Shown here: positions 1-64,000 of the stretch, in pieces
Layout of the letters: each line of letters opens with the position of its first letter
How positions within the stretch are numbered: position 1 is the first letter of the stretch
Assembly: GCF_965641715.1 (NCBI RefSeq)
Contig: NZ_OZ282453.1
DNA from: Escherichia coli
Lineage (GTDB): Bacteria > Pseudomonadota > Gammaproteobacteria > Enterobacterales > Enterobacteriaceae
Reading direction: 5' to 3' (one strand)
DNA: 64,000 bases
Position numbers and translations under genes: made by a program
Notes under the pieces: generated by a model
Told to the model about the DNA's origin: nothing
What the model saw: the letters and a program-made list of their open reading frames with translations, nothing else
The model's database searches: none

Positions 1-342
1 ACCGAGTTCCCGCACGCCGACGACATCACTATGCTGGGCGGTCACTCCTCTCATAGCTATCAGAACGGCACCAACATGTACTTCGTCTACGACTACAACG
101 TTGTCAACTGTAAGCCGGAAGAGGAAATCGACAAGTACCACAATCCGCTCAACAAAATCATTTGCGAAGAAACCATTCGCCTCGGTGGTTCGATGGTGCA
201 CCACCACGGTATCGGTAAACATCGCGTTCACTGGAGCAAGCTGGAACACGGCAGCGCGTGGGCGTTGCTGGAAGGGCTGAAAAAGCAGTTCGATCCTAAC
301 GGCATTATGAATACGGGTACTATCTATCCGATTGAAAAATAA
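1..342 (+). CDS. ygcU: FAD-linked oxidoreductase, C-terminal fragment (5' end lies outside window)
   Basis: Open frame runs from window edge to stop at 342 with no upstream stop in frame; name assigned from synteny immediately upstream of ygcS. Confidence 0.55.
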   Translation, partial: TEFPHADDITMLGGHSSHSYQNGTNMYFVYDYNVVNCKPEEEIDKYHNPLNKIICEETIRLGGSMVHHHGIGKHRVHWSKLEHGSAWALLEGLKKQFDPNGIMNTGTIYPIEK

Positions 343-435
343 TGTGTCAGGCAGCGTTCCGCGATGATGGGGCGTTGCCTTTTCGGCTTCTCAGGCGAGA
401 AGCCGTTCTTATTACCGGACAATGAAGGGGTAAAG

Positions 436-1773
436 ATGAACACTTCACCGGTGCGAATGGATGATTTACCGCTTAACCGTTTTCACTGTCGAATTGCTGC
501 GCTCACTTTCGGCGCGCACCTGACCGACGGTTATGTTCTCGGCGTCATTGGTTACGCCATTATTCAGCTTACGCCCGCCATGCAACTGACGCCGTTTATG
601 GCGGGAATGATCGGCGGCTCGGCGCTCCTTGGTTTGTTTCTTGGCAGCCTGGTTCTTGGGTGGATCTCCGACCATATTGGTCGGCAAAAAATCTTCACCT
701 TCAGCTTTTTGCTGATTACGCTCGCTTCGTTCTTGCAATTTTTTGCCACCACGCCAGAGCATCTTATTGGACTGCGCATTTTGATCGGCATTGGTCTGGG
801 AGGCGATTACTCAGTAGGTCACACCTTGCTGGCTGAATTTTCCCCGCGCCGCCATCGCGGTGTTTTGCTGGGCGCATTCAGCGTGGTGTGGACCGTAGGC
901 TATGTGTTGGCAAGTATTGCCGGACATCACTTTATTTCCGAAAACCCGGAGGCCTGGCGCTGGCTACTGGCATCGGCAGCTCTGCCCGCGTTGTTGATTA
1001 CGTTATTACGCTGGGGAACGCCAGAATCGCCACGCTGGCTACTGCGCCAGGGGCGTTTTGCAGAAGCTCACGCTATCGTGCATCGCTATTTTGGTCCCCA
1101 TGTTTTACTGGGCGATGAAGTGGCAACGGCGACCCATAAACACATCAAAACCTTGTTCTCTTCGCGCTACTGGCGGCGCACGGCGTTTAACAGCGTCTTC
1201 TTTGTCTGCCTCGTAATCCCATGGTTTGTGATTTATACCTGGCTGCCAACTATCGCCCAGACTATTGGACTGGAAGATGCGCTGACTGCCAGCCTGATGC
1301 TTAATGCGTTGTTAATTGTGGGCGCGCTGCTGGGATTAGTTCTGACGCACCTGCTGGCACATCGCAAGTTTTTGCTGGGAAGTTTTTTGCTGCTGGCGGC
1401 AACGCTGGTAGTGATGGCCTGTTTGCCTTCCGGCAGTTCATTAACGCTACTGCTTTTTGTTCTCTTCAGCACCACCATTTCGGCAGTCAGTAATCTGGTG
1501 GGCATTTTGCCTGCGGAAAGTTTTCCTACTGACATTCGCTCGCTGGGCGTCGGTTTTGCCACCGCCATGAGTCGGTTGGGGGCGGCGGTAAGTACTGGCC
1601 TGCTGCCGTGGGTGCTGGCGCAGTGGGGAATGCAAGTCACCTTATTGCTCCTGGCAGCAGTGTTGTTGGTTGGTTTTGTTGTAACCTGGCTATGGGCACC
1701 AGAAACCAAAGCACTCCCGCTGGTGGCGGCGGGAAATGTAGGAGGTGCGAATGAACATTCTGTTAGCGTTTAA
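436..1773 (+). CDS. ygcS: MFS-family transporter (445 aa)
   Basis: ORF 364..1773; internal ATG at 436 preceded by GAAGGGG RBS gives MNTSPVRMDD N-terminus; hydrophobic multi-helix protein. Confidence 0.85.
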   Translation: MNTSPVRMDDLPLNRFHCRIAALTFGAHLTDGYVLGVIGYAIIQLTPAMQLTPFMAGMIGGSALLGLFLGSLVLGWISDHIGRQKIFTFSFLLITLASFLQFFATTPEHLIGLRILIGIGLGGDYSVGHTLLAEFSPRRHRGVLLGAFSVVWTVGYVLASIAGHHFISENPEAWRWLLASAALPALLITLLRWGTPESPRWLLRQGRFAEAHAIVHRYFGPHVLLGDEVATATHKHIKTLFSSRYWRRTAFNSVFFVCLVIPWFVIYTWLPTIAQTIGLEDALTASLMLNALLIVGALLGLVLTHLLAHRKFLLGSFLLLAATLVVMACLPSGSSLTLLLFVLFSTTISAVSNLVGILPAESFPTDIRSLGVGFATAMSRLGAAVSTGLLPWVLAQWGMQVTLLLLAAVLLVGFVVTWLWAPETKALPLVAAGNVGGANEHSVSV

Positions 1774-2530
1774 AGCCGAACCGGATGCCGGAATGCTGGC
1801 GGAAAAAGAGTGGCAGGCGGCGGCTCAGGGTAATAGCGGACCGGATGTTTCGCTACTGCGAAGTTTACTCGGTGCTGATGAACAGGCTGCCGCCGCGCTG
1901 CTGTTGGCGCAGAGAAAAAACGGTACGTCGATGTCTTTAACCGCGTTGAGCATGGGGGATGAACGGGCGTTGCACTGGCTGCGCTATCTCATGGCTCTTG
2001 GGTTTGAGGAAGCTGTATTGTTGGAGACGGCGGCAGATCTGCGCTTTGCGCCGGAATTTGTCGCTCGCCATATTGCCGAATGGCAGCGTCAGAATCCGCT
2101 GGATCTGATAATTACCGGCTGCCAAAGCAGCGAAGGGCAGAATGGGCAAACGCCATTTTTGCTGGCGGAAATGCTGGGCTGGCCCTGCTTCACCCAGGTG
2201 GAGCGTTTCACTCTCGACGCGCCGTTTATCACCCTCGAACAGCGTACTGAACATGGGTTGCGTTGTTGCCGGGTTCGCTTGCCCGCGGTGATTGCCGTGC
2301 GTCAGTGCGGTGAAGTGGCCTTGCCAGTACCGGGAATGCGCCAGCGAATGGCTGCGGGGAAAGCAGAAATTATCCGTAAAACTGTTGCTGCCGAAATGCC
2401 AGCGATGCAGTGTCTGCAACTGGCAAGAGCAGAGCAACGACGTGGAGCGACGCTGATTGATGGGCAAACGGTAGCAGAAAAAGCGCAAAAGCTATGGCAG
2501 GACTATTTACGCCAAAGGATGCAGCCATGA
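1751..2530 (+). CDS. ygcR: Electron-transfer flavoprotein beta-subunit-like protein (259 aa)
   Basis: ATG at 1751 preceded by GGAGG; N-terminus MNILLAFK; followed with ATGA overlap by alpha-subunit-like gene. Confidence 0.85.
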   Translation: MNILLAFKAEPDAGMLAEKEWQAAAQGNSGPDVSLLRSLLGADEQAAAALLLAQRKNGTSMSLTALSMGDERALHWLRYLMALGFEEAVLLETAADLRFAPEFVARHIAEWQRQNPLDLIITGCQSSEGQNGQTPFLLAEMLGWPCFTQVERFTLDAPFITLEQRTEHGLRCCRVRLPAVIAVRQCGEVALPVPGMRQRMAAGKAEIIRKTVAAEMPAMQCLQLARAEQRRGATLIDGQTVAEKAQKLWQDYLRQRMQP

Positions 2531-3387
2531 ATATCGCAATTGTGACAATAAATCAGGAGAATGCCGCAATAGCAAGCTGGCTGGCGGCACAGGATTTCAG
2601 CGGTTGTACCCTGGCGCACTGGCAGATTGAACCTCAGCCTGTAGTGGCGGAACAGGTGCTGGATGCGTTGGTGGAACAGTGGCAGCGAACGCCTGCGGAC
2701 GTTGTTCTCTTTCCGCCGGGAACGTTTGGCGATGAACTGTCGACCCGGCTGGCTTGGCGTTTACATGGTGCAAGCATCTGCCAGGTGACTTCGTTAGATA
2801 TTCCAACCGTAAGCGTGCGCAAATCCCACTGGGGAAATGCGCTAACGGCGACGCTGCAAACAGAAAAACGCCCGCTATGCCTTTCCCTGGCGCGTCAGGC
2901 GGGAGCAGCGAAAAACGCCACGTTGCCCTCTGGAATGCAACAACTGAACATTGTCCCGGGTGCGCTTCCGGACTGGCTGGTTAGCACAGAGGATCTGAAA
3001 AATGTTACTCGCGACCCATTAGCTGAGGCCAGACGGGTGCTGGTGGTGGGGCAGGGCGGAGAGGCAGATAACCAGGAAATCGCTATGCTGGCAGAAAAGC
3101 TGGGAGCCGAAGTGGGCTACAGTCGGGCGCGAGTGATGAACGGTGGCGTTGATGCTGAAAAAGTGATTGGTATTTCCGGACATCTGCTGGCACCTGAGGT
3201 GTGTATTGTTGTTGGCGCTTCTGGCGCAGCAGCGTTAATGGCGGGCGTACGCAATAGCAAGTTTGTGGTGGCGATTAATCATGACGCCAGCGCAGCGGTA
3301 TTTTCACAGGCAGATGTTGGCGTGGTTGATGACTGGAAAGTGGTGCTGGAGGCACTGGTGACAAACATTGACGCAGAATGCCAATAA
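2527..3387 (+). CDS. ygcQ: Electron-transfer flavoprotein alpha-subunit-like protein (286 aa)
   Basis: ATG at 2527 overlapping ygcR stop; N-terminus MNIAIVT; C-terminal FAD-binding ETF-alpha-like motifs. Confidence 0.85.
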   Translation: MNIAIVTINQENAAIASWLAAQDFSGCTLAHWQIEPQPVVAEQVLDALVEQWQRTPADVVLFPPGTFGDELSTRLAWRLHGASICQVTSLDIPTVSVRKSHWGNALTATLQTEKRPLCLSLARQAGAAKNATLPSGMQQLNIVPGALPDWLVSTEDLKNVTRDPLAEARRVLVVGQGGEADNQEIAMLAEKLGAEVGYSRARVMNGGVDAEKVIGISGHLLAPEVCIVVGASGAAALMAGVRNSKFVVAINHDASAAVFSQADVGVVDDWKVVLEALVTNIDAECQ

Positions 3388-3393
3388 CGTGCT

Positions 3394-3500
3394 GCCGGAT
3401 GATCCTGCCTACGGTTCTGGACTGGGGACCTGTAGGCCTGATAAGACGTGTTAAGCGTCGCATCAGGCGCTGAATGTCGGATGTGGCGTGCGGCCTACAA
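3394..3500. repeat. REP (repetitive extragenic palindrome) element(s) between convergent ygcQ and ygcP
   Basis: Sequence tgtaggcctgataagacgtgttaagcgtcgcatcaggcg plus a second partial copy ending gcggcctacaa; imperfect palindromes typical of E. coli REP. Confidence 0.6.
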
Positions 3501-3534
3501 ATCAAACCAAATTCAATTGGTTACGATTATCCCG

Positions 3535-4110
3535 TCAAAGCAATTTTTTCGCTAACGTCCAGACTCCGGTATTCGTGGTGGAAAGCGCCACGACACCCGC
3601 GTTAATCGCATTACGCGCATCTTCTTCATCGCATACCAGCCCGCCAGCAATCAGCGGTTGGCGGATTTTTTCCGTCACCCAGCCCAGCACTTTGGGCATG
3701 CAGCCTGGCAGGATCTCAATACAATCCGGATTCGATTGCGCAACTTGCTTATCAATGTTGTGAAACGAAATCGAATCAACAATAAACAGGCGATGAATAC
3801 AGAAAAAACCTTCCGCTCTTGCCGCTTTTAGCATCGATGCTTTGGTGCTGATAATGCCGTCCGCCTCGGTCACCAGTTTCAAAAACTGAATCACGACTTC
3901 TTTATTTGACGCGCCTTCCAGCAAATCAACATGAATAAAAGCATATTTCCCGGCGTTCTTAATCTTTTTAACGATATTACTGATGGTGCAGATATTGCCG
4001 TACAACACGGAAATAAACTGGCATTCAGAGTCGATTGCCAGTTGCAGGCTGGCATTATCTTTTACGGCAGCAATCACCGGATTCTGGCGGAGCAGGTGTA
4101 AGAGGGGCAT
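3535..4110 (-). CDS. ygcP: GlpP-like glycerol-3-phosphate-responsive antiterminator family protein (191 aa)
   Basis: ORF 191 aa, N-terminus MPLLHLLRQNPVIAAVKD; synteny with ygcN/ygcO. Confidence 0.8.
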   Translation of the reverse strand: MPLLHLLRQNPVIAAVKDNASLQLAIDSECQFISVLYGNICTISNIVKKIKNAGKYAFIHVDLLEGASNKEVVIQFLKLVTEADGIISTKASMLKAARAEGFFCIHRLFIVDSISFHNIDKQVAQSNPDCIEILPGCMPKVLGWVTEKIRQPLIAGGLVCDEEDARNAINAGVVALSTTNTGVWTLAKKLL

Positions 4111-4126
4111 AAATTATCCTTATTAT

Positions 4127-4387
4127 TTATCCAAAGCGGTAGGTGATGCCGAATCCGGAAGGTGGATAGCGCCACTGTTGTAGTGTTGATTCGTCGCACA
4201 GCAAACGGCAGGTGCCGCACTCAAGGCAACCGCGATAATCAACACGCAAGTCGCCTTCCGGCGTGAGCGCAAAAAGACCTGCCGGGCAGGCGTTAATCAA
4301 CCGTTCTGCCGTCTGGCGCTCAACGGAGTCAGCCGGAACAATGTGCGGCGCATCAGCAACGCGCCAGAGATTACGGGCTACAGACAT
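4127..4387 (-). CDS. ygcO: Ferredoxin-like protein (FixX-like, 86 aa)
   Basis: ORF 4127..4423; internal start giving MSVARNLWRV; cysteine motif CLECGTCRLLC; overlaps ygcN stop. Confidence 0.75.
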   Translation of the reverse strand: MSVARNLWRVADAPHIVPADSVERQTAERLINACPAGLFALTPEGDLRVDYRGCLECGTCRLLCDESTLQQWRYPPSGFGITYRFG

Positions 4388-5649
4388 CGCAGACTCCTGA
4401 TAACATCGCCCGCCAGATGCCACAGGCCATGACGACGTAAATGACGCCAGAATAACTGGCGCAGCGGTGGAACAGGTTTATCACCCTGATCCCATAAATC
4501 GCGGGAAATATCCTGCATTAACGCAGGCCACGCCCGATACCAGCCAGGGCGTTGCAAAAGCGCCGGAACATGCTGATAACGTTGTAGAACATCCCACAGC
4601 AGGCTGCGCTCTACGTTGTGATGATAAAGCGGAAACAGATTTTGCGGCTCGCGGTGCTGGCAGGCGCTTATCAGTGTTTGTGCCGCCGCCTGCGCGCCAG
4701 TTAGCGCCGTATCCATGCCGCGCACGGAAATTCCGGTATTGACGCAACTGCGCAACGCATCGCCTACCAGCAGCCAGCCGTTACCGGCGTATTGCACTGG
4801 CATACTGTGCAAGCCACCTTCTGGCACCAGATGCGCACCATACTCCAGTGATTCCGTGTTTTTGATAAGCGGGCGCACTGCCGGATGCGCTTTAAAGCGA
4901 GTCAGCAGCTCGCTTGCCGGAACACGACTTTGCGTAAGGGAAGAGAGCGGGCAAACAATCCCTAACGAGAGCGTTTGTTGATTAGTATAAAGAAATGCGC
5001 CGCCGGGAAAGTCATCACAGATTCCGCCGCTGAACAGCAACGCTGCGCCTTCGTTATTCTCCAGATGAAAACGTTCTTCAATAGCGGATGTTTCCAGCGA
5101 CAGCACTTCTTTGATCCCCAACGCCATCGCTTCGCCAGCAGGACGAGTCACTAATCCGTGACGTTCAGCCAGGACGCTGTTGGCACCTTCTGCCAGCACC
5201 ACATAACGGGCGCGGAGAATATCGTCACCACAAATGACACCACACACCCTGCCGTCTTCTTCATACAGAGCATCCACCGTCGCACCAGGGATGCATTCGA
5301 CACCTTCTTTTTCGGCTTCGGCAACCAGCCACGGATCGAACCGTGCACGTAATACACTCCAGGATTCACCGCCGGGCTGTAAGCTGGAAAACGTCGTTGC
5401 GCCATCGGGCGTTAACAGGGAAAGGCTTTCGTGAGTGATGCGTCGTTCAAGAGGCGCGGTCAGATGAAATTGCGGGAGGAGTTCCGCGAGTGCATGGGTA
5501 TATAACCGCCCGCCGGAAAGATTTTTGCTGCCGGGGATTTCAGCGCGTTCCAGTAACAAAACGGATAAACCCGCTCGCGCGCAGCGTAACGCGCAAGCGG
5601 TGCCTGCAATACCGGCACCAATAATAATAATGTCGCAGTCGTCTTCCAT
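4378..5649 (-). CDS. ygcN: FAD-dependent oxidoreductase (FixC / ETF-quinone-oxidoreductase-like, 423 aa)
   Basis: Internal start giving MEDDCDIIIIGAGIAGTACA with GxGxxG dinucleotide-binding motif. Confidence 0.85.
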   Translation of the reverse strand: MEDDCDIIIIGAGIAGTACALRCARAGLSVLLLERAEIPGSKNLSGGRLYTHALAELLPQFHLTAPLERRITHESLSLLTPDGATTFSSLQPGGESWSVLRARFDPWLVAEAEKEGVECIPGATVDALYEEDGRVCGVICGDDILRARYVVLAEGANSVLAERHGLVTRPAGEAMALGIKEVLSLETSAIEERFHLENNEGAALLFSGGICDDFPGGAFLYTNQQTLSLGIVCPLSSLTQSRVPASELLTRFKAHPAVRPLIKNTESLEYGAHLVPEGGLHSMPVQYAGNGWLLVGDALRSCVNTGISVRGMDTALTGAQAAAQTLISACQHREPQNLFPLYHHNVERSLLWDVLQRYQHVPALLQRPGWYRAWPALMQDISRDLWDQGDKPVPPLRQLFWRHLRRHGLWHLAGDVIRSLRCL

Positions 5650-5726
5650 GTCATGCCCCAGATATCCTGAACACAACACCCTAACATAGCGTTACTTAAG
5701 GGAAATTGACCGCCGACACACTCTTA

Positions 5727-6092
5727 TCATTCGCCGCGATAGATACAACCAGCGGTGCAGGTTTCTTTTACCATCACCGCACTTAACAGCGGCACAACGG
5801 GTTTAACCTGATCCCAAATCCATTTTGCTAAAACTTCGCTGGTTGGGTTTTCCAGACCTGGAATATCATTGAGATAATGGTGATCGAGGCGCTCATAAGT
5901 TGGCTTAAACGCCGCTTTTAGTTCAGCGAAATCGATAATCCAGCCCGTATGCGGATCGACTTCCCCGGTAATTTCCAGTCGCACCATAAAGGAATGCCCG
6001 TGCAGGCGACCACATTTATGCCCTTCCGGGACGTGTGGTAAGCGGTGAGCGGCTTCGAAGGTGAAATCTTTAAATAACGTGGTGGACATCAT
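5727..6092 (-). CDS. queD: 6-carboxy-5,6,7,8-tetrahydropterin synthase (queuosine biosynthesis)
   Basis: ORF 5727..6176; internal start giving [33 protein letters not shown], the QueD/PTPS zinc-binding signature. Confidence 0.9.
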
Positions 6093-6407
6093 AATTTCTC
6101 TACAGGACGATAAAACCGCCGTAGAGTACCGGAAAGGCTGTTTTTTCGCATTATCTAAAACGACTTTGTTGCGCAAAATCGCTGATTTATCTTAATGATT
6201 GGCTAAATTCATTTGTTTTTCATTAGGTTGGTTAATCTATTTTGTTGTTAAAGACTATTGCTAAAACAGGTTAGTCGATTTGGTTATTAGTTATCGCTAT
6301 CCCGTCTTTAATCCACACCGTTCACCCCGTTAACCTTACCTTCTCTTCTGTTTTATGGGCGCTGACAGGGCGCAGAAACAGCTTTGCTTACTGGAACATA
6401 ACGACGC

Positions 6408-8207
6408 ATGACGACACAGGTCCCACCTTCCGCGTTGCTTCCGTTGAACCCGGAGCAACTGGCACGCCTTCAGGCGGCCACGACCGATTTAACTCCCACC
6501 CAGCTTGCCTGGGTTTCTGGCTATTTCTGGGGCGTACTCAATCAGCAGCCTGCTGCGCTTGCAGCGACGCCAGCGCCAGCCGCAGAAATGCCGGGTATAA
6601 CTATTATCTCCGCCTCGCAAACCGGCAATGCGCGCCGGGTTGCTGAAGCATTACGCGATGATTTATTAGCAGCAAAACTGAACGTTAAGCTGGTGAACGC
6701 GGGCGACTATAAATTCAAACAAATCGCCAGCGAAAAACTGCTCATCGTAGTGACGTCAACGCAAGGGGAAGGGGAACCGCCGGAAGAAGCCGTCGCGCTG
6801 CATAAGTTCCTGTTCTCCAAAAAAGCGCCGAAGCTGGAAAATACCGCTTTTGCCGTGTTTAGCCTCGGCGATAGTTCTTATGAATTTTTCTGCCAGTCCG
6901 GGAAAGATTTCGACAGCAAGCTGGCGGAACTGGGCGGTGAACGCCTGCTCGACCGTGTCGATGCCGACGTTGAATACCAGACCGCTGCCAGCGAGTGGCG
7001 CGCCCGCGTGGTTGATGCGCTTAAATCGCGTGCGCCTGTCGCGGCACCTTCGCAATCCGTCGCTACTGGCGCGGTAAATGAAATCCACACCAGCCCGTAC
7101 AGCAAAGACGCGCCGCTGGTGGCGAGCCTCTCTGTTAACCAGAAAATTACCGGGCGTAACTCTGAAAAAGACGTTCGCCATATCGAAATTGACTTAGGTG
7201 ACTCGGGCCTGCGTTACCAGCCGGGTGACGCGCTGGGTGTCTGGTATCAGAACGATCCGGCACTGGTAAAAGAACTTGTCGAACTGCTGTGGCTGAAAGG
7301 CGATGAACCTGTCACCGTCGAGGGCAAAACGTTGCTTCTGAACGAAGCGCTACAGTGGCACTTCGAACTGACCGTCAACACCGCCAACATTGTTGAGAAT
7401 TACGCCACGCTTACCCGCAGCGAAACACTGCTGCCGCTGGTGGGCGATAAAGCGAAGTTACAGCATTACGCCGCGACGACGCCGATTGTTGACATGGTGC
7501 GTTTCTCCCCGGCACAGCTTGATGCCGAAGCGCTAATTAATCTGCTGCGCCCGCTGACGCCGCGTCTCTATTCCATTGCCTCCTCGCAGGCGGAAGTGGA
7601 AAGTGAAGTGCACGTCACCGTTGGTGTCGTTCGTTATGACATTGAAGGCCGCGCCCGTGCGGGTGGTGCCTCCAGCTTCCTCGCGGACCGCGTGGAAGAA
7701 GAGGGTGAAGTCCGCGTCTTTATCGAACATAACGACAACTTCCGCCTGCCCGCTAACCCGGAAACCCCGGTGATTATGATTGGCCCAGGCACCGGCATCG
7801 CGCCGTTCCGCGCCTTTATGCAGCAACGCGCCGCCGACGAAGCGCCGGGCAAAAACTGGCTGTTCTTTGGCAACCCGCACTTTACGGAAGATTTCCTCTA
7901 CCAGGTGGAATGGCAGCGTTACGTCAAAGAGGGCGTGCTGACACGTATCGATCTCGCCTGGTCGCGCGATCAAAAAGAAAAAGTTTACGTACAAGACAAA
8001 CTGCGCGAACAGGGCGCGGAGCTGTGGCGCTGGATCAATGACGGTGCCCACATTTATGTCTGCGGCGACGCTAATCGCATGGCGAAAGACGTTGAGCAGG
8101 CACTTCTGGAAGTGATTGCCGAATTTGGTGGCATGGACACCGAAGCGGCGGATGAATTTTTAAGTGAGCTGCGCGTAGAGCGCCGTTATCAGCGAGATGT
8201 CTACTAA
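6408..8207 (+). CDS. cysJ: Sulfite reductase [NADPH] flavoprotein alpha subunit (599 aa)
   Basis: 599 aa ORF, N-terminus [21 protein letters not shown]; flavodoxin and FAD/NADPH domains; stop overlaps cysI start. Confidence 0.97.
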
Positions 8208-9919
8208 TGAGCGAAAAACATCCAGGGCCTTTAGTGGTCGAAGGAAAACTGACAGACGCCGAGCGCATGAAGCTTGAAAGCAACTACCTGCGCGGCACCA
8301 TTGCGGAAGATTTAAACGACGGTCTGACCGGCGGCTTTAAGGGCGACAACTTCCTGCTGATCCGCTTCCACGGCATGTATCAGCAGGATGACCGCGACAT
8401 CCGCGCCGAACGTGCTGAACAGAAGCTGGAGCCGCGCCATGCGATGCTGTTGCGCTGCCGTCTGCCGGGTGGCGTGATCACCACCAAACAGTGGCAGGCG
8501 ATAGACAAATTTGCCGGTGAAAACACCATCTATGGCAGCATTCGCCTGACCAACCGCCAGACGTTTCAGTTCCACGGCATTCTGAAAAAGAACGTCAAAC
8601 CGGTGCACCAGATGCTGCACTCAGTCGGTCTTGATGCGCTGGCGACCGCTAACGACATGAACCGTAACGTACTCTGCACCTCGAACCCTTACGAGTCGCA
8701 GCTGCACGCAGAAGCGTACGAGTGGGCGAAGAAAATCTCTGAACATCTGCTGCCTCGTACCCGCGCGTATGCGGAGATCTGGCTCGATCAGGAAAAAGTC
8801 GCCACCACCGATGAAGAACCGATCCTCGGTCAGACTTATTTGCCGCGTAAATTCAAAACCACGGTAGTGATCCCGCCACAGAACGATATCGATCTGCACG
8901 CCAACGACATGAACTTCGTGGCGATCGCCGAAAACGGCAAGCTGGTGGGCTTTAACCTGTTGGTGGGCGGTGGGCTTTCCATCGAACACGGCAACAAGAA
9001 AACCTACGCCCGCACGGCGAGCGAGTTTGGCTATCTGCCGCTGGAGCATACGCTGGCGGTGGCGGAAGCCGTCGTGACAACTCAGCGTGACTGGGGTAAC
9101 CGAACCGATCGTAAAAATGCCAAAACCAAATACACGCTGGAGCGCGTGGGGGTTGAGACGTTTAAAGCGGAAGTGGAGCGTCGCGCGGGGATCAAATTCG
9201 AGCCGATTCGCCCGTATGAGTTTACCGGACGCGGAGATCGTATTGGCTGGGTTAAGGGCATTGATGATAACTGGCACCTGACGCTGTTTATCGAAAATGG
9301 TCGCATCCTTGATTATCCGGGGCGTCCGCTGAAAACCGGCCTGCTGGAGATCGCGAAGATCCACAAAGGTGATTTCCGCATTACGGCGAACCAGAATCTG
9401 ATCATCGCCGGTGTGCCGGAAAGCGAGAAAGCGAAGATCGAGAAGATCGCCAAAGAGAGCGGGTTAATGAATGCCGTCACGCCGCAGCGTGAAAACTCAA
9501 TGGCCTGCGTCTCGTTCCCGACTTGCCCGCTGGCGATGGCGGAAGCGGAGCGTTTCCTGCCGTCTTTTATCGACAACATCGATAATTTAATGGCGAAACA
9601 TGGTGTCAGCGATGAGCATATCGTGATGCGTGTAACAGGCTGCCCGAACGGTTGTGGTCGCGCGATGCTGGCGGAAGTGGGCCTGGTGGGTAAAGCGCCG
9701 GGTCGCTACAACCTGCATCTTGGCGGCAACCGTATTGGGACACGTATCCCACGGATGTATAAAGAAAACATCACCGAGCCGGAAATCCTGGCGTCGCTTG
9801 ATGAACTGATAGGGCGCTGGGCGAAAGAGCGCGAAGCGGGTGAAGGCTTCGGCGACTTTACGGTGCGTGCGGGCATCATTCGCCCGGTGCTCGATCCGGC
9901 GCGCGATTTGTGGGATTAA
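8207..9919 (+). CDS. cysI: Sulfite reductase [NADPH] hemoprotein beta subunit (570 aa)
   Basis: 570 aa ORF, N-terminus [15 protein letters not shown]; C-terminal CPNGC siroheme/4Fe-4S motif. Confidence 0.97.
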
Positions 9920-9924
9920 CCATC

Positions 9925-9975
9925 AGCCCGGTCTTGTAGGCCTGATAAGACGTGTGAGCGTCGCATCAGGCAAGG
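9925..9975. repeat. REP element between cysI and cysH
   Basis: tgtaggcctgataagacgtgtgagcgtcgcatcaggc, near-identical to the REP copy at 3420..3460. Confidence 0.6.
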
Positions 9976-9992
9976 CAAACAGTGAGGAATCT

Positions 9993-10727
9993 ATGTCCAA
10001 ACTCGATCTAAACGCCCTGAACGAACTGCCGAAGGTGGATCGCATTCTGGCGCTGGCGGAAACTAACGCCCAACTGGAAAAACTGGATGCTGAAGGCCGC
10101 GTAGCCTGGGCGCTGGATAATCTGCCCGGTGAATATGTGCTTTCTTCCAGCTTCGGCATTCAGGCGGCGGTGAGCCTGCATCTGGTGAATCAGATTCGCC
10201 CGGATATTACAGTGATCCTCACCGATACCGGTTACTTGTTCCCGGAAACCTACCGCTTTATTGACGAGTTAACGGACAAACTGAAGCTCAACCTGAAAGT
10301 GTACCGTGCTACCGAAAGCGCAGCCTGGCAGGAAGCACGCTACGGAAAACTGTGGGAACAGGGCGTTGAAGGCATTGAAAAGTACAATGACATCAACAAA
10401 GTCGAACCGATGAACCGGGCGCTGAAAGAACTTAACGCGCAAACGTGGTTTGCTGGCCTGCGCCGCGAACAATCCGGCAGCCGCGCCAATTTACCGGTGC
10501 TGGCAATTCAGCGTGGCGTATTTAAAGTGCTGCCGATTATCGACTGGGATAACCGAACGATATATCAGTATCTGCAAAAGCATGGCCTGAAATATCACCC
10601 ATTATGGGACGAAGGATATTTATCGGTGGGCGATACCCATACAACCCGTAAATGGGAACCCGGCATGGCGGAAGAAGAAACGCGTTTCTTTGGCTTAAAA
10701 AGGGAATGTGGGTTACACGAAGGGTAA
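9993..10727 (+). CDS. cysH: Phosphoadenosine phosphosulfate (PAPS) reductase (244 aa)
   Basis: ORF 9840..10727 runs through the REP; true start ATG at 9993 after AGTGAGGAA RBS gives [21 protein letters not shown]; C-terminal ECGLH motif. Confidence 0.95.
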
Positions 10728-10744
10728 ATATTGCCGGATAAATT

Positions 10745-10784
10745 AAACGCCTCTGTCAGAAATGATGGGGGCGTTTTTATTTTG
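10745..10784 (+). terminator. Candidate rho-independent terminator after cysH
   Basis: aaacgcctc...ggggcgtt inverted repeat followed by tttatttt. Confidence 0.4.
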
Positions 10785-11085
10785 CGAGCAGTATTCCTGA
10801 TTTTAAACGTGAACGCCGCTGGAAGAATTATCAGGTATAGAATGGCGTCGGGTGCTTGAGGCTGTCTGGCGTTAAGCATTCGCGAGGTTCCAGATGGACA
10901 AAAGCCCCAGGCGATATTTCTATCAACCTGAGGCCAGCGTTCGAACCTAAGCAATTCGGATGTTAGTCTCTTCTTTGCAGGGAGGCAAGACATGTGTATA
11001 TCACTGTAATTCGATATTTATGAGCAGCATCGAAAAATAGCCCGCTGATATCATCGATAATACTAAAAAAACAGGGAGGCTATTA

Positions 11086-13752
11086 ATGGAACCTTTTAAA
11101 TATATATGCCATTACTGGGGAAAATCCTCAAAAAGCCTGACGAAAGGAAATGATATTCATCTGTTAATTTATCATTGCCTTGATGTTGCTGCTGTTGCAG
11201 ATTGCTGGTGGGATCAATCAGTCGTACTGCAAAATACTTTTTGCCGAAATGAAATGCTATCAAAACAGAGGGTGAAGGCCTGGCTGTTATTTTTCATTGC
11301 TCTTCATGATATTGGAAAGTTTGATATACGATTCCAATATAAATCAGCAGAAAGTTGGCTGAAATTAAATCCTGCAACGCCATCACTTAATGGTCCATCA
11401 ACACAAATGTGCCGTAAATTTAATCATGGTGCAGCCGGTCTGTATTGGTTTAACCAGGATTCACTTTCAGAGCAATCTCCCGGGGATTTTTTCAGTTTTT
11501 TTGATGCCGCTCCTCATCCTTATGAGTCCTGGTTTCCATGGGTAGAGGCCGTTACAGGACATCATGGTTTTATATTACATTCCCAGGATCAAGATAAGTC
11601 GCGTTGGGAAATGCCAGCTTCTCTGGCATCTTATGCTGCGCAAGATAAACAGGCTCGTGAGGAGTGGATATCTGTACTCGAAGCATTATTTTTAACGCCA
11701 GCCGGGTTATCTATAAACGATATACCACCTGATTGTTCATCACTGTTAGCAGGTTTTTGCTCGCTTGCTGACTGGTTAGGTTCCTGGACCACAACGGATA
11801 CCTTTCTTTTCAAAGAAGATGCACCTTCAGGAATACAAGCGCTAAGAACATATTTTCAGGATAGACAGCAGGATGCGTGTCGGGTACTGGCGCTGAGTGG
11901 CCTTGTATCAAATAAGCGTCGTTATGACGGTGTACATGCCTTACTGGACAATGGCTATCAACCAAGACAATTACAGGTGTTGGTCGATGCTCTTCCTACA
12001 GCTCCCGGGCTGACGGTGATTGAGGCACCTACGGGATCAGGTAAAACCGAAACAGCGCTGGCCTATGCCTGGAAACTTATTGACCAACAACTTGCGGAGA
12101 GTGTTATTTTTGCCCTCCCTACACAAGCTACTGCAAATGCAATGCTCAGCAGAATGGAAGCGAACGCGAGCCGTTTATTTACCTCCCCAAATCTTATTCT
12201 TGCTCATGGTAATTCACGTTTTAACCACCTTTTTCAATCAATAAAATCACGCGCATTTACTGAGCAGGGGCAAGAAGAAGCGTGGGTTCAGTGTTGTCAG
12301 TGGTTGTCACAAAGCAATAAGAAAGTGTTTCTTGGGCAAATCGGCGTTTGCACTATTGATCAGGTGTTGATATCGGTATTGCCAGTTAAACACCGCTTTA
12401 TCCGTGGTTTGGGAATTGGTCGAAGTGTTTTAATTGTTGATGAAGTTCATGCTTACGACACCTATATGAACGGCTTGCTGGAGGCAGTGCTCAAGGCTCA
12501 GGCTGATGTGGGAGGGAGTGTTATTCTTCTTTCCGCAACCCTACCAATGAAACAAAAACAGAAACTTCTGGATACTTATGGTCTGCATACAGATCCAGTG
12601 GAAAATAACTCCGCATATCCACTTATTAACTGGCGAGGTGTGAATGGTGCGCAACGTTTTGATCTGCCAGCTCATCCAGAACAACTCCCGCCCCGCTTTT
12701 CGATTCAGCCAGAACCTATTTATTTAGCTGACATGTTACCTGACCTTACGATGTTAGAGCGAATGATCGCAGCGGCAAACGCGGGTGCACAAGTCTGCCT
12801 CATTTGCAATTTGGTTGACGTTGCACAACTATGCTTCCAACGGCTAAAGGAACTAAATGACACGCAAGTAGATATAGATTTGTTTCATGCGCGCTTTACG
12901 CTGAACGATCGTCGTGAAAAAGAGAATCGTGTCATTAGCAATTTCGGAAAAAATGGGGAGCGAAATGTTGGACGAATACTTGTCGCCACCCAGGTCGTGG
13001 AACAATCACTCGATGTAGATTTTGATTGGTTAATTACCCAGCATTGTCCCGCTGATTTGCTTTTCCAACGATTAGGCCGTTTACATCGCCATCATCGTAA
13101 ATATCGTCCCGCCGGTTTTGAGATTCCTCTGGCAACCGTTTTGCTGCCTGATGGCGAAGGTTACGGACGACATGAGCATATTTATAGCAACGTTAGAGTC
13201 ATGTGGCGGACGCAGCAACATATTGAGGAACTTAATGGAGCATCCTTATTTTTCCCTGATGCCTACCGGCAATGGCTGGATAGCATTTACGATGATGCTG
13301 AAATGGATGAGCCAGAATGGGTCATCAAAGGCATGGATAAGTTTGAAAGCGCTGAGTGTGAAAAGAGGTTCAAGGCTCGCAAGGTTCTGCAGTGGGCTGA
13401 AGAATATAGTTTGCAGGATAACGATGAAACCATTCTTGCGGTAACGAGGGATGGGGAAATGAGCCTGCCATTATTGCCTTATGTACAAACGTCTTCAGGT
13501 AAACAACTGCTCGATGGCCAGGTCTACGAGGACCTAAGTCATGAACAGCAGTATGAGGCTTTAGCACTTAATCGCGTCAATGTGCCATTTACCTGGAAAC
13601 GTAGTTTTTCTGAAGTAGTCGATGAAGATGGGTTACTTTGGCTGGAAGGAAGGCAGAATCAGGATGGATGGATCTGGCAGGGTAACAGTATTGTTATTAC
13701 CTACACTCGGGATGAAGGGATGACCAGAGTCATCCCTGCAAATCCCAAATAA
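11086..13752 (+). CDS. cas3: Cas3 nuclease/helicase, type I-E (888 aa)
   Basis: 888 aa; N-terminal HD domain (LLIYHCLDVAAV...HDIGKF), helicase Walker A GSGKTE and DEVH box; RBS AGGGAGG before ATG at 11086. Confidence 0.97.
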   Translation: MEPFKYICHYWGKSSKSLTKGNDIHLLIYHCLDVAAVADCWWDQSVVLQNTFCRNEMLSKQRVKAWLLFFIALHDIGKFDIRFQYKSAESWLKLNPATPSLNGPSTQMCRKFNHGAAGLYWFNQDSLSEQSPGDFFSFFDAAPHPYESWFPWVEAVTGHHGFILHSQDQDKSRWEMPASLASYAAQDKQAREEWISVLEALFLTPAGLSINDIPPDCSSLLAGFCSLADWLGSWTTTDTFLFKEDAPSGIQALRTYFQDRQQDACRVLALSGLVSNKRRYDGVHALLDNGYQPRQLQVLVDALPTAPGLTVIEAPTGSGKTETALAYAWKLIDQQLAESVIFALPTQATANAMLSRMEANASRLFTSPNLILAHGNSRFNHLFQSIKSRAFTEQGQEEAWVQCCQWLSQSNKKVFLGQIGVCTIDQVLISVLPVKHRFIRGLGIGRSVLIVDEVHAYDTYMNGLLEAVLKAQADVGGSVILLSATLPMKQKQKLLDTYGLHTDPVENNSAYPLINWRGVNGAQRFDLPAHPEQLPPRFSIQPEPIYLADMLPDLTMLERMIAAANAGAQVCLICNLVDVAQLCFQRLKELNDTQVDIDLFHARFTLNDRREKENRVISNFGKNGERNVGRILVATQVVEQSLDVDFDWLITQHCPADLLFQRLGRLHRHHRKYRPAGFEIPLATVLLPDGEGYGRHEHIYSNVRVMWRTQQHIEELNGASLFFPDAYRQWLDSIYDDAEMDEPEWVIKGMDKFESAECEKRFKARKVLQWAEEYSLQDNDETILAVTRDGEMSLPLLPYVQTSSGKQLLDGQVYEDLSHEQQYEALALNRVNVPFTWKRSFSEVVDEDGLLWLEGRQNQDGWIWQGNSIVITYTRDEGMTRVIPANPK

Positions 13753-14166
13753 CTTCGGGAATGATTGGTATCAATGACGATAACAAGACCAATAACGGTT
13801 TATCCCTACTTAAGTAGGGAAGGTGCACAATGTACATCTTCTTTTAATTTCCCGGTATGAGATTTTATATTCGCAGTATGAATATTTTATGTAATAAAAT
13901 TTATGGTAATTATTATAACTAAAAGTTTCTTTGATAATAAAACGAATAACTTGCAGATTTGAAATGCATGCATTATTGTCTTTAAACAATTCAACACATC
14001 TTAATATATGTATAGGTTAATTGTATTAAACCAATGAATATATTTTTGCAGTGAATGTGATTATTGAATTAATTACGCCGTATTTTTTCTTTGTTTTTAC
14101 CGATAACGGAAGTGTGCCGACGTATAGAAATGCAGGAGAAATGTCGGAGCATATGAAGGAGAACAA
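13753..14166 (+). promoter_or_regulatory. AT-rich cas3-casA intergenic region; expected site of the casA operon promoter
   Basis: 414 bp strongly AT-rich non-coding stretch directly upstream of casA; in K-12 this region holds the H-NS-silenced, LeuO-activated Pcas promoter (established knowledge, exact elements not mapped here). Confidence 0.45.
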
Positions 14167-15675
14167 ATGAATTTGCTTATTGATAACTGGATCCCTGTAC
14201 GCCCGCGAAACGGGGGGAAAGTCCAAATCATAAATCTGCAATCGCTATACTGCAGTAGAGATCAGTGGCGATTAAGTTTGCCCCGTGACGATATGGAACT
14301 GGCCGCTTTAGCACTGCTGGTTTGCATTGGGCAAATTATCGACCCGGCAAAAGATGACGTTGAATTTCGACATCGCATAATGAATCCGTTCACTGAAGAT
14401 GAGTTTCAACAACTCATCGCGCCGTGGATAGATATGTTCTATCTTAATCACGCAGAACATCCCTTTATGCAGACCAAAGGTGTCAAAGCAAATGATGTGA
14501 CTCCAATGGAAAAACTGTTGGCAGGGGTAAGCGGCGCGACGAATTGTGCTTTTGTCAATCAACCGGGTCAGGGTGAAGCATTATGTGGTGGATGCACTGC
14601 GATTGCGTTATTCAACCAGGCGAATCAGGCACCTGGTTTTGGTGGTGGCTTTAAAAGTGGTTTACGTGGAGGAACACCTATAACCACCTTCGTACGTGGG
14701 ATCGATCTTCGCTCGACGGTGTTACTCAATGTCCTCACAATACCTCGTCTTCAAAAACAATTTCCCAATGAATCACATACGGAAAACCAACCTACCTGGG
14801 TTAAGCCTGTCAAACCCAATGAATCTGTGCCAGCTTCGTCAATTGGCTTTGTCCGCGGCTTATTCTGGCAACCAGCGCATATTGAATTATGCGACCCCAT
14901 TGGGATTGGAAAATGTTCTTGCTGTGGGCAGGAAAGCAATTTGCGTTATACCGGTTTTCTTAAGGAAAAATTTACCTTTACAGTTAATGGGCTATGGCCC
15001 CATCCGCATTCCCCTTGTCTGGTAACAGTCAAGAAAGGGGAGGTTGAGGAAAAATTTCTTGCTTTCACCACCTCCGCACCATCATGGACACAAATCAGCC
15101 GAGTTGTGGTAGATAAGATTATTCAAAATGAAAATGGAAATCGCGTGGCGGCGGTTGTGAATCAATTCAGAAATATTGCGCCGCAAAGTCCTCTTGAATT
15201 GATTATGGGGGGATATCGTAATAATCAAGCATCTATTCTTGAACGGCGTCATGATGTGCTGATGTTTAATCAGGGGTGGCAACAATACGGCAATGTGATA
15301 AACGAAATAGTGACTGTTGGTTTGGGATATAAAACAGCCTTACGCAAGGCGTTATATACCTTTGCAGAAGGGTTTAAAAATAAAGACTTCAAAGGGGCCG
15401 GAGTCTCTGTTCATGAGACTGCAGAAAGGCATTTCTATCGACAGAGTGAATTATTAATTCCCGATGTTCTGGCGAATGTTAATTTTTCCCAGGCTGATGA
15501 GGTCATAGCTGATTTACGAGACAAACTTCATCAATTGTGTGAAATGCTATTTAATCAATCTGTAGCTCCCTATGCACATCATCCTAAATTAATAAGCACA
15601 TTAGCGCTTGCCCGCGCCACGCTATACAAACATTTACGGGAGTTAAAACCGCAAGGAGGGCCATCAAATGGCTGA
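14167..15675 (+). CDS. casA: Cascade large subunit Cse1/CasA (502 aa)
   Basis: 502 aa, N-terminus MNLLIDNWIPVRPRNGG; RBS AAGGAG; first gene of Cascade operon. Confidence 0.95.
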   Translation: MNLLIDNWIPVRPRNGGKVQIINLQSLYCSRDQWRLSLPRDDMELAALALLVCIGQIIDPAKDDVEFRHRIMNPFTEDEFQQLIAPWIDMFYLNHAEHPFMQTKGVKANDVTPMEKLLAGVSGATNCAFVNQPGQGEALCGGCTAIALFNQANQAPGFGGGFKSGLRGGTPITTFVRGIDLRSTVLLNVLTIPRLQKQFPNESHTENQPTWVKPVKPNESVPASSIGFVRGLFWQPAHIELCDPIGIGKCSCCGQESNLRYTGFLKEKFTFTVNGLWPHPHSPCLVTVKKGEVEEKFLAFTTSAPSWTQISRVVVDKIIQNENGNRVAAVVNQFRNIAPQSPLELIMGGYRNNQASILERRHDVLMFNQGWQQYGNVINEIVTVGLGYKTALRKALYTFAEGFKNKDFKGAGVSVHETAERHFYRQSELLIPDVLANVNFSQADEVIADLRDKLHQLCEMLFNQSVAPYAHHPKLISTLALARATLYKHLRELKPQGGPSNG

Positions 15676-16150
15676 TGAAATTGATGCAATGGCTTTATAT
15701 CGAGCCTGGCAACAACTGGATAATGGAGCATGTGCGCAAATTAGACGTGTTTCAGAACCTGATGAATTACGCGATATCCCTGCGTTTTATAGGCTGGTGC
15801 AACCTTTTGGTTGGGAGAACCCACGTCACCAGCAGGCTCTTTTGCGCATGGTGTTTTGCCTGAGCGCAGGAAAGAATGTCATCCGACATCAGGACAAAAA
15901 ACCGGAGCAAACAACAGGTATCTCGTTGGGAAGAGCTTTAGCCAATAGTGGAAGAATTAACGAGCGCCGTATCTTTCAATTAATTCGGGCTGACAGAACA
16001 GCCGATATGGTCCAGTTACGTCGATTACTTACTCACGCCGAACCCGTACTTGACTGGCCATTAATGGCCAGGATGTTGACCTGGTGGGGAAAGCGCGAAC
16101 GCCAGCAACTTCTGGAAGATTTTGTATTGACCACAAACAAAAATGCGTAA
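15668..16150 (+). CDS. casB: Cascade small subunit Cse2/CasB (160 aa)
   Basis: 160 aa, N-terminus MADEIDAMALYRAWQQLDNGA; start overlaps casA stop. Confidence 0.95.
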   Translation: MADEIDAMALYRAWQQLDNGACAQIRRVSEPDELRDIPAFYRLVQPFGWENPRHQQALLRMVFCLSAGKNVIRHQDKKPEQTTGISLGRALANSGRINERRIFQLIRADRTADMVQLRRLLTHAEPVLDWPLMARMLTWWGKRERQQLLEDFVLTTNKNA

Positions 16151-16162
16151 GGAAACCTTTCT

Positions 16163-17254
16163 ATGTCTAACTTTATCAATATTCATGTTCTGATCTCTCA
16201 CAGCCCTTCATGTCTGAACCGCGACGATATGAACATGCAGAAAGACGCTATTTTCGGCGGGAAAAGACGAGTAAGAATTTCAAGTCAAAGCCTTAAACGT
16301 GCGATGCGTAAAAGTGATTATTACGCACAAAATATTGGTGAATCCAGTCTCAGAACAATTCATCTTGCACAATTACGTGATGTTCTTCGGCAAAAACTTG
16401 GTGAACGTTTTGACCAAAAAATCATCGATAAGACATTAGCGCTGCTCTCCGGTAAATTAGTTGATGAAGCCGAAAAGATTTCTGCCGATGCGGTTACTCC
16501 CTGGGTTGTGGGAGAAATAGCCTGGTTCTGTGAGCAGGTTGCAAAAGCAGAGGCTGATAATCTGGATGATAAAAAGCTGCTCAAAGTTCTTAAGGAAGAT
16601 ATTGCCGCCATACGTGTGAATTTACAGCAGGGTGTTGATATTGCGCTTAGTGGAAGAATGGCAACCAGCGGCATGATGAGTGAGTTGGGAAAAGTTGATG
16701 GTGCAATGTCCATTGCGCATGCGATCACTACTCATCAGGTTGATTCTGATATTGACTGGTTCACCGCTGTAGATGATTTACAGGAACAAGGTTCTGCACA
16801 TCTGGGAACTCAGGAATTTTCATCGGGTGTTTTTTATCGTTATGCCAACATTAACCTCGCTCAACTTCAGGAAAATTTAGGTGGTGCCTCCAGGGAGCAG
16901 GCTCTGGAAATTGCAACCCATGTTGTTCATATGCTGGCAACAGAGGTCCCTGGAGCAAAACAGCGTACTTATGCCGCTTTTAACCCTGCGGATATGGTAA
17001 TGGTTAATTTCTCCGATATGCCACTTTCTATGGCAAATGCTTTTGAAAAAGCGGTTAAAGCGAAAGATGGCTTTTTGCAACCGTCTATACAGGCGTTTAA
17101 TCAATATTGGGATCGCGTTGCCAATGGATATGGTCTGAACGGAGCTGCTGCGCAATTCAGCTTATCTGATGTAGACCCAATTACTGCTCAAGTTAAACAA
17201 ATGCCTACTTTAGAACAGTTAAAATCCTGGGTTCGTAATAATGGCGAGGCGTGA
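16163..17254 (+). CDS. casC: Cascade backbone subunit Cas7e/CasC (363 aa)
   Basis: 363 aa, N-terminus [22 protein letters not shown]. Confidence 0.95.
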
Positions 17255-17256
17255 AC

Positions 17257-17931
17257 ATGAGATCTTATTTGATCTTGCGGCTTGCTGGGCCAATGCAAGC
17301 CTGGGGGCAGCCGACCTTTGAAGGAACGCGACCTACCGGAAGATTTCCGACCCGAAGCGGGTTATTAGGGCTACTCGGGGCTTGTCTTGGGATCCAACGT
17401 GATGATACTTCTTCATTACAGGCGTTATCAGAGAGTGTGCAATTTGCAGTGCGCTGCGATGAACTCATTCTTGACGATCGTCGTGTGTCTGTAACGGGGT
17501 TGCGTGATTACCATACAGTCCTTGGAGCGCGAGAAGATTACCGTGGTTTGAAAAGTCATGAAACGATTCAAACATGGCGCGAATATTTATGTGATGCCTC
17601 CTTTACCGTCGCTCTCTGGTTAACACCCCATGCAACGATGGTTATCTCAGAACTTGAAAAAGCAGTATTAAAGCCTCGGTATACACCCTACCTGGGGCGG
17701 AGAAGTTGCCCACTAACACACCCGCTTTTTTTGGGGACATGTCAGGCATCGGATCCTCAGAAGGCGCTATTAAATTATGAGCCCGTTGGCGGCGATATAT
17801 ATAGTGAGGAATCAGTTACAGGGCATCATTTAAAATTTACGGCGCGCGACGAACCGATGATCACCTTACCTCGACAATTTGCTTCCCGAGAATGGTATGT
17901 GATTAAAGGAGGTATGGATGTATCTCAGTAA
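17257..17931 (+). CDS. casD: Cascade subunit Cas5e/CasD (224 aa)
   Basis: ATG at 17257 just after casC stop; N-terminus MRSYLILRLAGPMQAWGQ. Confidence 0.93.
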   Translation: MRSYLILRLAGPMQAWGQPTFEGTRPTGRFPTRSGLLGLLGACLGIQRDDTSSLQALSESVQFAVRCDELILDDRRVSVTGLRDYHTVLGAREDYRGLKSHETIQTWREYLCDASFTVALWLTPHATMVISELEKAVLKPRYTPYLGRRSCPLTHPLFLGTCQASDPQKALLNYEPVGGDIYSEESVTGHHLKFTARDEPMITLPRQFASREWYVIKGGMDVSQ

Positions 17932-18517
17932 AGTCATCATTGCCAGGGCCTGGAGCAGGGATCTTTACCAACTTCACCAGGGATTATGGCATTTATTTCC
18001 AAACAGACCGGATGCTGCTCGTGATTTTCTTTTTCATGTTGAGAAGCGAAACACACCAGAAGGCTGTCATGTTTTATTGCAGTCAGCGCAAATGCCTGTT
18101 TCAACTGCCGTTGCGACAGTCATTAAAACTAAACAGGTTGAATTTCAACTTCAGGTTGGTGTTCCACTCTATTTTCGGCTTCGGGCAAATCCGATCAAAA
18201 CTATTCTCGACAATCAAAAGCGCCTGGACAGTAAAGGGAATATTAAACGCTGTCGGGTTCCGTTAATAAAAGAAGCAGAACAAATCGCGTGGTTGCAACG
18301 TAAATTGGGCAATGCGGCGCGCGTTGAAGATGTGCATCCCATATCGGAACGGCCACAGTATTTTTCTGGGGAAGGTAAAAATGGAAAAATCCAAACGGTT
18401 TGCTTTGAAGGTGTGCTCACCATTAACGATGCGCCAGCGTTAATAGATCTTTTACAGCAAGGTATTGGGCCAGCCAAATCGATGGGATGTGGTTTGCTAT
18501 CTTTGGCTCCACTATGA
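17918..18517 (+). CDS. casE: CRISPR RNA endoribonuclease Cas6e/CasE (199 aa)
   Basis: 199 aa, N-terminus MYLSKVIIARAWSRDLYQLHQGLWHLFPNRPDAARDFLFHVE; overlaps casD end. Confidence 0.95.
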   Translation: MYLSKVIIARAWSRDLYQLHQGLWHLFPNRPDAARDFLFHVEKRNTPEGCHVLLQSAQMPVSTAVATVIKTKQVEFQLQVGVPLYFRLRANPIKTILDNQKRLDSKGNIKRCRVPLIKEAEQIAWLQRKLGNAARVEDVHPISERPQYFSGEGKNGKIQTVCFEGVLTINDAPALIDLLQQGIGPAKSMGCGLLSLAPL

Positions 18518-18532
18518 TTGAGGTGTAATAAA

Positions 18533-19736
<1,204 letters not shown>

Positions 19737-19841
19737 AAACAAGGAATTAGCTGATCTTTAATAATAAGGAAATGTTACATCAAGGTTGGTGGGTTGTTTT
19801 TATGGGAAAAAATGCTTTAAGAACAAATGTATACTTTTAGA
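19737..19841 (+). promoter_or_regulatory. CRISPR leader (AT-rich; array promoter and integration signals expected)
   Basis: 105 bp AT-rich non-coding stretch between cas2 stop and first repeat; repeat strand orientation matches crRNA sense on + strand. Confidence 0.7.
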
Positions 19842-20481
19842 GAGTTCCCCGCGCCAGCGGGGATAAACCGTGTCCGAATTACTACACCGCCGAACAAAAC
19901 GCGAGTTCCCCGCGCCAGCGGGGATAAACCATGATCGCCGCCATGATTACTTGCCTTTTTTGTGAGTTCCCCGCGCCAGCGGGGATAAACCGGTCAGCAC
20001 CGCGTGCTCTGCCTGCAGGCTGTCGAGTTCCCCGCGCCAGCGGGGATAAACCGTCTATATCGGTGCATATATCCCCGACGAAAAAGAGTTCCCCGCGCCA
20101 GCGGGGATAAACCGTATTCATATAAATCCTTATTTTAGATACAGCGGAGTTCCCCGCGCCAGCGGGGATAAACCGCCAGCTTCATAGATCTGGCTCACGT
20201 AGAGCGCGAGTTCCCCGCGCCAGCGGGGATAAACCAGCGGCGCATAACTGATAAACAATAAATGCCGCGAGTTCCCCGCGCCAGCGGGGATAAACCGGGC
20301 CATCACGGTTTTATTCAGGTTACTGCAGACGAGTTCCCCGCGCCAGCGGGGATAAACCGCTGCGCGATCCAGCGCTCGACTTTGATCGTGAGAGTTCCCC
20401 GCGCCAGCGGGGATAAACCGGGCGCACTGGATGCGATGATGGATATCACTTAGAATTCCCCGCCCCTGCGGTAGAACACCC
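19842..20481 (+). CRISPR. Type I-E CRISPR array: 10 full 29-bp repeats, 10 spacers (nine of 32 bp, one of 33 bp), plus one degenerate terminal repeat
   Basis: Repeat GAGTTCCCCGCGCCAGCGGGGATAAACCG at 19842, 19903, 19964, 20025, 20086, 20147, 20208, 20269, 20331, 20392 (period 61, once 62); repeats 2 and 7 end in A rather than G; degenerate repeat GAATTCCCCGCCCCTGCGGTAGAACACCC at 20453..20481. Confidence 0.97.
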
Positions 20482-20501
20482 AGCTCCCATTTTCCAACCC
20501 A

Positions 20502-21539
20502 TCAAGACGCCTTCGCCAACTCCTTCACCAGCGGTAGCATTATCCGCATAACGTCACGGCAGCGACGTTCTATTCTTCCAGGAAGTGCTTTATCAATATG
20601 TTGCTGATTATCCAGTCTTACGTCATGCCAGCTATTTCCCGCAGGGAATGCGGCTGTTTTTGCGCGTTGCTGATAACCATCTTTATTCCCAAGATTCCAG
20701 TTTGTCGCTTCCACCGAAAGTACAGCAATGCCCGCTTTGTCGAATATTTCTGCGTCATTACAACATCCAGTGCCTTTCGGATAATTTTTATTCAAACCCG
20801 GATTGGTCGTTGCGGCAATTCCATGACTACGCGCAATTGCCAGCGCCCTGTCGCGCGTTAATTTCCTTACTGCTTCAGGGGTTTTTACACCGCTGTTGAA
20901 ATACAATTTATCGCCAACAATTAAGTTATCGAGATTAATCACCAGCAGCGTATTTTTCTTTTCGGTGTCACTCATCCGCTTGAGTAAATTCTCAGCGCCT
21001 AATTTCCCTTCCTCTTCTCCACTGGTCGCCACAAATCGAATACCATACTCGGTAGGCGTATTTTTCAGGCGTTCTGCCAGTTCCAGCATGACACCTAAAC
21101 CTGCGGCGTTATCATCCATTCCTTGTAACGTCAGCCCGCCGAGATTGGCATCGGCGTCAGCATCGCTCAGCGGGGCGTAAGTATCCAGATGCGCCATAAT
21201 GATGATCTGCTGCGGCGCTTTGCCTTCATGAGCGGCAATCACCGTACTTCCCGTCACGTTATGCCAGCTCTTACGATTATCGCGGGCGGTATAAATATAC
21301 CGACTATTAAATGTCCGAATATCACTGCGATAACCCATTTGCTGAAACTGTTGGCGAATATAATCGGCAGATAACATTTCTGCAGGAGTTCCGGTCATGC
21401 GTCCCGGAAAGAAAGTAGCAATATGTCGTGCCTGAGTATTAGCAAAATCGCCAGGTTTAGGTGACGAGGCGTGTACGGGGAGAATAAAGCATACGCCGAG
21501 CGCCAGGGCAGCGGTACGGTGGCGCAATGCGGAAAACAT
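20502..21539 (-). CDS. iap: Alkaline phosphatase isozyme conversion aminopeptidase (345 aa)
   Basis: 345 aa with N-terminal signal peptide MFSALRHRTAALALGVCFILPVHA; M28-peptidase-like. Confidence 0.9.
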   Translation of the reverse strand: MFSALRHRTAALALGVCFILPVHASSPKPGDFANTQARHIATFFPGRMTGTPAEMLSADYIRQQFQQMGYRSDIRTFNSRYIYTARDNRKSWHNVTGSTVIAAHEGKAPQQIIIMAHLDTYAPLSDADADANLGGLTLQGMDDNAAGLGVMLELAERLKNTPTEYGIRFVATSGEEEGKLGAENLLKRMSDTEKKNTLLVINLDNLIVGDKLYFNSGVKTPEAVRKLTRDRALAIARSHGIAATTNPGLNKNYPKGTGCCNDAEIFDKAGIAVLSVEATNWNLGNKDGYQQRAKTAAFPAGNSWHDVRLDNQQHIDKALPGRIERRCRDVMRIMLPLVKELAKAS

Positions 21540-21790
21540 AGTGAGTCCTTAAATACCATGCAAATTTTTTTACCGCCATAGTATGAAACTGCCGCTGCGC
21601 TAAAACAATTTCAAATCTTCCTAAACGCCCGAAATCCGGTGCCTTAAGCACTTTTTGATATTAGCTTTGCCAAATCGTTATTCCGTTAAGGAACTACTCA
21701 TTCTAATTGGTAATTTCATTCGTTCTCTTACGCTCCCTATAGTCGAAACATCTGATGGCAAGAAAATAGCGGTATTGCAAAGGAACGGTT

Positions 21791-22699
21791 ATGGATCAAA
21801 AACGACTTACTCACCTGCGGCAACTGGAGGCGGAAAGCATCCACATTATTCGCGAGGTGGCGGCAGAATTCTCAAATCCGGTGATGCTCTACTCTATCGG
21901 TAAAGATTCCAGCGTCATGCTGCATCTGGCGCGCAAGGCGTTTTATCCAGGTACGCTACCTTTCCCGTTGCTGCATGTCGATACCGGCTGGAAATTCCGC
22001 GAGATGTATGAGTTCCGCGATCGTACGGCGAAAGCCTACGGCTGCGAGCTGCTGGTGCATAAAAACCCGGAAGGCGTGGCGATGGGGATTAATCCATTCG
22101 TGCACGGCAGCGCGAAACATACCGATATTATGAAAACTGAAGGCCTGAAACAGGCACTGAACAAATACGGTTTTGATGCCGCCTTCGGTGGTGCGCGCCG
22201 TGACGAAGAGAAATCCCGTGCTAAAGAGCGAATCTACTCTTTCCGTGACCGCTTCCATCGCTGGGATCCGAAAAATCAGCGCCCGGAGCTGTGGCACAAC
22301 TACAACGGGCAAATTAACAAAGGCGAAAGCATCCGCGTCTTCCCGCTCTCTAACTGGACCGAGCAGGATATCTGGCAATACATCTGGCTGGAAAATATCG
22401 ACATTGTGCCGCTGTATCTCGCTGCGGAACGTCCGGTTCTGGAACGCGACGGTATGTTGATGATGATTGATGACAACCGTATCGACCTGCAACCGGGCGA
22501 AGTGATCAAAAAACGGATGGTGCGTTTCCGTACGCTGGGCTGCTGGCCGCTGACCGGTGCGGTGGAGTCAAATGCACAAACACTGCCGGAGATCATCGAA
22601 GAGATGCTGGTTTCCACCACCAGTGAACGTCAGGGCCGCGTGATTGACCGCGACCAGGCGGGGTCTATGGAGCTGAAAAAACGTCAGGGGTATTTTTAA
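21791..22699 (+). CDS. cysD: Sulfate adenylyltransferase subunit 2 (302 aa)
   Basis: 302 aa, N-terminus [27 protein letters not shown]; PAPS-reductase-like fold. Confidence 0.97.
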
Positions 22700-22700
22700 G

Positions 22701-24128
22701 ATGAACACCGCACTTGCACAACAAATCGCCAATGAAGGCGGCGTCGAAGCCTGGATGATTGCGCAACAACATAAAAGCCTGCTGCGTTTTCTGACCTGTG
22801 GTAGCGTCGATGACGGCAAAAGTACCCTGATTGGTCGCCTGCTGCACGATACCCGCCAAATCTACGAAGATCAGCTCTCATCGCTGCATAACGACAGTAA
22901 GCGTCACGGCACCCAGGGCGAAAAGCTGGATCTGGCACTGCTAGTGGACGGCCTGCAAGCTGAGCGCGAACAGGGCATCACCATTGACGTGGCTTACCGT
23001 TATTTCTCTACCGAGAAGCGTAAATTTATTATCGCCGACACCCCAGGGCACGAGCAGTACACCCGCAATATGGCGACTGGCGCATCGACATGCGAACTAG
23101 CGATCTTACTGATCGATGCCCGTAAAGGCGTACTCGATCAAACCCGTCGTCACAGTTTTATCTCCACACTGTTGGGGATCAAACATCTGGTCGTGGCGAT
23201 CAACAAAATGGATCTGGTGGATTACAGTGAAGAGACGTTCACCCGTATTCGTGAAGATTATCTGACCTTTGCCGGGCAGCTGCCGGGTAATCTGGATATC
23301 CGCTTTGTGCCGCTCTCCGCACTGGAAGGTGACAACGTGGCTTCGCAAAGTGAAAGTATGCCGTGGTACAGCGGTCCGACACTGCTCGAAGTGCTGGAAA
23401 CCGTGGAGATCCAGCGAGTGGTGGATGCCCAGCCAATGCGCTTCCCGGTGCAGTACGTTAACCGCCCAAATCTCGATTTTCGTGGCTACGCCGGAACGCT
23501 GGCATCCGGTCGCGTGGAAGTCGGGCAACGTGTAAAAGTGCTGCCCTCTGGTGTGGAATCAAACGTCGCGCGGATCGTGACTTTTGATGGTGATCGCGAA
23601 GAAGCCTTTGCCGGAGAAGCGATCACCCTGGTGCTGACGGATGAGATCGACATCAGCCGTGGCGATCTGCTGCTGGCGGCAGACGAAGCGTTACCAGCTG
23701 TGCAGAGCGCGTCGGTGGATGTGGTATGGATGGCGGAACAGCCGCTTTCCCCGGGCCAGAGTTATGACATCAAAATTGCCGGTAAGAAGACGCGTGCTCG
23801 TGTTGATGGCATTCGTTATCAGGTTGATATTAATAACCTTACCCAACGCGAAGTTGAAAACCTGCCGCTGAACGGCATCGGCCTGGTGGATCTCACTTTT
23901 GACGAGCCACTGGTGTTAGATCGTTATCAGCAAAACCCGGTTACCGGTGGGCTGATTTTTATCGATCGCCTGAGCAATGTGACCGTAGGTGCCGGTATGG
24001 TGCAGGAGCCAGTTAGCCAGGCAACTGCTGCGCCATCTGAATTTAGTGCATTCGAACTGGAATTGAATGCCCTGGTTCGCCGCCACTTTCCACACTGGGG
24101 CGCGCGCGATTTGCTGGGGGATAAATAA
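22701..24128 (+). CDS. cysN: Sulfate adenylyltransferase subunit 1, GTPase (475 aa)
   Basis: 475 aa; GTP-binding motifs GSVDDGKST and DTPGH; begins 1 bp after cysD stop. Confidence 0.97.
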
Positions 24129-24733
24129 TGGCGCTGCATGACGAAAACGTCGTCTGGCATAGCCATCCGGTCACTGTGCAACAACGCGAGCTACACCACG
24201 GTCATCGTGGTGTAGTGCTGTGGTTTACCGGCCTCTCCGGGTCCGGTAAATCAACGGTTGCCGGGGCGCTGGAGGAGGCGTTACATAAACTCGGCGTCAG
24301 TACGTATCTGCTGGATGGCGATAATGTTCGCCACGGATTATGCAGCGATCTCGGTTTTAGCGATGCCGATCGTAAAGAGAATATCCGTCGCGTCGGTGAA
24401 GTGGCGAATTTGATGGTTGAAGCCGGACTGGTGGTGCTGACCGCATTTATCTCGCCACACCGCGCCGAACGCCAGATGGTTCGCGAACGCGTAGGAGAAG
24501 GGCGCTTTATCGAAGTGTTTGTCGATACGCCGCTGGCGATTTGCGAAGCCCGCGATCCCAAAGGCTTATATAAGAAAGCGCGTGCCGGTGAACTGCGCAA
24601 CTTTACGGGAATAGATTCCGTTTACGAAGCGCCTGAATCGGCAGAAATTCATCTCAATGGTGAACAATTAGTAACAAATTTGGTACAGCAATTATTAGAT
24701 CTGTTGAGACAGAACGATATTATCAGATCCTGA
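24128..24733 (+). CDS. cysC: Adenylylsulfate (APS) kinase (201 aa)
   Basis: 201 aa; P-loop GLSGSGKST; start overlaps cysN stop. Confidence 0.97.
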
Positions 24734-24782
24734 GACACCACCGGGTTTCCATGCCCGGTTCGTCAAAGTAACAGGATCAAAT

Positions 24783-25106
24783 ATGCGTAATAGCCATAAC
24801 ATTACACTAACAAATAACGACAGCCTTACTGAGGATGAAGAAACCACATGGTCACTGCCTGGTGCCGTGGTCGGTTTTATCTCTTGGTTATTTGCGCTGG
24901 CGATGCCGATGTTGATTTATGGCTCTAACACGCTGTTCTTCTTTATCTACACCTGGCCTTTCTTTCTGGCACTGATGCCTGTCGCGGTAGTGGTGGGGAT
25001 TGCGCTGCATTCATTGATGGACGGAAAGCTACGCTACAGTATTGTTTTCACCCTGATGACAGTAGGCATTATGTTTGGCGCACTGTTTATGTGGCTACTG
25101 GGCTAA
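24783..25106 (+). CDS. ygbE: Small inner-membrane protein of unknown function (107 aa)
   Basis: 107 aa with three hydrophobic segments; conserved position after cysC. Confidence 0.8.
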   Translation: MRNSHNITLTNNDSLTEDEETTWSLPGAVVGFISWLFALAMPMLIYGSNTLFFFIYTWPFFLALMPVAVVVGIALHSLMDGKLRYSIVFTLMTVGIMFGALFMWLLG

Positions 25107-25299
25107 TTTGTACTTTCTTGTCTCCTCTGTTCATAATTCAAACCGTAACTAATAATGAGATTATGTTCTGCACGCCCTGGGTATACGTAACAATGGACAA
25201 ATGTGGTACATTTGCCCGCGTTGTCGCGGTATCCCCAACAGAGGATGTAGAGTCGTCTTCGGATGCATGGGATGATGATGCCGTTTTTCAGGGGGCAGG

Positions 25300-25611
25300 A
25301 TGGGTAAACTAACGCTGCTGTTGCTGGCTATTCTGGTCTGGCTACAGTATTCGCTGTGGTTCGGTAAGAACGGTATACATGACTATACCCGCGTCAATGA
25401 TGATGTGGCGGCACAGCAAGCTACAAACGCGAAACTTAAAGCGCGAAACGATCAACTTTTTGCCGAAATTGACGATCTCAATGGCGGCCAGGAGGCGCTC
25501 GAAGAGCGTGCGCGTAATGAACTCAGCATGACCAGGCCGGGCGAAACTTTTTATCGTCTGGTGCCTGACGCGTCGAAGCGCGCACAGTCTGCGGGGCAAA
25601 ACAATCGATAA
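25300..25611 (+). CDS. ftsB: Cell division protein FtsB (103 aa)
   Basis: 103 aa, N-terminus [22 protein letters not shown] followed by coiled-coil region. Confidence 0.93.
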
Positions 25612-25629
25612 ATCAGCCCAGGAATTAAC

Positions 25630-26340
25630 ATGGCAACCACTCATTTGGATGTTTGCGCCGTGGTTCCGGCGGCCGGATTTGGCCGTCGAATGCAAACGGA
25701 ATGTCCTAAGCAATATCTCTCAATCGGTAATCAAACCATTCTTGAACACTCGGTGCATGCGCTGCTGGCGCATCCCCGGGTGAAACGTGTCGTCATTGCC
25801 ATAAGTCCTGGCGATAGCCGTTTTGCACAACTTCCTCTGGCGAATCATCCGCAAATCACCGTTGTAGATGGCGGTGATGAGCGTGCCGATTCCGTGCTGG
25901 CAGGTCTGAAAGCCGCTGGCGACGCGCAGTGGGTATTGGTGCATGACGCCGCTCGTCCTTGTCTGCATCAGGATGACCTCGCGCGATTGTTGGCGTTGAG
26001 CGAAACCAGCCGCACGGGAGGGATCCTCGCCGCACCAGTGCGCGATACTATGAAACGTGCCGAACCGGGCAAAAATGCCATTGCTCATACCGTTGATCGC
26101 AACGGCTTATGGCACGCGCTGACGCCGCAATTTTTCCCTCGTGAGCTGTTACATGACTGTCTGACGCGCGCTCTAAATGAAGGCGCTACCATTACCGACG
26201 AAGCCTCGGCGCTGGAATATTGCGGATTCCATCCACAGTTGGTCGAAGGCCGCGCGGATAACATTAAAGTCACGCGCCCGGAAGATTTGGCACTGGCCGA
26301 TTTTTACCTCACCCGAACCATCCATCAGGAGAATACATAA
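25630..26340 (+). CDS. ispD: 2-C-methyl-D-erythritol 4-phosphate cytidylyltransferase (236 aa)
   Basis: 236 aa, N-terminus [21 protein letters not shown]. Confidence 0.95.
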
Positions 26341-26819
26341 TGCGAATTGGACACGGTTTTGACGTACACGCCTTTGGCGGTGAAGGCCCAATTATCATTG
26401 GTGGCGTACGCATTCCTTACGAAAAAGGATTGCTGGCGCATTCTGATGGCGACGTGGCGCTCCATGCGTTGACCGATGCATTGCTTGGCGCGGCGGCGCT
26501 GGGGGATATCGGCAAACTGTTCCCGGATACCGATCCGGCATTTAAAGGTGCCGATAGCCGCGAGCTGCTACGCGAAGCCTGGCGTCGTATTCAGGCGAAG
26601 GGTTATACCCTTGGCAACGTCGATGTCACTATCATCGCTCAGGCACCGAAGATGTTGCCGCACATTCCACAAATGCGCGTGTTTATTGCCGAAGATCTCG
26701 GCTGCCATATGGATGATGTTAACGTGAAAGCCACTACTACGGAAAAACTTGGATTTACCGGACGTGGGGAAGGGATAGCCTGTGAAGCGGTGGCGCTACT
26801 CATTAAGGCAACAAAATGA
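26340..26819 (+). CDS. ispF: 2-C-methyl-D-erythritol 2,4-cyclodiphosphate synthase (159 aa)
   Basis: 159 aa, N-terminus [14 protein letters not shown]; ATGA overlap with ispD. Confidence 0.95.
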
Positions 26820-27845
26820 TTGAGTTTGATAATCTCACTTACCTCCACGGTAAACCGCAAGGCACCGGGCTGCTGAAAGCCAATCCGGAAGACTTTGTGG
26901 TGGTGGAAGATTTGGGCTTTGAGCCTGATGGTGAAGGTGAGCATATTCTGGTTAGAATCCTCAAAAACGGCTGCAATACCCGTTTTGTGGCGGATGCACT
27001 GGCGAAATTCCTGAAAATTCATGCCCGTGAAGTCAGCTTCGCTGGGCAAAAAGACAAACATGCTGTAACGGAACAGTGGTTATGTGCTCGCGTGCCGGGC
27101 AAGGAAATGCCCGATCTGAGCGCCTTTCAACTGGAAGGCTGCCAGGTGCTGGAGTATGCGCGGCACAAGCGCAAGCTGCGTTTAGGGGCGCTGAAAGGTA
27201 ACGCCTTTACCCTGGTTCTGCGCGAAGTGAGCAATCGCGATGACGTTGAACAACGTCTGATCGATATTTGCGTAAAAGGTGTACCGAACTACTTCGGTGC
27301 CCAACGTTTTGGGATTGGCGGTAGCAACTTGCAGGGCGCGCTGCGCTGGGCGCAAACCAATACTCCGGTGCGCGATCGCAATAAACGGAGTTTTTGGTTG
27401 TCGGCAGCCCGCAGTGCGTTGTTTAATCAGATTGTTGCTGAGCGCCTCAAAAAAGCAGACGTTAATCAAGTTGTTGACGGCGATGCGCTACAATTAGCCG
27501 GACGTGGTAGCTGGTTTGTAGCAACCACCGAAGAACTGGCGGAATTACAGCGTCGCGTCAACGATAAAGAGCTGATGATAACCGCCGCATTGCCGGGCAG
27601 TGGCGAATGGGGAACTCAGCGTGAAGCGCTGGCATTCGAACAAGCAGCTGTCGCCGCAGAAACTGAATTACAAGCTTTACTGGTGCGCGAAAAAGTTGAA
27701 GCCGCGCGCAGAGCGATGCTGCTGTATCCGCAACAATTAAGCTGGAATTGGTGGGATGACGTCACCGTAGAGATCCGTTTCTGGCTTCCGGCGGGTAGTT
27801 TTGCAACCAGCGTTGTCAGGGAACTTATCAACACAACAGGTGATT

Positions 27846-27865
<20 letters not shown>
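26816..27865 (+). CDS. truD: tRNA pseudouridine(13) synthase (349 aa)
   Basis: 349 aa, N-terminus [16 protein letters not shown]; overlaps ispF stop. Confidence 0.93.
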
Positions 27866-29227
<1,362 letters not shown>

Positions 29228-29366
29228 AACGTGAGGAAATACCTGGATTTTTCCTGGTTATTTTGCCGCAGGTCAGCGTATCGTGAACATCTTTTCCAGT
29301 GTTCAGTATGGTGCCTTGCACGGTAATTATGTCACTGGTTATTAACCAATTTTTCCTGGGGGATAA

Positions 29367-30506
29367 ATGAGCGCGGGAAGCCCAAAATTCACCGTTCGCC
29401 GCATTGCGGCTTTGTCACTGGTTTCGCTATGGCTGGCAGGCTGTTCTGACACTTCAAATCCACCGGCACCGGTCAGCTCCGTTAATGGCAATGCGCCTGC
29501 AAATACCAATTCTGGTATGTTGATTACGCCGCCGCCGAAAATGGGGACGACGTCTACAGCGCAGCAACCGCAAATTCAGCCGGTACAGCAGCCACAAATT
29601 CAGGCTACTCAACAACCGCAAATCCAGCCAGTGCAGCCAGTAGCTCAGCAGCCGGTACAGATGGAAAACGGACGCATCGTCTATAACCGTCAGTATGGGA
29701 ACATTCCGAAAGGCAGTTATAGCGGCAGTACCTATACCGTGAAAAAAGGCGACACACTTTTCTATATCGCCTGGATTACTGGCAACGATTTCCGTGACCT
29801 TGCTCAGCGCAACAATATTCAGGCACCATACGCGCTGAACGTTGGTCAGACCTTACAGGTGGGGAATGCTTCCGGTACGCCAATCACTGGCGGAAATGCC
29901 ATTACCCAGGCCGACGCAGCAGAGCAAGGAGTTGTGATCAAGCCTGCACAAAATTCCACCGTTGCTGTTGCGTCGCAACCGACAATTACGTATTCTGAGT
30001 CTTCGGGTGAACAGAGTGCTAACAAAATGTTGCCGAACAACAAGCCAACTGCGACCACGGTCACAGCGCCTGTAACGGTACCAACAGCAAGCACAACCGA
30101 GCCGACTGTCAGCAGTACATCAACCAGTACGCCTATCTCCACCTGGCGCTGGCCGACTGAGGGCAAAGTGATCGAAACCTTTGGCGCTTCTGAGGGGGGC
30201 AACAAGGGGATTGATATCGCAGGCAGCAAAGGACAGGCAATTATCGCGACCGCAGATGGCCGCGTTGTTTATGCCGGTAACGCGCTGCGCGGCTACGGTA
30301 ATCTGATTATCATCAAACATAATGATGATTACCTGAGTGCCTACGCCCATAACGACACAATGCTGGTCCGGGAACAACAAGAAGTGAAGGCGGGGCAAAA
30401 AATAGCAACCATGGGTAGCACCGGAACCAGTTCAACACGCTTGCATTTTGAAATTCGTTACAAGGGGAAATCCGTAAACCCGCTGCGTTATTTGCCGCAG
30501 CGATAA
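29367..30506 (+). CDS. nlpD: Murein hydrolase activator lipoprotein NlpD (LysM + M23 peptidase domains, 379 aa)
   Basis: 379 aa; lipobox LAGCS; Q/P-rich repeats; C-terminal M23 motifs; rpoS promoter is known to lie within this gene (established knowledge, not mapped). Confidence 0.95.
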
Positions 30507-30568
30507 ATCGGCGGAACCAGGCTTTTGCTTGAATGTTCCGTCAAGGGATCACGGGTAGGAGCCACCTT

Positions 30569-31561
30569 ATGAGTCAGAATACGCTGAAAGTTCATGATTT
30601 AAATGAAGATGCGGAATTTGATGAGAACGGAGTTGAGGTTTTTGACGAAAAGGCCTTAGTAGAAGAGGAACCCAGTGATAACGATTTGGCCGAAGAGGAA
30701 CTGTTATCGCAGGGAGCCACACAGCGTGTGTTGGACGCGACTCAGCTTTACCTTGGTGAGATTGGTTATTCACCACTGTTAACGGCCGAAGAAGAAGTTT
30801 ATTTTGCGCGTCGCGCACTGCGTGGAGATGTCGCCTCTCGCCGCCGGATGATCGAGAGTAACTTGCGTCTGGTGGTAAAAATTGCCCGCCGTTATGGCAA
30901 TCGTGGTCTGGCGTTGCTGGACCTTATCGAAGAGGGCAACCTGGGGCTGATCCGCGCGGTAGAGAAGTTTGACCCGGAACGTGGTTTCCGCTTCTCAACA
31001 TACGCAACCTGGTGGATTCGCCAGACGATTGAACGGGCGATTATGAACCAAACCCGTACTATTCGTTTGCCGATTCACATCGTAAAGGAGCTGAACGTTT
31101 ACCTGCGAACCGCACGTGAGTTGTCCCATAAGCTGGACCATGAACCAAGTGCGGAAGAGATCGCAGAGCAACTGGATAAGCCAGTTGATGACGTCAGCCG
31201 TATGCTTCGTCTTAACGAGCGCATTACCTCGGTAGACACCCCGCTGGGTGGTGATTCCGAAAAAGCGTTGCTGGACATCCTGGCCGATGAAAAAGAGAAC
31301 GGTCCGGAAGATACCACGCAAGATGACGATATGAAGCAGAGCATCGTCAAATGGCTGTTCGAGCTGAACGCCAAACAGCGTGAAGTACTGGCACGTCGAT
31401 TCGGTTTGCTGGGGTACGAAGCGGCAACACTGGAAGATGTAGGTCGTGAAATTGGCCTCACCCGTGAACGTGTTCGCCAGATTCAGGTTGAAGGCCTGCG
31501 CCGTTTGCGCGAAATCCTGCAAACGCAGGGGCTGAATATCGAAGCGCTGTTCCGCGAATAA
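30569..31561 (+). CDS. rpoS: RNA polymerase sigma factor RpoS (sigma-38), full length 330 aa
   Basis: ORF 30533..31561; ATG at 30569 gives [25 protein letters not shown]; no premature stop. Confidence 0.97.
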
Positions 31562-31577
31562 GTAAGCATCTGTCAGA

Positions 31578-31609
31578 AAGGCCAGTCTCAAGCGAGGCTG
31601 GCCTTTTTC
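31578..31609 (+). terminator. rho-independent terminator downstream of rpoS
   Basis: aaaggccagtctcaagcgaggctggcctttttctttt: GC stem then T-run. Confidence 0.7.
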
Positions 31610-31680
31610 TTTTGTTTGGGAAGCTTGTGTTTTTGTCGCCTGGATAAGACACGTCAGCGTCCTACCCGGCAATTTGCATC

Positions 31681-32088
31681 CTATGTGTTCATCATCTTGC
31701 GCACCAGCTGCACAAACAGCTCCTGCTCTTCTGCACTCAAACGCCCCAAAAATTCCTCATCCACGCTGTCACCAATCGGTATCGCCGCAGCAAGTATCTT
31801 TTCTCCTTCGGCAGTCAGCCAGACAAAGCGACGCCGCTTGTCAGCGGCATCATGTTCACGTCTGACTAAGCCACGATTCTCCATTCTTGCCAACATTTCT
31901 GCCAACGTTGCTTTGGTGCTGACTGCTGCTTCTATCAGTGCCACCTGTTCGATACCAGGCTTATCAGCAATGGCGCGCATCACCGCATACTGTGGTTTGG
32001 TCAGGTCAGGTAACTCGTGCTGCCAGCGAGCCGTGTGCTGCTGAAAAAGCTGTCGTAACTGATGGAACGCTTTATTTCGTAACGCCAT
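31681..32088 (-). CDS. MarR/SlyA-family transcriptional regulator (135 aa)
   Basis: 135 aa with winged-helix region (KPQYAVMRAIADKPGIEQVALIEAAVSTKATLAEMLARMENRGLVRR); divergent from decarboxylase genes. Confidence 0.8.
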   Translation of the reverse strand: MALRNKAFHQLRQLFQQHTARWQHELPDLTKPQYAVMRAIADKPGIEQVALIEAAVSTKATLAEMLARMENRGLVRREHDAADKRRRFVWLTAEGEKILAAAIPIGDSVDEEFLGRLSAEEQELFVQLVRKMMNT

Positions 32089-32234
32089 GTAAACTCCGGG
32101 CTAATTCTCTGTCGCTATCATAGCGGTTTTTTAGTGACGAAGAAGATGTTGTTACTTTTCAATCCTTGTCGCTGTGGAAATGAAGGAGTATGTTAATAAT
32201 AATGTTCGTATACGAACAATTAAGAGAATAAGCA

Positions 32235-32828
32235 ATGAAACTGATCGTCGGGATGACAGGGGCTACCGGTGCGCCTCTTGGTGTGGCATTACTGCAAGCG
32301 CTGCGGGAGATGCCGAATGTCGAGACTCATCTGGTGATGTCGAAGTGGGCGAAAACCACCATTGAACTGGAAACGCCTTACAGCGCCCGCGATGTTGCTG
32401 CCCTCGCTGACTTCAGCCATAACCCGGCGGATCAGGCGGCGACCATCTCCTCAGGTTCCTTTCGTACCGACGGCATGATCGTTATTCCGTGCAGTATGAA
32501 AACGCTCGCCGGTATCCGCGCTGGTTACGCTGATGGCCTGGTAGGGCGCGCGGCGGACGTCGTGCTCAAAGAAGGCCGCAAACTGGTGCTGGTGCCGCGT
32601 GAAATGCCGCTTAGCACCATCCATCTCGAAAATATGCTCGCACTTTCACGCATGGGCGTGGCGATGGTGCCGCCGATGCCTGCCTTTTATAACCATCCCG
32701 AAACGGTAGATGACATTGTCCACCATGTGGTAGCCCGCGTGCTGGATCAATTTGGCCTCGAACATCCCCACGCCAGGCGCTGGCAAGGATTGCCGCAGGC
32801 CCGGAATTTTTCTCAGGAGAATGAATAA
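32235..32828 (+). CDS. UbiX/Pad1-family flavin prenyltransferase (prenyl-FMN synthase; BsdB/EcdB-like, 197 aa)
   Basis: 197 aa, N-terminus MKLIVGMTGATGAPLGVALLQAL, typical of UbiX flavoprotein family. Confidence 0.85.
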   Translation: MKLIVGMTGATGAPLGVALLQALREMPNVETHLVMSKWAKTTIELETPYSARDVAALADFSHNPADQAATISSGSFRTDGMIVIPCSMKTLAGIRAGYADGLVGRAADVVLKEGRKLVLVPREMPLSTIHLENMLALSRMGVAMVPPMPAFYNHPETVDDIVHHVVARVLDQFGLEHPHARRWQGLPQARNFSQENE

Positions 32829-34255
32829 TGGCATTTGATGATTTACGCAGCTTTTTACAGGCGCTTGATGACCACGGCCAGTTACTGAAAATCAGCGAAG
32901 AGGTGAACGCGGAACCGGATCTGGCTGCCGCTGCCAACGCCACCGGGCGTATCGGCGATGGTGCACCGGCGCTGTGGTTTGATAATATTCGCGGTTTTAC
33001 CGATGCCCGCGTGGCGATGAATACCATCGGTTCCTGGCAGAACCACGCGATTTCCTTGGGCCTGCCGCCAAACACCCCGGTTAAAAAACAGATTGATGAG
33101 TTTATCCGCCGCTGGGATAACTTCCCGATCGCCCCGGAGCGCCGCGCCAATCCAGCCTGGGCGCAGAACACCGTCGATGGTGACGAGATTAATCTGTTCG
33201 ATATCCTGCCGCTGTTTCGTTTAAACGACGGTGATGGCGGTTTCTATCTCGACAAAGCGTGCGTGGTTTCCCGCGATCCGCTCGACCCGGATAACTTCGG
33301 CAAGCAGAACGTCGGCATCTACCGCATGGAAGTGAAGGGCAAGCGTAAGCTCGGCCTGCAACCGGTGCCGATGCACGATATCGCCCTGCATCTGCATAAA
33401 GCAGAAGAGCGCGGTGAAGATCTGCCGATTGCCATCACCCTGGGTAACGATCCGATCATCACGCTGATGGGCGCAACGCCACTGAAATACGATCAATCTG
33501 AGTACGAAATGGCAGGCGCGCTGCGTGAAAGCTCGTACCCGATCGCCACCGCCCCGCTGACCGGTTTTGATGTGCCGTGGGGTTCAGAAGTGATCCTCGA
33601 AGGGGTCATCGAAAGCCGTAAACGCGAAATCGAGGGGCCGTTCGGTGAGTTTACCGGACACTACTCCGGCGGGCGTAACATGACCGTGGTGCGCATCGAT
33701 AAAGTCTCTTACCGCACCAGGCCGATTTTCGAATCGCTGTACCTCGGCATGCCGTGGACCGAAATCGACTACCTGATGGGGCCAGCCACCTGTGTGCCGC
33801 TGTATCAGCAACTTAAAGCCGAGTTCCCGGAAGTACAGGCGGTGAACGCCATGTACACCCACGGCCTGCTGGCGATTATCTCCACCAAAAAACGCTACGG
33901 CGGCTTTGCCCGCGCGGTGGGCCTGCGTGCGATGACCACGCCGCACGGTCTGGGCTACGTAAAGATGGTGATTATGGTCGATGAAGACGTTGACCCGTTC
34001 AACCTGCCGCAGGTGATGTGGGCGCTCTCCTCGAAAGTAAATCCGGCAGGGGATTTGGTGCAGTTGCCGAATATGTCCGTGCTGGAACTCGACCCTGGCT
34101 CAAGCCCGGCGGGGATCACCGACAAGCTGATTATCGACGCCACCACGCCTGTCGCCCCGGACAACCGTGGTCACTACAGCCAGCCGGTGGTGGATTTGCC
34201 GGAAACCAAAGCCTGGGCTGAAAAACTGACCGCTATGCTGGCCACACGTAAATAA
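32828..34255 (+). CDS. UbiD-family (prFMN-dependent) aromatic acid decarboxylase (BsdC/EcdC-like, 475 aa)
   Basis: 475 aa, UbiD-like length and composition; ATGA overlap with upstream UbiX-like gene. Confidence 0.85.
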   Translation: MAFDDLRSFLQALDDHGQLLKISEEVNAEPDLAAAANATGRIGDGAPALWFDNIRGFTDARVAMNTIGSWQNHAISLGLPPNTPVKKQIDEFIRRWDNFPIAPERRANPAWAQNTVDGDEINLFDILPLFRLNDGDGGFYLDKACVVSRDPLDPDNFGKQNVGIYRMEVKGKRKLGLQPVPMHDIALHLHKAEERGEDLPIAITLGNDPIITLMGATPLKYDQSEYEMAGALRESSYPIATAPLTGFDVPWGSEVILEGVIESRKREIEGPFGEFTGHYSGGRNMTVVRIDKVSYRTRPIFESLYLGMPWTEIDYLMGPATCVPLYQQLKAEFPEVQAVNAMYTHGLLAIISTKKRYGGFARAVGLRAMTTPHGLGYVKMVIMVDEDVDPFNLPQVMWALSSKVNPAGDLVQLPNMSVLELDPGSSPAGITDKLIIDATTPVAPDNRGHYSQPVVDLPETKAWAEKLTAMLATRK

Positions 34256-34265
34256 GGAGAACAAG

Positions 34266-34502
34266 ATGATTTGTCCACGTTGTGCCGATGAACAGATTGA
34301 AGTGATGGCGAAATCGCCGGTGAAAGATGTCTGGACGGTATATCAGTGCCAGCATTGCCTTTATACCTGGCGCGATACCGAACCGCTGCGCCGTACCAGC
34401 CGCGAACATTATCCCGAAGCGTTCCGCATGACGCAGAAAGATATTGATGACGCGCCAATGGTGCCGAGCATTCCGCCGCTGCTGGCGGAAGGTAAGCGCT
34501 AA
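34266..34502 (+). CDS. Small zinc-ribbon subunit of phenolic acid decarboxylase (BsdD/EcdD-like, 78 aa)
   Basis: 78 aa with CPRC...CQHC motif; immediately downstream of UbiD-like gene. Confidence 0.7.
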   Translation: MICPRCADEQIEVMAKSPVKDVWTVYQCQHCLYTWRDTEPLRRTSREHYPEAFRMTQKDIDDAPMVPSIPPLLAEGKR

Positions 34503-34542
34503 TAAAAAGTGCCGGGTAGTGGCTTTGCTTTACCCGGCCTCA

Positions 34543-35199
34543 TTACTTTATTTTATAAAATGACAGCCGCCCGCTTTTCGGCGATCCGGTATCAATATAA
34601 ATCTGGTTAGCGAACGTCTGAATGTTATCAAACATCATATGTCCAAATATAAAATAATCAGCGCCGTTTATTTGTTGTAACTCGCCATTAAGCGATTTCT
34701 GCACACGATCAACAGGCCAGAGTAATTCGCTCTCCGCTATTTCTTTACCAAAGAGATATTCACTCCCCGGATAATCTGCATGTACGATGACATATTTTAT
34801 GTTGTCGTTAGTGATTTCAATAATATGTGGAAGGTGATGGAATTTCAGCAACAGATCTGTAGCTTCTTTTTGCTCTGAATCATTTAAATCGAAAAACCAG
34901 TCACCACCGCTGGCAAGCCACATATTGCCATCGCCGGTCGCGAACGCATCCAGCGCCATTGCTTCGTGGTTGCCTTTAACGGAGATAAACCAGGGCTGGT
35001 TTAGCAGGCGCAGGACGTTAAGACTCTCCGGCCCACGATCAATATTATCGCCGACAGAAATAAGTAAGTCGGTTTCGGGGAAAAAAGAGAGTTGATGTAA
35101 GCGGGATTGTAATAACTGATATTCACCATGAATATCACCAACGACCCATATATGGCGATAGTGATGGGCATTGATTTTTTGATAGCGTGTAGATGGCAT
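34543..35199 (-). CDS. pphB: Serine/threonine protein phosphatase 2 (218 aa)
   Basis: 218 aa; metallophosphatase motifs GDIHG, GDNIDRG, GNHE. Confidence 0.9.
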   Translation of the reverse strand: MPSTRYQKINAHHYRHIWVVGDIHGEYQLLQSRLHQLSFFPETDLLISVGDNIDRGPESLNVLRLLNQPWFISVKGNHEAMALDAFATGDGNMWLASGGDWFFDLNDSEQKEATDLLLKFHHLPHIIEITNDNIKYVIVHADYPGSEYLFGKEIAESELLWPVDRVQKSLNGELQQINGADYFIFGHMMFDNIQTFANQIYIDTGSPKSGRLSFYKIK

Positions 35200-35304
35200 G
35201 GTTTTACCCTGTAAAATAAGCTTTCCTATTATACAGGGTATTTTTATTTGATTCGTCAGCTGTAGATAATATTCCCGATAGTATTTTTCTACCGGGAATT
35301 ATAA

Positions 35305-37866
35305 TTACACCAGACTCTTCAAGCGATAAATCCACTCCAGCGCCTGACGCGGGGTGAGTGAATCCGGATCGAGGTTTTCCAGTGCCTCGACCGCAGGCGA
35401 GGTTTCTTCCGGTACGGACAGCAAAGACATTTGCGTACCATCCACTTGCGTAGCGGCGGCGTTCGGCGAAATGCTTTCCAGCTCACGCAGTTTTTGCCGT
35501 GCGCGCTTAATAACCTCTTTTGGCACGCCGGCCAGAGCTGCAACCGCCAGGCCGTAGCTTTTGCTCGCCGCGCCATCCTGCACGCTATGCATAAAGGCAA
35601 TGGTGTCGCCGTGCTCCAGTGCATCGAGATGCACGTTGGCGACGCCTTCCATTTTCTCCGGTAACTGGGTCAGCTCGAAATAGTGGGTGGCAAACAGCGT
35701 CAACGCCTTAATCTTATTCGCCAGATTTTCCGCGCACGCCCATGCCAGTGACAGACCATCGTAAGTGGACGTTCCACGCCCGATCTCATCCATCAATACC
35801 AGACTATATTCGGTGGCGTTATGTAAAATATTGGCGGTTTCAGTCATCTCCACCATAAAGGTTGAGCGCCCGGAAGCCAGGTCATCTGCCGCGCCTACGC
35901 GGGTAAAGATGCGATCGATAGGTCCAATCTCGACTTTTTGTGCCGGTACATAGCTGCCGATGTAGGCCATCAGCGCAATCAGTGCGGTCTGGCGCATATA
36001 GGTACTTTTACCGCCCATGTTCGGGCCGGTAATAATCAACATCCGGCGCTGCGGTGACAGATTCAGCGGGTTGGCGATAAATGGCTCGTTCAGCACCTGT
36101 TCAACCACCGGATGGCGGCCTTCGGTAATGCGAATGCCCGGTTTATCAATAAAGGTCGGGCAGGTGTAGTTCAGGGTATAGGCCCGTTCCGCCAGGTTCA
36201 CCAGCACGTCGAGTTCCGCCAGCGCGCTCGCGCTCTGTTGCAACGCTTCCAGATGCGGCAACAGCAGGTCGAACAGCTCTTCATAAAGCTGTTTTTCCAG
36301 AGCCAGTGCTTTGCCTTTTGAAGTGAGGACTTTATCTTCGTACTCTTTTAGCTCTGGAATGATGTAGCGCTCGGCGTTTTTCAGCGTCTGGCGACGCATA
36401 TAGTTGATAGGTGCCAGATGGCTTTGCCCACGGCTGATTTGAATGTAGTAGCCGTGCACCGCATTAAAGCCAACTTTTAGCGTGTCCAGGCCGGTACGTT
36501 CACGCTCGCGGACTTCCAGACGCTCCAGATAATCGGTCGCGCCGTCAGCCAGCGCGCGCCACTCATCCAGCTCTTCGTTATAGCCCGATGCGATAACACC
36601 ACCGTCGCGTACCAGCACCGGCGGTGTGTCGATGATTGCTCGCTCCAGCAGATCGCGCAGCTCGGCAAACTCGCCCATCTTCTCACGTAGCGCCTGTACC
36701 GGTGCACTATCGACAGTTTCTAACTGCGCACGCAGCTCCGGCAGTTGCTGGAAAGCGTGGCGCATACGGGCCAGATCGCGTGGGCGAGCAGTTCGTAAAG
36801 CCAGACGTGCCAGAATACGTTCCAGGTCGCCGACCTGACGCAGTACCGGCTGTAGCCCGGCGGTGAAATCCTGCAATGCGCCAATAGTTTGCTGGCGCTC
36901 AAGCAACACGCGGGTATCGCGCACTGGCATATGCAGCCAGCGTTTCAGCATACGGCTGCCCATCGGCGTGACGGTGCAGTCGAGCACAGAAGCCAGCGTA
37001 TTTTCCGCACCACCCGCCAGGTTCTGGGTGATTTCCAGATTACGACGCGTCGCGGCATCCATAATGATGCTGTCCTGCTCACGTTCCATGGTGATGGAAC
37101 GAATATGCGGCAGAGTCGTACGTTGGGTATCTTTCGCATACTGCAACAGACAACCGGCAGCACAAAGTCCGCGCGGCGCGTTCTCGACGCCAAAACCGAC
37201 CAGATCGCGAGTGCCAAATTGCAGATTCAACTGCTGGCGCGCGGTGTCGATTTCAAACTCCCACAGCGGGCGACGGCGCAGGCCGCGACGGCCTTCAATT
37301 AACGACATTTCAGCAAAATCTTCTGCATACAGCAATTCCGCAGGATTAGTGCGTTGCAGTTCTGCCGCCATCGTTTCCCGGTCAGCCGGTTCGCTCAGGC
37401 GAAAACGCCCGGAACTGATATCCAGCGTCGCGTAGCCGAAACCTTTGCTGTCCTGCCAGATAGCCGCCAACAGGTTGTCCTGACGCTCCTGCAACAGGGC
37501 TTCATCGCTGATGGTGCCTGGCGTAACGATACGCACAACTTTGCGCTCAACCGGACCTTTGCTGGTCGCCGGATCGCCAATTTGTTCGCAGATGGCAACG
37601 GACTCTCCCTGATTCACCAGTTTGGCGAGGTAGTTTTCCACCGCATGGTAGGGAATCCCCGCCATCGGGATCGGCTCTCCCGCTGAAGCGCCGCGTTTGG
37701 TCAGTGAGATATCCAGCAGTTGCGACGCACGTTTTGCGTCGTCATAAAACAGTTCGTAAAAGTCACCCATCCGATAAAACAGCAGGATCTCGGGATGCTG
37801 GGCTTTCAGCTTGAGATACTGCTGCATCATTGGCGTATGGGCGTCGAAATTTTCTATTGCACTCAT
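35305..37866 (-). CDS. mutS: DNA mismatch repair protein MutS (853 aa)
   Basis: 853 aa, N-terminus [40 protein letters not shown]; Walker [10 protein letters not shown]. Confidence 0.98.
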
Positions 37867-38111
37867 GGGGTTATGTCCGGTTCCCTGATATTAAATGGGG
37901 TGTGATGGTTTTTATTTTCGTTGTAATCACATAAGGCGCACATGATACCGGAGTTAATCATTTCAGGGGAAGAAGCGAACGGCGAGTTCTTGATGCTGGT
38001 TCCGGGAAAGATGCTGTTTTGCAGCTTTTGCGTGATGCTTATGAAGCAAGTACGCAAAATTGCGTCGGTTGAATAAACCTCCTCCTTCAGAGCCATAGTC
38101 CCCTTTCAAAT

Positions 38112-38134
38112 TAAGTTGTAGTATAAATACACCT
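38112..38134 (+). promoter_or_regulatory. Candidate NsrR-type operator upstream of ygbA
   Basis: aagttgtagtataaatacacctt resembles the NsrR inverted-repeat consensus (AAGATGCATTT...AAATGCATCTT), right arm 9/11; about 20 bp upstream of ygbA ATG. Confidence 0.3.
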
Positions 38135-38152
38135 TAAGAGTATGGAGGCAGC

Positions 38153-38497
38153 ATGTCCGGCAAGCGTATCTCTCGTGAAAAACTGACGATTAAAAAAATG
38201 ATCGATCTTTATCAAGCGAAATGCCCGCAGGCGTCAGCGGAGCCGGAGCATTACGACGCGCTGTTTGCCTACGCGCAAAAGCGGCTGGATAAATGTGTGT
38301 TCGGCGAAGAGAAACCAGCCTGTAAGCAGTGTCCGGTGCACTGTTACCAGCCTGCAAAGCGTGAAGAGATGAAACAGATTATGCGTTGGGCCGGGCCGAG
38401 AATGCTGTGGCGTCATCCAATCTTAACCGTGCGTCATCTCATCGATGACAAGCGTCCGGTGCCGGAGTTGCCAGAAAAATATCGTCCAAAGAAATAA
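38153..38497 (+). CDS. ygbA: Nitrous-oxide-stimulated-promoter family protein YgbA (114 aa, cysteine-rich)
   Basis: 114 aa, N-terminus MSGKRISREKLTIKKMIDLYQAKCPQ; CxxC motifs; divergent from mutS. Confidence 0.88.
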   Translation: MSGKRISREKLTIKKMIDLYQAKCPQASAEPEHYDALFAYAQKRLDKCVFGEEKPACKQCPVHCYQPAKREEMKQIMRWAGPRMLWRHPILTVRHLIDDKRPVPELPEKYRPKK

Positions 38498-38535
38498 ATC
38501 TGCCGGAGAGCCATACTCTCCGGCAAATAAGGCGT

Positions 38536-38964
38536 TTACGCTTTGGTGGCAATCAGGATGGCTGATGCTTTGATCAATGCAATAACGCGTGAGCCAGTGG
38601 TGAGTTTCATTTCATCCTGACTTTCATTTGTTACCACTGCCACAATTTCAAAACCCGCATCCGTTTTGATATGGACAGTGGCGTTCACTGCGCCTTCGGT
38701 GATTGTCGACACGCTGCCAGCAAACTGGTTGCGAGCAGAGAATTTCAGTCCACAGTCTTCCGTTGCCAGCGTTACCCACGGGGCTTTAATCAGGGCAATC
38801 GCTTCTTTCCCTTTCGCCAGACCCAGAGCCTGCTGGCTGCTGTGAGTCACAATTGCCACCAGCTTTGCACCACCTGCCAGCGTCAGTTCTACTTCGTCAT
38901 TCACCGCACCCATTGCTACTGCGCTAACTGTTCCGGTTAATTGATTTCTTGCTGAAACTGCCAT
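38536..38964 (-). CDS. Standalone tandem-Mop (TOBE-domain) molbindin-like protein (142 aa)
   Basis: ORF 38536..39003; likely start at 38964 (GGAGG RBS 5 nt upstream) giving MAVSARNQLTGTVSAV; two internal repeats each beginning SARNQ(L/F)(T/A)G(T/S)VS and ending ALIKA, the Mop/TOBE molybdate-binding fold. Confidence 0.7.
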   Translation of the reverse strand: MAVSARNQLTGTVSAVAMGAVNDEVELTLAGGAKLVAIVTHSSQQALGLAKGKEAIALIKAPWVTLATEDCGLKFSARNQFAGSVSTITEGAVNATVHIKTDAGFEIVAVVTNESQDEMKLTTGSRVIALIKASAILIATKA

Positions 38965-39008
38965 ACTGCCTCCTTTCATTGAATGTTGATCGAGTATAAC
39001 CACATCTG

Positions 39009-41087
39009 TTAAATCAATGCCGATTTATCAATTCCCAGCCGCTTCATCCGTGACAGCAGGGTCGTGCGTTTCAGCCCCAGACGTTGCGCAGCGCCTTTAG
39101 GCCCGGCAACCACGCCGTTAGTTTCTTTCAGCACGCGAACAATCAACTGATATTCATCTTCGCCCTCCTGAGCGACAACCGTTGCGGCAGGCGGCGTTTC
39201 AGGCTCCGGTAAAGCAATATCTGGCAATGACAGCTGCAGCACGTTGCCGCGTGTTAGCAATACCGCGCGCTCAATGACGTTTTCCAGTTCGCGTACGTTA
39301 CCCGGCCACTCCATATTGCTCAAGGTGCGCAACGTCTCGGCAGGAATGCTGTCGATATTGCGCCCCAGACGACGGGCAATTTTGAAGGTAAAGGCTTTCG
39401 CCAGCAGCGGAATATCTTCTGGACGCTCGCGTAGTGGCGGAAGGTGAATCGGGAATACGTTCAGGCGGTAATAGAGATCGCTACGGAACTCACGGTCGGC
39501 GACCATTTTTTTCAGATCGCGGTTAGTCGCGGCGATTAGACGCACGTCCGTCTGAATGATTTTGTTGCTGCCGAGGCGTTCAAACTCCTGTTCCTGCAAT
39601 ACACGCAGCAACTTCGGCTGTAACTCCAGTGGCATATCGCCCACTTCGTCGAGGAACAGGGAGCTTTTATCCGCCAGTTCAAAACGACCGATACGCTGGG
39701 CGCTGGCACCGGTAAAAGCCCCACGCTCATGACCAAACAGATCGCTCTCCAGCAATCCGGCAGGCATCGCCGCGCAGTTCATTTTGACCATGCGGCGATT
39801 ATTACGCCCACTGAGATTATGGATAGCACGGGCAATCAGCTCTTTACCCGTGCCAGTTTCACCGAGGATCAGCACGGTACTGTCACTTTGCGCCACCATT
39901 TCAACTTGTTTAAGCACGCTGTACATGGCTTCGCTGCGGCCAATAATCTCGCCAAATTCACTATCAACATTGTTGAGCTGCTCGGTCAGGGCGAGGTTTT
40001 CATCAACCAGCCGTTCTTTCAGACGATGGATTTCCTGATAGGCGAGGGCGTTATCGACAGCGATTGCCACACGTTCGGCAATCTGGCGCAGTAAATTCAG
40101 ATTGGTAGTGGTAAACACTTTCTCTTCACATTGCGCCAGTTTCAGCACGCCCAGCATGGTGTCGCCAGACATCAGCGGTAACAGGCACAAAGTTTGAATC
40201 TGGTTGCCCCAGGTATCGAACAACATGCGTTCATAGGGGGCTAAATCATCCCGCTCGTGGAGATTAATCAGCAGCATCTCTTTACTTTTGAACACGCGTT
40301 CGGTGAGGGTTCCGGCTTCATCGACTTCGCTCTGTTCGTGGGCGGGATGCTGTTTATCAAGATAGTGAGTGGAGTAGATGTTGAGTTTGTTTTTACGGTG
40401 GCTGCGTAAGACGATACTGATATCGTCAATATCGAAATAGTAATGGATTTCTTTGGCGACTTCGCTGACCAGTTCGTCCATATCCAGGCGGGAAAGCACC
40501 GCGTTGGTGATGGCGACCAGGATGCGGAAGTTATCGCGTTCCCGGCATAACAACTCATAGTCGACATTGTTAACGACGCGACTCTGGATTTGTTCGGTGA
40601 CGACAGAAACGATCTGCGTAAATGTTTGCAGACGATTGAACTCTTTTTCGCTCCAGGGGCGATCGTCATAACGAATAAATTCACAGCCACCAAAAATATG
40701 CCCTTCCGCCGCCAGTGGCATCAGGCAATAGTGACCAAATTTTGGGTATAGCCCACCTGCGGCCAGCTGCGGCCAGGTTTCACAAAATTCTTCGTAACTG
40801 CAATGCAGCGTATCAGGGCGCGACAAAATGCTGCGTACCGGACCGTGTGCCAGAACAGTTTCGTCTTCATATTTAATGGGGGTGTCTTTTTCACGCGATG
40901 CGTAATAAGACGCACGTTGAGTCTGCGCTTGCCACAACACAATAGCCGCGTTGTCGGCGAGCGCAGAACGCTTTACCAGTTGCGAAAGAGCCTCACACAG
41001 CGAGGCCAGATCGGGCTGCTGCAATAGTGTCCGAGTGATGTCGAACAACCCTTGCTGTCCGAGATCACTCATCGGTGTATATGACAT
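39009..41087 (-). CDS. fhlA: Formate hydrogenlyase transcriptional activator FhlA (sigma-54 dependent, 692 aa)
   Basis: ORF 39009..41123; likely start giving MSYTPMSDLGQQGLFDITRTLLQQ; AAA+ sigma-54 activator motifs GETGTGKE and GAFTGA; C-terminal HTH. Confidence 0.95.
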   Translation of the reverse strand: MSYTPMSDLGQQGLFDITRTLLQQPDLASLCEALSQLVKRSALADNAAIVLWQAQTQRASYYASREKDTPIKYEDETVLAHGPVRSILSRPDTLHCSYEEFCETWPQLAAGGLYPKFGHYCLMPLAAEGHIFGGCEFIRYDDRPWSEKEFNRLQTFTQIVSVVTEQIQSRVVNNVDYELLCRERDNFRILVAITNAVLSRLDMDELVSEVAKEIHYYFDIDDISIVLRSHRKNKLNIYSTHYLDKQHPAHEQSEVDEAGTLTERVFKSKEMLLINLHERDDLAPYERMLFDTWGNQIQTLCLLPLMSGDTMLGVLKLAQCEEKVFTTTNLNLLRQIAERVAIAVDNALAYQEIHRLKERLVDENLALTEQLNNVDSEFGEIIGRSEAMYSVLKQVEMVAQSDSTVLILGETGTGKELIARAIHNLSGRNNRRMVKMNCAAMPAGLLESDLFGHERGAFTGASAQRIGRFELADKSSLFLDEVGDMPLELQPKLLRVLQEQEFERLGSNKIIQTDVRLIAATNRDLKKMVADREFRSDLYYRLNVFPIHLPPLRERPEDIPLLAKAFTFKIARRLGRNIDSIPAETLRTLSNMEWPGNVRELENVIERAVLLTRGNVLQLSLPDIALPEPETPPAATVVAQEGEDEYQLIVRVLKETNGVVAGPKGAAQRLGLKRTTLLSRMKRLGIDKSALI

Positions 41088-41160
41088 TTTGTTCTTCCAG
41101 GAAAGCACCGCAAAGCGGTGCAAAAGGTCATTGACTAACTATAGGAGATTTAGAATTTTA

Positions 41161-42171
41161 TTAGCATATACGCGGAAGCGGTTCGGCGTGTGGTAAATCG
41201 AGGGTTCGTTTCACGCCATACAGACCGGCAAGACGAACACCTTTACGTTCCACCACTTCACCAATCAGCGCCGCGTCTTTCCCCAGTGGATGGGAATGTA
41301 ACGCTGCCAGCACTTGCTCTGCCGCGTTGCGTTCAACGGCGATCACCAGTTTGCCTTCGTTGGCAAAGTTCAGGGCGTCCAGTCCCAGCAACTCGCAAAC
41401 GCCGCGCACGGCAGGTTTAACCGGCAGCGCTGATTCAGAAATTTCAATACCGCAACCGCAGGCTGCCGCGAACTCATGAACCACCGCATTTACACCACCA
41501 CGGGTGGCATCACGCAGCGCTTTCACGCCGGGAATGTCACGCAGCGTCTGAATAAGCGGCGTCAGCACCGCGCAGTCGCTGACCAGTTCGCCATCCAGCC
41601 CCAGCTGCTCACGCAGGTTAAGGATAGTCGCCCCGTGGTCGCCGAGTGTACCGCTAACCAGCAATACATCGCCTGCGGTTAGCGTCTGTGCGCCCCAGTG
41701 AATATTCGCCGGAATTGCGCCCATGCCCGCGGTGTTGATAAACAGTTTATCTGCCGCGCCGCGCTGCACCACTTTAGTATCGCCAGTAACGATGGCAATG
41801 CCTGCCGTGCGGGCGGTTTCTGCCATGCTGGTCACTACGGCTTTCAGTGTCTCCATCGGCAATCCTTCTTCGAGGATAAAGCCACAGGAGAGATAGCGCG
41901 GAATAGCGCCACTGACCGCAACGTCATTCGCGGTGCCGCAAATCGCCAGCTTGCCGATATTACCGCCAGGGAAGAACAGCGGGTCAATAACGTAACTGTC
42001 GGTGGAGAACGCCAGACGGTCGCCTTCCGCTACCAGCTGCGCCAGATCAAGACGTGCCTGGTCTTCCTGTTCTGCCAGCCACGGGTTGGCAAAGGCTTCC
42101 ATAAACAGGCTGTTGATTAATTGCTGCATCGCCTGGCCGCCGCTGCCGTGGGCGAGTTGGATATTATTCAC
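41161..42171 (-). CDS. hypE: Hydrogenase maturation protein HypE (336 aa)
   Basis: 336 aa, N-terminus MNNIQLAHGSGGQAMQQLINSLF; ends in PRIC. Confidence 0.95.
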   Translation of the reverse strand: MNNIQLAHGSGGQAMQQLINSLFMEAFANPWLAEQEDQARLDLAQLVAEGDRLAFSTDSYVIDPLFFPGGNIGKLAICGTANDVAVSGAIPRYLSCGFILEEGLPMETLKAVVTSMAETARTAGIAIVTGDTKVVQRGAADKLFINTAGMGAIPANIHWGAQTLTAGDVLLVSGTLGDHGATILNLREQLGLDGELVSDCAVLTPLIQTLRDIPGVKALRDATRGGVNAVVHEFAAACGCGIEISESALPVKPAVRGVCELLGLDALNFANEGKLVIAVERNAAEQVLAALHSHPLGKDAALIGEVVERKGVRLAGLYGVKRTLDLPHAEPLPRIC

Positions 42172-43289
42172 GCTTCACTCTCCTGCTGACGATACTGATA
42201 CCACGCGGCGCACGCTCCTTCGGAGGAAACCATCAGCGCACCAAACGCGGTTTGAGGATTACAGGTGTTACCAAACAGCGGGCATTGATGCGGCTTACAT
42301 TTGCCCGTCAAGACTTCGCCACAACGCGCGCGCGGGTCATCGCAGACCTGCTGCGGTGCCGGGCGGAAATGTGCTTCGGCATCGAATCGTTGATAATCCG
42401 GCGTCAGGTGCACGCCAGAAGATTCAATCACGCCTAAGCCGCGCCATTCGCTGTCGCCGTTGACACAGAACACATCGGCAATCGCCTGTTGCGCCAGCAG
42501 GTTACCGGCATCCGGTACCACCCGACGATACTGATTCTCTACCTTGCTGTGGGCCGCTATTTTCTGCTCCACCAGCATCACCACGCCTTGCAGTAGATCA
42601 AGGGGTTCGAAACCAGCGACCACCAGCGGACGATGAAAATCGCTGGCGATAAAATTATAGGCATCAGTGCCGATAACCATACTAACGTGGCCCGGCGCGA
42701 GGAACGCGTCGATACCGTTATCCGGCTGTTCCAGCAAACTGCGAAGCGTCGGGATAAGCGTAATGTGCTGGCAGAAGAAGTAAAAATTCTGCACATCACG
42801 CGCTTTCGCCTGTTGCAGAGTGATAGCGGTGGTTGGCATGGTGGTTTCAAAACCTAAGCCGAAGAACACCACTTTGCGGGTTGGATTCTCCTGCGCCAGT
42901 TTCAACGCATCCATCGGCGAGTAAACGATGCGCACATCGGCACCGCGTGCTTTTGCCTGCAACAGCGATCCCTGTTTCCCCGGCACGCGCATGGCGTCGC
43001 CAAAGGTACAGAAGATGACTTCCGGATGGCTGGCAATCTCCACGCAGGTGTCGATTCTGCCCATCGGCAGTACGCACACCGGGCAACCCGGACCGTGGAT
43101 AAACTCAACGTTTTCAGGCAGTAACTGGTCGAGGCCGAATTTAAAAATGGCGTGGGTATGACCACCGCACACTTCCATAATCCGCAGAGGGCGTTCGGCG
43201 GTGTAAGAGAGATGTGAAGCACGTTCGCGCAGATGCTCAATTAACTGCATCACCTGTTCCGGCGCGCGATATTCATCAACAAAACGCAT
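42168..43289 (-). CDS. hypD: Hydrogenase maturation protein HypD (373 aa)
   Basis: 373 aa, N-terminus [20 protein letters not shown]; CGxH and CPVC motifs. Confidence 0.95.
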   Translation of the reverse strand: MRFVDEYRAPEQVMQLIEHLRERASHLSYTAERPLRIMEVCGGHTHAIFKFGLDQLLPENVEFIHGPGCPVCVLPMGRIDTCVEIASHPEVIFCTFGDAMRVPGKQGSLLQAKARGADVRIVYSPMDALKLAQENPTRKVVFFGLGFETTMPTTAITLQQAKARDVQNFYFFCQHITLIPTLRSLLEQPDNGIDAFLAPGHVSMVIGTDAYNFIASDFHRPLVVAGFEPLDLLQGVVMLVEQKIAAHSKVENQYRRVVPDAGNLLAQQAIADVFCVNGDSEWRGLGVIESSGVHLTPDYQRFDAEAHFRPAPQQVCDDPRARCGEVLTGKCKPHQCPLFGNTCNPQTAFGALMVSSEGACAAWYQYRQQESEA

Positions 43290-43561
43290 TATTTTTCCTC
43301 GCCATACAACAGCGCGCCGACATCCGGCTCAACGTCAAACATGTTTTGTAAGGCGTCGAGAGTGTCGCGTGCTTCGGCTTCATTAATTACGCTCATGGCA
43401 AAGCCAACGTGTACCAGTACCCACTGGCCCACGCGCGGCTGACCGTTTTCATCGCAGCTGCCGACTAACGTTAAATCGACATCACGCTGAATGCCGCAGA
43501 CGTCGACTTTCGCCTGGTTGCCGTCAATGGTGCGGATCTGGCCGGGAACGCCTATGCACAT
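43289..43561 (-). CDS. hypC: Hydrogenase maturation chaperone HypC (90 aa)
   Basis: Internal start gives [14 protein letters not shown] (conserved Cys2); ORF track extends 9 codons upstream. Confidence 0.9.
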
Positions 43562-44424
43562 CGCTGTGTCTCCAGCCAGTTCAGCCACTGGTCCATCCCT
43601 TCGCCGCTGGTGGCGGAAATAAGGATGATTTCAATTTCTGGATTGACTTCGCGGGCGCAGGCGATGCACTTCTCAACGTCAAAGTTGAGATACGGCAACA
43701 GGTCAACTTTGTTGAGCAGCATCAGCGAGGCGGCGGCAAACATATGCGGATATTTCAGCGGTTTGTCTTCACCTTCGGTAACGGAAAGCACCGCCACTTT
43801 GTGTTTTTCACCGAGATCGAAGCTGGCCGGGCATACGAGGTTGCCAACGTTTTCGATAAACAGAATACCGTTATCGTCCAGTGGCAGACGCGGTGCGGCG
43901 TCGGCAATCATCTGTGCGTCAAGATGGCAGCCTTTACCGGTGTTCACCTGAATCGCTGGTGTGCCGGTAGCGCGAATGCGTGCGGCATCGTTCACGGTTT
44001 GCTGGTCACCTTCAATAACCGCGCACGGAACGCTGTCTTTCAGGCGCATTAAGGTTTCCGTCAGCAGGGTGGTTTTACCGGAACCAGGGCTGGAAACCAG
44101 GTTGAGCACCAGTTGCTTGCGGGCAGCAAAGCGCGCGCGGTTGCGTTCAGCCAGACGGTTGTTTTTGTCCAGCACGTCAATTTCGACTTCCAGCATCCGG
44201 CGCTGGCTCATGCCCGGCGCGTGAGTGCCCGCTTCGCCATGACCGTAATGCAGGTCGCCTTCTTCAGTCTGGCTGGGGGTAAATTCAGGCGTTTTAATGC
44301 CGGTGATTTTCATCTTCGGGCGTGCCGCCGGGGCAAATGGCGCGCTACGAAACGCGGAATGAGGGTTATGTTCATCACCCTCGATATACAGGTTGCCTTC
44401 ACCGCAACCGCATGTTGTACACAT
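43552..44424 (-). CDS. hypB: Hydrogenase nickel incorporation GTPase HypB (290 aa)
   Basis: 290 aa, N-terminus [10 protein letters not shown]; His-rich region; GTPase motif GSGKTT. Confidence 0.95.
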
Positions 44425-44427
44425 CGC

Positions 44428-44778
44428 TCACTCCTGGTCTATTTCTATCCGCCGAATCTGTAAACCGTCGTCTGCCACAATCTGTAGCATGTCACCATGA
44501 CACTGTGGACAGCGGCGGACGCGCTGGGTCAGTAGCGTCACATACTGTTGGCATGTTTCACACCAGCATTCGGCCTCTTGTTCTTCGAGGTGCAGTTTAC
44601 AACCTTCCGCCACGCTGCCGCGGCAAACCAGATCAAAACAAAAGGCAAGAGAGCTGGTTTCGACACAAGAAAATGCGCCAATTTTGAGCCAGACCCCAGT
44701 TACGCGTTTTGCGCCGTGTTTTGCGGCCTGCTGTTCGATCAATTCCAGTGCCCGTTGGCAGAGGGTTATTTCGTGCAT
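44428..44778 (-). CDS. hypA: Hydrogenase nickel insertion protein HypA (116 aa)
   Basis: Start giving MHEITLCQRALELIEQ; zinc motif CxxC...CxxC. Confidence 0.93.
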   Translation of the reverse strand: MHEITLCQRALELIEQQAAKHGAKRVTGVWLKIGAFSCVETSSLAFCFDLVCRGSVAEGCKLHLEEQEAECWCETCQQYVTLLTQRVRRCPQCHGDMLQIVADDGLQIRRIEIDQE

Positions 44779-44809
44779 ATCGCCTCCCATTAACTATGGC
44801 CAGCTACAA

Positions 44810-44825
44810 GCAATAATTGTGCCAG
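44810..44825 (-). promoter_or_regulatory. sigma-54 (-24/-12) promoter for hyp operon
   Basis: Minus strand reads CTGGCACAATTATTGC (TGGCAC-N5-TTGC), about 30 bp upstream of hypA start. Confidence 0.7.
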
Positions 44826-44850
44826 TATTGATTATCCCTGCGGTGAATAA

Positions 44851-44890
44851 TGTCGATGATGTCGAAATGACACGTCGACACGGCGACGAA
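44851..44890. promoter_or_regulatory. Candidate FhlA upstream activating sequence in hyp/hyc intergenic region
   Basis: tgtcgatgatgtcgaaatgacacgtcgacacggcgacg with repeated TGTCGA / GTCGACA half-sites; related copies at 45502..45557 and 58817..58854. Confidence 0.5.
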
Positions 44891-44936
44891 ATTCATCTTT
44901 AGCTTAAAAATCGTTTTAATAACAATGAATTAAAAG

Positions 44937-44952
44937 TTGGCACAGAAAATGC
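44937..44952 (+). promoter_or_regulatory. sigma-54 (-24/-12) promoter for hyc operon
   Basis: TTGGCACAGAAAATGC (TGGCAC-N7-TGC with GG and GC spaced 10 nt), about 38 bp upstream of hycA ATG. Confidence 0.7.
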
Positions 44953-44989
44953 TTAAAGCTGGCATCTCTGTTAAACGGGTAACCTGACA

Positions 44990-45451
44990 ATGACTATTTG
45001 GGAAATAAGCGAGAAAGCCGATTACATCGCACAGCGGCATCGTCGCCTACAGGACCAGTGGCACATCTACTGCAATTCGCTGGTTCAGGGGATCACGTTA
45101 TCGAAAGCGCGCCTGCATCACGCCATGAGCTGCGCGCCGGACAAAGAACTCTGTTTCGTCCTTTTTGAACATTTTCGTATTTACGTCACCCTGGCGGATG
45201 GCTTTAACAGCCACACCATCGAGTATTACGTCGAAACAAAAGATGGCGAAGACAAACAGCGGATTGCGCAGGCACAACTGAGCATTGACGGCATGATTGA
45301 TGGCAAGGTCAACATCCGCGATCGCGAACAGGTTCTGGAACACTATCTCGAAAAAATCGCTGGCGTTTACGACAGCTTATACACCGCCATTGAAAACAAT
45401 GTGCCGGTGAATTTAAGCCAACTGGTAAAGGGACAAAGCCCGGCAGCATGA
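44990..45451 (+). CDS. hycA: Formate hydrogenlyase regulatory protein HycA (153 aa)
   Basis: 153 aa, N-terminus MTIWEISEKADYIAQRHRRLQDQW. Confidence 0.93.
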   Translation: MTIWEISEKADYIAQRHRRLQDQWHIYCNSLVQGITLSKARLHHAMSCAPDKELCFVLFEHFRIYVTLADGFNSHTIEYYVETKDGEDKQRIAQAQLSIDGMIDGKVNIRDREQVLEHYLEKIAGVYDSLYTAIENNVPVNLSQLVKGQSPAA

Positions 45452-45501
45452 GCTGAGGCTTTGCCCGTTTTGCAGGCGTTACGCCTGTTTGGGGATGGGC
45501 G

Positions 45502-45557
45502 TGTCGATGAGTGTCGAAAATGACATTTCATCGGCATGTTTTCGTCAAAAATGACAA
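45502..45557. promoter_or_regulatory. Candidate FhlA upstream activating sequence in hycA-hycB intergenic region
   Basis: tgtcgatgagtgtcgaaaatgacatttcatcggcatgttttcgtcaaaaatgaca; first 25 bp nearly identical to the element at 44851. Confidence 0.5.
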
Positions 45558-45575
45558 TCACCTGAGGAATGCCTG

Positions 45576-46187
45576 GTGAATCGTTTTGTAATTGCTGACT
45601 CCACGCTCTGTATCGGCTGCCACACTTGTGAGGCCGCCTGTTCAGAGACGCATCGCCAGCACGGCCTGCAATCAATGCCGCGCCTGAGAGTGATGCTGAA
45701 TGAAAAAGAATCTGCGCCGCAGCTCTGTCACCACTGTGAAGATGCACCCTGCGCGGTGGTCTGCCCGGTTAACGCCATCACCCGCGTTGATGGGGCCGTG
45801 CAGTTGAATGAAAGCCTGTGCGTAAGCTGCAAGCTGTGCGGCATCGCCTGCCCGTTTGGCGCAATTGAATTTTCCGGCAGCCGTCCGCTGGATATTCCGG
45901 CAAATGCCAATACCCCGAAAGCGCCACCGGCACCGCCTGCTCCGGCGCGTATCAGTACGCTGCTTGACTGGGTGCCGGGTATTCGCGCGATCGCCGTCAA
46001 ATGTGACCTTTGCAGTTTTGATGAACAAGGTCCGGCCTGCGTGCGGATGTGCCCGACTAAAGCCCTGCATCTGGTGGATAACACCGATATCGCCCGCGTC
46101 AGCAAACGTAAGCGTGAGCTGACCTTTAACACGGACTTTGGCGATCTCACCTTGTTTCAGCAGGCTCAAAGTGGAGAGGCTAAATGA
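45576..46187 (+). CDS. hycB: Formate hydrogenlyase subunit 2, 4Fe-4S ferredoxin (203 aa)
   Basis: 203 aa, N-terminus MNRFVIADSTLCIGCHTCEAAC; four CxxCxxCxxxCP clusters. Confidence 0.95.
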   Translation: MNRFVIADSTLCIGCHTCEAACSETHRQHGLQSMPRLRVMLNEKESAPQLCHHCEDAPCAVVCPVNAITRVDGAVQLNESLCVSCKLCGIACPFGAIEFSGSRPLDIPANANTPKAPPAPPAPARISTLLDWVPGIRAIAVKCDLCSFDEQGPACVRMCPTKALHLVDNTDIARVSKRKRELTFNTDFGDLTLFQQAQSGEAK

Positions 46188-48010
46188 GCGCAATTTCCCT
46201 GATCAATAGCGGCGTGGCGTGGTTTGTCGCCGCCGCTGTTCTGGCATTTCTCTTTTCTTTTCAAAAGGCGCTAAGCGGCTGGATAGCCGGAATTGGCGGC
46301 GCGGTTGGTAGTCTGTATACGGCAGCCGCGGGCTTCACTGTACTGACTGGCGCGGTTGGCGTGAGCGGTGCGCTGTCGCTGGTAAGCTACGATGTGCAAA
46401 TCTCTCCGCTTAACGCGATTTGGCTGATTACGCTCGGTCTGTGCGGTCTGTTTGTCAGCCTCTACAACATTGACTGGCATCGCCACGCGCAGGTGAAGTG
46501 CAACGGCTTGCAGATCAATATGTTGATGGCTGCCGCCGTCTGCGCCGTCATTGCCAGCAACCTCGGCATGTTCGTGGTAATGGCCGAAGTCATGGCCTTG
46601 TGTGCGGTGTTCCTCACCAGCAACAGCAAAGAGGGCAAACTGTGGTTTGCGCTGGGGCGTCTTGGCACTCTGCTGCTGGTGATTGCTTGCTGGCTGCTGT
46701 GGCAGCGTTATGGCACGCTGGATCTGCGCCTGCTGGATATGCGTATGCAACAGCTGCCGCTCGGTTCCGATATCTGGCTGCTCGGTGTGATTGGCTTTGG
46801 CCTGCTGGCCGGGATTATTCCGCTGCACGGCTGGGTGCCGCAGGCACATGCTAACGCCTCTGCGCCAGCTGCCGCGTTGTTTTCTACGGTAGTCATGAAA
46901 ATTGGCCTGCTGGGCATTTTAACCCTGTCACTGCTGGGCGGTAATGCACCGCTGTGGTGGGGGATCGCGCTGCTGGTGCTCGGCATGATCACCGCGTTTG
47001 TCGGTGGTCTGTATGCGCTGATGGAGCACAACATCCAGCGCCTGCTGGCTTACCACACCCTGGAAAATATCGGCATTATCCTGCTGGGGCTGGGCGCTGG
47101 CGTAACGGGTATCGCGCTCGAACAACCGGCGCTGATTGCTCTTGGCCTGGTCGGTGGTCTGTACCATCTGCTTAACCATAGCCTGTTCAAAAGCGTACTG
47201 TTCCTCGGGGCGGGGAGCGTCTGGTTCCGTACCGGTCATCGCGATATCGAAAAACTCGGTGGTATTGGCAAGAAAATGCCGGTTATCTCCATCGCTATGT
47301 TAGTCGGGCTGATGGCAATGGCTGCACTGCCGCCGCTGAACGGTTTTGCCGGGGAATGGGTTATCTATCAATCCTTCTTCAAACTGAGCAATAGTGGCGC
47401 GTTTGTTGCACGTCTGCTGGGGCCGCTGCTCGCTGTGGGGCTGGCAATTACCGGTGCGCTGGCGGTTATGTGTATGGCGAAAGTCTATGGCGTCACGTTC
47501 CTCGGCGCGCCGCGTACCAAAGAAGCCGAAAACGCCACCTGTGCGCCGCTCCTGATGAGCGTAAGCGTAGTGGCACTGGCGATTTGCTGCGTAATTGGCG
47601 GTGTTGCTGCGCCGTGGCTGCTGCCGATGCTGTCTGCTGCTGTACCTCTGCCGCTGGAGCCTGCTAACACCACCGTTTCTCAACCGATGATCACGTTGCT
47701 GCTGATTGCCTGCCCGCTGCTGCCATTCATCATTATGGCGATTTGCAAAGGCGATCGTTTGCCATCGCGTTCCCGCGGCGCGGCCTGGGTGTGCGGCTAC
47801 GACCACGAAAAATCAATGGTGATTACCGCTCACGGTTTTGCCATGCCGGTGAAACAGGCGTTTGCGCCGGTGCTGAAACTGCGCAAATGGCTGAATCCGG
47901 TGTCGCTGGTGCCGGGCTGGCAGTGCGAGGGGAGTGCGTTGCTGTTCCGCCGGATGGCGCTGGTTGAACTGGCGGTACTGGTGGTGATTATTGTTTCACG
48001 AGGAGCCTGA
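46184..48010 (+). CDS. hycC: Formate hydrogenlyase subunit 3, membrane antiporter-like (608 aa)
   Basis: 608 aa polytopic membrane protein; overlaps hycB stop. Confidence 0.95.
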   Translation: MSAISLINSGVAWFVAAAVLAFLFSFQKALSGWIAGIGGAVGSLYTAAAGFTVLTGAVGVSGALSLVSYDVQISPLNAIWLITLGLCGLFVSLYNIDWHRHAQVKCNGLQINMLMAAAVCAVIASNLGMFVVMAEVMALCAVFLTSNSKEGKLWFALGRLGTLLLVIACWLLWQRYGTLDLRLLDMRMQQLPLGSDIWLLGVIGFGLLAGIIPLHGWVPQAHANASAPAAALFSTVVMKIGLLGILTLSLLGGNAPLWWGIALLVLGMITAFVGGLYALMEHNIQRLLAYHTLENIGIILLGLGAGVTGIALEQPALIALGLVGGLYHLLNHSLFKSVLFLGAGSVWFRTGHRDIEKLGGIGKKMPVISIAMLVGLMAMAALPPLNGFAGEWVIYQSFFKLSNSGAFVARLLGPLLAVGLAITGALAVMCMAKVYGVTFLGAPRTKEAENATCAPLLMSVSVVALAICCVIGGVAAPWLLPMLSAAVPLPLEPANTTVSQPMITLLLIACPLLPFIIMAICKGDRLPSRSRGAAWVCGYDHEKSMVITAHGFAMPVKQAFAPVLKLRKWLNPVSLVPGWQCEGSALLFRRMALVELAVLVVIIVSRGA

Positions 48011-48012
48011 GA

Positions 48013-48936
48013 ATGAGTGTTTTATATCCGTTAATTCAGGCGCTGGTGTTATTTGCCGTTGCGCCGCTGCTCTCCGGTATAACCCGCGTGGCGCGCGCCC
48101 GCTTGCATAACCGTCGCGGGCCGGGCGTGTTGCAGGAGTATCGCGACATTATCAAACTGCTGGGGCGTCAGAGCGTTGGCCCGGATGCCTCCGGCTGGGT
48201 TTTCCGCCTGACGCCGTATGTGATGGTGGGCGTCATGCTGACTATCGCTACTGCGCTGCCGGTGGTGACCGTTGGTTCTCCGCTGCCGCAGCTGGGTGAT
48301 TTGATCACCTTACTGTATCTCTTTGCCATAGCGCGTTTCTTCTTTGCCATTTCTGGTCTGGATACCGGTAGCCCGTTTACCGCTATCGGCGCGAGCCGTG
48401 AAGCGATGCTGGGTGTGCTGGTCGAACCGATGCTGCTGCTTGGTCTGTGGGTTGCCGCACAGGTTGCCGGTTCCACCAACATCAGCAACATCACCGACAC
48501 CGTTTATCACTGGCCGCTGAGCCAGAGCATCCCGCTGGTGCTGGCGCTTTGTGCCTGTGCGTTCGCCACTTTTATCGAAATGGGCAAACTGCCGTTCGAC
48601 CTGGCGGAAGCCGAGCAGGAGTTGCAGGAAGGTCCGCTCTCTGAGTACAGCGGCAGCGGCTTTGGCGTCATGAAATGGGGTATCAGCCTGAAACAGTTGG
48701 TGGTGCTGCAGATGTTCGTCGGGGTGTTTATTCCGTGGGGACAAATGGAAACCTTCACCGTCGGTGGGCTGCTGCTGGCGTTGGTGATTGCCATCGTCAA
48801 ACTGGTGGTCGGCGTCCTGGTTATCGCGCTGTTCGAAAACAGCATGGCCCGTCTGCGTCTTGATATTACTCCGCGCATTACCTGGGCTGGGTTTGGCTTT
48901 GCATTTTTAGCGTTCGTCTCCTTGCTGGCGGCGTGA
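48013..48936 (+). CDS. hycD: Formate hydrogenlyase subunit 4, membrane (307 aa)
   Basis: 307 aa membrane protein (NuoH-like), N-terminus MSVLYPLIQALVLFAVAPLLSG. Confidence 0.95.
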   Translation: MSVLYPLIQALVLFAVAPLLSGITRVARARLHNRRGPGVLQEYRDIIKLLGRQSVGPDASGWVFRLTPYVMVGVMLTIATALPVVTVGSPLPQLGDLITLLYLFAIARFFFAISGLDTGSPFTAIGASREAMLGVLVEPMLLLGLWVAAQVAGSTNISNITDTVYHWPLSQSIPLVLALCACAFATFIEMGKLPFDLAEAEQELQEGPLSEYSGSGFGVMKWGISLKQLVVLQMFVGVFIPWGQMETFTVGGLLLALVIAIVKLVVGVLVIALFENSMARLRLDITPRITWAGFGFAFLAFVSLLAA

Positions 48937-48953
48937 TTAAAGAGAGTTTGAGC

Positions 48954-50663
48954 ATGTCTGAAGAAAAATTAGGTCAACATTATCTCGCCGCGCTGAATGA
49001 GGCATTTCCGGGCGTCGTGCTGGACCACGCCTGGCAGACCAAAGATCAGCTGACTGTCACCGTAAAGGTGAACTACCTGCCGGAAGTGGTGGAGTTTCTT
49101 TACTACAAACAGGGTGGCTGGCTGTCGGTGCTGTTTGGTAACGACGAACGCAAACTGAATGGTCATTACGCCGTTTATTACGTGCTGTCGATGGAGAAGG
49201 GCACCAAGTGTTGGGTAACGGTTCGCGTCGAAGTTGATGCCAACAAACCGGAGTATCCGTCCGTGACGCCGCGCGTTCCGGCGGCGGTGTGGGGCGAGCG
49301 CGAAGTGCGCGATATGTACGGTTTGATTCCGGTAGGGCTGCCGGATGAACGCCGTCTGGTGCTGCCGGATGACTGGCCGGATGAACTTTATCCGCTGCGT
49401 AAAGACAGCATGGATTATCGTCAGCGTCCGGCACCGACCACCGATGCTGAAACCTACGAGTTCATCAACGAACTGGGCGACAAGAAAAACAACGTCGTGC
49501 CGATTGGTCCGTTGCACGTCACTTCCGACGAACCGGGTCACTTCCGTCTGTTCGTCGATGGCGAAAACATTATCGACGCCGACTACCGTCTGTTCTACGT
49601 CCATCGCGGCATGGAAAAACTGGCGGAAACCCGCATGGGTTATAACGAAGTGACCTTCCTCTCTGACCGTGTGTGCGGGATCTGCGGCTTTGCTCACAGC
49701 ACCGCCTACACCACGTCGGTGGAAAACGCGATGGGTATTCAGGTGCCAGAACGTGCGCAGATGATCCGCGCCATTCTGCTGGAGGTGGAACGCCTGCACT
49801 CGCATCTGCTCAACCTCGGTCTTGCCTGCCACTTTACCGGCTTTGACTCCGGCTTTATGCAGTTCTTCCGCGTGCGTGAAACCTCCATGAAAATGGCGGA
49901 GATCCTTACTGGTGCGCGTAAAACCTACGGCCTGAACCTGATCGGCGGGATTCGTCGCGATCTGCTGAAAGATGACATGATCCAGACCCGTCAACTGGCG
50001 CAACAGATGCGTCGTGAAGTGCAGGAGCTGGTGGATGTGCTGCTGAGTACGCCGAACATGGAACAGCGCACTGTCGGCATTGGTCGTCTGGACCCGGAAA
50101 TCGCTCGCGACTTCAGTAACGTCGGCCCGATGGTCCGTGCCAGCGGTCACGCCCGCGATACTCGCGCCGATCACCCGTTTGTTGGTTATGGCCTGCTGCC
50201 AATGGAAGTCCACAGCGAGCAGGGCTGCGACGTTATTTCCCGTCTGAAAGTGCGTATCAACGAAGTCTATACCGCGCTGAACATGATCGACTACGGTCTG
50301 GATAACCTGCCGGGTGGCCCACTGATGGTGGAAGGCTTTACCTACATTCCGCACCGCTTTGCGCTGGGCTTTGCCGAAGCGCCGCGCGGCGATGATATCC
50401 ACTGGAGCATGACCGGCGACAACCAGAAGCTGTACCGCTGGCGCTGCCGTGCCGCGACCTACGCGAACTGGCCGACCCTGCGCTACATGCTGCGCGGCAA
50501 CACCGTTTCCGATGCGCCGCTGATTATCGGTAGCCTGGACCCTTGCTACTCCTGTACCGACCGCATGACCGTAGTCGATGTGCGTAAGAAGAAGAGCAAA
50601 GTGGTGCCGTACAAAGAACTCGAGCGCTACAGCATTGAGCGTAAAAACTCGCCGCTGAAATAA
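48954..50663 (+). CDS. hycE: Hydrogenase 3 large subunit [NiFe] (569 aa)
   Basis: ORF 48933..50663; start at 48954 giving MSEEKLGQHYL; N-terminal RVCGICGFAHS and C-terminal DPCYSCTDR nickel-binding motifs. Confidence 0.95.
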   Translation: MSEEKLGQHYLAALNEAFPGVVLDHAWQTKDQLTVTVKVNYLPEVVEFLYYKQGGWLSVLFGNDERKLNGHYAVYYVLSMEKGTKCWVTVRVEVDANKPEYPSVTPRVPAAVWGEREVRDMYGLIPVGLPDERRLVLPDDWPDELYPLRKDSMDYRQRPAPTTDAETYEFINELGDKKNNVVPIGPLHVTSDEPGHFRLFVDGENIIDADYRLFYVHRGMEKLAETRMGYNEVTFLSDRVCGICGFAHSTAYTTSVENAMGIQVPERAQMIRAILLEVERLHSHLLNLGLACHFTGFDSGFMQFFRVRETSMKMAEILTGARKTYGLNLIGGIRRDLLKDDMIQTRQLAQQMRREVQELVDVLLSTPNMEQRTVGIGRLDPEIARDFSNVGPMVRASGHARDTRADHPFVGYGLLPMEVHSEQGCDVISRLKVRINEVYTALNMIDYGLDNLPGGPLMVEGFTYIPHRFALGFAEAPRGDDIHWSMTGDNQKLYRWRCRAATYANWPTLRYMLRGNTVSDAPLIIGSLDPCYSCTDRMTVVDVRKKKSKVVPYKELERYSIERKNSPLK

Positions 50664-50672
50664 GGAATCGCC

Positions 50673-51215
50673 ATGTTTACCTTTATCAAAAAAGTCATCA
50701 AAACCGGCACGGCGACCTCGTCTTATCCGCTGGAGCCGATTGCGGTTGATAAAAACTTCCGTGGTAAGCCAGAGCAGAACCCGCAGCAGTGCATCGGCTG
50801 CGCGGCCTGCGTCAATGCCTGCCCGTCAAACGCCTTAACGGTTGAAACTGACCTCGCCACAGGAGAGCTTGCGTGGGAGTTTAATCTCGGGCGTTGCATC
50901 TTCTGTGGACGCTGCGAAGAAGTTTGCCCGACGGCGGCGATCAAACTGTCGCAAGAGTACGAACTGGCGGTGTGGAAGAAAGAAGACTTCCTGCAACAGT
51001 CCCGCTTCGCGCTGTGTAACTGCCGCGTCTGCAATCGTCCTTTCGCCGTTCAGAAAGAGATCGACTACGCCATTGCGCTGCTTAAGCACAACGGCGACAG
51101 CCGCGCGGAAAACCACCGCGAAAGCTTTGAGACTTGCCCGGAATGTAAGCGCCAGAAATGCCTGGTGCCGTCCGACCGTATTGAACTGACTCGCCATATG
51201 AAAGAGGCCATCTGA
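50673..51215 (+). CDS. hycF: Formate hydrogenlyase subunit 6, 4Fe-4S ferredoxin (180 aa)
   Basis: 180 aa; [12 protein letters not shown] and [12 protein letters not shown] motifs. Confidence 0.95.
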
Positions 51216-51982
51216 TGAGCAATTTATTAGGCCCCCGTGACGCCAACGGCATTCCGGTCCCGATGACGGTGGATGAATCCATCGCCAGTATGAAGGCGTC
51301 GTTACTGAAAAAAATCAAACGCTCTGCCTACGTTTACCGCGTGGACTGCGGCGGCTGCAACGGCTGCGAAATCGAAATTTTCGCCACGCTTTCGCCGCTG
51401 TTTGATGCAGAACGCTTCGGCATTAAAGTCGTTCCTTCACCGCGTCATGCGGATATTTTACTGTTTACCGGCGCGGTCACCCGTGCAATGCGATCCCCTG
51501 CGCTGCGTGCGTGGCAGTCCGCGCCGGACCCGAAAATTTGTATCTCCTACGGTGCCTGCGGTAACAGCGGCGGGATCTTCCACGATCTCTACTGCGTGTG
51601 GGGCGGTACGGATAAAATCGTCCCGGTGGATGTTTATATCCCTGGCTGCCCGCCAACGCCTGCCGCCACGCTGTACGGCTTTGCAATGGCGCTCGGCCTG
51701 CTGGAGCAGAAAATTCACGCCCGTGGGCCGGGTGAGCAGGATGAACAACCGGCGGAGATCCTGCATGGCGATATGGTGCAGTCGCTGCGTGTGAAAGTGG
51801 ATCGCGAAGCACGTCGACTGGCGGGTTATCGTTACGGTCGTCAGATTGCCGATGATTACCTTACACAGTTAGGGCAGGGCGAAGAACAGGTTGCACGCTG
51901 GCTGGAAGCGGAAAACGATCCGCGTCTGAACGAGATTGTCAGCCATCTGAATCATGTTGTTGAAGAGGCGCGTATCCGATGA
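51215..51982 (+). CDS. hycG: Hydrogenase 3 small subunit (255 aa)
   Basis: 255 aa; NuoB-like cysteine motifs ([14 protein letters not shown]). Confidence 0.95.
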
Positions 51983-52389
51983 GTGAAAAGGTGGTGTTCA
52001 GTCAACTGAGCCGTAAATTTATTGATGAGAACGATGCCACGCCCGCCGAGGCGCAGCAGGTGGTCTATTACAGCCTGGCGATTGGTCACCACCTTGGGGT
52101 TATCGATTGCCTGGAAGCGGCGCTCACCTGCCCGTGGGATGAATATCTGGCATGGATTGCCACTCTGGAGGCGGGCAGCGAAGCCCGCCGCAAAATGGAA
52201 GGTGTGCCGAAATATGGTGAGATCGTCATCGACATTAACCATGTGCCGATGCTGGCCAATGCATTCGATAAAGCCCGGGCAGCGCAAACTTCGCAGCAGC
52301 AGGAATGGAGTACAATGCTGTTAAGTATGCTGCATGATATTCATCAGGAAAACGCCATCTATTTGATGGTGAGGAGACTGCGTGACTGA
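51979..52389 (+). CDS. hycH: Formate hydrogenlyase maturation protein HycH (136 aa)
   Basis: 136 aa, N-terminus [19 protein letters not shown]; overlaps hycG stop. Confidence 0.93.
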
Positions 52390-52852
52390 CGTTTTACTCT
52401 GTGTTGGCAATAGCATGATGGGCGATGATGGCGCAGGTCCGCTGCTGGCGGAAAAGTGCGCCGCCGCGCCGAAAGGTAACTGGGTGGTGATTGACGGCGG
52501 TAGTGCACCGGAAAACGACATCGTCGCCATCCGTGAACTGCGCCCTACGCGACTGCTGATTGTCGACGCCACGGATATGGGGCTAAACCCCGGCGAGATC
52601 CGCATCATCGACCCGGATGACATCGCCGAGATGTTTATGATGACTACCCATAACATGCCGTTGAACTACCTTATCGATCAGTTGAAAGAAGATATTGGCG
52701 AAGTGATTTTCCTCGGCATCCAGCCGGATATCGTCGGCTTTTACTACCCGATGACCCAGCCGATTAAAGATGCGGTAGAAACCGTTTATCAACGACTGGA
52801 AGGCTGGGAAGGGAACGGCGGATTTGCGCAGTTAGCGGTGGAAGAAGAATAA
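52382..52852 (+). CDS. hycI: Hydrogenase 3 maturation endopeptidase HycI (156 aa)
   Basis: 156 aa, N-terminus [22 protein letters not shown]; overlaps hycH stop. Confidence 0.95.
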   Translation: MTDVLLCVGNSMMGDDGAGPLLAEKCAAAPKGNWVVIDGGSAPENDIVAIRELRPTRLLIVDATDMGLNPGEIRIIDPDDIAEMFMMTTHNMPLNYLIDQLKEDIGEVIFLGIQPDIVGFYYPMTQPIKDAVETVYQRLEGWEGNGGFAQLAVEEE

Positions 52853-52894
52853 TTCTTCATCAGGGAATTCAGGGAATTGAACATCAGAACAGGG

Positions 52895-53650
52895 ATGTGC
52901 GCTTTTTTATTGAGCTTAGTGCAGCCTGCACAGGCCACCAGCTTTACCGAATATCTGCCAATGAGTGGCAGCGAATATGCGCAAAAGCGGGCGCTGAAAC
53001 CTCTCCTGACCATGCCTTATTATACCGAGCAAACTTGGCATTTTAGAAAAATCGGCGTTGCTGGCGTGACGCTTGAGAAGATGCCAAATGAGGAGGATTA
53101 CTGGCAATTAACCGCTAAAGACCGCGCCGGTAAATCCTGGACGGTGCCAGTGGGGTTGCTGGCAAATATGGCGGGCAAAGGGCAGCTCTATCGCGCCGAT
53201 CTGGATCGTAACGGCATTCAGGATCTGGTTATCTGGTTGCCAAGTGCCGCTAATGGTCTGGCGCCCTATGCACATTTAATCCTCATGACGTTCACGCGCG
53301 AAGGCCGTCCCTGTGTCTTTGAACCCTGGGGATTCTACACCGCAAACAAAACTGGCGTAGATGATTTGCTGGATTTGCAAGGCAATGGTCACACGCAATT
53401 GCTGGATATGCAGTTTAATTCTGGTTACTGGATAACCAGTCTGTATCAGGTAAAAGACGCCAAATGGCAGCGTGTTCACGGCTGGTTTGGCAAGTTAAGC
53501 TATCCCGCGCTCACGCGATTTACTTATACCCCCAACCGTAAACTCGTCCTCAAACCCATCGCCGGACGCGACCCGCAAACGGAAGATCTGGCGCTGACGC
53601 AGCGTTGCTTGATAAAGGGGGATGTGCTTGATGGGGTGAACCAGAACTGA
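52895..53650 (+). CDS. Hypothetical exported protein (about 251 aa, predicted signal peptide)
   Basis: ORF 52877..53650 with TTG start; more likely ATG at 52895 giving MCAFLLSLVQPAQA|TSF (signal-peptide-like, AQA cleavage motif); two D-x-D/Q-x-N-G repeats (DLDRNGIQDLV, DLQGNGHTQLLD); no family recognised. Confidence 0.65.
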   Translation: MCAFLLSLVQPAQATSFTEYLPMSGSEYAQKRALKPLLTMPYYTEQTWHFRKIGVAGVTLEKMPNEEDYWQLTAKDRAGKSWTVPVGLLANMAGKGQLYRADLDRNGIQDLVIWLPSAANGLAPYAHLILMTFTREGRPCVFEPWGFYTANKTGVDDLLDLQGNGHTQLLDMQFNSGYWITSLYQVKDAKWQRVHGWFGKLSYPALTRFTYTPNRKLVLKPIAGRDPQTEDLALTQRCLIKGDVLDGVNQN

Positions 53651-53703
53651 CTTTTTGCAGAGTGGCTATGTGGATTTTGGGGGTAATTATATAGCGCACA
53701 AGT

Positions 53704-53741
53704 GTTTACATATTGTGAACTTGGATTTGATGAGCTATAGT
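53704..53741 (+). promoter_or_regulatory. Candidate promoter with overlapping operator palindrome upstream of higB-like gene
   Basis: Imperfect inverted repeat GTTTACA-tat-TGTGAAC (53704..53720) overlapping a TTGTGA -35-like hexamer, 17-bp spacer, then TATAGT (53736..53741); about 70 bp upstream of toxin ATG. Confidence 0.35.
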
Positions 53742-53811
53742 TTCCGAACACATAAGGATAGAACTCGCAGATGTGGCTGTTTACTTACTATAAGGAAGTT
53801 AAAACTTAAAA

Positions 53812-54123
53812 ATGCACATCATTTCTAAAGCGCCATTTGAAGAGTGTGCGCGCAAATATCCTAACGACGCTCTGGCTCTACACTCATTGTATCGGGTTAT
53901 TAAGGAAACGGATTTTTCTACACCAGAAGAAATGCGAACGGCGTTTCCCAACCTCGACAATTTTAGATATCGCAACAAATGGTACGTTCTGGATGTCGGC
54001 GGGAACAATCTTAGGGTTATTGCCTACATAAACTTTGTTAATAAGCGGTTCTTTGTGAAGCACATAACGAATCACGCAGAGTATGACAAACTGACACGTT
54101 ACTACAGAGAGAACAAAGAATGA
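53812..54123 (+). CDS. HigB-like type II toxin (RelE/ParE superfamily mRNA interferase, 103 aa)
   Basis: 103 aa; shares the HigB pattern FPNLDNF.Y....YVLDVGGNNLRVIAY...........KHITNHAEYD with K-12 HigB as recalled; stop overlaps downstream ATG (ATGA). Confidence 0.8.
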   Translation: MHIISKAPFEECARKYPNDALALHSLYRVIKETDFSTPEEMRTAFPNLDNFRYRNKWYVLDVGGNNLRVIAYINFVNKRFFVKHITNHAEYDKLTRYYRENKE

Positions 54124-54539
54124 CTGCTAATGCTGCACGCGCTGTTAAAGCAACAAGAGAACTGGTCAATGCAGTCCCCTTTCTGGGAGGCAGTGACTCA
54201 GAAGATGATTATCGTGAAGCACTGGAACTGGTCGAATATTTGATTGAAGAAGATGACACCAATCCACTTATCGACTTTCTGGCGAGCCGCATTGCAGAGT
54301 ATGAAAACAACAACGAAAAGTTTGCAGAGTTCGACAAAGCCGTTGCGGCAATGCCGGTTGGCGTGGCGTTACTTCGCACGTTGATTGATCAACATAATCT
54401 GACCTATGCGGATTTGAAGAACGAAATCGGCTCTAAATCCCTGGTCAGTCAGATTTTGTCTGGACAACGATCCCTGACAATATCCCACATTAAGGCACTT
54501 TCAGCCCGATTTGGCGTTAAGCCGGAATGGTTTCTTTGA
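54120..54539 (+). CDS. HigA-like antitoxin (HTH XRE-family, 139 aa)
   Basis: 139 aa; VPFLGGSDSEDDYREALELVEYLIEED...NPLIDFLASRIAEYE...EFAEFDKAVAAMPVGVALLRTLIDQHNLTYADL...IGSKSLVSQILSGQRSLT parallels HigA; translationally coupled to toxin. Confidence 0.8.
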   Translation: MTANAARAVKATRELVNAVPFLGGSDSEDDYREALELVEYLIEEDDTNPLIDFLASRIAEYENNNEKFAEFDKAVAAMPVGVALLRTLIDQHNLTYADLKNEIGSKSLVSQILSGQRSLTISHIKALSARFGVKPEWFL

Positions 54540-54574
54540 TTTTGACTGATGCCAAACCCCAGATAGCCCGATGC

Positions 54575-54650
54575 GCAGTGCTTATCGGGCCTGCATAGTT
54601 CGTGCGACATGTAAGCCGGATAAGGCGTTCACGCCGCATCCGGCACGGTT
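54575..54650. repeat. REP/BIME element pair between higA-like gene and ascB
   Basis: gcccgatgcgcagtgcttatcgggcctgc and gccggataaggcgttcacgccgcatccggcac palindromes. Confidence 0.6.
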
Positions 54651-54652
54651 AC

Positions 54653-57543
<2,891 letters not shown>

Positions 57544-57611
57544 CGGATTTTATCCTGTTATCAGTAGGGTAGATGTAGTTGTTATCAGTCGACGTGACGG
57601 AAAAATGCCGA

Positions 57612-57717
57612 TGCTGAAACGGAATTAAGAAACCGGTTTCACAAAATCATGAATAGTTGTCACCAAATAAGCAAGAGAGTTAATTGTTCATTTTTTATAT
57701 TTGTGAAACCGGTCACC
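57612..57717. promoter_or_regulatory. ascF promoter region with two LacI/GalR-type operator-like palindromes (candidate AscG sites)
   Basis: GAAACCGGTTTC perfect 12-bp palindrome at 57629..57640 and GTGAAACCGGTCAC at 57704..57717; also GCTGAAACGG at 57613. Confidence 0.45.
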
Positions 57718-57802
57718 TGAATATTTTTCCCGCCGATTGCGCAAGGACAATCGGCAAACGGTGCAGTACACTGCGTTGATTGCGTGTAAAGGGATGAAAA
57801 TG

Positions 57803-58813
57803 ATGACGACGATGCTGGAAGTGGCGAAGCGCGCCGGGGTTTCAAAAGCGACCGTTTCCCGCGTGCTTTCAGGTAATGGCTACGTCAGCCAGGAGACTAA
57901 AGATCGCGTGTTTCAGGCGGTAGAAGAGAGCGGTTACCGCCCAAATTTGCTGGCCCGCAATCTGTCGGCGAAAAGTACCCAGACGCTGGGGCTGGTAGTG
58001 ACTAACACGCTTTACCACGGCATTTATTTTAGTGAATTACTGTTTCATGCCGCGCGAATGGCGGAAGAGAAAGGGCGGCAGTTGCTATTGGCAGATGGTA
58101 AACACAGCGCCGAAGAAGAGCGCCAGGCGATTCAGTATCTGCTGGATTTGCGCTGCGACGCCATTATGATTTACCCGCGTTTTTTAAGTGTGGATGAGAT
58201 CGATGACATCATTGACGCGCACAGTCAGCCGATAATGGTGCTTAATCGCCGCCTGCGCAAAAATAGCAGCCATAGCGTCTGGTGCGATCATAAACAGACC
58301 AGCTTTAACGCCGTGGCAGAGTTGATAAACGCCGGGCATCAGGAGATTGCTTTCCTTACTGGCTCGATGGATTCCCCCACCAGCATTGAACGTCTTGCCG
58401 GGTATAAAGACGCGCTGGCGCAGCATGGTATTGCTCTCAATGAAAAACTTATCGCTAACGGTAAATGGACGCCCGCCAGCGGGGCCGAAGGTGTAGAAAT
58501 GTTGCTCGAACGTGGGGCTAAATTTAGCGCGTTAGTTGCCAGTAACGACGATATGGCGATAGGTGCGATGAAAGCGTTACACGAGCGCGGCGTAGCGGTG
58601 CCAGAGCAGGTGTCAGTTATCGGATTCGATGATATCGCAATTGCCCCCTACATCGTTCCGGCGCTCTCCAGCGTAAAAATTCCGGTGACTGAGATGATTC
58701 AGGAAATTATTGGACGGCTGATTTTTATGCTCGATGGCGGGGATTTCTCACCGCCGAAAACCTTCAGCGGAAAACTGATCCGCCGCGACTCACTCATTGC
58801 TCTTTCGCGATAA
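57803..58813 (+). CDS. ascG: LacI-family repressor of asc operon
   Basis: ORF 57737..58813; likely start near 57794-57803 giving MTTMLEVAKRAGVSKATVSRVLSG (HTH); periplasmic-binding-protein-like effector domain. Confidence 0.93.
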   Translation: MTTMLEVAKRAGVSKATVSRVLSGNGYVSQETKDRVFQAVEESGYRPNLLARNLSAKSTQTLGLVVTNTLYHGIYFSELLFHAARMAEEKGRQLLLADGKHSAEEERQAIQYLLDLRCDAIMIYPRFLSVDEIDDIIDAHSQPIMVLNRRLRKNSSHSVWCDHKQTSFNAVAELINAGHQEIAFLTGSMDSPTSIERLAGYKDALAQHGIALNEKLIANGKWTPASGAEGVEMLLERGAKFSALVASNDDMAIGAMKALHERGVAVPEQVSVIGFDDIAIAPYIVPALSSVKIPVTEMIQEIIGRLIFMLDGGDFSPPKTFSGKLIRRDSLIALSR

Positions 58814-58826
58814 ACATTGTCATCAC

Positions 58827-58860
58827 ATGTCATCGTCACTAGTGTCGATGACATCTTTTT
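58827..58860 (+). terminator. Inverted repeat followed by T-run after ascG: candidate terminator and/or FhlA-type site for hydN
   Basis: TGTCATCG-N10-CGATGACA followed by TCTTTTTT; contains TGTCGATGACA, which resembles the hyc/hyp UAS motif. Confidence 0.45.
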
Positions 58861-58961
58861 TCCTGCATTACAGAAATTAATTTCCTTAAATAACAGCAAA
58901 TTAAAAACTGGCATGATTTGTGAATGTATCGGCGCATTAACTGTCATTGCTGGAGAATTTG

Positions 58962-59489
58962 ATGAACCGTTTCATCATTGCTGACGCGAGTAAATGTATT
59001 GGTTGCCGTACCTGTGAAGTGGCGTGCGTGGTTTCTCATCAGGAAAATCAGGACTGTGCATCGCTGACCCCGGAAACATTTTTACCGCGTATCCATGTCA
59101 TTAAAGGTGTGAACATTTCCACGGCGACAGTTTGCCGTCAGTGTGAAGATGCACCGTGCGCTAACGTCTGCCCGAATGGTGCTATCAGCCGTGATAAAGG
59201 GTTTGTTCATGTGATGCAGGAACGTTGCATTGGTTGCAAAACCTGCGTTGTGGCTTGCCCGTATGGCGCGATGGAAGTGGTGGTACGTCCGGTGATTCGC
59301 AACAGCGGCGCAGGGCTGAATGTACGGGCTGACAAAGCCGAAGCCAATAAATGCGACCTGTGCAACCATCGTGAAGATGGTCCGGCGTGTATGGCGGCTT
59401 GCCCGACTCATGCGCTGATTTGTGTCGATCGTAATAAACTTGAACAACTGAGCGCAGAAAAACGTCGCCGTACGGCGCTGATGTTCTAA
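58962..59489 (+). CDS. hydN: Electron transport protein HydN, 4Fe-4S ferredoxin (175 aa)
   Basis: ORF 58947..59489; start giving [22 protein letters not shown]; multiple CxxCxxCxxxCP motifs. Confidence 0.93.
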
Positions 59490-59641
59490 AAATCTTACAG
59501 AACTGTTCTGGCATCAAAGGAATTCCCGGAAATATTCGTAGAATACGAAGCGGGCAGTATCGCCGACCTGTGACTGCCGGATGCGACGCTGTCGTGTCCG
59601 GCAGGGCGGGTTACGCAATTCATGATGGCGGGAATAACTCA

Positions 59642-61894
59642 ATGGCAAAAAACACATCTTGCGGTGTCCAACTGCGTATTCGTGGCAAAGTGCAGGGCGT
59701 CGGTTTTCGTCCGTTTGTCTGGCAACTGGCACAGCAATTAAATCTTCACGGCGATGTCTGTAATGACGGCGATGGAGTAGAAGTCCGGCTGCTGGAAGAC
59801 CCGGAAACGTTTCTTGTTCAATTGCATCAGCACTGCCCGCCGCTGGCGCGTATTGATAGCGTCGAGCGTGAGCCGTTTATCTGGTCACAGCCGCCCATCG
59901 AGTTCACCATCCGCCAGAGCACAGGCGGCACCATGAATACGCAAATTGTTCCCGATGCCGCCACTTGCCCTGCCTGTCTTGCCGAAATGAATACCCCAGG
60001 CGAGCGGCGTTATCGTTATCCGTTTATCAACTGTACTCACTGTGGTCCGCGTTTCACCATTATTCGCGCCATGCCTTACGACCGCCCGTTTACCGTAATG
60101 GCGGCGTTTCCGCTGTGTCCAGCCTGTGATAAAGAATACCGCGACCCGCTCGATCGCCGCTTCCACGCCCAGCCGGTGGCCTGCCCGGAGTGTGGTCCGC
60201 ATCTTGAATGGGTAAGTCATGGTGAACATGCAGAACAAGAGGCGGCATTACAGGCAGCTATCGCACAGTTAAAAATGGGCAACATTGTCGCCATCAAAGG
60301 AATTGGCGGATTTCATCTCGCCTGCGATGCGCGCAACCGTAACGCTGTGGCGACACTGCGGGCGCGCAAACATCGCCCAGCGAAACCGCTGGCGGTCATG
60401 TTGCCAGTGGCAGAAGGCTTACCTGACGCTGCGCGCCAGTTGCTTACCACGCCCGCCGCGCCGATTGTGCTGGTGGATAAAAAATACGTTCCTGAACTTT
60501 GTGACGATATCGCCCCTGGCCTTAACGAAGTCGGGGTGATGTTGCCTGCGAATCCGCTTCAGCATTTGCTGTTACAGGAACTGCAATGCCCGCTGGTGAT
60601 GACCTCTGGCAACCTGAGCGGTAAACCACCGGCTATCAGCAACGAACAGGCGCTGGCGGATTTGCAGGGCATTGCCGACGGATTCTTGATACATAACCGC
60701 GACATCGTACAGCGGATGGATGATTCGGTGGTGCGCGAAAGCGGCGAAATGCTGCGCCGTTCGCGGGGGTATGTGCCGGACGCGCTGTCTTTGCCTCCGG
60801 GCTTTAAAAATGTTCCGCCTGTGCTGTGTCTCGGCGCGGATCTGAAAAATACCTTCTGCCTGGTGCGCGGTGAACAAGCGGTGTTGAGCCAGCATCTGGG
60901 CGATTTAAGTGACGATGGCATCCAGATGCAGTGGCGCGAAGCGTTACGCCTGATGCAAAACATCTACGATTTCACCCCGCAATACGTTGTGCATGACGCA
61001 CATCCTGGCTATGTCTCCAGCCAGTGGGCGCGCGAAATGAATCTGCCGACGCAAACGGTACTGCATCATCATGCCCATGCAGCGGCGTGTCTGGCAGAAC
61101 ATCACTGGCCGCTGGATGGCGGTGATGTCATTGCTTTGACGCTCGACGGTATCGGTATGGGGGAGAACGGCGCTTTGTGGGGCGGCGAGTGCCTGCGGGT
61201 GAACTATCGCGAATGTGAGCACCTGGGCGGCTTGCCTGCAGTGGCGCTTCCGGGTGGCGATTTGGCGGCGAAGCAGCCGTGGCGTAACCTGCTGGCGCAG
61301 TGCCTGCGCTTTGTGCCGGAGTGGCAGAATTACCCTGAAACGGCAAGTGTGCAACAGCAAAACTGGAGCGTACTGGCGCGGGCCATTGAGCGTGGAATTA
61401 ACGCGCCGCTGGCGTCATCGTGTGGGCGGGTGTTCGATGCAGTGGCGGCGGCACTGGGCTGTGCGCCAGCCACATTAAGTTATGAAGGTGAAGCGGCTTG
61501 TGCTCTGGAGGCGCTCGCAGATTCGTGCGACGGAGTGACGCATCCGGTGACGATGCCGCGGGTGGACAATCAACTGGATCTCGCCACTTTCTGGCAGCAG
61601 TGGCTGAACTGGCAGGCACCGGTTAATCAACGCGCGTGGGCGTTTCATGATGCGCTGGCGCAGGGTTTTGCCGCGTTGATGCGTGAGCAGGCCACGATGC
61701 GTGGTATCACTACGCTGGTATTTAGCGGCGGGGTTATTCATAACCGTTTGCTGCGTGCACGTCTGGCGCATTATCTCGCTGATTTCACATTGCTCATTCC
61801 ACAGAGTTTACCGGCGGGTGATGGCGGTTTGTCTCTGGGGCAGGGGGTTATTGCTGCGGCGCGTTGGTTAGCGGGTGAAGTCCAGAACGGATAA
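59642..61894 (+). CDS. hypF: Carbamoyltransferase HypF, [NiFe]-hydrogenase maturation (750 aa)
   Basis: ORF 59570..61894; start giving [30 protein letters not shown] (acylphosphatase domain); two CxxC-x18-CxxC zinc fingers; YrdC and Kae1-like domains. Confidence 0.95.
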
Positions 61895-61904
61895 AACGTG
61901 TTGC

Positions 61905-62310
<406 letters not shown>

Positions 62311-62313
62311 CAC

Positions 62314-63447
62314 CTACACCGGCAACGTTTTCAACAATCCAAATGCCTCTTTCATCCGATCCTCACTTACCACAAAGGCGCGAAGCTGGTCAGCATCGTC
62401 AACGCCGCGCGCCACCATTCCCTGGCGTTCGGTATTAATCTGCCAACGTAAATCCTGACGCTGGGTTTCGCCTGCCAGATGCAGCGGTAATTCCGGCGTT
62501 TTGATTTTCACCAGCATCGCCGGTAGTTTCAGCGGCGTGTTATTGCCGAGAAGATTTTTTGCCAGCACCATCGCGCTAAGTTGAATCGGCTGCAGGAACG
62601 GCAGTACCTGACCGTTAATTTCCGCGCAATCGCCCAGCGCGTAAATATCGGCATTACTGGTTTGCAGATAACTATCGACGCAAACGCCGCGATTAATCGT
62701 CAGCCCGGCGCGTCGTGCCAGGGCGGTTTCCGGGCGCAGTCCGGTGGCGGCAATTACCGCATCCACTTCGATACTGCGCTGGCGGTCCAGCGTTGCCAGA
62801 ATGCCAGAATCCGTTTTTTCCAGCCCATGCAACTGAGATTTCAACAGCAGATGAACGCCCATCTCCGTCAACCGATGCTGCAAGCGGCTGCTTACTTCCG
62901 GTGGCATTAACGACGCCAGAATACTGGTAGCGTTGTCGATTAGCGTAACCATTTTGCCTGCACGACAAAAATCCATCGCCAGTTCGCTACCAATCAAACC
63001 ACCGCCAACAATCAACACGCGTCGGGCATCCCGCAGTTGCGTTTCACAGGCGCGATACTCTTGCTGACTATTTAACGTCAGCATTAACTCACGCCCAGGC
63101 ACAGGCGGGACAAAGGCACTGGCACCGGTTGCCAGTACTAGCTTGTCGTATTGCCACTGATTATTCTGGCTTTTCACCACACGGGCTTCGGCATCGATAT
63201 CCGTCACCCAGGTGTGCGGAAACAGGTGCAGATTAAACTGCTCGGCAAATTCACCCGCCGTCTGGCGGGTAAGGTCATCGGCACGTTGCCCCTGACTGAT
63301 AACATGGCTGAGGTCAGGTTTGTTGTACTCATCCATGCTGTCGGCGGCAATCAGGGTTAATGGAATAGTGGCGTCCTGTTTGCGAATATTTTTCACCAGT
63401 TGGCGGGCGGCGAAGCCCGAACCAATGATCACAATGCCGTTACTCAT
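62314..63447 (-). CDS. norW: Nitric oxide reductase FlRd-NAD(+) reductase (377 aa)
   Basis: 377 aa, N-terminus [23 protein letters not shown]; FAD/NAD Rossmann motifs. Confidence 0.95.
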
Positions 63448-64000
63448 TTTGCCTCCGATGCCAGTTCTTCAAAGACGTCTTTGCCGAGGGAGCATTCCGG
63501 GCAGAGGAAGTTATCCGGGACTTCACTCCACGGCGTTCCTGGCGCAACGTCCTGCATTGGCTCGCCTTTTGCCGGATCGTAAATCCACTGGCAGACGCTG
63601 CACTGCATCCGTGGGCCGAGGTCAGCCGTCGTGGTGGCAGAGGTTTCTTCTTTAACTACCGTATTCACCGTGCTCTGCGGCAGCGGCGCGAGCGCCCACT
63701 GACGGGCGATTTCGCGACCGTGTTCACGGCATAACTCCAGAGCGTCCTGGTCTGGTCGCCATTTCGCTTTCAGGCTAAGCGACATTTCGAAACCCGCATC
63801 CTGCAGGCGCGTGGAAAGACGATCCACCGCACCGCCGCTCCAGCCGTGAGAGCCGAAAGCACTGGCGCGTTTGTTACGGAAGCGTAATCCGGTCATCTCC
63901 TCCACCAGCCCGGCGATTTTCGGCATCATCACGTTATTCATCGTCGAAGTGCCGACCAGCACGCCTTTTGAGCGGAAGACATTGGTCAGGATTTCGTTTT
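63444..64000 (-). CDS. norV: Anaerobic nitric oxide reductase flavorubredoxin, C-terminal part (5' end outside window)
   Basis: Frame open to window edge; C-terminal rubredoxin motif [10 protein letters not shown]...CPEC; stop overlaps norW start. Confidence 0.9.

Follow-up and report, generated by a model that had tools for sequence, protein, structure and literature searches.

The ygcSRQ and ygcPON genes of Escherichia coli as probable parts of a larger antiterminator-controlled catabolic cluster

The genes ygcS, ygcR, ygcQ, ygcP, ygcO and ygcN of Escherichia coli lie at the left end of the DNA analysed here, a stretch of 64,000 nucleotides (the window). They raise the question of whether they form a redox unit in their own right or belong to something larger. 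An earlier note took them, at 364-5679, for a self-contained FixABCX-type and possibly electron-bifurcating module for an imported substrate. We give a probability of about 0.6 to another reading, in which the six genes belong to a ten-gene, antiterminator-controlled catabolic cluster: YgcP is its regulator, YgcS an accessory transporter, and YgcR/Q (ETF) followed by YgcN/O (ETF:quinone oxidoreductase) a likewise accessory chain for electron disposal. The cluster appears to be switched on by cAMP-CRP and an RNA-binding antiterminator, and this control offers a direct route to what the cluster degrades. The left part of the window holds the following features.

1 to 342, plus strand: 3' end of ygcU, whose product is an FAD-linked oxidase akin to alkyl-DHAP synthase (Pfam FAD-oxidase_C, 1.3e-15; ygcU in E. 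coli A30); the gene starts to the left of the window.
364 to 1773, plus strand: ygcS, MFS transporter (Pfam Sugar_tr, 1.1e-52; MFS_1, 5e-39).
1751 to 2530, plus strand: ygcR, ETF beta-type subunit (Pfam ETF, 4.6e-17).
2527 to 3387, plus strand: ygcQ, ETF alpha-type subunit with an FAD-binding domain (Pfam ETF_alpha, 1.1e-17).
3435 to 3508, no strand assigned: REP-like palindrome between the ends of the convergent genes ygcQ and ygcP (Rfam naRNA4 match and reading of the sequence).
3535 to 4110, minus strand: ygcP, GlpP-family antiterminator protein (Pfam G3P_antiterm, 1.4e-62).
4127 to 4387, minus strand: ygcO, small FixX-like, ferredoxin-like protein (NCBIfam FixX, 5e-24; weak Pfam Fer4_9).
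4378 to 5649, minus strand: ygcN, flavoprotein resembling FixC and ETF-quinone oxidoreductase (Pfam DAO and ETFQO_UQ-bd).
5650 to 5726, minus strand: spacer from the queD stop to the ygcN start (reading of the sequence; terminator and leader-model searches).

All six open reading frames in the window's list (364-5649) are intact and agree with the genes that RefSeq annotates in E. coli A30 (98.5% DNA identity). They carry the Pfam domains expected from the names first given to them, so these identities stand, as does the start of the span; its end at 5679 is an upstream in-frame GTG, and RefSeq starts ygcN at 5649. The ygcS product reaches 183 bits with the NCBIfam aromatic acid/H+ symporter subfamily, which is under the cutoff, and the Pfam ETF domain of ygcQ is partial and N-terminal. 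Because ygcS starts 21 nt past ygcU and overlaps ygcR at its 3' end, it is part of a ygcW-ygcU-ygcS-ygcR-ygcQ operon; this gene order is kept in Serratia and Limnobaculum. The ygcQ start and ygcR stop overlap by 4 nt, and ygcO and ygcN by 10 nt. The REP-like element matches naRNA4, a REP-derived family, weakly on both strands (27.6 bits vs a gathering score of 59.5) and is probably the 3' boundary of both convergent operons.

The window starts inside ygcU, and ygcW (SDR), yqcE (MFS) and ygcE (FGGY kinase) lie just to its left, a continuation that the earlier note passed over. The six genes thus make up only half of a ten-gene cluster, the half concerned with electron transfer, transport and regulation. 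In this cluster ygcE-yqcE diverges from ygcW-ygcU-ygcS-ygcR-ygcQ, which in turn converges on ygcP-ygcO-ygcN. In Escherichia, Citrobacter, Serratia, Limnobaculum and Budvicia the ten genes stay together although their genomic surroundings differ. Loci bearing the kinase (YgcE), the SDR (YgcW) and YgcU, hereafter the core, were compared in at least four phyla. YgcP is present in 75 of these 79 loci and an ETF pair in about 45, while 34 have no dedicated ETF. YgcN and YgcO are confined to Enterobacterales (YgcN in 31/40 loci there and 0/39 elsewhere). The conserved part is therefore the kinase, SDR and YgcU and not the ETF genes, and the claim of self-containment fails, since the likely substrate-handling enzymes YgcU, YgcW and YgcE and a second transporter, YqcE, fall outside the span given for it. 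In most ETF-bearing loci outside the Enterobacterales, etfBA lies directly 3' of ygcU, and in Budvicia ygcN-ygcO sits within an operon controlled by the leader element described below. Transporter classes vary by taxon (MFS, BCCT, OpuAC-type ABC), so the substrate may vary too.

All ten genes are under purifying selection, with dN/dS well below 1 (0.01-0.35 for the genes in general; ygcP 0.01-0.05, ygcR 0.08-0.29, ygcQ 0.11-0.43), and YgcN/O evolve 3-10 times faster than the core. The fast evolution of the ETF genes, the truncated ygcP and ygcU variants of some Shigella and E. coli strains, the H-NS mark at the ygcW/yqcE spacer in a published table (PMC3946193) and the failure to find a phenotype or inducing condition in the literature would suit a silenced, decaying remnant without current function in E. 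coli. We consider this scarcely probable. The region is matched in 5425 of 5426 complete E. coli genomes, with at least 80% of the 8-kb query covered in 5092; the window genes are all intact, every gene shows the constraint just given, and both leader RNAs are transcribed and terminated as designed.

The electron-transfer proteins were compared with ETF and Fix proteins. The best PDB match of YgcR is Paracoccus ETF beta (3.4e-12) and that of YgcQ is human ETF alpha (8e-23; LctC, 7.5e-22). For both, the scores against the non-bifurcating ETFs 1efv, 1efp and 5ow0 equal or exceed those against 7koe, 4kpu and 5ol2. YgcN matches Thermotoga maritima FixC (PDB 7koe_C, 1.6e-56), and in NCBIfam it is under cutoff for both PRK10015 (378 bits) and FixC (363 bits vs a cutoff of 610). 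YgcO reaches 84 bits with FixX, for which the cutoff is 166. Judged by these scores, YgcN and YgcO would be paralogues of FixC and FixX, not equivalogs. The earlier note was right in calling these two FixC/FixX-like; a specific assignment of YgcR/YgcQ to the FixA/FixB type is not supported, human and Paracoccus ETF scoring at least equally well. Bifurcation finds no support; YgcR/Q are no closer to bifurcating ETFs than to non-bifurcating ones. Nor are the FixABCX-like genes one co-regulated unit: ygcRQ end the ygcW operon, and ygcNO belong to the convergent ygcP operon, which has no leader element. A self-contained FixABCX-type, possibly bifurcating unit that oxidises a substrate imported by YgcS could point to the likeness of YgcN and YgcO to FixC and FixX and to the transporter next to the ETF subunits. 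It is very improbable, and already contradicted by gene context: the six genes include no substrate dehydrogenase, the ETF-adjacent flavoenzyme gene ygcU lies beyond them, many lineages that keep the core dispense with the ETF and ETF-QO genes, and every NCBIfam Fix equivalog cutoff is missed.

Full-length YgcU matches AGPS at 2.8e-40, and its R262, Y398 and H438-440 align with AGPS Arg419, Tyr578 and His615-617. This catalytic Arg/Tyr/HHH set is invariant in 69/69 family members, which points to a 1-substituted DHAP-like substrate. YgcU does not carry the mark of a GlcD/LctD-type D-2-hydroxyacid dehydrogenase: the xEH motif of the C-terminal GG...HG.G segment is absent and HHH stands in its place. 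The xEH motif was found only in a second, GlcD-type oxidase of six anaerobe loci, an oxidase that E. coli does not have. In those six loci the ETF adjoins the second oxidase and might in truth work with it. For the YgcR/Q ETF, YgcU is the probable partner. Among solved structures, YgcE comes closest to LsrK and glycerol kinases, and YgcW to KduD. Full-text literature searches by gene name or keyword found no substrate assignment for the ygc genes, and none of the ten proteins reaches the cutoff of an NCBIfam equivalog (June 2026 release), in keeping with the earlier description of the substrate as undefined.

From these likenesses we infer a pathway in which YgcE would phosphorylate an imported compound with a glycerol-like end, YgcW would oxidise the product to a 2-ketone, and YgcU would attack C1 of the resulting 1-substituted DHAP-like compound by flavin chemistry of the alkyl-DHAP-synthase type. 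A flavin left reduced could pass its electrons to YgcR/Q and then, in Enterobacterales, via YgcN/O to quinone. AGPS chemistry is redox-neutral overall, so that the need for an ETF is not obvious, and this counts against the ETF role. Electrons might also run the other way, from quinol or NADH through YgcN/O and YgcR/Q to YgcU for a reductive step. FixABCX has been proposed to feed crotonobetainyl-CoA reduction in anaerobic carnitine metabolism (E. coli fix/cai), and the general view of the two paralogous E. coli sets, fixABCX and ydiQRST, is that they supply reductases with electrons. An AGPS-type flavin requires no net oxidant, YgcN is nearest the FixC of a reversible bifurcating complex, and the ETF is commonest in anaerobes and facultative anaerobes. 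We regard reverse flow as rather unlikely all the same, given that there is no FixCX partner outside Enterobacterales, that the VAO/AGPS fold typically oxidises substrates and that CRP control points to a role in carbon-source catabolism.

Both ygcW and yqcE are preceded by a conserved leader RNA, new here, in which a weak hairpin competes with a strong terminator (element consensus 5'-RUUACY-AGAG..GAGAAA-RGUAAY-). In E. coli A30 and K-12 both leaders, which lie outside the window, carry the element and a terminator just 5' of the start codon (-46 and -35 kcal/mol, z-scores -5.9 and -3.5). In an alignment of 54 leader sequences UUAC, GAG.A and GUAA are invariant, and the antiterminator helix is 96% paired, compared with at most 56% when the partners are slid. 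One pair of this helix covaries: 34 sequences have G-C and 20 have A-U, with no unpaired case. These features, covariation included, are conserved over four phyla. The hairpin alone is worth -1.4 to -6.7 kcal/mol vs -22 to -34 for the terminator. The element occurs in 74/75 loci with YgcP and the core, in 0/4 core loci without YgcP and in 1/9 YgcP-like loci without the core, and lies directly 5' of SDR, YqcE-type MFS, BCCT, YgcU or kinase genes. Rfam 15 gives no family at gathering score on the E. coli ygcW/yqcE spacer and no match at E-value ≤0.01 at the element positions of three loci (L003, L048, L058).

Small RNAs from this spacer have been recorded by RNA-seq: ecr2774 of 73 nt and ecr2775 of 63 nt (marked with a double hash; Table S5, PMC4681348). 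A figure legend in the same paper describes a northern blot of a small RNA upstream of yqcE. The 5' ends of ecr2774 and ecr2775 are 139 nt apart, and their ends fall on the two elements in MG1655; this placement assumes an offset of about 1977 bp between MG1655 sequence versions, of which the spacing and the lengths are independent. The published small RNAs are the two leaders, transcribed and terminated. In gamma-proteobacteria a CRP-like site (at most 2 mismatches) is found in 66/66 unique upstream regions, centred 43-44 nt before the element in 59 of them, a position of about -41.5. CRP was detected by ChIP at TGTGATTACGATCACA between ygcW and yqcE (PMC4287617), and binds the same site in vitro with a Kd of about 1.7 nM (PMC12871828). 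In Bacillota and Spirochaetes the promoters combine a TTGACA-type -35 with a TATAcT-type -10 at a spacing of about 17 nt, and end about 7-9 nt before the element.

YgcP is the predicted trans-acting regulator of both leaders. Its residues 12-184 cover positions 1-173 of 173 of G3P_antiterm, a full-length match that bears out its description as GlpP-like; homologues from Bacillota, Spirochaetes and Actinomycetota share 43-62% identity with it. In B. subtilis, GlpP with glycerol-3-phosphate relieves a 5'-UTR terminator (PMC9604022). In the model for E. coli the early steps are well supported: two divergent class II CRP-dependent promoters fire in the spacer, each transcript begins with the conserved element, the weak 7-bp hairpin and the very strong terminator compete for RGUAAY, and termination is the default, giving RNAs of about 63-73 nt. 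By analogy with GlpP, YgcP, presumably made from the separate ygcNOP operon, would then bind a phosphorylated intermediate of the pathway, make the hairpin more stable and let transcription run on into both operons. The spacer at 5650-5726 has no terminator-like site on either strand and no leader element, so ygcNOP is not under YgcP control in E. coli; the leader model finds no match anywhere in the window. This absence of a 5' leader element from ygcNOP was counted against the model. The ygcNOP genes may be read through from queD.

The inducer could instead be ordinary glycerol-3-phosphate, and the cluster an alternative route for glycerol or glycerophosphodiesters. YgcP has the full PF04309 domain and is 47-52% identical to clostridial GlpP-like proteins adjoining glycerol-3-phosphate dehydrogenase-like genes. 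Yet those classical clostridial loci have no YgcP-type leader element, the cluster has its own transporters and a kinase of its own that resembles LsrK more than GlpK, YgcU carries AGPS-type catalytic residues rather than a GlpD-type fold, and E. coli already has glpK, glpD and glpABC. We judge this alternative improbable.

The antiterminator-controlled cluster that we favor admits a bolder extension, which we offer tentatively and think unlikely as a whole: YgcP-type leaders would make up a new class of antiterminator RNAs that depend on a protein and span phyla, and the kinase/SDR/AGPS-like core under their control would carry out ether-lipid head-group synthesis backwards. A soluble 1-substituted glycerol would be phosphorylated and then oxidised to a 1-substituted DHAP, AGPS-type flavin chemistry would cleave this to DHAP and the released group, and the ETF and YgcN/O would re-oxidise the flavin when cleavage is oxidative. 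The substrate might, among other candidates, be a glyceryl ether or thioether, for example a deacylated betaine-lipid backbone. With BCCT and OpuAC transporters in the regulon and MttB and Fae genes close by, there are hints in many taxa that it carries a methylated-amine moiety.

The system resembles several known ones in part. As with GlpP of Bacillus subtilis (glpD, glpFK, glpTQ), the regulator is a PF04309 protein, a promoter and a protein-binding site are followed by a 5'-UTR intrinsic terminator just before the first gene (PMC9604022), and the regulon holds transporters and a kinase that would produce a phosphorylated inducer. In contrast to GlpP, the motif RUUACY..AGAG..GAGAAA..RGUAAY is specific to the YgcP type and was not found in classical GlpP-like loci, the regulon comprises an SDR, an AGPS-like flavoenzyme and an FGGY kinase, with or without an ETF, instead of glycerol genes, and the system occurs in Gram-negatives, there combined with class II CRP promoters. 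What the ygc proteins have in common with FixABCX (T. maritima 7koe; E. coli fixABCX, ydiQRST) is a FixC-like YgcN, a FixX-like YgcO and ETF beta/alpha subunits in YgcR/Q. They differ from it in that YgcR, YgcQ, YgcN and YgcO all miss the Fix cutoffs and YgcR/Q resemble human and Paracoccus ETF more than FixAB; their genes are divided over two convergent operons, the module is accessory and fast-evolving, and neither NADH use nor bifurcation is indicated. The LctBCD lactate dehydrogenase/Etf complex of Acetobacterium woodii (7qh2) also has the gene for a VAO-fold FAD dehydrogenase next to etfB-etfA, and YgcU matches LctD at 5.5e-22, as YgcQ matches LctC; YgcU, however, has HHH where GlcD/LctD-type enzymes carry the xEH motif, and YgcQ lacks the N-terminal ferredoxin domain. 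With AGPS (PDB 4bby, 2uuu), YgcU shares the FAD_binding_4 and C-terminal cap (FAD-oxidase_C) domains and the catalytic Arg/Tyr/HHH. It is shorter (484 aa vs 584-658 aa), and about 150 N-terminal residues of AGPS have no counterpart in it, the alignment starting at AGPS residue 215 (Cavia) with YgcU 60 and at residue 138 (Dictyostelium) with YgcU 51. This N-terminal region of AGPS contributes to the tunnel for the lipid (fatty-alcohol/acyl). Unlike AGPS, YgcU is encoded in a catabolic operon alongside kinase, SDR and transporter genes and often ETF genes.

The window is Escherichia chromosome. Its first 8 kb are 98.5% identical to E. coli strain A30 and have a counterpart in all but one of 5426 complete E. 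coli genomes (5425). At this end the ORF calls and the RefSeq genes of the matching record agree.

Features at the left end of the window
1-342, plus strand: 3' end of ygcU (ORF list and RefSeq)
364-1773, plus strand: ygcS, MFS sugar-porter fold (Pfam)
1751-2530, plus strand: ygcR, ETF beta domain (Pfam)
2527-3387, plus strand: ygcQ, ETF alpha domain (Pfam)
3435-3508: REP-like palindrome between the convergent operons; a weak Rfam match, the only one in the window
3535-4110, minus strand: ygcP, full G3P_antiterm domain (Pfam)
4127-4387, minus strand: ygcO, weak ferredoxin (Fer4_9) match (Pfam); FixX-related, below the curated cutoff (NCBIfam)
4378-5649, minus strand: ygcN, ETF-QO-like flavoprotein (Pfam); FixC-related, below the curated cutoff (NCBIfam)
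Beyond ygcN: queD, minus strand, then cysJIH, plus strand (ORF list and RefSeq)

There are little or no gaps between ygcU, ygcS, ygcR and ygcQ, some of which overlap, and the same holds for ygcN, ygcO and ygcP, which indicates two convergent operons. The domains that the earlier note gave to the six genes are borne out by the ORF list, RefSeq annotation, Pfam and the NCBIfam relations. A terminator-like hairpin (384-405, plus strand; 9 bp, 6 G-C pairs, T-rich tail) lies 20 nt into the ygcS coding sequence and may be a chance occurrence, since the scan gave 13 such sites against 7.8 expected. Elsewhere in the window, at 11086-13752 (plus strand) and beyond, an 888-aa ORF corresponds to the cas3 gene of a type I-E CRISPR-Cas system in the matching E. 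coli record, where a CRISPR array also lies left of ygcE. Positions 30000-38000 hold the mutS-rpoS region with hydroxyarylic acid decarboxylase genes, a variable segment covered to at least 80% in only 809 of 5426 genomes.

The left edge of the window falls inside ygcU. In the matching record the cluster continues with ygcW (SDR) and then the divergent yqcE (MFS) and ygcE (FGGY kinase), and Serratia fonticola and Limnobaculum parvum have all ten genes together too, although their flanking regions are quite unlike those in E. coli. Scanning a YgcP alignment over one genome per species gave 80 loci from Enterobacterales, Vibrionaceae, Listeria, Bacillus, Halobacillus, Clostridia, Spirochaetes and Actinomycetota. 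Onto these and eight further loci the ten E. coli proteins were mapped. The recurrent set is SDR, YgcU and FGGY kinase, found in 79 loci, 75 of which also carry YgcP. ETF genes accompany this core in about 45 of the 79, and YgcN/O are confined to Enterobacterales (31 of 40 loci there, 0 of 39 elsewhere). No dedicated ETF accompanies the core in Erwiniaceae, Listeria, Halobacillus or the actinomycetes. Because the core recurs widely and the ETF and YgcN/O genes are patchy, the redox module is an accessory to a more fundamental one. The comparison of genome context, within Enterobacteriaceae and beyond, thus shows ten co-travelling genes with a conserved SDR-YgcU-kinase core, and the self-contained six-gene unit of the earlier note does not survive it. 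The six genes make up one half of a ten-gene cluster, the half with the regulator and the accessory functions.

Sequence constraint follows the same division. The E. coli and Firmicutes versions of YgcU and YgcW share 70-79% identity, which indicates a widespread and tightly constrained pathway. Between E. coli and Citrobacter, protein identity is 97% for YgcW and YgcP and 93% for YgcU, but only 62-76% for YgcQ, YgcR and YgcN. When genes are compared over the same genome pairs, dN/dS is 0.01-0.06 for ygcW, ygcU, ygcP and ygcE and 0.07-0.43 for ygcR, ygcQ, ygcO and ygcN. Evolving 3-10 times faster than the core, ygcR and ygcQ (1751-3387) and ygcO and ygcN (4127-5649) are functional, yet less constrained by that factor. 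ETF protein identity is just 87-89% in two loci labelled E. coli (L009 and L011 among the homologous loci, which are given L numbers here). Unusual within-species ygcRQ polymorphism was ruled out, as these loci have about 91% DNA identity throughout, cysJ included; the ETF genes simply evolve faster.

The core enzymes suggest a chemistry. The best solved relatives of YgcU are alkyl-DHAP synthases (AGPS; 2.8e-40), with glycolate oxidase and LctD well behind. YgcU residues R262, Y398 and H438-440 align on AGPS Arg419, Tyr578 and His615-617, positions whose identity the alignment output itself confirms through its entries for the mutants R419H and Y578F, and their equivalents are kept in 69 of 69 family members. 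YgcU differs from AGPS in missing about 150 N-terminal residues, which argues against a lipid substrate. The nearest solved relatives of YgcE are LsrK and the glycerol kinases, which transfer phosphate to the primary hydroxyl group of terminal diols, and that of YgcW is KduD. Together with a regulator from a glycerol-3-phosphate-sensing family, these relationships suggest, at the level of sequence, a substrate with a glycerol-like end that is worked up via a 1-substituted DHAP. The glycerol-like end would be phosphorylated, the product oxidised to the 1-substituted DHAP, and this intermediate attacked at C1 through flavin N5 chemistry. Cleavage of DHPS or another sulfonate, prompted by the adjoining cysJIH, was rejected: the adjacency is restricted to Enterobacteriaceae and no sulfite-handling genes co-travel with the cluster.

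The transporter class in the regulon varies by lineage. A YqcE-type MFS is present in 53 loci, a BCCT transporter in 12, several directly behind the leader element described below, and OpuAC-type ABC systems also occur, in-operon in Gracilibacillus. OpuAC-type systems were counted only if confirmed by Pfam (L069, L002) or adjoining an OpuAC binding protein; a neighbour cluster labelled "Opu ATPase" was discarded as a mixture of unrelated ABC ATPases (Opp-like in L004, Znu-like in L006, probably GsiA in Pantoea). MttB-family methyltransferase or Fae/GFA genes are adjacent in some loci. The BCCT and OpuAC-type transporters and these neighbours hint that in many taxa the substrate has a methylated-amine moiety; those of E. 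coli resemble organic-anion carriers instead. In Erwiniaceae and Serratia proteamaculans (L040, L042, L044-L047; about 4400-8900, minus strand) the gene for a YgcS-type MFS belongs to a separate operon beside a gene for a LysR-family regulator. With it are genes for an aldehyde dehydrogenase, an aldo-keto reductase and a Fae-like protein (formaldehyde-activating enzyme family), and these three also stand ahead of BCCT-SDR-YgcU-kinase in an unrelated locus (L006, 5081-7390). A proline-racemase-family gene adjoins the OpuAC-type transporter in three Bacillota loci (L068, L071 and L080; about 16300-17300 in L071), and a SurE-family phosphatase gene follows the kinase in two Spirochaete loci (for example L061, 16523-17302).

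In most non-enterobacterial loci with ETF genes, etfB-etfA directly follows ygcU, and in Budvicia ygcN-ygcO lies within a leader-controlled operon. The simplest reading of these arrangements is that electrons would pass from YgcU to YgcR/Q, then to YgcN/O and quinone. Three points weigh against this route: AGPS chemistry is redox-neutral overall, ETF is wholly absent from many lineages, and a second oxidase adjoins the ETF genes in six loci of anaerobes or facultative organisms.

Second oxidase loci
L003, 13241-14782
L004, 13283-14845
L005, 9789-11417
Also L048, L051 and L056

This longer FAD_binding_4 protein, encoded directly after etfB-etfA, has a GlcD/LctD-type xEH motif instead of HHH. 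It may be the real ETF partner in those six loci, and it has no counterpart in E. coli. Electrons might also run in reverse through YgcN/O and YgcR/Q, as proposed for fixABCX in carnitine respiration; we consider this less likely than the YgcU-to-quinone route. Electron bifurcation, which the earlier note had raised, is unsupported, since by similarity to solved ETFs YgcR/Q are equidistant from bifurcating and non-bifurcating members.

Expression of the cluster appears to depend on CRP and on predicted antitermination. In the 318-bp ygcW/yqcE spacer, each start codon closely follows a terminator, a very strong hairpin with a tail of 8-9 U. Directly upstream of each terminator is RTTACY, which can pair with RGTAAY in the terminator 5' arm. 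The same layout in near-identical sequence (RTTACY-AGAG-N-GAGAAA-RGTAAY-TTCC...) lies upstream of SDR, YqcE-type MFS, BCCT, YgcU or kinase genes in Proteobacteria, Bacillota, Spirochaetes and Actinomycetota. The window holds no copy, including upstream of ygcN; the E. coli elements lie to its left.

Leader elements left of the window
MG1655 (NC_000913.3, L089): 2900361-2900298, minus strand; 2900506-2900567, plus strand
L001: 3739-3804, minus strand; 3940-4008, plus strand

In a 54-sequence alignment the proposed antiterminator helix is 96% paired, against at most 56% in slid controls, and the lower terminator stem is likewise well supported. One helix pair, not imposed by the search pattern, forms in every sequence, as G-C in 34 and as A-U in 20. 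The antiterminator hairpin alone has a predicted energy of -1.4 to -6.7 kcal/mol, far weaker than the terminator (-22 to -34 kcal/mol), so termination would be the default and read-through would need a stabilising factor. The element is present in 74 of 75 loci with YgcP and the core, in none of the four with the core but without YgcP (at least two of which, L002 and L003, have a sigma-54 activator nearby), and in one of nine YgcP-like loci lacking the core. In the two of these nine that were inspected (L063 and L088), the YgcP-like gene adjoins a DAO and BFD flavoprotein and a partner oxidoreductase, a neighbourhood that looks like a clostridial glycerol-3-phosphate dehydrogenase cluster. There (L088 10700-10850, plus strand; L063 13720-13830, minus strand) a small hairpin followed by a terminator stands where the YgcP-type element is absent. 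Its loop also has two GA-rich repeats, GCATGAGAATTGGAGT and GCATGGAGATTTTTGAGT, which may reflect a general recognition theme of the GlpP family. No Rfam family covers the YgcP-type element, and Rfam gave nothing credible on the leaders.

Upstream signals fit transcription that begins at the element. Upstream of every element in Bacillota and Spirochaetes is a -35 hexamer, usually TTGACA, separated by about 17 nt from a TATAcT-type -10 hexamer, whose end about 7-9 nt before the element indicates that the RNA starts there. All 66 unique gamma-proteobacterial upstream regions have a CRP-like site, 24 of them perfect, centred 43-44 nt before the element in 59, a spacing that, as sequence, is class II CRP promoter geometry. 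In agreement with this, CRP binding between ygcW and yqcE was reported at TGTGATTACGATCACA by ChIP-seq in ETEC (PMC4287617) and at the same site with a Kd of about 1.7 nM by footprint-seq (PMC12871828). Genomic SELEX entries place RpoD promoters and an H-NS flag in this spacer (PMC3946193). The most telling evidence is in Table S5 of a K-12 transcriptome study, where ecr2774 (73 nt, ygcW strand) and ecr2775 (63 nt, yqcE strand, marked ##) are entered as "potential novel sRNAs" in this spacer; a figure legend of the study describes a northern blot of the small RNA upstream of yqcE (PMC4681348). The 5' ends tabulated there are 139 nt apart, so that transcription of each would start 2-4 nt ahead of RTTACY, at a distance of about 41-42 nt from its own CRP site; given an assumed 1977-bp offset between sequence versions, the 3' ends coincide with the U tracts or lie just beyond them. 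On these tabulated ends, ecr2774 and ecr2775 are probably terminated leader transcripts of ygcW and yqcE and not independent small RNAs, a reading that is ours and not that of the study.

The ygc genes themselves are already known and annotated; the control RNA is new to databases, though E. coli studies had already recorded it as an unexplained small RNA. Among the papers searched by gene name and related keywords, none assigned a substrate to the cluster, and no NCBIfam equivalog covered its proteins as of June 2026, so the earlier description of the substrate as undefined holds. Published observations include a benefit of YgcS overexpression for NMN production, an engineering result and not a native function, and D-serine signalling unaffected by ygcU deletion; "ygcO" in a PTS-Ntr review is a misspelt ycgO. 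From ygcE to ygcN, the cluster is among the larger E. coli K-12 gene blocks still without a function, and locking by its two leader terminators would explain why no inducing condition has been found so far. The precedent is B. subtilis, where, as PMC9604022 summarises, GlpP with glycerol-3-phosphate relieves a terminator in the 5' UTR of glpD, glpFK and glpTQ. If our reading is true, YgcP and its leader would join the very few GlpP-type antitermination systems as a second, differently specified member, the first from Gram-negative bacteria, and alkyl-DHAP-synthase chemistry would extend to the catabolism of soluble substrates.

Follow-up and report, generated by a model that had tools for sequence, protein, structure and literature searches.

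Positions 11086-20481 of the window, by which we mean the whole 64-kb stretch of DNA analyzed, almost certainly hold a standard, apparently intact type I-E CRISPR-Cas locus of the E. coli K-12 type, with a strain-specific array. The copy described here is an allele, at the level of the strain, of the type I-E system that has been studied most thoroughly. Since this is a textbook system, its description adds little beyond annotation. With its ten spacers, the array constitutes a new CRISPR allele that could be used for strain typing.

The cas genes and their relatives

All eight cas ORFs scored above the NCBIfam type I-E equivalog or exception cut-offs in a profile search (Table 1). These include the type I-E signature proteins Cse1/CasA (Cas8e) and Cse2/CasB (Cas11) as well as the subtype-specific adaptation module, Cas1e and Cas2e (TIGR03638 and TIGR01873). 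Both the cas3_HD and cas3_core domains were matched in Cas3, corresponding to an HD nuclease fused to an SF2 helicase. From the coordinates, the gene order is the canonical cas3-cse1-cse2-cas7-cas5-cas6e-cas1-cas2, with the program-made ORF starts of casD, cas1 and cas2 lying upstream of the K-12-collinear ATGs at 17257, 18533 and 19452. The junctions after casA measure, in order, -8, +12, +2, -14, +15 and +1 bp. The tight or overlapping junctions noted earlier are therefore found from casA through cas2 but not between cas3 and casA, which are separated by a long AT-rich gap.

The locus lies between cysH, which ends at 10727, and iap (20502-21539, minus strand), in the context cysH-cas...cas2-array-iap-cysDNC, with flanking sequence 99.4% identical to E. 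coli. This position, together with the presence of the terminal anchor spacer, identifies the array as CRISPR-I (2.1). As predicted, the cas region is AT-rich relative to the cys flanks (44.9% GC, compared with 55.4% on the cysJIH side and 51.4% on the iap-cysDNC side). The only Rfam matches, sok and a sub-threshold ctRNA, lie upstream of cas3, leaving the cas genes and the array without any.

Table 1. Features of the type I-E locus (positions are those of the window; bit scores are from the profile search).
Feature	Coordinates	Strand	Description
cas3	11086..13752	+	888 aa; HD nuclease-SF2 helicase fusion, target-degrading enzyme; NF007248, 1608.8 bits (cut-off 569)
cas3-casA intergenic region	13753..14166	+	414 bp, 30% GC (0.302); equivalent to the K-12 casA (Pcas) promoter region with H-NS, LeuO and CRP sites
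casA/cse1 (cas8e)	14167..15675	+	502 aa; Cascade large subunit, PAM recognition; NF007247, 903.7 bits (cut-off 576)
casB/cse2 (cas11)	15668..16150	+	160 aa; Cascade small subunit; TIGR02548, 56.7 bits (cut-off 28.5)
casC/cas7e	16163..17254	+	363 aa; Cascade backbone; TIGR01869, 427 bits
casD/cas5e	17257..17931	+	224 aa; TIGR01868, 288.6 bits
casE/cas6e	17918..18517	+	199 aa; pre-crRNA endoribonuclease; TIGR01907, 269.5 bits
cas1e	18533..19450	+	305 aa; integrase; TIGR03638, 375.9 bits
cas2e	19452..19736	+	94 aa; TIGR01873, 140.3 bits
CRISPR leader	19737..19841	+	105 bp, 28.6% GC; from cas2 stop to first repeat
CRISPR array (CRISPR-I / 2.1)	19842..20481	+	ten 29-nt repeats, degenerate terminal repeat, ten spacers; adjoins iap as in K-12
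Spacer 1	19871..19902	+	newest; 31/32 to IMG/VR contig L006, 3699-3730
Spacer 2	19932..19963	+	preceded by repeat ending in A
Spacer 4	20054..20085	+	31/32 in RecE-like exonuclease VIII gene; PAM AAG; mismatch at position 23
Spacer 7	20237..20268	+	preceded by repeat ending in A; match in prophage tail sheath gene
Spacer 10	20421..20452	+	oldest; ancestral terminal, species-wide anchor spacer

The system of K-12 MG1655 (cas3/ygcB to cas2/ygbF, b2761-b2754) has the same gene order, protein lengths, cysH-iap position and 29-nt repeat, with 95.3-99.7% nucleotide identity per gene and 95-100% protein identity. By gene, nucleotide identity is 95.3% for cas3 (31 amino acid substitutions, no indels), 97.7% for casA (8 substitutions), 99.4% for casB, 99.5% for casC, 99.7% for casD (protein identical), 98.3% for casE, 97.5% for cas1 and 95.8% for cas2 (3 substitutions). 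Each gene equals its MG1655 counterpart in length, and neither gaps nor internal stops occur. The original prediction that all eight genes are intact was borne out, in that they are full-length, collinear with K-12 and free of frameshifts and stops. Across the cas genes, dN/dS (pN/pS) relative to K-12 is 0.11, indicating purifying selection since the split from the K-12 allele.

Two further E. coli systems were informative. Among 5,426 complete E. coli genomes, 1,106 of which cover at least 80% of the locus, strain 33F4 (NZ_CM147849.1) gave the best match over the full length. The stretch from cas3 to casE differs from that of 33F4 by 9 nt in total, and the terminal spacer and terminal degenerate repeat are the same, whereas cas1 and cas2 differ by 17 and 12 nt and all other spacers are different. 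Strain 2017-02-2CC (NZ_AP027764.1) carries a second E. coli type I-E sequence variant, with the same subtype, iap-adjacent site and repeat core. In this variant the cas genes differ in length and junctions from those of the window, the leader is different, and the repeats start with GTG instead of GAG.

A complete-looking locus could still be non-functional if missense changes had inactivated one or more Cas proteins, and the 53 amino acid differences from K-12 over the eight proteins, with Cas3 contributing the 31 listed above, offer candidates. We consider such inactivation very improbable. No known catalytic residue is altered, with H74, D75, K320 and DEVH452-455 kept in Cas3, H20 in CasE, and E141, H208 and D221 in Cas1. 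Moreover, Cas3 is only 3 residues from the 33F4 protein and CasA to CasE are identical to those of 33F4, pointing to a circulating allele, and dN/dS for cas3 alone is 0.10.

Promoter region, leader and repeats

The cas3-casA region is identical to K-12 at 409 of 414 positions. Since a simple sigma-70 consensus scan found no + strand site in the casA upstream region or the leader, and was uninformative, the casA promoter was assigned by identity to K-12, where it is under H-NS, LeuO and CRP control (PMC4782391). The leader, which has the 105-bp length and AT-rich composition originally described, differs from that of K-12 at two positions, both in its upstream part, with no difference in the 60 nt nearest the repeats. 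In view of how little the casA promoter region and the leader depart from K-12, H-NS most likely silences the operon in laboratory conditions, and LeuO would be able to de-repress it, as in K-12.

A repeat search between 19835 and 20481 returned 11 in-register copies at a spacing of 61 (once 62), and exact extraction confirmed the expected ten repeats, degenerate terminal repeat and ten spacers, nine of them 32 nt long and spacer 8 of 33 nt. The repeats start at 19842, 19903, 19964, 20025, 20086, 20147, 20208, 20269, 20331 and 20392. Eight of the ten are identical to GAGTTCCCCGCGCCAGCGGGGATAAACCG, while in those at 19903 and 20208 the last base is A and not G, a difference from K-12; the other 28 positions are invariant in all ten. 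The terminal repeat (20453-20481), which also differs slightly from that of K-12, agrees with the consensus at 20 of its 29 positions. The fold of the repeat has a 7-bp stem (-15.1 kcal/mol, z = -3.6), and no other copy of the repeat core was found on either strand of the 64-kb window. The array is oriented as in K-12. Because the leader adjoins cas2 and ends in the same 60 nt as in K-12, the given strand is read as the crRNA sense, in agreement with the earlier assignment of the crRNA sense to the strand of the cas operon.

Given the near-identity to the K-12 model system, and specifically the 95-100% protein identity, crRNA processing, Cascade assembly, interference and adaptation would be expected to follow the K-12 scheme. 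The array transcript would start from the leader, and CasE would cleave each repeat after the 7-bp hairpin to give 61-nt crRNAs in which the spacer lies between an 8-nt 5´ handle (ATAAACCG) and a 21-nt 3´ hairpin. CasA, CasB, CasC, CasD and CasE would assemble with the crRNA into Cascade, which is predicted to bind DNA protospacers with a 5´ AAG-type PAM and to bring in Cas3 for degradation. Cas1-Cas2 would place new 33-bp prespacers at the leader end, with the PAM-proximal base of the prespacer becoming the last base of the repeat.

Spacer origins and the repeats ending in A

The array has ten spacers compared with thirteen in K-12. Spacers 1-9 are absent from the 5,426 complete E. coli genomes and all differ from the K-12 spacers, and are private to this strain. 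The original guess that the spacers are strain-specific was therefore correct except for spacer 10, which matches the K-12 terminal spacer at 31/32 positions. Spacer 10 also matches 3,744 (about 3,700) of the 5,426 genomes and is identical among the matches listed. Local alignment gave a likeness between spacer 7 and K-12 spacer 9 (score 13) and between spacer 6 and K-12 spacer 6 (score 11), both of which are attributable to chance (the highest score among 200 shuffles was 13 and the 95th percentile was 12); the first was rejected because its score lies within the shuffles and the alignment needs an indel inside coding sequence.

Three of the private spacers (1, 4 and 7) nearly match temperate-phage genes, pointing to exposure to phages through methyltransferase, RecE-like exonuclease and tail sheath genes. 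The spacer 1 match sits in an ORF for a 635-aa phage C5 plus N6 DNA methyltransferase and is preceded by AAA. In Cascade, every sixth crRNA base is flipped out and unpaired, and the sole mismatch of spacer 1, at position 18, is at a position that does not pair. The spacer 4 match is in a lambdoid prophage adjoining ttcA in strains STEC384 and STEC379. Spacer 7 matches the tail sheath gene (DUF2586, phrog_907) of a P2-family prophage at 30/32 positions in strain N1420, where the upstream bases are CTG, and at 29/32 in strain 40EC, where the upstream context is tcAA/G (the slash marks the start of the match; upstream bases CAA). The bases upstream of the spacer 1 and spacer 7 matches thus are not the optimal AAG seen for spacer 4, and a CAA PAM may allow neither interference nor priming (bioRxiv 10.1101/2020.02.10.942821). 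All of these matches are imperfect homologues of the donor elements.

No perfect match was found for spacers 1-9 in searches of phages, plasmids, E. coli genomes and IMG/VR, and spacers 2, 3, 5, 6, 8 and 9 had no target in any of these. For the ten spacers, the sole match from blastn against INPHARED phages (E up to 10) was at 80%, in a mislabelled Salmonella contig, and is attributable to chance; the PLSDB plasmids yielded spacer 10, in chromosomes wrongly labelled as plasmids, and otherwise only matches of 21-31 nt with E near 3. Exact-pattern scans of IMG/VR for the six targetless spacers found nothing; these scans, which used spacer nt 1-26 with N at 6, 12, 18 and 24 and tolerated no other mismatch, are of low sensitivity, such that the real matches of spacers 4 and 7 would escape them. 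A metagenome scan for the spacer 2 core gave no match. When a genome collection was scanned for spacer 3, a single match emerged, in a Methylorubrum populi MAG, and was rejected as chance (26/32 with all four wildcard positions mismatched, upstream TCC, GC-rich genome). The best self-target within the 64-kb window was at chance level (21/32), and a full-text literature search for six spacer sequences found none of the six in any paper.

The two repeats ending in A precede spacers 2 and 7. The last repeat nucleotide is PAM-derived (PMC3338789), and slipping by -1 and -2 is known in type I-E acquisition (bioRxiv 10.1101/2020.02.10.942821). There is evidence for both spacers that they are products of slipped acquisition, which would explain both A-ending repeats. 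The protospacer of spacer 2 is also represented in the array of 2017-02-2CC, by a spacer that starts 2 nt later, follows a repeat ending in G and agrees at 29 of the 30 shared nt. The shifted register and the one base difference indicate that the two acquisitions were independent. Read from this sister spacer, the target of spacer 2 probably is A-T-G-ATCGCC..., and the repeat-terminal A would be the A of that ATG. For spacer 7, the A at position -1 in 40EC reads as a -1 slip from AAG. The "near-perfect" repeats of the original prediction do include two imperfect copies, but these are better described as having a protospacer-derived last base (G to A) than as mutated.

We think it unlikely that both A-ending repeats are ordinary point mutations unrelated to the acquisition of spacers 2 and 7. 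In keeping with simple mutation, the donor elements of the two spacers were not found, the N1420 prophage homologue has G at -1 and not A, and the sequence upstream of the spacer 2 target, ATG, is implied from the sister spacer alone. However, both variants fall exactly at the last repeat position, known to be protospacer-derived, with none elsewhere in the repeats; the 40EC protospacer has A at -1; and the 2-nt register shift relative to the sister spacer places an A there for spacer 2. If slipped acquisition is correct, the two repeats would provide an example from a wild array of a protospacer-copied last base and of the occasional integration of slipped prespacers.

Activity of the system

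The type I-E system of this lineage may be naturally active and may have undergone adaptation in the wild in relatively recent times, as could be read from the sharing of only the terminal spacer with the 5,426 genomes, the 31/32 match of spacer 1 to an extant prophage gene, with its one mismatch at an unpaired position, and the two apparently slipped spacers. We regard this as improbable. If true, it would contradict the prevailing picture of a silent E. coli CRISPR-Cas and make the strain a natural model of active E. coli immunity.

Only a little short of an even chance is given to a passive relic, intact in sequence, that has carried out neither adaptation nor interference for a long time, and whose private spacers reflect an unsampled lineage or an array imported by recombination. 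Consistent with such a relic, no spacer has a perfect target, no target of any kind was found for six of the nine private ones, and one report calls the K-12 system transcriptionally silent (PMC12248084). In the flank, even the closest complete genomes reach only 99.4% identity, indicating that no close relative has been sampled. In addition, synonymous divergence from K-12 is mosaic (dS 0.17 for cas3, 0.01 for casB-casD and 0.15 for cas2), and this mosaic, together with the split relation to 33F4, in which cas3-casE are nearly identical and cas1-cas2 differ, indicates recombination at the locus. Against long disuse, extant prophage genes still agree at 31/32 positions with spacer 1, the newest, and with spacer 4, and the overall dN/dS and the kept catalytic residues show that the genes have been maintained under selection.

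Gene content and integrity of the locus

An ORF list for 9000-23000, a repeat search and exact extraction of the repeats gave the gene series and the repeats listed in the table below. The cas genes average 44.9% GC, against 55.4% on the cysJIH side and 51.4% on the iap-cysDNC side. The ORF, repeat, leader and GC results show that the original prediction, which had described the gene series, ten repeats plus a degenerate one, a 105-bp leader and low GC content, was accurate down to the coordinates. All eight Cas proteins scored above the cut-offs that NCBIfam curates for the type I-E families, and the structural features by which type I-E membership is judged were all examined and all present. 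The neighboring genes cysH and iap, together with an iap-cysDNC flank that has 99.4% identity to E. coli chromosomes and is found in 5,425 of 5,426 complete genomes, assign the window to E. coli or a very close relative and place the cas genes and array at the classical CRISPR-I (2.1) locus.

Features of the locus and its flanks, with NCBIfam scores and comparison to K-12 MG1655
Feature	Coordinates	Strand	NCBIfam bits	nt identity to K-12	Length (aa)	aa substitutions
cysH (cas3-side neighbor)	ends 10727
ctRNA_p42d Rfam match	10743-10785
sok antitoxin Rfam match	10850-11006	+
sokX by K-12 annotation	10894-10952	-
Co-directional ORF series	11086-19736	+
cas3		+	1608.8	95.3%	888	31
casA (Cse1)		+	903.7	97.7%	502	8
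casB (Cse2)		+	56.7	99.4%	160	2
casC (Cas7e)		+	427.1	99.5%	363	3
casD (Cas5e)	start 17257	+	288.6	99.7%	224	0
casE (Cas6e)		+	269.5	98.3%	199	3
cas1 (Cas1e)	start 18533	+	375.9	97.5%	305	3
cas2 (Cas2e)	start 19452	+	140.3	95.8%	94	3
In-register repeat copies	19835-20481
Ten 29-nt repeats	19842-20420
Second repeat	19903
Spacer 2	19932-19963
Seventh repeat	20208
Spacer 7	20237-20268
Degenerate terminal repeat	20453-20481
iap (array-side neighbor)	20502-21539	-

Each gene of the K-12 MG1655 locus, used as the reference, was aligned to the window. All eight aligned end to end without gaps and, with K-12-collinear ATG starts, every protein was exactly as long as its K-12 counterpart and free of internal stops. 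Residues that we take to be catalytic in the K-12 proteins (Cas3 H74, D75, K320 and D452 in DEVH; CasE H20; Cas1 E141, H208 and D221) were kept. The pN/pS ratio relative to K-12 (Nei-Gojobori count) was 0.11 overall, 0.10 for cas3 and 0.05 for cas1, which points to purifying selection on the cas genes. Cryptic missense inactivation of the Cas proteins is very unlikely, being disfavored by the dN/dS value and by strain 33F4, whose CasA to CasE proteins are the same as here and whose Cas3 departs from that of the window at three residues.

Among known systems that of K-12 is the closest, and among complete genomes that of 33F4, in which cas3 to casE lie 9 nt in total from the window, whereas the differences amount to 17 nt in cas1 and 12 nt in cas2, and the terminal spacer alone is in common. 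Values of dS relative to K-12 were strongly mosaic (cas3 0.17, casA 0.08, casB-casD ~0.01, casE 0.05, cas1 0.09, cas2 0.15); this pattern, along with the restriction of 33F4 near-identity to cas3-casE, suggests recombination breakpoints within the gene series, one near the casE/cas1 boundary. At least 80% of the locus was covered in only 1,106 of the 5,426 genomes, the others carrying a second E. coli I-E variant or lacking the genes.

The repeat search found one repeat in 11 in-register copies, spaced by 61 nt and once by 62. Eight of the ten extracted repeats have the exact sequence GAGTTCCCCGCGCCAGCGGGGATAAACCG, the second and seventh end in A, not G, and the degenerate terminal copy agrees with the consensus at 20 of 29 positions; no further copy of the repeat core was found in the rest of the 64-kb window. 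The ten spacers are 32 nt each, save spacer 8 (33 nt). The repeat RNA is predicted to fold into a 7-bp GC-rich hairpin (-15.1 kcal/mol; 0 of 200 shuffles folded as well). The leader, from the cas2 stop to the first repeat, has 28.6% GC over its 105 bp and differs from that of K-12 only in the cas2-proximal part, the 60 nt adjoining the first repeat being identical.

Spacer sharing and targets

Numbering the spacers from the leader side, we found that only the terminal one of the 13 spacers in the K-12 array matches the window, at 31 of 32 positions of spacer 10; the suspicion that the spacers are strain-specific was thus borne out for the set, spacer 10 being its only common member. With megablast, the ten concatenated spacers gave matches in 3,744 of the 5,426 complete E. 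coli genomes, never covering more than one spacer at a place, and spacer 10 was present in all 60 matches listed. Spacers 1-9 alone gave matches in only 11 complete E. coli genomes by sensitive blastn. From both outcomes, we conclude that spacers 1-9 are private to the strain within the 5,426-genome collection and that spacer 10 is a species-wide anchor. Nothing departs from the known system; the locus itself is known, and its spacer allele is new.

Three spacers have targets in prophages. Spacer 4 matches, at 31 of 32 positions (mismatch at position 23), the gene for a RecE-like exonuclease VIII (phrog_2489) in a lambdoid prophage integrated beside ttcA in strains STEC384 and STEC379, with AAG directly 5´ of the protospacer. 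Spacer 7 matches a P2-family prophage gene for the tail sheath (DUF2586, phrog_907) at 30 of 32 positions in strain N1420 and at 29 of 32 in eight further strains. Spacer 1 matches an IMG/VR prophage contig (L006, IMGVR_UViG_2529293142_000021) at 31 of 32 positions, the sole mismatch being at position 18, in a gene for a 635-aa fused C5-cytosine and N6-adenine DNA methyltransferase. A second stretch of the same gene (L006 3323-3359, 37 nt) recurs without mismatch in annotated CRISPR sequence of 70 complete E. coli genomes; the element has therefore been a CRISPR target in E. coli repeatedly, and this phage Dcm plus Dam methyltransferase gene has been sampled independently by different E. coli lineages. 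The nucleotide similarity of the contig to sequenced phages is almost nil.

The target of spacer 2 was not found, and a sister spacer is present in the array of E. coli 2017-02-2CC (L005). For spacers 3, 5, 6, 8 and 9, searches of phage, plasmid, E. coli genome and IMG/VR sequences gave no credible match; spacer 3 had a single match, in a Methylorubrum MAG, which appears fortuitous. No self-target was detected in the 64-kb window outside the array (best match 21 of 32).

Repeats ending in A

The last repeat base comes in with the new spacer as the third PAM base, and CCA repeats have been found paired with AAA or CGA PAMs (Swarts et al., PMC3338789). The repeats had been called perfect or near-perfect; two imperfect copies do exist, though both deviate only at this last base, and each precedes a spacer with independent evidence for A at protospacer position -1. 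For spacer 7, the prophage of strain 40EC reads ...ttttcAA followed directly by GCGGCGCAT..., with A at -1 and a canonical AAG one base rightward. In this context, spacer 7 would represent a "-1 slip", an event that gives an NAA PAM (bioRxiv 10.1101/2020.02.10.942821). For spacer 2, 2017-02-2CC has ...ACCG followed by ATCGCCGCC...TTGTTG, whereas the window has ...ACCA followed by TGATCGCCGCC...TTGT, and overlay of the two versions yields the target A-T-G-ATCGCC.... The 2017-02-2CC PAM would then be ATG, and spacer 2 of the window would have begun 2 nt earlier, bringing A into the repeat. Plain repeat mutation as the origin of the terminal A's is unlikely. Slipped acquisition is well supported as the probable source of both, and falls short of proven in view of the N1420 homologue of the spacer 7 target, which has G at -1.

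Strain 2017-02-2CC carries the other E. coli I-E cas variant, with repeats that start GTG and a leader different from that of the window. The sister spacers (L005 about 2500-2531 and spacer 2) derive from the same protospacer with a 2-nt offset and one base difference, which argues that the two cas variants acquired them independently, probably from related elements.

Expression, proposed mechanism and the cysH-cas3 region

Junctions from casA to cas2 measure -8, +12, +2, -14, +15 and +1 bp, in line with the expected tight or overlapping arrangement; this description does not extend to cas3 and casA, which lie 414 bp apart (30% GC). The gap is the same as in K-12 at 409 of 414 positions. In K-12, H-NS represses the cse1/casA promoter, LeuO relieves this repression, and CRP binds the promoter as well (PMC4782391). 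Given this gap and the K-12-like promoter region, cas3 is a unit separate from casABCDE12 rather than part of one tightly packed operon. A simple scan found no plus-strand sigma-70 consensus in the leader or the cas3-casA region, and promoters are therefore assigned by identity to K-12, not by motif.

The mechanism is expected to follow the K-12 model, as the proteins are 95-100% identical to those of K-12 and the repeat and leader-proximal sequence are the same. Array transcription would start from the leader, CasE would cut 3´ of each repeat hairpin, Cascade (CasA, CasB, CasC, CasD, CasE and crRNA) would form an R-loop at PAM-flanked protospacers, Cas3 would degrade the target, and Cas1-Cas2 would insert 33-bp prespacers at the leader-repeat junction. 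By analogy, the near-identical promoter region suggests that H-NS silences the locus; the K-12 system is described as transcriptionally silent in PMC12248084. It is quite unlikely that the I-E system of this E. coli lineage is naturally active. That the locus is a passive relic of an unsampled lineage, maintained without recent adaptation, fits all the evidence and has slightly less than an even chance, an estimate that concerns recent activity and scarcely implies a different identity.

The cysH-cas3 region is the same as in K-12 at 352 of 358 positions. Its ORFs of at least 20 aa include no Hok-like peptide, judged by eye. The ctRNA_p42d match just past cysH was sub-threshold (24.9 bits vs a gathering score of 50, E = 0.094), overlaps the apparent cysH terminator hairpin and is probably due to chance. 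The sok antitoxin match (RF01794, 102.6 bits, E = 7.6e-23) marks a hokX/sokX remnant; K-12 annotation puts sokX on the strand opposite to cas3, in disagreement with the plus-strand Rfam match.

Follow-up and report, generated by a model that had tools for sequence, protein, structure and literature searches.

The CRISPR1 array of Escherichia coli K-12, also referred to as CRISPR2.1 or CRISPR I, is the closest described relative of the array analysed here. A repeat starting with GAG, in combination with the leader of this locus, defines the variant of K-12, which has been named CRISPR-T or leader-T (Diez-Villasenor et al., 2013; PMC3737337). Arrays of variant-A (O157:H7-type, Cas-EO) are likewise type I-E and share the chromosomal site and the overall architecture, but they differ in a repeat that starts with GTG instead of GAG, in overlapping cas1 and cas2 genes and in a PAM of the form AWG instead of AAG. 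The PAM that is typical of variant-A systems is ATG (Diez-Villasenor et al., 2013; PMC3737337).

The way in which new units enter such arrays has been described in several studies. E. coli repeats were shown always to end in the base that occupies the third position of the PAM, with the repeat/PAM pairs CCG/AAG, CCT/AAT, CCA/CGA and CCA/AAA, and a variant last base did not carry over to the repeat formed next (Swarts et al., 2012; PMC3338789). The duplicated unit has been defined as a 28-nt duplicon, which is combined with spacers of 33-34 nt, about 95% of them 33 nt long (Diez-Villasenor et al., 2013; PMC3737337). In agreement with these lengths, 98.6% of the prespacers were found to be 33-bp and 1.1% 34-bp long, and the extra base was most often PAM-distal (Stringer et al., 2020; bioRxiv 10.1101/2020.02.10.942821). 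Most acquisitions from sites other than AAG were +1 or -1 slips in the same study; the -1 slip, which leads to an NAA PAM, was the second commonest non-AAG event, and CAA was listed as a possibly non-functional PAM. According to the published work, slipped prespacers or those with 1 nt more than usual make up a few percent of insertions.

The DNA analysed here is a stretch of 64 kb from E. coli, called the window in the following, which contains a repeat array at 19842-20481. This region is the chromosomal CRISPR1 array of the K-12 type (CRISPR-T, type I-E), and its irregularities are most probably by-products of spacer acquisition. The array shares with K-12 CRISPR1 the 29-nt repeat, the 61-bp period, the leader and the order of the cas genes as well as the position between cas2 and iap, the anchor spacer and the decayed terminal repeat (PMC3737337), whereas its spacers S1 to S9 are absent from the arrays of 5426 complete E. 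coli genomes. By its repeat start, its leader and its cas genes, it can be assigned to the K-12 type and not to variant-A. The array is real, it was rightly described in the sequence-only reading from which our analysis started, and it is wholly conventional.

Locus and array anatomy

The array is preceded by an intact type I-E operon (cas3-cse1-cse2-cas7-cas5-cas6e-cas1-cas2, 11086..19736, + strand), and full-length NCBIfam equivalog matches were obtained for 8/8 genes. The coordinates of cas3 (11086-13752), cse1 (14167-15675), cse2 (15668-16150), cas7 (16163-17254) and cas6e (17918-18517) follow the open reading frames, while the starts of cas5 (~17257-17931), cas1 (~18533-19450) and cas2 (19452-19736) were taken over from strain A30 (99.9% identity) as annotated in RefSeq; all of these genes lie on the + strand. 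On the trailer side, the array is flanked by iap, which encodes the alkaline phosphatase isozyme conversion aminopeptidase (20502..21539, - strand; full-length match to NCBIfam NF007568, E = 1.7e-212). According to the ORF list and an NCBIfam search of the window, cysJIH is located upstream of the cas operon and cysDN beyond iap. The order cas2-leader-CRISPR-iap-cysD was identical in 12/12 RefSeq strains compared. The segment from cas6e via cas1 and cas2 to the leader is 99.8-99.9% identical to the strains A30, Combat11I9, L26 and 23CRST011. Of the 5426 complete E. coli genomes, 1222 carry this K-12-type haplotype.

Between the cas2 stop codon and the first repeat lies a leader of 105 bp with an A+T content of 71% (19737..19841, + strand), which is of the K-12 or leader-T type. 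It is identical at 105/105 positions to the leaders of A30 and Combat11I9 and at 102-103/105 positions to those of ten other K-12-type strains, in contrast to merely 72/105 for the variant-A strain 2017-02-2CC. A strict scan for the sigma-70 consensus found no promoter in the leader. The 3' end of cas2 (19709-19739) and the middle of the leader (19782-19812) are connected by a two-copy direct repeat of 31 nt with 71% identity, starting with AAGGTTGGTG, which possibly arose by chance.

Two further observations concern the surroundings of the cas genes. The gap between cysH and cas3 contains a full-length match to the sok antitoxin RNA (Rfam RF01794; 10850-11006, + strand; 102.6 bits, E = 3.9e-22). 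Among the short ORFs in its vicinity, none was obviously an intact Hok-like one, and the segment resembles the remnant of a hok/sok locus immediately 5' of cas3. In three of the ten strains of the first search (L013, L015 and L016), an IS1 element adjoins a truncated or missing cas5/cas6e; in L017, cas5 is annotated as truncated and no IS1 was present in the stretch fetched. All four strains have retained an intact cas1-cas2 pair and array despite the damage to cas5/cas6e, whereas the operon in the window is complete.

The array itself (19842..20481, + strand) consists of ten functional repeats, ten spacers and one decayed terminal repeat, as determined by a repeat search and a direct count. 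Eleven in-register repeats of 29 nt start at 19842, 19903, 19964, 20025, 20086, 20147, 20208, 20269, 20331, 20392 and 20453; the spacing from start to start is seven times 61 bp, followed by 62, 61 and 61 bp. Eight of the ten functional repeats (R1, R3-R6 and R8-R10) read exactly GAGTTCCCCGCGCCAGCGGGGATAAACCG. The remaining two, R2 (19903..19931, + strand) and R7 (20208..20236, + strand), which precede S2 and S7, deviate by a G to A change at position 29 and by nothing else. S8 (20298..20330, + strand) is the single spacer of 33 bp and contains a TTTT run, the nine others being 32 bp long. S8 has 34 nt when position 29 is assigned to the spacer, and under the 28-nt duplicon convention nine spacers have 33 nt and one has 34 nt.

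These features had been pointed out in the sequence-only reading, and our counts bear them out: the two A-ending repeats and the single 33-bp spacer were seen as described, all ten spacer strings that it had listed match the window exactly, and the terminal repeat, for which about 19 of 29 matching positions had been given, has 20/29. The same reading had named uniform spacer lengths under other repeat boundaries as the outcome that would speak against it. Such shifted boundaries are ruled out as a source of uniform spacing, since the period from R8 to R9 is 62 bp wherever the boundaries are drawn.

With ten repeat copies showing 0-1 mismatch, a period of 61/62 bp and spacers that are all different, the array has the properties of a type I-E CRISPR. 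Neither strand of the 64-kb window contains another copy of the repeat with up to 8 mismatches, and a chance pattern can be discounted. For the repeat, the hairpin expected for Cas6e, with a 7-bp stem and a tetraloop, is predicted (-15.1 kcal/mol, z = -3.6). Since position 29 is not part of this stem, the predicted fold is the same with G29A. A gathering-threshold Rfam scan of the window and an E-value scan of the array returned no CRISPR repeat family but only matches at chance level, a silence that says nothing against the existence of the array. Tandem Repeats Finder reported only 2.6 copies in the array because the spacers are unrelated to each other.

Repeat position 29 and spacer length

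Scars of adaptation are most likely the best explanation for both the A-ending repeats and the 33-bp spacer, and the evidence for them is supportive, not decisive. According to the proposed scheme, the array is predicted to be transcribed on the + strand from the leader on the cas2 side, and Cas6e would cut the transcript after the repeat hairpin, releasing crRNAs with the 8-nt 5' handle AUAAACCG. New spacers would enter at the leader, where Cas1-Cas2 would duplicate repeat positions 1-28 only and insert a 33-nt prespacer. This prespacer would begin with the final PAM base, in the normal case the G of AAG, which would make position 29 of the repeat in reality a spacer-derived position. The ends of R2 and R7 would then reflect the capture of S2 and S7 from prespacers starting with A. 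For S7, the most likely event would be a -1 slip at an AAG PAM, with CAA as effective PAM and a donor of the form CAA|GCGGCGCATAAC..., whereas the frame of S2 would lie 2 nt upstream of an ATG-flanked site, with a donor of the form NNA|TGATCGCC.... S8 would go back to a 34-nt prespacer, which is 1 nt longer than usual, with the additional base at either end. We infer the donor origin of both A residues, the slip assignments and the extra base of S8 from the published mechanism together with imperfect homologues of the spacers. The crRNAs of S2 and S7 would accordingly be expected to carry the handle AUAAACCA. The derivation of the last repeat nucleotide from the PAM is reportedly also credited to Goren et al. 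and to Datsenko et al., both in 2012, and slipped or off-length prespacers in type I-E adaptation are said to have been described in 2014 by Shmakov et al., as cited by Stringer et al.

A comparison with these published cases shows how far the parallels extend. Variation at the last repeat base, its non-propagation and CCA ends are all common to the window and the case described by Swarts et al. (2012); the differences are that the array in the window is a natural one and that its match between repeat and PAM would have to be deduced from homologues with 29-30/32 identity. In terms of the slips described by Stringer et al. and Shmakov et al., the S7 flank CAA|G would correspond to a -1 slip at AAG and the length of S8 to the class of 34-bp prespacers, while the frame of S2 differs in lying 2 nt upstream of ATG and not beside AAG.

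To place the two A residues in a wider context, we carried out a census of 124 unique repeat-spacer units from 14 arrays, in which each repeat was compared with the modal repeat of its own array. Position 29 accounted for 6/28 substitutions (binomial P = 3e-4). These six changes are without exception internal singletons (ranks 2, 4, 4, 5, 7 and 7) and turn the base to A or C, whereas substitutions at the other repeat positions cluster in the last three repeats of the 14 arrays. Position 29 thus behaves unlike the other positions of the repeat. Within the window, R1 and R6, the copies generated from R2 and R7, have G as their last base; the A was not copied into the newer repeats and is for this reason not part of the copied unit.

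The rates can be compared as well. In 13 other arrays, a base other than G precedes 4/109 unique spacers and a length of 33 bp occurs in 2/109, compared to 2/10 (Fisher P = 0.08) and 1/10 (P = 0.23) in the window. The share of irregular units is higher in the window, but not significantly, and the rates are ordinary.

Mutation after acquisition would offer another route to the same units. It would require two independent G-to-A changes at the ends of R2 and R7 and, in addition, a 1-bp insertion in S8, for example in its run of four T residues, the presence of which counts in favour of this possibility. Against it stand above all the two changes at the same one of 29 positions in otherwise perfect repeats and the census, in which position 29 was also changed in four other strains, to A as well as to C, with all 6/28 changes internal (P = 3e-4). 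Moreover, published experiments derive the last repeat base from the PAM (PMC3338789). We regard mutation after acquisition as improbable, but it is the strongest of the competing explanations and gains some ground from the spacer homologues described below.

An error of sequencing or assembly is hardly credible. Repetitive arrays are prone to mis-assembly, but no flaw is seen in the period or in any other repeat, variants of the same kinds occur at similar rates in independent complete genomes, and errors would not concentrate on position 29.

If position 29 is donor-derived, the 29th base of the repeat in arrays of the E. coli type I-E is best assigned to the spacer. Apparent repeat SNPs at this position would record the PAM that was used, and would thus not serve as markers of polarity or age. 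The account of micro-heterogeneity given in the sequence-only reading should be replaced by the known mechanism of PAM-derived nucleotide, slipping and off-length prespacer. Beyond correct annotation, the significance of these irregularities is small.

Spacer targets and flanking bases

A donor with an exact match is available for S4 (20054..20085, + strand). The spacer matches 32/32 positions, preceded by AAG, in IMGVR_UViG_2713896897_000016 and 31/32 positions, likewise with AAG, in a prophage adjoining ttcA of strain STEC384. Both matches (IMG/VR contig L021 and STEC384) lie at the start of a gene for a RecE-like exonuclease, supported by a PHROG exonuclease match, of a lambdoid or Rac-like prophage. 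R4 ends in G, and the base 5' of the protospacer in the exact donor is therefore the same as the end of the repeat. S4 should mediate interference if the operon is expressed.

The picture is different for S1 (19871..19902, + strand), the newest spacer, which matches a phage DNA methyltransferase gene with 31/32 positions in IMGVR_UViG_2529293142_000021. In this match (L022, 3687-3730) and in five distant homologues, the spacer is preceded by AAA, a Lys codon, while R1 ends in G. A wobble between AAG and AAA had been expected, but AAA was invariant in 6/6 homologues. S1 would fit the model of PAM donation only if its true donor carried a synonymous AAG, which is plausible because acquisition strongly favours AAG. 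Taken by itself, the flank of S1 appears neutral to slightly adverse for the explanation by adaptation scars. It also shows that flank and repeat do not always agree in the available data, which counts on the side of mutation after acquisition.

Homologues of S7 were found in the tail-sheath gene of P2-like prophages. In 4/5 homologues sequenced (L008, L019, L020 and equivalents), the flank reads CAA|GCGGCG, so that an AAG occupies -2 to +1. L008 and two contigs of IMG/VR, each with 29/32 positions in common with S7, read ...TTTTCAA|GCGGCG and have an A at -1 as in R7. The closest homologue (L005, 30/32) has CTG upstream and hence G at -1, which again is in line with a later mutation of R7. 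The true donor of S7 is a third, unsampled variant. At best, S7 would be expected to prime, given the possibly non-functional CAA and 2-3 mismatches to the known phages.

For S2, for which no protospacer was found, evidence comes from the array of another strain. S2 (19932-19963 in the window) overlaps spacer 10 of the variant-A strain 2017-02-2CC (L006, 2502-2533), which is offset 2 nt downstream, stands behind a G between variant-A (GTG) repeats and differs by one base in the region shared with S2. Read together, the two spacers would reconstruct a donor A-T-G-ATCGCC.... If the A of the window is taken as donor-derived, the spacer of 2017-02-2CC receives the PAM ATG, which is typical of variant-A (PMC3737337). 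At this site, ATG occupies positions -1 to +2 relative to S2; ATG is not an acquisition motif of the K-12 type, and the frame of S2 (NNA) is non-canonical. The overlap indicates that the window and 2017-02-2CC captured the same target site independently, with different variants of the type I-E system.

Other searches for spacer sources were negative. The searches returned no exact donor of S2, S7 or S8, a result which leaves room for mutation after acquisition. S2 and S8 had no match in IMG/VR, metagenome contigs and GTDB genomes in exact or wobble-tolerant scans, and for S8 no protospacer was found in any collection searched. The collections of E. coli genomes, phages, plasmids and IMG/VR contained no source of S3, S6, S8 and S9, and those of E. 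coli genomes, phages and plasmids none of S5. A search of the ten spacers against the phage collection (E <= 1) gave no match. Against plasmids, S10 was the only spacer to match, in records resembling chromosomes and in a single IncHI2 plasmid. The best spacer match inside the window, 21/32, is at chance level and gives no indication of self-targeting.

In total, an exact donor was found for S4 and phage-gene homologues with 29-31/32 identity for S1 and S7, and no source was found for six spacers. On the basis of these matches, S1, S4 and S7 can be assigned to genes of temperate phages, adding three E. coli spacers directed against a DNA methyltransferase, a RecE-like exonuclease and a P2-type tail sheath. 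This is in agreement with the targeting of temperate phages that is generally reported for E. coli spacers (Dion et al., 2024; PMC10910852). S1 to S9 would represent memories specific to the lineage, of which at least three concern temperate phages.

Polarity and the ancestral end of the array

The oldest part of the array is marked by S10 (20421..20452, + strand), a species-wide anchor spacer that is present with at least 99% identity in 3744/5426 complete E. coli genomes. S10 or a variant with 1-2 nt differences is the last spacer in the arrays of 12/13 compared strains, where it is followed by the same decayed repeat. S1 to S9 were found in none of the other arrays among the 5426 complete E. 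coli genomes and can serve as a strain-specific barcode. Even A30, Combat11I9, L26 and 23CRST011, the closest strains with regard to cas1, cas2 and the leader, share only S10 and an identical R11 with the window.

R11 (20453..20481, + strand) has retained 20/29 positions of the repeat and has lost the hairpin, with a predicted fold of -5.3 kcal/mol and a 4-bp stem. It is identical in the four closest strains and differs by 1-2 nt in others. As the last repeat would never be renewed by duplication, it would decay and be inherited vertically together with the anchor spacer S10.

From the leader abutting cas2, the gradient of conservation between S10 and S1-S9, the decayed R11 and the strand of the repeat, which is the known crRNA sense, the polarity of the array can be deduced: R1 is leader-proximal and newest and the iap end ancestral and vertically inherited. 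The sequence-only reading had arrived at the same orientation by taking all irregularities together. Its conclusion stands, and so does its use of the degenerate terminal repeat, but the A-ending repeats and the 33-bp spacer, with the internal ranks 2, 7 and 8 of 10, carry no information on polarity.

The repeat preceding the anchor spacer, R10 (20392-20420), is a perfect consensus copy in the window as well as in A30 and CFSAN061771. In most other strains, this place is taken by old variants (GTG..., ...GCATCAG..., ...GCGTCAGCGAGG...), together with older shared spacers. The perfect R10 suggests a past recombination or deletion between repeats, and it may be that a repeat-repeat deletion wiped out the older part of the array before S9 to S1 were added.

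R10 is also the observation that speaks for an import of the variant repeat-spacer units in finished form, through recombination with another array or with the CRISPR of another strain, given the variant repeat at this place in most strains. Recombination has been documented as a route of array evolution. Yet S1 to S9 occur in no other array that could have served as a source among the complete genomes, and the S2-like spacer of 2017-02-2CC, with its offset of 2 nt and its variant-A repeats, argues for independent capture and not for transfer. An import would also leave the irregularity of the units unexplained. We therefore judge it to be very unlikely.

Beyond the origin of the single scars in adaptation, the array as a whole could be a natural memory that was rebuilt recently: all spacers but the anchor would have been lost, and nine unique spacers would have been added in the wild by a usually silent system through naive, Cascade-independent adaptation. 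The loss is suggested by the perfect consensus repeat before S10, and the naive mode by a raised share of non-canonical units, 3/10 as compared to ~5% in other arrays. We put this forward as a speculative reading that is probably not correct. Still less likely is a consequence of the S1 flank: if the donor of S1 truly carried AAA, the last G of a newly made repeat would not in every case come from the donor.

A last observation concerns the IncHI2 plasmid that matched S10. pIOMTU792 (NZ_LC542972.1), a conjugative IncHI2A plasmid of 293 kb, carries at 242939-250967 variant-A cas7-cas5-cas6e-cas1-cas2 genes of the chromosomal type, along with iap and a CRISPR1 array whose anchor spacer resembles S10; blaCTX-M-15 is located about 2 kb from this segment.

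Follow-up and report, generated by a model that had tools for sequence, protein, structure and literature searches.

The DNA analysed here is a 64-kb window of Escherichia coli sequence (64,000 nucleotides), and between its rpoS and pphB genes lie four genes that K-12 does not have. A blastn comparison of the window with the K-12 derivative L002 places the K-12-absent segment at 31608-34543 (2,936 bp). This agrees within 2-3 bases with the limits of 31610-34542 that an earlier sequence-only reading had proposed. The upstream flank is rpoS, which ends at 31561. A terminator scan finds its intrinsic terminator hairpin on the plus strand at 31575-31608, and K-12 homology stops at 31607, within that hairpin. 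The downstream flank is pphB, which lies on the minus strand at 34543-35199 and is convergent with ecdD, the last gene of the segment. K-12 has 6,097 bp of ygbN-ygbI at the same site, and blastn against the K-12 derivative finds no ygbI-N sequence anywhere in the 64-kb window. The four open reading frames have the lengths and orientations first given for them: a MarR-type protein of 135 aa, a UbiX-like protein of 197 aa, a UbiD-like protein of 475 aa and a zinc ribbon of 78 aa. The annotation of the segment is identical in E. coli PS10-3, 57_142493 and Res13. Its length, its span from the rpoS terminator to pphB, its hosA-ecdBCD content and its lack of ygb sequence are those of the 2.9-kb O157:H7-type segment (LeClerc 1999). 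PMC4209514 describes that rpoS-mutS segment as carrying slyA/hosA-pad1-yclC-yclD without ygbI-N, which is 'pattern I' of Ewers 2014.

The regulator gene hosA (31681-32088) is on the minus strand, divergent from ecdBCD. Its product scores 45.7 bits on the Pfam MarR model PF01047, where the cut-off is 24.6. It is identical to PDB 8AGA, 'Transcriptional regulator HosA', at 133 of 135 residues, and the two substitutions are I98 and V126 in this allele. Judged by these matches the product is HosA, a predicted repressor that senses 4-hydroxybenzoate (4-HBA). Roy and Ranjan (2016), as relayed by PMC13355054, PMC6261655 and PMC6694116, report that HosA represses the operon and that 4-HBA releases it. 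A HosA reporter responded 38-fold and specifically to 4-HB in vivo (PMC13355054). The Kd of HosA for 4-HBA is 4.7 uM, and 4-HBA dissociates HosA in EMSA (PMC6261655).

The HosA operator is the perfect palindrome GTTCGTATACGAAC at 32204-32217, 17 bp upstream of the ecdB ATG. The palindrome extends to 16 bp if the flanking T and A are counted (32203-32218). It is identical, flanks included, to the published HosA binding-site oligonucleotides (PMC6261655 supplement). The sequence occurs once in the window, and no second HosA site was found there at two or fewer mismatches. We place a candidate ecdB promoter on the plus strand at 32166-32194, with a -35 of TTGTCG (32166-32171), a 17-nt spacer and a -10 of TATGTT (32189-32194). 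A consensus promoter scan suggests an overlapping, weaker alternative at 32175-32203. We prefer the hexamers at 32166-32194 because their key bases are conserved across genera: the conserved columns of an 11-sequence intergenic alignment are the -35 TTG and the -10 TAnnnT. The same alignment gives a candidate hosA -10 hexamer, TATGAT, on the minus strand at 32117-32122, inside the conserved block CTATCATAG. We infer both promoters from the sequence, and their hexamers should be read as candidates. The operator then falls between the candidate ecdB promoter and the first structural gene. Later summaries of Roy and Ranjan (2016) likewise put it downstream of the transcription start site, with repression lifted by 4-HBA. 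All 76 loci of other species that encode HosA contain a version of the operator, deviating from it at no more than 4 of 16 positions (no more than 3 in 75 of the loci). In 56 of the 76, the first structural gene starts 14-24 bp downstream of this site. A further operator-like site, beside the -35, exists in Klebsiella, Enterobacter, Kluyvera and Pseudocitrobacter but is lacking in E. coli.

The three remaining genes are adjacent on the plus strand in the order B-C-D. The ecdB stop overlaps the ecdC start, and 10 nt separate ecdC from ecdD. ecdB (pad1, 32235-32828) encodes a UbiX-family flavin prenyltransferase of 197 aa. It passes the NCBIfam VdcB model (312.2 bits, cut-off 290) as well as UbiX-family subfamily models, and it matches PDB 1SBZ, the Pad1 of O157:H7, over 197 of 197 residues (E=1.6e-129). 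ecdC (yclC, 32828-34255) encodes the UbiD-family catalytic subunit of 475 aa. It passes the VdcC model with 787.8 bits against a cut-off of 650, and it aligns end to end with ShdC, chain A of PDB 7AE4 (E=6e-160). Four EcdC motifs, NVGIYR (161-166), MHDIA (182-186), SEYEM (224-228) and EGPFGE (269-274), align with ShdC 7AE4 and are identical or conservatively matched there. The key residues N161-R166, H183, E225/E227 and E269-E274 are all present. From what is known of UbiD and Fdc1 we take the motif residues to be the metal- and prFMN-binding and Glu-Arg-Glu catalytic residues. The ERE motif is named in PMC8379154. ecdD (yclD, 34266-34502) encodes the zinc-ribbon activator subunit of 78 aa. 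It passes the VdcD model (121.2 bits, cut-off 30) and matches ShdD of 7AE4 (E=3e-11). Its cysteines 3, 6, 28 and 31 form two CXXC knuckles and coincide with the zinc-ligand positions of ShVdcD. The same paper describes those ligands and states that VdcC activity requires VdcD (PMC8379154). The proteins of this strain are 0-4 residues away from other E. coli alleles; residue 473 of EcdC, for example, is T here and A in four other E. coli alleles.

These NCBIfam, Pfam and PDB matches bear out the first assignment to the BsdBCD/EcdBCD-type arrangement in protein family, gene order and type of regulator. What we computed is the gene content, the family membership, the conserved catalytic, zinc and operator elements and the genomic distribution. 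Repression, the response to 4-HBA and the enzyme substrates come from the literature on other E. coli alleles. We are confident that the segment is an intact hosA-ecdBCD module, which has also been published as slyA/kpdR-pad1-yclC-yclD or the HAD operon. Almost certainly, too, hosA-ecdBCD works as a ligand-gated system for the non-oxidative decarboxylation of hydroxyarylic acids. In the scheme that we favor, EcdB would prenylate reduced FMN to give prFMN. EcdC, with its UbiD fold, would use prFMN to remove CO2 reversibly, turning 4-HBA into phenol and vanillate into guaiacol. EcdD would bind EcdC through its Cys4 zinc ribbon and keep the Glu-Arg-Glu catalytic loops in place. When there is no substrate a HosA dimer would sit on the operator, just downstream of the ecdB promoter, and block transcription. 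Binding of 4-HBA would make the repressor leave the DNA, and the operon would be expressed. Table 2 of PMC6644310 (citing Lupa 2005) lists 4-HBA as the best substrate of O157:H7 EcdCD and vanillate as another. The published HosA and EcdCD work thus agrees with the sequence-only reading, which had proposed a decarboxylase for phenolic acids (4-hydroxybenzoate and vanillate) under MarR-type control. We infer that its role is to ease the stress that phenolic acids or the breakdown products of parabens cause in the gut and the environment; a gain in fitness might come from detoxification, from relief of pH or from the phenol that is formed.

One can imagine that HosA acts chiefly as a global or virulence regulator, on motility and fliC, and that its control of the decarboxylase is secondary. 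This is compatible with the decarboxylase system described above, and a bioRxiv preprint (10.1101/2024.04.24.590444) summarises reports that HosA affects flagellar motility in EPEC. We still consider it unlikely. The linkage of hosA, operator and decarboxylase holds in 76 of 80 species loci, and these include non-pathogens as well as Vibrio and Shewanella. This pattern implies that HosA is a dedicated local regulator, and the single operator in the 64-kb window also speaks against the global role. The same synteny survey weighs against the often-made claim that hosA is specific to pathogens and was acquired horizontally.

It is quite improbable that some other hydroxyarylic acid (protocatechuate, gallate or a dietary phenolic, for example) is the substrate that matters physiologically and that 4-HBA is just a laboratory inducer. 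Table 2 of PMC6644310 gives several substrates for the Klebsiella enzyme KpBCD, and it lists the E. coli EcdCD with just two tested substrates. However, 4-HBA is the one marked as best, and HosA discriminates against close structural analogues of 4-HBA (PMC6694116), so the inducer of the repressor and the best substrate of the enzyme coincide.

We are very doubtful that the physiological direction is the opposite one, with the enzyme acting as a phenol carboxylase and adding CO2 to phenol when oxygen is absent and CO2 plentiful. Both the title of Lupa 2005 and the review PMC6644310 speak of reversible decarboxylases/phenol carboxylases. However, the inducer is the acid 4-HBA and not phenol. 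E. coli is not known to have a downstream anaerobic benzoyl-CoA pathway, and at physiological bicarbonate the equilibrium favors decarboxylation.

It is scarcely credible that the B and C genes are a spare UbiX/UbiD pair decarboxylating 3-octaprenyl-4-hydroxybenzoate for ubiquinone biosynthesis. In its favor, the superfamilies are the same, EcdB passes UbiX-family models, the match of E. coli UbiD (2IDB) to EcdC has E=7e-47, and EcdB, as a member of the UbiX/Pad1 family, very probably produces the prFMN cofactor known from UbiX. Against it, EcdC reaches only 174.6 bits on the UbiD equivalog NF008175 (cut-off 788) yet passes VdcC, no ubiquinone genes are nearby, and the module comes with a VdcD subunit and with a repressor that senses 4-HBA. 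K-12 and other complete E. coli genomes, at least 3,000 in all, are without 80% or more of the module. We reject an assignment to the ubiquinone pathway because of the NCBIfam scores and the gene neighbourhood. The folds and the prFMN chemistry are common to UbiX/UbiD and EcdB/EcdC, but the ecd module adds a D subunit, takes a soluble, non-prenylated substrate, and is inducible and dispensable.

The closest known systems are the hosA-ecdBCD loci of E. coli O157:H7, UMN026 and E2348/69, which have the same genes, order, lengths, operator and position from rpoS to pphB-mutS. We found allelic substitutions only, and no structural or organisational difference from them. The Klebsiella KpdBCD, Salmonella StdBCD and Enterobacter cloacae 4-hydroxybenzoate decarboxylase genes are orthologues at the same rpoS-mutS site with the same operator. 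Their EcdC is 96-97% identical and their HosA orthologue about 72-81%. In Salmonella and Phytobacter the module is inverted relative to rpoS. ShdBCD/VdcCD of Sedimentibacter hydroxybenzoicus (7AE4) and BsdBCD/VdcBCD of Bacillus subtilis are the same B-C-D three-subunit enzyme, and they act on the same substrates as published for EcdCD (4-HBA and vanillate). EcdD is 10 residues longer than ShdD. The regulator differs as well: here it is the divergent MarR-type HosA, whereas B. subtilis BsdBCD has the LysR-type BsdA.

Among 5,426 complete E. coli genomes, RefSeq shows this four-gene set in 2,379, and at least 1,530 of the 5,426 carry both hosA-ecdBCD and ygbI-N. The module is therefore not an alternative to ygbI-N. 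It had been written that K-12 carries ygbI-ygbN there instead; this is right about the content of K-12, but the word 'instead' is misleading. The word 'island' misleads as well, since many Enterobacteriaceae genera have the module at this chromosomal site between rpoS and mutS. In 56 of 80 other Enterobacterales species no more than 7 kb separates it from rpoS or mutS, which implies that K-12 lost the module and that it is no recent island. Base composition had also been brought in, with the genes said to be more GC-rich than the rpoS 3' flank. The numbers bear this out (57.6% for ecdB and ecdC, 51.9% for rpoS), but there is no anomaly. The GC content of the segment is 55.2% and that of the window 52.4%. 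The segment is not anomalous since mutS itself has 56.2%, and at 55% the module is inside the core-gene range. The outlier is pphB, with 42%.

The intergenic region between ecdD and pphB has a hairpin at 34511-34538 (GCCGGGTA ... TACCCGGC). As read from the sequence, it is probably a REP-like bidirectional terminator between the two convergent genes. It marks the junction of the layout that has ecd only, and this junction recurs in Escherichia sp. E1V33, in Pseudocitrobacter and, among 5,426 E. coli genomes, in at least 532. We considered, and rejected, an origin of this layout in a KO11FL-like arrangement with both modules that recently lost ygbI-N: neither KO11FL junction matches the 29 bp at 34515-34543. 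The junction must be old rather than a fresh deletion scar because these 29 bp are common to Escherichia sp. E1V33 and Pseudocitrobacter.

It must be noted that the genes, structures, regulator, operator, inducer, substrates and rpoS-mutS polymorphism are all already published. The module is intact and ordinary in this strain, and we found no sequence evidence against its identity as hosA-ecdBCD. Its interest is practical. The module contributes gut phenol, from which phenyl sulfate derives, and PMC13230720 uses the O157:H7 protein as its 'Had' reference. HosA is in use as a 4-hydroxybenzoate biosensor, and the layout of the rpoS-mutS region serves for typing E. coli lineages.

A separate observation concerns the conservation of EcdC. 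Where the locus is rpoS-linked in other Enterobacterales species, EcdC has a median identity of 96.4%, compared with 93.3% for MutS and 74.9% for NlpD. In Vibrio and Shewanella EcdC is still 88% identical, while HosA is down to about 50%. This is more conservation than one would expect of a dispensable accessory enzyme, yet about half of the complete E. coli genomes are without the module. EcdC could be under a second strong selection and be lost in certain lifestyles, for instance if it supplies prFMN or phenol as a gut signal or weapon, but we regard this as improbable. The alternative is that tight structural constraints act on a hexameric, domain-swinging enzyme.

Blastn against a K-12 derivative finds the window collinear with K-12 up to 31607 and from 34544 onwards. 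In the interval the window has a 2,936-bp segment and K-12 an unrelated 6,097 bp of ygbN-ygbI. No ygb sequence was found by blastn across the whole 64-kb window. The limits that the sequence-only reading gave to the segment (31610-34542) are accurate to 2-3 bases; blastn places them at 31608-34543. In the ORF list rpoS, upstream of the segment, stops at 31561. It is followed by hosA (31681-32088, minus strand, 135 aa), an AT-rich spacer of 146 bp (32089-32234, 36% GC), and then ecdB (32235-32828, 197 aa), ecdC (32828-34255, 475 aa) and ecdD (34266-34502, 78 aa), all on the plus strand. The ecdB stop overlaps the ecdC start. Both pphB (34543-35199) and mutS (35305-37866) are on the minus strand, convergent with the ecd operon. 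At 31638-31670, past the rpoS terminator and before the hosA 3' end, is a REP-like palindromic unit (GCCTGGATAAGACACGTCAGCGTCCTACCCGGC) in degenerate form; the unit at the same position in E. coli KO11FL is better preserved.

The assignment of these genes to UbiX, UbiD, zinc-ribbon and MarR families holds. EcdB, EcdC and EcdD pass the curated NCBIfam cut-offs for VdcB (312.2 against 290), VdcC (787.8 against 650) and VdcD (121.2 against 30), and EcdC is below the threshold of the true UbiD equivalog (174.6 vs 788). The Pfam domains of the module are Flavoprotein, UbiD_N/UbiD/UbiD_C and MarR. EcdB matches O157:H7 Pad1 (PDB 1SBZ, "probable aromatic acid decarboxylase") over its full length (E=1.6e-129), EcdC matches VdcC/ShdC of Sedimentibacter hydroxybenzoicus (PDB 7AE4, E=6e-160), and EcdD matches ShdD (E=3e-11). 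The regulator is identical at 133 of 135 residues to PDB 8AGA, "Transcriptional regulator HosA". EcdC retains the motifs NVGIYR (161-166), MHDIA (182-186), SEYEM (224-228) and EGPFGE (269-274). The cysteines of EcdD are at 3, 6, 28 and 31, exactly the positions of the ShVdcD zinc ligands (PMC8379154). The module is intact, since its proteins equal those of four other E. coli alleles in length and differ from them by 0-4 residues.

This locus is textbook-level, fully characterised and already known. According to PMC13355054 and bioRxiv 10.1101/2024.04.24.590444, HosA is a repressor of the decarboxylase operon and of its own gene that is released by 4-hydroxybenzoate (4-HBA). Its Kd for 4-HBA is 4.7 uM (PMC6261655), close analogues do not affect it (PMC6694116), and a HosA reporter circuit gave specific induction of up to 38-fold (PMC13355054). 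The substrates listed for O157:H7 EcdCD are 4-hydroxybenzoate, the best, and vanillate (PMC6644310), and VdcC activity is strictly dependent on VdcD (PMC8379154). The published work thus agrees with the interpretation as a phenolic acid decarboxylase under MarR-type control. Comparison with characterised EcdBCD/BsdBCD/KpdBCD-type enzymes and alignment of the region to K-12 and O157, here or in the literature, come out as expected, as do the decarboxylation assays and inducer-reporter fusions already published.

The age of the module is a different matter, and the word island is misleading here. An EcdC query of one genome per species gave 80 loci (L006-L085), in Citrobacter, Klebsiella, Enterobacter, Kluyvera, Leclercia, Kosakonia, Atlantibacter, Franconibacter, Mangrovibacter, Cedecea and Pseudocitrobacter among others. 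A divergent HosA homologue is directly upstream in 76 of the 80, ecdD is present in 79 and ecdB in 66. rpoS or mutS is within 7 kb in 56 of these loci, and both genes are in 43. The orientation is that of the window in 46 and inverted in 5 (Salmonella, Phytobacter). Since it occupies the rpoS-mutS site across many genera, hosA-ecdBCD is a long-standing resident of that site in the Enterobacteriaceae and no recent acquisition by E. coli. The same distribution argues against the pathogen-specific acquisition from Shigella proposed in one preprint.

Composition does not support a foreign origin either. The ecd genes are GC-richer than rpoS, as the sequence-only reading said (57.6% for ecdB and ecdC vs 51.9%; segment 55.2%, window 52.4%), but mutS is at 56.2% and the real outlier of the region is pphB (42.3% GC, GC3 42.9%). 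Of the 80 foreign loci only 5 contain pphB, so it is this gene, more than the decarboxylase module, that looks like a lineage-specific insertion here.

Conservation of EcdC is unusually high for the product of an accessory gene, with a median identity of 96.4% in rpoS-linked loci of other species, against 93.3% for MutS, 88.3% for EcdB, 74.9% for NlpD and 73.9% for HosA. In Vibrio salinus and Shewanella mangrovi EcdC is still at 88% and HosA only at ~50%. Eleven species (L039, L053, L055, L062, L066, L068, L074, L075, L080, L082, L085) have hosA-ecdC-ecdD, with ecdB missing from its place between hosA and ecdC; presumably their prFMN comes from the housekeeping UbiX.

Among 5,426 complete E. 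coli genomes, 2,379 have at least 80% of the segment and 4,577 at least 80% of ygbI-N, so at least 1,530 have both. KO11FL is one of these, in the order rpoS-hosA-ecdBCD-ygbN...ygbI-pphB-mutS. The exact ecdD-pphB junction of the window, with the ecd module only, is in at least 532 E. coli genomes, including PS10-3, 57_142493 and Res13. These layouts are the known four-pattern mutS-rpoS polymorphism, already described with its 2.9-kb O157:H7-type segment (PMC4209514). The hairpin terminator after ecdD in KO11FL (AATAAAAGGTCCGATGCCCATCGGACC) is kept at the left junction of K-12, so K-12 appears to derive from the layout with both by clean loss of hosA-ecdBCD. The ecd-only layout is also old, since the hairpin at the window's ecdD-pphB junction is common to Escherichia sp. 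E1V33 and Pseudocitrobacter.

A perfect palindrome, TGTTCGTATACGAACA, spans 32203-32218 in the hosA-ecdB spacer. PMC6261655 gives in its supplement oligonucleotides with the HosA binding site, ...TAATAATAAC-GTT(T)CGTATACGAAC-AATTAAGAGAATAAACATGAG, and ...taataataaTGTTCGTATACGAACAattaagagaataagcaATG in the window has that same sequence in an identical context. Its 14-bp core occurs once in the 64 kb. Every one of the 76 loci with a HosA homologue has the operator, with no more than 4 mismatches in 16 (no more than 3 in 75 of them), and in 56 it is 14-24 bp ahead of the first structural gene. It is one of three conserved elements in a spacer alignment of 11 genomes. Another, just upstream of it, is a TTG...17 nt...TAnnnT pair (32166-32171 and 32189-32194), a candidate ecdB promoter. 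The third, a CTATCATAG block near hosA, is a candidate hosA -10. This geometry would put the operator at or just past the ecdB transcription start, which agrees with the HosA site downstream of the start, blocking RNA polymerase, that bioRxiv 10.1101/2024.04.24.590444 gives in its summary of Roy & Ranjan 2016. Klebsiella, Enterobacter, Kluyvera and Pseudocitrobacter (L008, L009, L019, L021, L040) have a second operator-like site (GATCGTRTACGAAC) adjoining the candidate ecdB -35, aligned to 32140-32165 of the window. It is absent from E. coli, Salmonella and Citrobacter in the spacer alignment, and the E. coli spacer is ~25 bp shorter.

Over the 25-kb stretch 20000-44999 none of the 5,426 complete E. 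coli genomes exceeds 98.8% identity, and mutS-ygbA shares just 96.9% with K-12. A Shigella or an under-sampled lineage may be the source, or the stretch may be a recombinant mosaic around mutS. The CRISPR array at 19842-20420 is of type I-E and has 10 repeats (TRF gave only 2.6 copies). In cas1 and cas2, the cas block upstream of it (11086-19450) shares only ~73% identity with Res13, otherwise the closest genome, and is therefore of a different cas allele group. Between cysH and cas3 a sok antitoxin RNA (Rfam RF01794, 102.6 bits; 10850-11006) lies beside a hok/gef-type gene. A 1.7-kb insertion relative to Res13 (52877-54539), between hycI and ascB, contains a HigB-toxin/HTH-antitoxin pair (PF09907, 80.7 bits; PF01381, 37.7 bits) and an ORF of 257 aa that matches nothing in Pfam. 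At 61922-62309 a 97-bp unit built from REP/BIME-like palindromes occurs in four tandem copies (90% matches).

Follow-up and report, generated by a model that had tools for sequence, protein, structure and literature searches.

A conserved NsrR operator overlaps the predicted ygbA promoter in Escherichia coli

A 23-bp imperfect inverted repeat at 38113..38135, upstream of ygbA, very probably serves as the operator for control of the ygbA promoter by the NsrR repressor (probability about 0.93). We analysed this site within a 64,000-nucleotide stretch of an E. coli genome (contig NZ_OZ282453.1), hereafter the window, to which all coordinates refer. The ygbA NsrR operator is an already known feature, and an initial annotation made from the letters of the window had placed one ahead of ygbA as an NsrR-regulon gene. 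That identification is upheld by the PWM score, the fixed position of the site, its conservation across genera and published regulation in K-12 and Salmonella. The features of the region are as follows.

35305..37866, minus strand: mutS, flanking the spacer.
38096..38101, plus strand: TAGTCC, predicted as a weak -35 hexamer at 17-bp spacing from the predicted -10.
38113..38135, strand not applicable: NsrR operator AAGTTGTAGTA-T-AAATACACCTT, an imperfect inverted repeat of 11-1-11 layout, assigned from PWM, conservation and literature alleles.
38113..38123: left half-site AAGTTGTAGTA, the weaker arm (8.7 bits; 7/11 to AAGATGCATTT).
38119..38124, plus strand: predicted sigma-70 -10 hexamer TAGTAT, operator positions 7-12, conserved as TAnnAT.
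38121, plus strand: rare allele G (commonly A), operator position 9 and third base of the predicted -10.
38125..38135: right half-site AAATACACCTT, the stronger arm (13.5 bits; 9/11 to AAGATGCATTT).
38131 (about), plus strand: predicted ygbA transcription start, ~7 nt after the -10, placed from the -10/-35 geometry.
38144..38148, plus strand: ygbA Shine-Dalgarno sequence GGAGG, read from the sequence, where a G-rich block is kept across species.
38153..38497, plus strand: ygbA coding sequence, the candidate regulated gene (114 aa, YgbA_NO family).

The 23-mer quoted in the initial annotation, AAGTTGTAGTATAAATACACCTT, is present, but the coordinates given with it (38112..38134) were one base low. 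The accompanying claim of a 9/11 match in the right arm is correct: the reverse complement of that arm, AAGGTGTATTT, agrees at 9/11 positions with the perfect ytfE half-site AAGATGCATTT. Symmetry between the two operator arms extends to 8/11 positions. A generic inverted-repeat finder run over 38060..38160 with a 6-nt exact seed returned nothing because the arms are too imperfectly matched, with at most 4 nt of exact complementarity in a row; the operator is detectable as a motif match and not as a strong palindrome. Its centre at 38124 lies 29 bp upstream of the ygbA ATG (38153) and 258 bp from the mutS ATG, within a divergent mutS-ygbA spacer of 286 bp. The product of ygbA matches Pfam YgbA_NO with E = 4e-41, and aligned YgbA proteins from representatives of 13 other genera are 75-91% identical to it.

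A scan with an NsrR matrix had been proposed as a check on the site. We built the PWM from the 27 sites of 11-1-11 type that PMC5320621, a ChIP-seq study of CFT073, lists in its Table 4, removing the ygbA entry and one duplicate to leave 25 sites, and symmetrised it. Scored with this ygbA-free matrix, the ygbA 23-mer reaches 22.4 bits and is the top match of the entire 64-kb window. The exact probability of that score is 1.4e-8 per position, corresponding to 0.0009 expected chance sites per 64 kb and 0.06 per 4.6-Mb genome, and none of 200 Markov-1 simulated windows reached the observed score (mean maximum 13.8, highest 22.0). The match is thus far beyond chance. The second match in the window, at 16.75 bits, is a published hycB site that served as an internal positive control for the PWM, and all others score at most 12.9 bits. 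This second NsrR-type site, AAATGACATTTCATCGGCATGTT, occupies 45518..45540 between hycA (44990..45451) and hycB (45576..46187).

Conservation of the site was assessed in 80 ygbA loci, one genome per species, from about 25 genera of Enterobacterales. Across the 80 species, the median score is 20.9 bits for the best PWM match within 200 bp upstream of ygbA and 6.35 bits for the best match elsewhere in each ~3-kb locus. An NsrR-type 11-1-11 palindrome upstream of ygbA is the top match of its locus in 79/80 species, and its centre falls 27-34 bp from the ygbA ATG in 78/80. Per-column information in 78 sequences anchored on the site defines a footprint of exactly positions 1-23 that falls off at both operator edges, with almost no conservation at -13 to -2 or past +27 of the alignment. 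Near-invariant columns are A1 A2, G6 T7 A8, A11 T12, T16, C18 A19 and T22 T23; among the outer ones, A1 is found in 77/78 species, A2 in 78/78, G6 in 77/78, C18 in 78/78, A19 in 75/78, and T22 and T23 in 78/78 each. The cross-species consensus of the right arm, AAATGCATCTT, is the exact NsrR consensus, and the left arm departs from that consensus at T7 (78/78) and A11 (77/78).

Published work places ygbA under NsrR control. According to PMC5320621, ygbA is known as an NsrR-regulated gene in E. coli K-12 (citing Bodenmiller & Spiro 2006) and its K-12 promoter is bound by NsrR in ChIP-chip (citing Partridge et al. 2009). The same study finds ygbA to be one of the most strongly induced genes in CFT073 producing endogenous NO from nitrate and lists a predicted NsrR site at the homologous ygbA position in its Table 4; CFT073 NsrR ChIP-seq gave no ygbA peak, which the authors judge to be a false negative. 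In a Salmonella nsrR mutant, ygbA mRNA rises 31.8-fold (PMC2884951). The nsrR gene itself lies outside the 64-kb window, and it is almost certainly present in the window's strain because 5425/5426 complete E. coli genomes carry it, 5297 of them with a copy at least 99% identical to the K-12 gene.

The pattern of conservation points to a -10 hexamer embedded in the left arm of the operator. T7 is universal (78/78) although NsrR prefers C at this position, A11 occurs in 77/78 species although NsrR prefers T, and the central T12 is found in 78/78 although NsrR is neutral there; with A8 (78/78), these columns compose the TAnnAT of a sigma-70 -10 element. The only other conserved block is a TTG exactly 17 bp upstream of TAnnAT, where 72/78 sequences have G in the column corresponding to 38098 and neighbouring columns are near random. 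The E. coli version of this -35 matches TTGACA at 3/6 positions, and a consensus sigma-70 promoter scan called no promoter because the two hexamers match consensus at only 3/6 and 4/6 positions. This geometry would put the operator at about -18 to +5 relative to the predicted start. Such a predicted overlap of operator, -10 and +1 is the classical arrangement for a repressor that occludes RNA polymerase, and it suggests that NsrR acts by steric occlusion. Of the two arms the left is always weaker, which we attribute to its double use as the predicted -10. An alternative -10, TATAAA at 38122..38127, was rejected: 91% of species have A instead of T in the column of its last base, and its spacing from the conserved TTG would be 20 bp.

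A working model can be drawn from these data and from a distant orthologue. In Streptomyces, NsrR is described as a [4Fe-4S] homodimer that binds DNA and loses binding on nitrosylation (PMC4432287, PMC5411485, PMC9338935, PMC11500311); the NO and iron-sulfur mechanism is carried over to E. coli by homology, PMC10783083 reporting no solved structure for an enterobacterial NsrR. NsrR would act as an Rrf2-family homodimer with an iron-sulfur cluster, its cluster-bound form contacting one 11-bp arm per subunit. Bound to the operator, it would cover the predicted -10 (38119..38124) and start (~38131), so that RNA polymerase is occluded and ygbA is silent. Nitric oxide would then nitrosylate the NsrR cluster and release the repressor from DNA, allowing ygbA to be transcribed.

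The closest known sites agree with this assignment. The K-12 (MG1655) ygbA site AAGATGTAATATAAATACATCTT occupies the same position, 29 bp from centre to ATG, with the same 11-1-11 layout, invariant bases and embedded TAnnAT, and it scores 22.6 bits against 22.4 for the window. Three substitutions lead from K-12 to the window (position 4 A>T, position 9 A>G and position 20 T>C), and the arms match consensus at 8/11 and 10/11 in K-12 and at 7/11 and 9/11 in the window. The predicted CFT073 ygbA site, given on the opposite strand as AAGGTGCATTTATATTACAACTT in PMC5320621 Table 4, lies at the same locus, shares T4 and C20 and passed the authors' genome-wide PatSer threshold; it has A9 and G17 where the window has G9 and A17, two differences in all. 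The ytfE operator AAGATGCATTTAAAATGCATCTT is a perfect NsrR palindrome (31.9 bits) with which the ygbA site shares the 11-1-11 architecture, the outer AAG...CTT and the inner TG.A / T.CA determinants, but the ygbA left arm is degenerate, unlike that of the fully symmetric ytfE site, a difference we assign to the overlapping predicted -10. The hycB site belongs to the same motif class and is identical to a ChIP-seq-supported CFT073 sequence; it scores lower than the ygbA site, and under NO in CFT073 hycB is down-regulated and not induced, unlike ygbA. The source of the mechanistic model is [4Fe-4S]-NsrR at the hmpA operators of Streptomyces coelicolor, a member of the same regulator family that PMC4432287, PMC5411485 and PMC9338935 describe as binding a 23-bp inverted repeat as a holo-NsrR dimer, with NO abolishing binding, and as a distant orthologue with a three-gene regulon.

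The embedded TAnnAT and the TTG 17 bp upstream could also mean that the element is nothing more than the AT-rich core promoter of ygbA, its -10 region conserved for promoter function and not for repressor binding; the centre of the NsrR motif (TTTnAAA) resembles -10 elements, and the missing ygbA peak in CFT073 ChIP-seq would fit. We regard this as very improbable. The NsrR-specific bases A1, A2, G6, C18, A19, T22 and T23 are the best conserved outside the -10, they reach about +5 relative to the predicted start, a region in which promoters require nothing similar, the right-arm consensus over species is exactly that of NsrR, and published nsrR mutants derepress ygbA. Equally little weight falls on the proposal that the palindrome is bound mainly by another regulator, be it NarL/NarP, FNR or an Rrf2 protein such as IscR. 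Induction of ygbA in nitrate-grown cultures would suit such a regulator, and by eye TACACCT at 38128..38134 matches the NarL heptamer TACYYMT at 6/7 positions. However, the partner heptamer of a NarL/NarP 7-2-7 site would fall at 38137..38143, which matches at only 4/7 by eye, varies more within E. coli than any other stretch and is unconserved between genera, so the pair of inverted heptamers, 2 bp apart and kept across orthologous promoters, that such a site would need is not found here. Nor does inspection by eye of the ygbA site reveal an FNR-like TTGAT-N4-ATCAA. The PWM that ranks the ygbA site first was trained solely on NsrR ChIP-seq sites, and deletion of nsrR by itself gives 32-fold ygbA derepression in Salmonella. 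An RNA element was also considered and rejected, whether a hairpin in the 5' UTR or a structure in the spacer: a transcript beginning at the predicted start would include only ~5 nt of the operator, and an Rfam scan of 37800..38600 (E <= 1) returned zero RNA families and gave no riboswitch or sRNA evidence in the spacer.

The initial annotation further suggested that the site could influence mutS. An operator shared with the divergent gene would tie mismatch repair to nitrosative stress; the site does sit in the 286-bp spacer between the two genes, and ChIP studies of NsrR describe numerous sites whose regulatory effect is weak or not apparent. Yet 258 bp from the mutS ATG is too distant for occlusion-type repression, and mutS is unmentioned among NsrR targets and NO-responsive genes in the CFT073 ChIP-seq and RNA-seq study PMC5320621. 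In addition, mutS lies within 1.5 kb upstream of ygbA in only 23/80 species, and the operator is kept at an unchanged offset in the other 57. Control of mutS from this site is accordingly highly unlikely, and there is no basis for linking the operator to mutS. The fhlA-mutS interval is a known island-insertion hotspot, where Salmonella SPI-1 separates the two genes (PMC7232297).

E. coli genomes differ in the NsrR operator of ygbA but hardly at all in nsrR. An allele census by exact-match counts in 5426 complete E. coli genomes, 5419 of which hold the spacer, resolved seven alleles that differ only at operator positions 4, 9, 17 and 20 and sum to 5373 of those 5419 genomes:

K-12 type, AAGATGTAATATAAATACATCTT: 2111 genomes.
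Common form of the window haplotype, AAGTTGTAATATAAATACACCTT: 1300 genomes.
CFT073 type, AAGTTGTAATATAAATGCACCTT: 1120 genomes.
O157 type, AAGTTGTAATATAAATGCATCTT: 682 genomes.
A2 type, AAGATGTAATATAAATGCATCTT: 119 genomes.
Window type, AAGTTGTAGTATAAATACACCTT: 34 genomes.
19KM1776 type, AAGTTGTAGTATAAATACATCTT: 7 genomes.

No allele looks disabled, because all score 20.9-23.9 bits on the PWM, and the window's rare allele would be expected still to bind NsrR. The window carries G at 38121, A at 38129 and C at 38132. Its exact allele with G at 38121 occurs in 34/5426 genomes (0.6%), 7 more genomes have this G with a different right arm, and 1300 genomes have A at 38121 on the same haplotype. 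G at 38121 is predicted to be neutral because G recurs at operator position 9 in 7/78 species sites, mostly as TAGAAT in Citrobacter, and neither A nor G is the NsrR or sigma-70 consensus there. The whole 286-bp spacer of the window is 100% identical in strain 2018-05-2CC.

The alleles sit in a sharply bounded divergent patch. Compared with K-12, the 80 bp at 38063..38142, covering the ygbA -35, operator flanks and 5' UTR, hold 21 differences, and there are zero differences in the 196 bp before it (37867..38062) and in the ~100 bp after it (38143..38250). The window-type patch haplotype is common to E. albertii and E. whittamii, the K-12-type haplotype is common to Escherichia sp. MOD1-EC7003, and mosaic forms occur in O6:H16, A2 and 19KM1776. 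The patch looks like an old, recombining promoter polymorphism. Within it, 3/23 operator positions differ against 18/57 elsewhere, a direction that fits protection of the operator but is not significant (Fisher p = 0.10). That the ygbA promoter is a site of regulatory micro-evolution in E. coli, combining old recombining haplotypes with the rare A>G change at 38121, strikes us as a rather doubtful proposition. If it were true, and the variants shifted basal ygbA expression or the NO derepression threshold, they would form a natural allelic series tuning one member of the NsrR regulon while the repressor itself stays nearly invariant.

Several further elements were observed around the operator. 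RefSeq/PGAP calls a 44-aa 'hypothetical protein' in the spacer (37942..38076, plus strand) in many genomes, and a 59-aa version in an O6:H16 strain reaches further towards ygbA. This ORF has no Pfam match, is without annotation in K-12, UTI89 and GN05652 (the latter two being the TOBE-carrying strains checked) and has a 1-bp indel near its 3' end in both UTI89 and E. albertii. The ORF call is probably spurious. A terminator-like hairpin lies mid-spacer at 38013..38025 on the plus strand (GCTGTTTTGCAGC followed by TTTTGCG), with no upstream gene on that strand needing a terminator and inside the doubtful 44-aa ORF. Downstream, between ygbA and fhlA, the window has a minus-strand gene for a TOBE-domain protein (Mop-like, molybdate-binding type) at 38536..39003, an ORF of 155 aa for which the PGAP version is 142 aa (38536..38964). 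This gene is missing from K-12, O157 and other strains, where the ygbA C-terminus differs (117 aa vs 114 aa). The convergent ygbA and TOBE genes are separated by a GC-rich hairpin with a 14-bp stem (38498..38528) and a T-run on the minus strand, which is probably the terminator of the TOBE gene and may work in both directions. In E. coli A2, from a platypus, the part of the spacer nearer mutS has given way to an IS3-family element (309..1471 of locus L008) beside a truncated truD, as far as ~100 bp ahead of ygbA; this element leaves the ygbA promoter and its near-consensus operator AAGATGTAATATAAATGCATCTT intact.

These results mainly confirm the annotation: ygbA in the window's strain keeps the NO switch described for K-12 and Salmonella and is expected to respond to nitrosative stress. 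To the known operator they add the breadth of its conservation, a predicted embedded -10 that explains the asymmetry of the arms, a count of its alleles across E. coli and the rarity of the one in this strain. The pairing of operator and ygbA has been kept over about 25 enterobacterial genera whatever the neighbouring genes, and a link to NsrR so tight and so old makes the YgbA protein, rather than the operator, worth studying.

Follow-up and report, generated by a model that had tools for sequence, protein, structure and literature searches.

Between ygbA and fhlA, the window (the whole 64,000-nucleotide stretch of Escherichia coli DNA analysed here) carries mop, a gene whose product is a ModG-type molbindin: it consists of two tandem Mop/TOBE domains and nothing else. 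As an explanation of the whole locus, we consider it probable that this product is a ModG-type cytoplasmic buffer for molybdate or tungstate, that the gene is ancestral at this position, and that it is the last member of the hyp-fhlA unit. The domain identity, the predicted fold, the ligand residues, the purifying selection, the synteny, the presence or absence among genomes and the single deletion junction are shown by the comparisons below.

The mop gene and its reading frame

Positions 38498-39008 are exactly the DNA that separates the ygbA stop (38497) from the fhlA stop codon (39009-39011), and they contain a single ORF, on the minus strand like fhlA. An earlier note on this DNA had described a 142-aa ORF with a good ribosome-binding site, and this description held. 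The mop CDS (38536-38964, minus strand; 142 aa plus stop) runs from an ATG at 38964-38962 to a TAA at 38538-38536, and a Shine-Dalgarno sequence read from the DNA, AAAGGAGG (38969-38976, minus strand), ends 4 nt before the ATG. The mechanical ORF list gave mop as 155 aa from an upstream GTG; that GTG is not conserved, and conservation supports the ATG at 38964-38962 as the start, from which 142 aa are encoded. All 22 of the 22 extracted enterobacterial orthologs are exactly 142 aa long and share the N-terminus M-(A/S/T)-(V/I)-SARN, and (A/T)GGAGG is conserved at nearly all orthologous mop loci. In strain A16 the same CDS is RefSeq WP_000301062.1.

Read along the plus strand of this chromosomal segment, the gene order is mutS (35305-37866, minus strand), ygbA (38153-38497, plus strand), mop, fhlA, then hypE and hypD. 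The gene immediately upstream of mop is fhlA (39009-41087, minus strand), encoding the formate hydrogenlyase (FHL) transcriptional activator, as identified from the ORF list and the RefSeq annotation of the syntenic A16 locus. On the other side ygbA is convergent with mop and encodes 114 aa, compared with 117 aa in K-12.

In the syntenic RefSeq loci, PGAP names the formate hydrogenlyase activator 'flhA'/'FlhA' instead of fhlA/FhlA; flhA/FlhA is the name of the flagellar export gene. RefSeq also flags the activator gene as frameshifted in FDAARGOS_943, and norV and ygcS as frameshifted in strain A16.

Domain architecture, fold and ligand residues

Pfam returned two matches to the Mop/TOBE family (PF03459). 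Domain 1 (aa 4-66; 38767-38955, minus strand) was found with an E value of 1.6e-17 and carries the motifs SARN, GAVN, T40 and K60-A61, and domain 2 (aa 76-137; 38554-38739, minus strand) was found with an E value of 6.2e-16 and carries SARN, GAVN, T112 and K132-A133. Together they cover the whole 142-aa protein, with no other Pfam domain. The two internal repeats that the earlier note had seen by eye are real, as the halves of the protein are 43% identical (E 3e-18), and the NCBIfam model TIGR00638 (Mop) scored 142 bits against a cutoff of 55 over two stretches of the protein. Among solved structures the best match was the cytoplasmic molbindin ModG of Azotobacter vinelandii (1H9J), to which the mop protein aligned over its full length (138 aa) with 49% identity and an E value of 5e-33; the bit scores were 117 against ModG and 61 against ModE. 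An AlphaFold model of the mop protein reached a pLDDT of 96.3 and was matched by Foldseek to ModG 1H9J with a TM score of 0.95 and an rmsd of 1.3 A, where the input alignment of the model contained the ModG sequence itself and no templates were used; a profile search likewise used a profile that included the ModG sequence. Against the di-Mop domain of ModE the model gave TM scores of 0.83-0.90 (33-36% identity). Pfam, NCBIfam, the ModG match and the fold thus agree with the assignment as a standalone tandem-Mop/TOBE molbindin that had been made from the letters alone.

In Tub, Mop and ModG proteins the type-1 surface site contacts the oxyanion through the backbone of Ala20-Val21-Asn22, and the buried type-2 site does so through Ser4, Arg6, Ser/Thr40, Lys60 and Ala61 (PMC11980592). 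The mop protein has S4, R6, A20, V21, N22, T40, K60 and A61 at these positions in domain 1, and S76, R78, A92, V93, N94, T112, K132 and A133 in domain 2. All sixteen positions are invariant among 22 enterobacterial sequences (the window protein and 21 orthologs), and most of them are still invariant after ModG and two distant homologs are added.

Pfam and NCBIfam found neither a DNA-binding domain nor an ATPase domain in the protein. Its match to the NCBIfam ModE model NF007957 is limited to positions 124-261 of 263, with 88 bits against a cutoff of 369, and ModE from the PDB aligned over residues 125-263 only. Identity with ModE was therefore rejected, the winged-helix N-terminal DNA-binding domain being absent. 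Similarly, ModC and WtpC aligned through their C-terminal TOBE part alone (47-49 bits against cutoffs of 285-440), and identity as ModC or an ABC 'transporter' was rejected because the ABC ATPase domain is absent.

Synteny and selection across Enterobacteriaceae

A survey with one genome per species found 49 mop loci. At 36 of these 49 other-species loci the gene immediately upstream of mop, in the same orientation, is fhlA, preceded by hypD-hypE and usually with ygbA downstream of mop. The fhlA-mop pair occurs in E. albertii, Citrobacter, Pseudocitrobacter, Raoultella, Klebsiella, Kluyvera, Pluralibacter, Enterobacter, Lelliottia, Yokenella and Kosakonia, and it is also present in one cryptic-clade Escherichia. 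The complete order hypD-hypE-fhlA-mop-ygbA is conserved across E. albertii, Citrobacter, Klebsiella/Raoultella, Kluyvera, Enterobacter, Kosakonia and others. Protein identity declines smoothly with host distance, from 99% to about 80%. With dN/dS values of 0.02-0.11 and 68 of 142 residues invariant among the 22 enterobacterial sequences, mop is under strong purifying selection.

The earlier note had the gene wedged into a variable hotspot. The hotspot is documented (PMC7232297) and presence does vary within E. coli, but mop is no unusual insertion, since it occupies an ancestral position that is syntenic in many genera; on this ground the insertion hypothesis was rejected. The comparison of the fhlA-ygbA interval across strains that the note had proposed confirmed that the interval varies within E. 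coli (514 versus 48 nt), with the difference being a loss in K-12 rather than an insertion.

The arrangement has exceptions. In Phytobacter spp. and Kosakonia sp. S29 the order is hypE-mop-ygbA with no fhlA detected between, which suggests that mop stayed in place when fhlA was lost or relocated. In Serratia, Cedecea and Edwardsiella the orthologs (69-73% identity) have unrelated surroundings; the Serratia gene, for instance, has dapA, bcp, a permease gene and a LysE-family gene as neighbours and no FHL neighbours. In some Salmonella enterica serovars a mop copy of 87% identity lies apart from fhlA (6001-6429 of the extracted loci), between a fimbrial usher/chaperone cluster with a DUF6429 gene and an IS66 TnpB gene. 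DNA homology of this copy is confined to window positions 38536-39001 (467 nt), that is, the gene and a 37-nt leader, a unit that nearly coincides with the 466-bp E. coli indel described below. Given these contexts, the link of mop to FHL is not obligatory.

Loss of mop from K-12-type E. coli

The mop segment was present in 1892 of 5426 complete E. coli genomes (35%), as one chromosomal copy, and the match covered at least 80% of the query in 1889 of these 1892 carriers. Every carrier row sampled was annotated as a CDS, either as 'TOBE domain-containing protein' or as 'molybdopterin-binding protein'. About 65% of the complete genomes, including MG1655 and J53, have the flanks and lack mop, so the earlier note, in which K-12 was not known to have a standalone molbindin, was correct for MG1655/J53-type genomes. 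As the gene has been lost from the K-12-type two thirds of E. coli, it is dispensable.

The variable block (38495-39008) comprises mop, its leader and the ygbA stop/terminator, and measures 514 nt here; in K-12-type strains it is reduced to 48 nt, so that the net difference amounts to 466 bp. MG1655, FDAARGOS_943 and strain 272, which are divergent gene-lacking strains, have an identical indel junction. The window, E. albertii and the cryptic-clade Escherichia sp. MOD1 all have the long form, with 606 bp between the anchors. Since the long form is found in other species and the gene-lacking strains share one junction, mop is ancestral and K-12 has the derived state, reached by a net loss of 466 bp that left a single junction and is most simply explained by a single event. 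In the K-12 allele ygbA is three codons longer (117 versus 114 aa; E. albertii also has 114 aa), and a comparison of window positions 38485-38530 with positions 2120-2180 of the extracted MG1655 locus showed that K-12 has kept a related hairpin whose stem carries a compensatory change (GAGAG/CTCTC versus GACAG/CTGTC). The ygbA length and the stem change indicate that the K-12 allele arose by deletion plus a small replacement, not by clean excision. A simple microhomology deletion via TAAATC (38495 and 39010) was rejected, as it would leave no hairpin, while K-12 keeps a 48-nt hairpin-bearing block.

The same polymorphism has served as a PCR marker: Ewers et al. (2014) amplified an fhlA-mutS fragment of 1673 bp from CFT073 versus 1208 bp from MG1655/EDL933, and saw the long form in none of their strains but those of pattern III, to which CFT073 belongs (PMC4209514). 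The difference between the two amplicons matches the 466-bp net difference measured here. Lerminiaux et al. placed the gene under island acquisition at the fhlA-mutS hotspot and labelled it 'modE' (PMC7232297).

The mutS-rpoS interval of the window (~28500-35200) is EDL933-like, with pphB, hydroxyarylic acid decarboxylase genes B, C and D and a MarR-family regulator, its content being deduced by collinearity with the strain A16 locus (28802-32320). An EDL933-like mutS-rpoS arrangement together with c3292/mop differs from the association reported by Ewers et al. (2014), where the long amplicon occurred only with pattern III.

Expression signals around mop

The spacer between fhlA and mop (38965-39008, minus strand) is 44 nt long, has no significant structure (fold z-score 0.14), and measures 38-56 nt in most genera. 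A terminator scan found no terminator-like site between the two genes. Downstream of mop lies an intrinsic terminator (38488-38528, minus strand) with a 14-bp GC-rich stem (38528-38498) and a U-rich tail, the hairpin of which is shared with the convergent ygbA. Its RNA folds with -25.4 kcal/mol (z -4.46), and 0 of 200 shuffled sequences were as stable. In K-12-type strains the corresponding hairpin is located directly 3' of fhlA. The short unstructured spacer, together with a terminator only after mop, makes mop the likely last gene of the fhlA transcript, and the hyp(B-E)-fhlA transcription unit therefore most likely ends with it.

The spacer also contains a conserved GGTTATACT element (38993-39001, minus strand), a candidate promoter element that lies 34 nt upstream of the ATG and includes a -10-like TATACT (38998-38993). 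In Escherichia, Citrobacter, Pseudocitrobacter and Pluralibacter a GGYTATAC(T) or TATAA element is found at this same distance (-34), and GGYTATAC(T) is found at -35 in the Salmonella copies that have moved, the rest of whose upstream DNA is unrelated. The TATACT may mark a promoter of mop itself, or the element may be a regulator site. A scan of 38000-39600 gave no full sigma-70 promoter, and inspection by eye found no acceptable -35 for TATACT.

Other known signals were searched for around the gene or throughout the window. Rfam gave no match in 37800-39400 at E<=1, and thus neither a Moco riboswitch nor any other known RNA. Sigma-54 (FhlA-type) promoter matches numbered 24 in the window, below the chance mean of 29, and none was convincing at mop. 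One sigma-54-like sequence, TGCCACCAGCTTTGCA (38854-38869, plus strand), lies inside mop in antisense orientation with one mismatch that breaks the essential GG to GC, and is most likely meaningless. The ModE operator pattern TATAT-N7-TAYAT had four matches in the window, which is chance level, with none near mop. The perfect palindrome TATATCGGTGCATATAT (20056-20072) was discarded as a chance match to the ModE box within a CRISPR spacer. A type I-E CRISPR array is present at 19839-20480, with about 11 repeats, extracted as 31-nt copies, and a 61-nt period.

Proposed function and alternative readings

By homology to A. vinelandii ModG, the mop protein would assemble into a trimer that corresponds to a hexamer of Mop domains. 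This trimer could bind up to eight molybdate or tungstate ions, two on the threefold axis, in type-1 sites at the surface, and six at the domain interfaces, in buried type-2 sites, and would thereby buffer or store the oxyanion in the cytoplasm. The protein would be made upon induction of the formate regulon, when the molybdoenzyme FDH-H must be loaded. The oligomeric state, the binding of oxyanions, the co-transcription with fhlA and any contribution to FDH-H and FHL are inferred. A functional link between mop and fhlA/hyp is plausible and is backed by the family-wide synteny. K-12, which lacks mop, makes fully active FHL, so any contribution of mop would be conditional at most. In the searchable literature on the enterobacterial mop protein we found no functional study or experiment, only marker or locus-map mentions.

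Maximal expression of fdhF and hyc in K-12 needs ModE-molybdate, along with FhlA and formate (PMC3149613), which makes the FHL system molybdate-sensitive. A stronger proposal would give mop an ancestral and dedicated place in the enterobacterial formate regulon: made together with FhlA, its product would sense molybdate or hand it over for assembly of the FDH-H cofactor, or tune the ModE/FhlA-dependent expression of hyc and fdhF. We regard this proposal as rather unlikely.

The protein might instead be a regulator and not a store, sensing molybdate and modulating the formate regulon. It could do so through contact with FhlA, through mixed oligomers with the homologous ModE di-Mop domain, or through competition with ModE for molybdate, which would set the level at which ModE-dependent activation of hyc/fdhF begins. 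Such a role would fit the tight and persistent linkage of mop to fhlA (36 of 49 loci) and not to fdhF, moa or mod genes, the resemblance of its fold to the ModE di-Mop domain (TM 0.88-0.90, 34-36% identity), and the dependence of hyc/fdhF expression on ModE-molybdate (PMC3149613). However, neither a DNA-binding domain nor any other effector domain is present in the protein, which is far closer to the storage protein ModG than to ModE (117 versus 61 bits) and keeps the full ligand set in both domains as ModG does, unlike the second domain of ModE (ADNQ). Phytobacter moreover has mop without fhlA, and Serratia has mop without FHL neighbours. We therefore hold a regulatory role to be unlikely.

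A role mainly as a trap for tungstate ('TudG' reading) was considered as well. Here the protein would sequester tungstate that enters via ModABC, keeping W out of the cofactor of FDH-H and other molybdoenzymes. Enterobacteria are gut dwellers, which counts for this possibility. Mop-family sites bind tungstate and molybdate about equally, di-TOBE proteins of gut species are often predicted to handle W (PMC11980592), and crystals of the ModE di-Mop domain with bound tungstate exist (1H9R). Preference for W over Mo is, however, not separable by sequence, W was assigned in the literature on the basis of TupA/WOR being present (PMC11980592), and no tungsten-specific gene adjoined mop in the loci examined; we consider a role mainly as a tungstate trap quite unlikely.

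The two remaining readings deny mop a role tied to its neighbours, or any role, and both are strongly disfavoured by synteny and selection. One would have mop as a horizontally acquired passenger in the fhlA-mutS hotspot of some E. coli lineages, functionally unrelated to its neighbours. The interval is a documented hotspot (PMC7232297), mop is found in only 35% of complete E. coli genomes, and a copy has moved to a fimbrial/IS66 island in Salmonella, the moved DNA (38536-39001) being almost the same as the E. coli indel. The GC3 of mop is also slightly low, at 47.6% versus 57-62% for its neighbours, but a foreign composition was rejected, as this deviation is only mild and the overall GC content is 50.6% versus 52.4% for the window. 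The same position and orientation in E. albertii, one cryptic-clade Escherichia and more than 10 other genera, and the decrease of protein identity with host distance (99% to 80%), speak against a passenger. The site has no mobile-element genes and no flanking repeats beyond the 6-nt TAAATC, and the divergent gene-lacking strains share one common junction, as one loss predicts, so that we consider a passenger very improbable. A decaying or non-functional remnant, which the dispensability of mop (about 65% of complete E. coli genomes lack it) might suggest, is effectively refuted by the fixed length of 142 aa, the 68 of 142 invariant residues, the dN/dS of 0.02-0.11, the conserved ribosome-binding site and the intact gene (coverage of at least 80%) in 1889 of 1892 carriers.

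Naming and significance

The preferred reading, a ModG-type buffer, concerns a gene that was already known: mop is an annotated, previously noted and uncharacterised member of the ModG class. Its public names are inconsistent and include 'transporter', 'molybdopterin-binding protein' and 'molybdate transport system regulatory protein'. As the protein has no DNA-binding or ATPase domain, the label 'modE' (PMC7232297) is a misnomer, and 'transporter' and 'molybdate transport system regulatory protein' are wrong or misleading. Besides correcting these labels, our analysis adds that mop is ancestral and not inserted, that it is under purifying selection with its ligand positions intact, and that it is a probable operon partner of fhlA.

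K-12 thus lacks a strongly conserved, predicted molybdate-binding gene that lies directly behind fhlA in most Enterobacteriaceae. To our knowledge, all work on FHL and its regulation by molybdate has been done in K-12. What was learned in K-12 may not hold for ExPEC-type E. coli, Citrobacter or Klebsiella if the mop protein affects the supply of Mo, the sensitivity to tungstate or the expression of hyc/fdhF. Tungstate has been proposed against enterobacterial molybdoenzymes, and mop could matter there; another possible relevance is to hydrogen and formate metabolism in the gut. Should the gene prove to be a component of the formate regulon, the textbook model of molybdate control of FHL, which was built on K-12 alone, would lack a natural player. 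That player would persist in B2/F-type (ExPEC) E. coli and most Enterobacteriaceae, where the distinction between B2/F and A/E rests on two published accounts (PMC4209514; PMC7232297) and the pattern may be blurred in the recombination-prone mutS region.

Comparison with known molbindins

The closest known system is ModG of A. vinelandii, which like the mop protein has two tandem Mop domains in about 140 aa and no more, with the ligand motifs SARN, GAVN, T-x-x-S and K-A present in both domains. Its structures (PDB 1H9J/1H9K/1H9M) were reportedly described by Delarbre et al. in 2001. The ModG trimer with eight oxyanions is, for the E. coli mop protein, predicted by homology. The setting differs: ModG belongs to the mod/nitrogenase-related molybdate system in Azotobacter, whereas mop adjoins fhlA in the hyp-fhlA cluster. 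Azotobacter modG is controlled by ModE, according to the title of a paper cited as reference 41 in PMC11980592, and contributes to molybdate homeostasis and nitrogenase synthesis (PMC11980592). In contrast to this context of the founding member, which is not strictly defining, mop has no mod-gene linkage and no ModE-box-like site, and its neighbours are fhlA and ygbA.

The C-terminal di-Mop domain of E. coli ModE (PDB 1H9R/1H9S, 1O7L, 1B9M) has the same tandem Mop fold and binds molybdate or tungstate. ModE differs by its N-terminal DNA-binding domain, which is absent from the mop protein, and its second Mop domain has a degenerate N-terminal motif (ADNQ versus SARNQ), whereas both domains of the mop protein keep the full ligand set, as in ModG. 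The single-domain molbindins Mop/MopII (C. pasteurianum 1GUG, S. ovata 1FR3) and the 'tungbindin' Tub (E. limosum 9BEB), 68-78 aa in length, match each half of the mop protein, with E values of 2e-9 to 3e-5 and TMt of 0.84-0.92. They have one domain per chain and form hexamers; in the mop protein two domains are fused, so a trimer would equal that assembly. The di-TOBE 'TudG/ModG' class is a recognised storage architecture (PMC11980592). Finally, c3292 of CFT073, RefSeq WP_000301062.1 'TOBE domain-containing protein', is the same gene as mop, at the same locus and with the same polymorphism.
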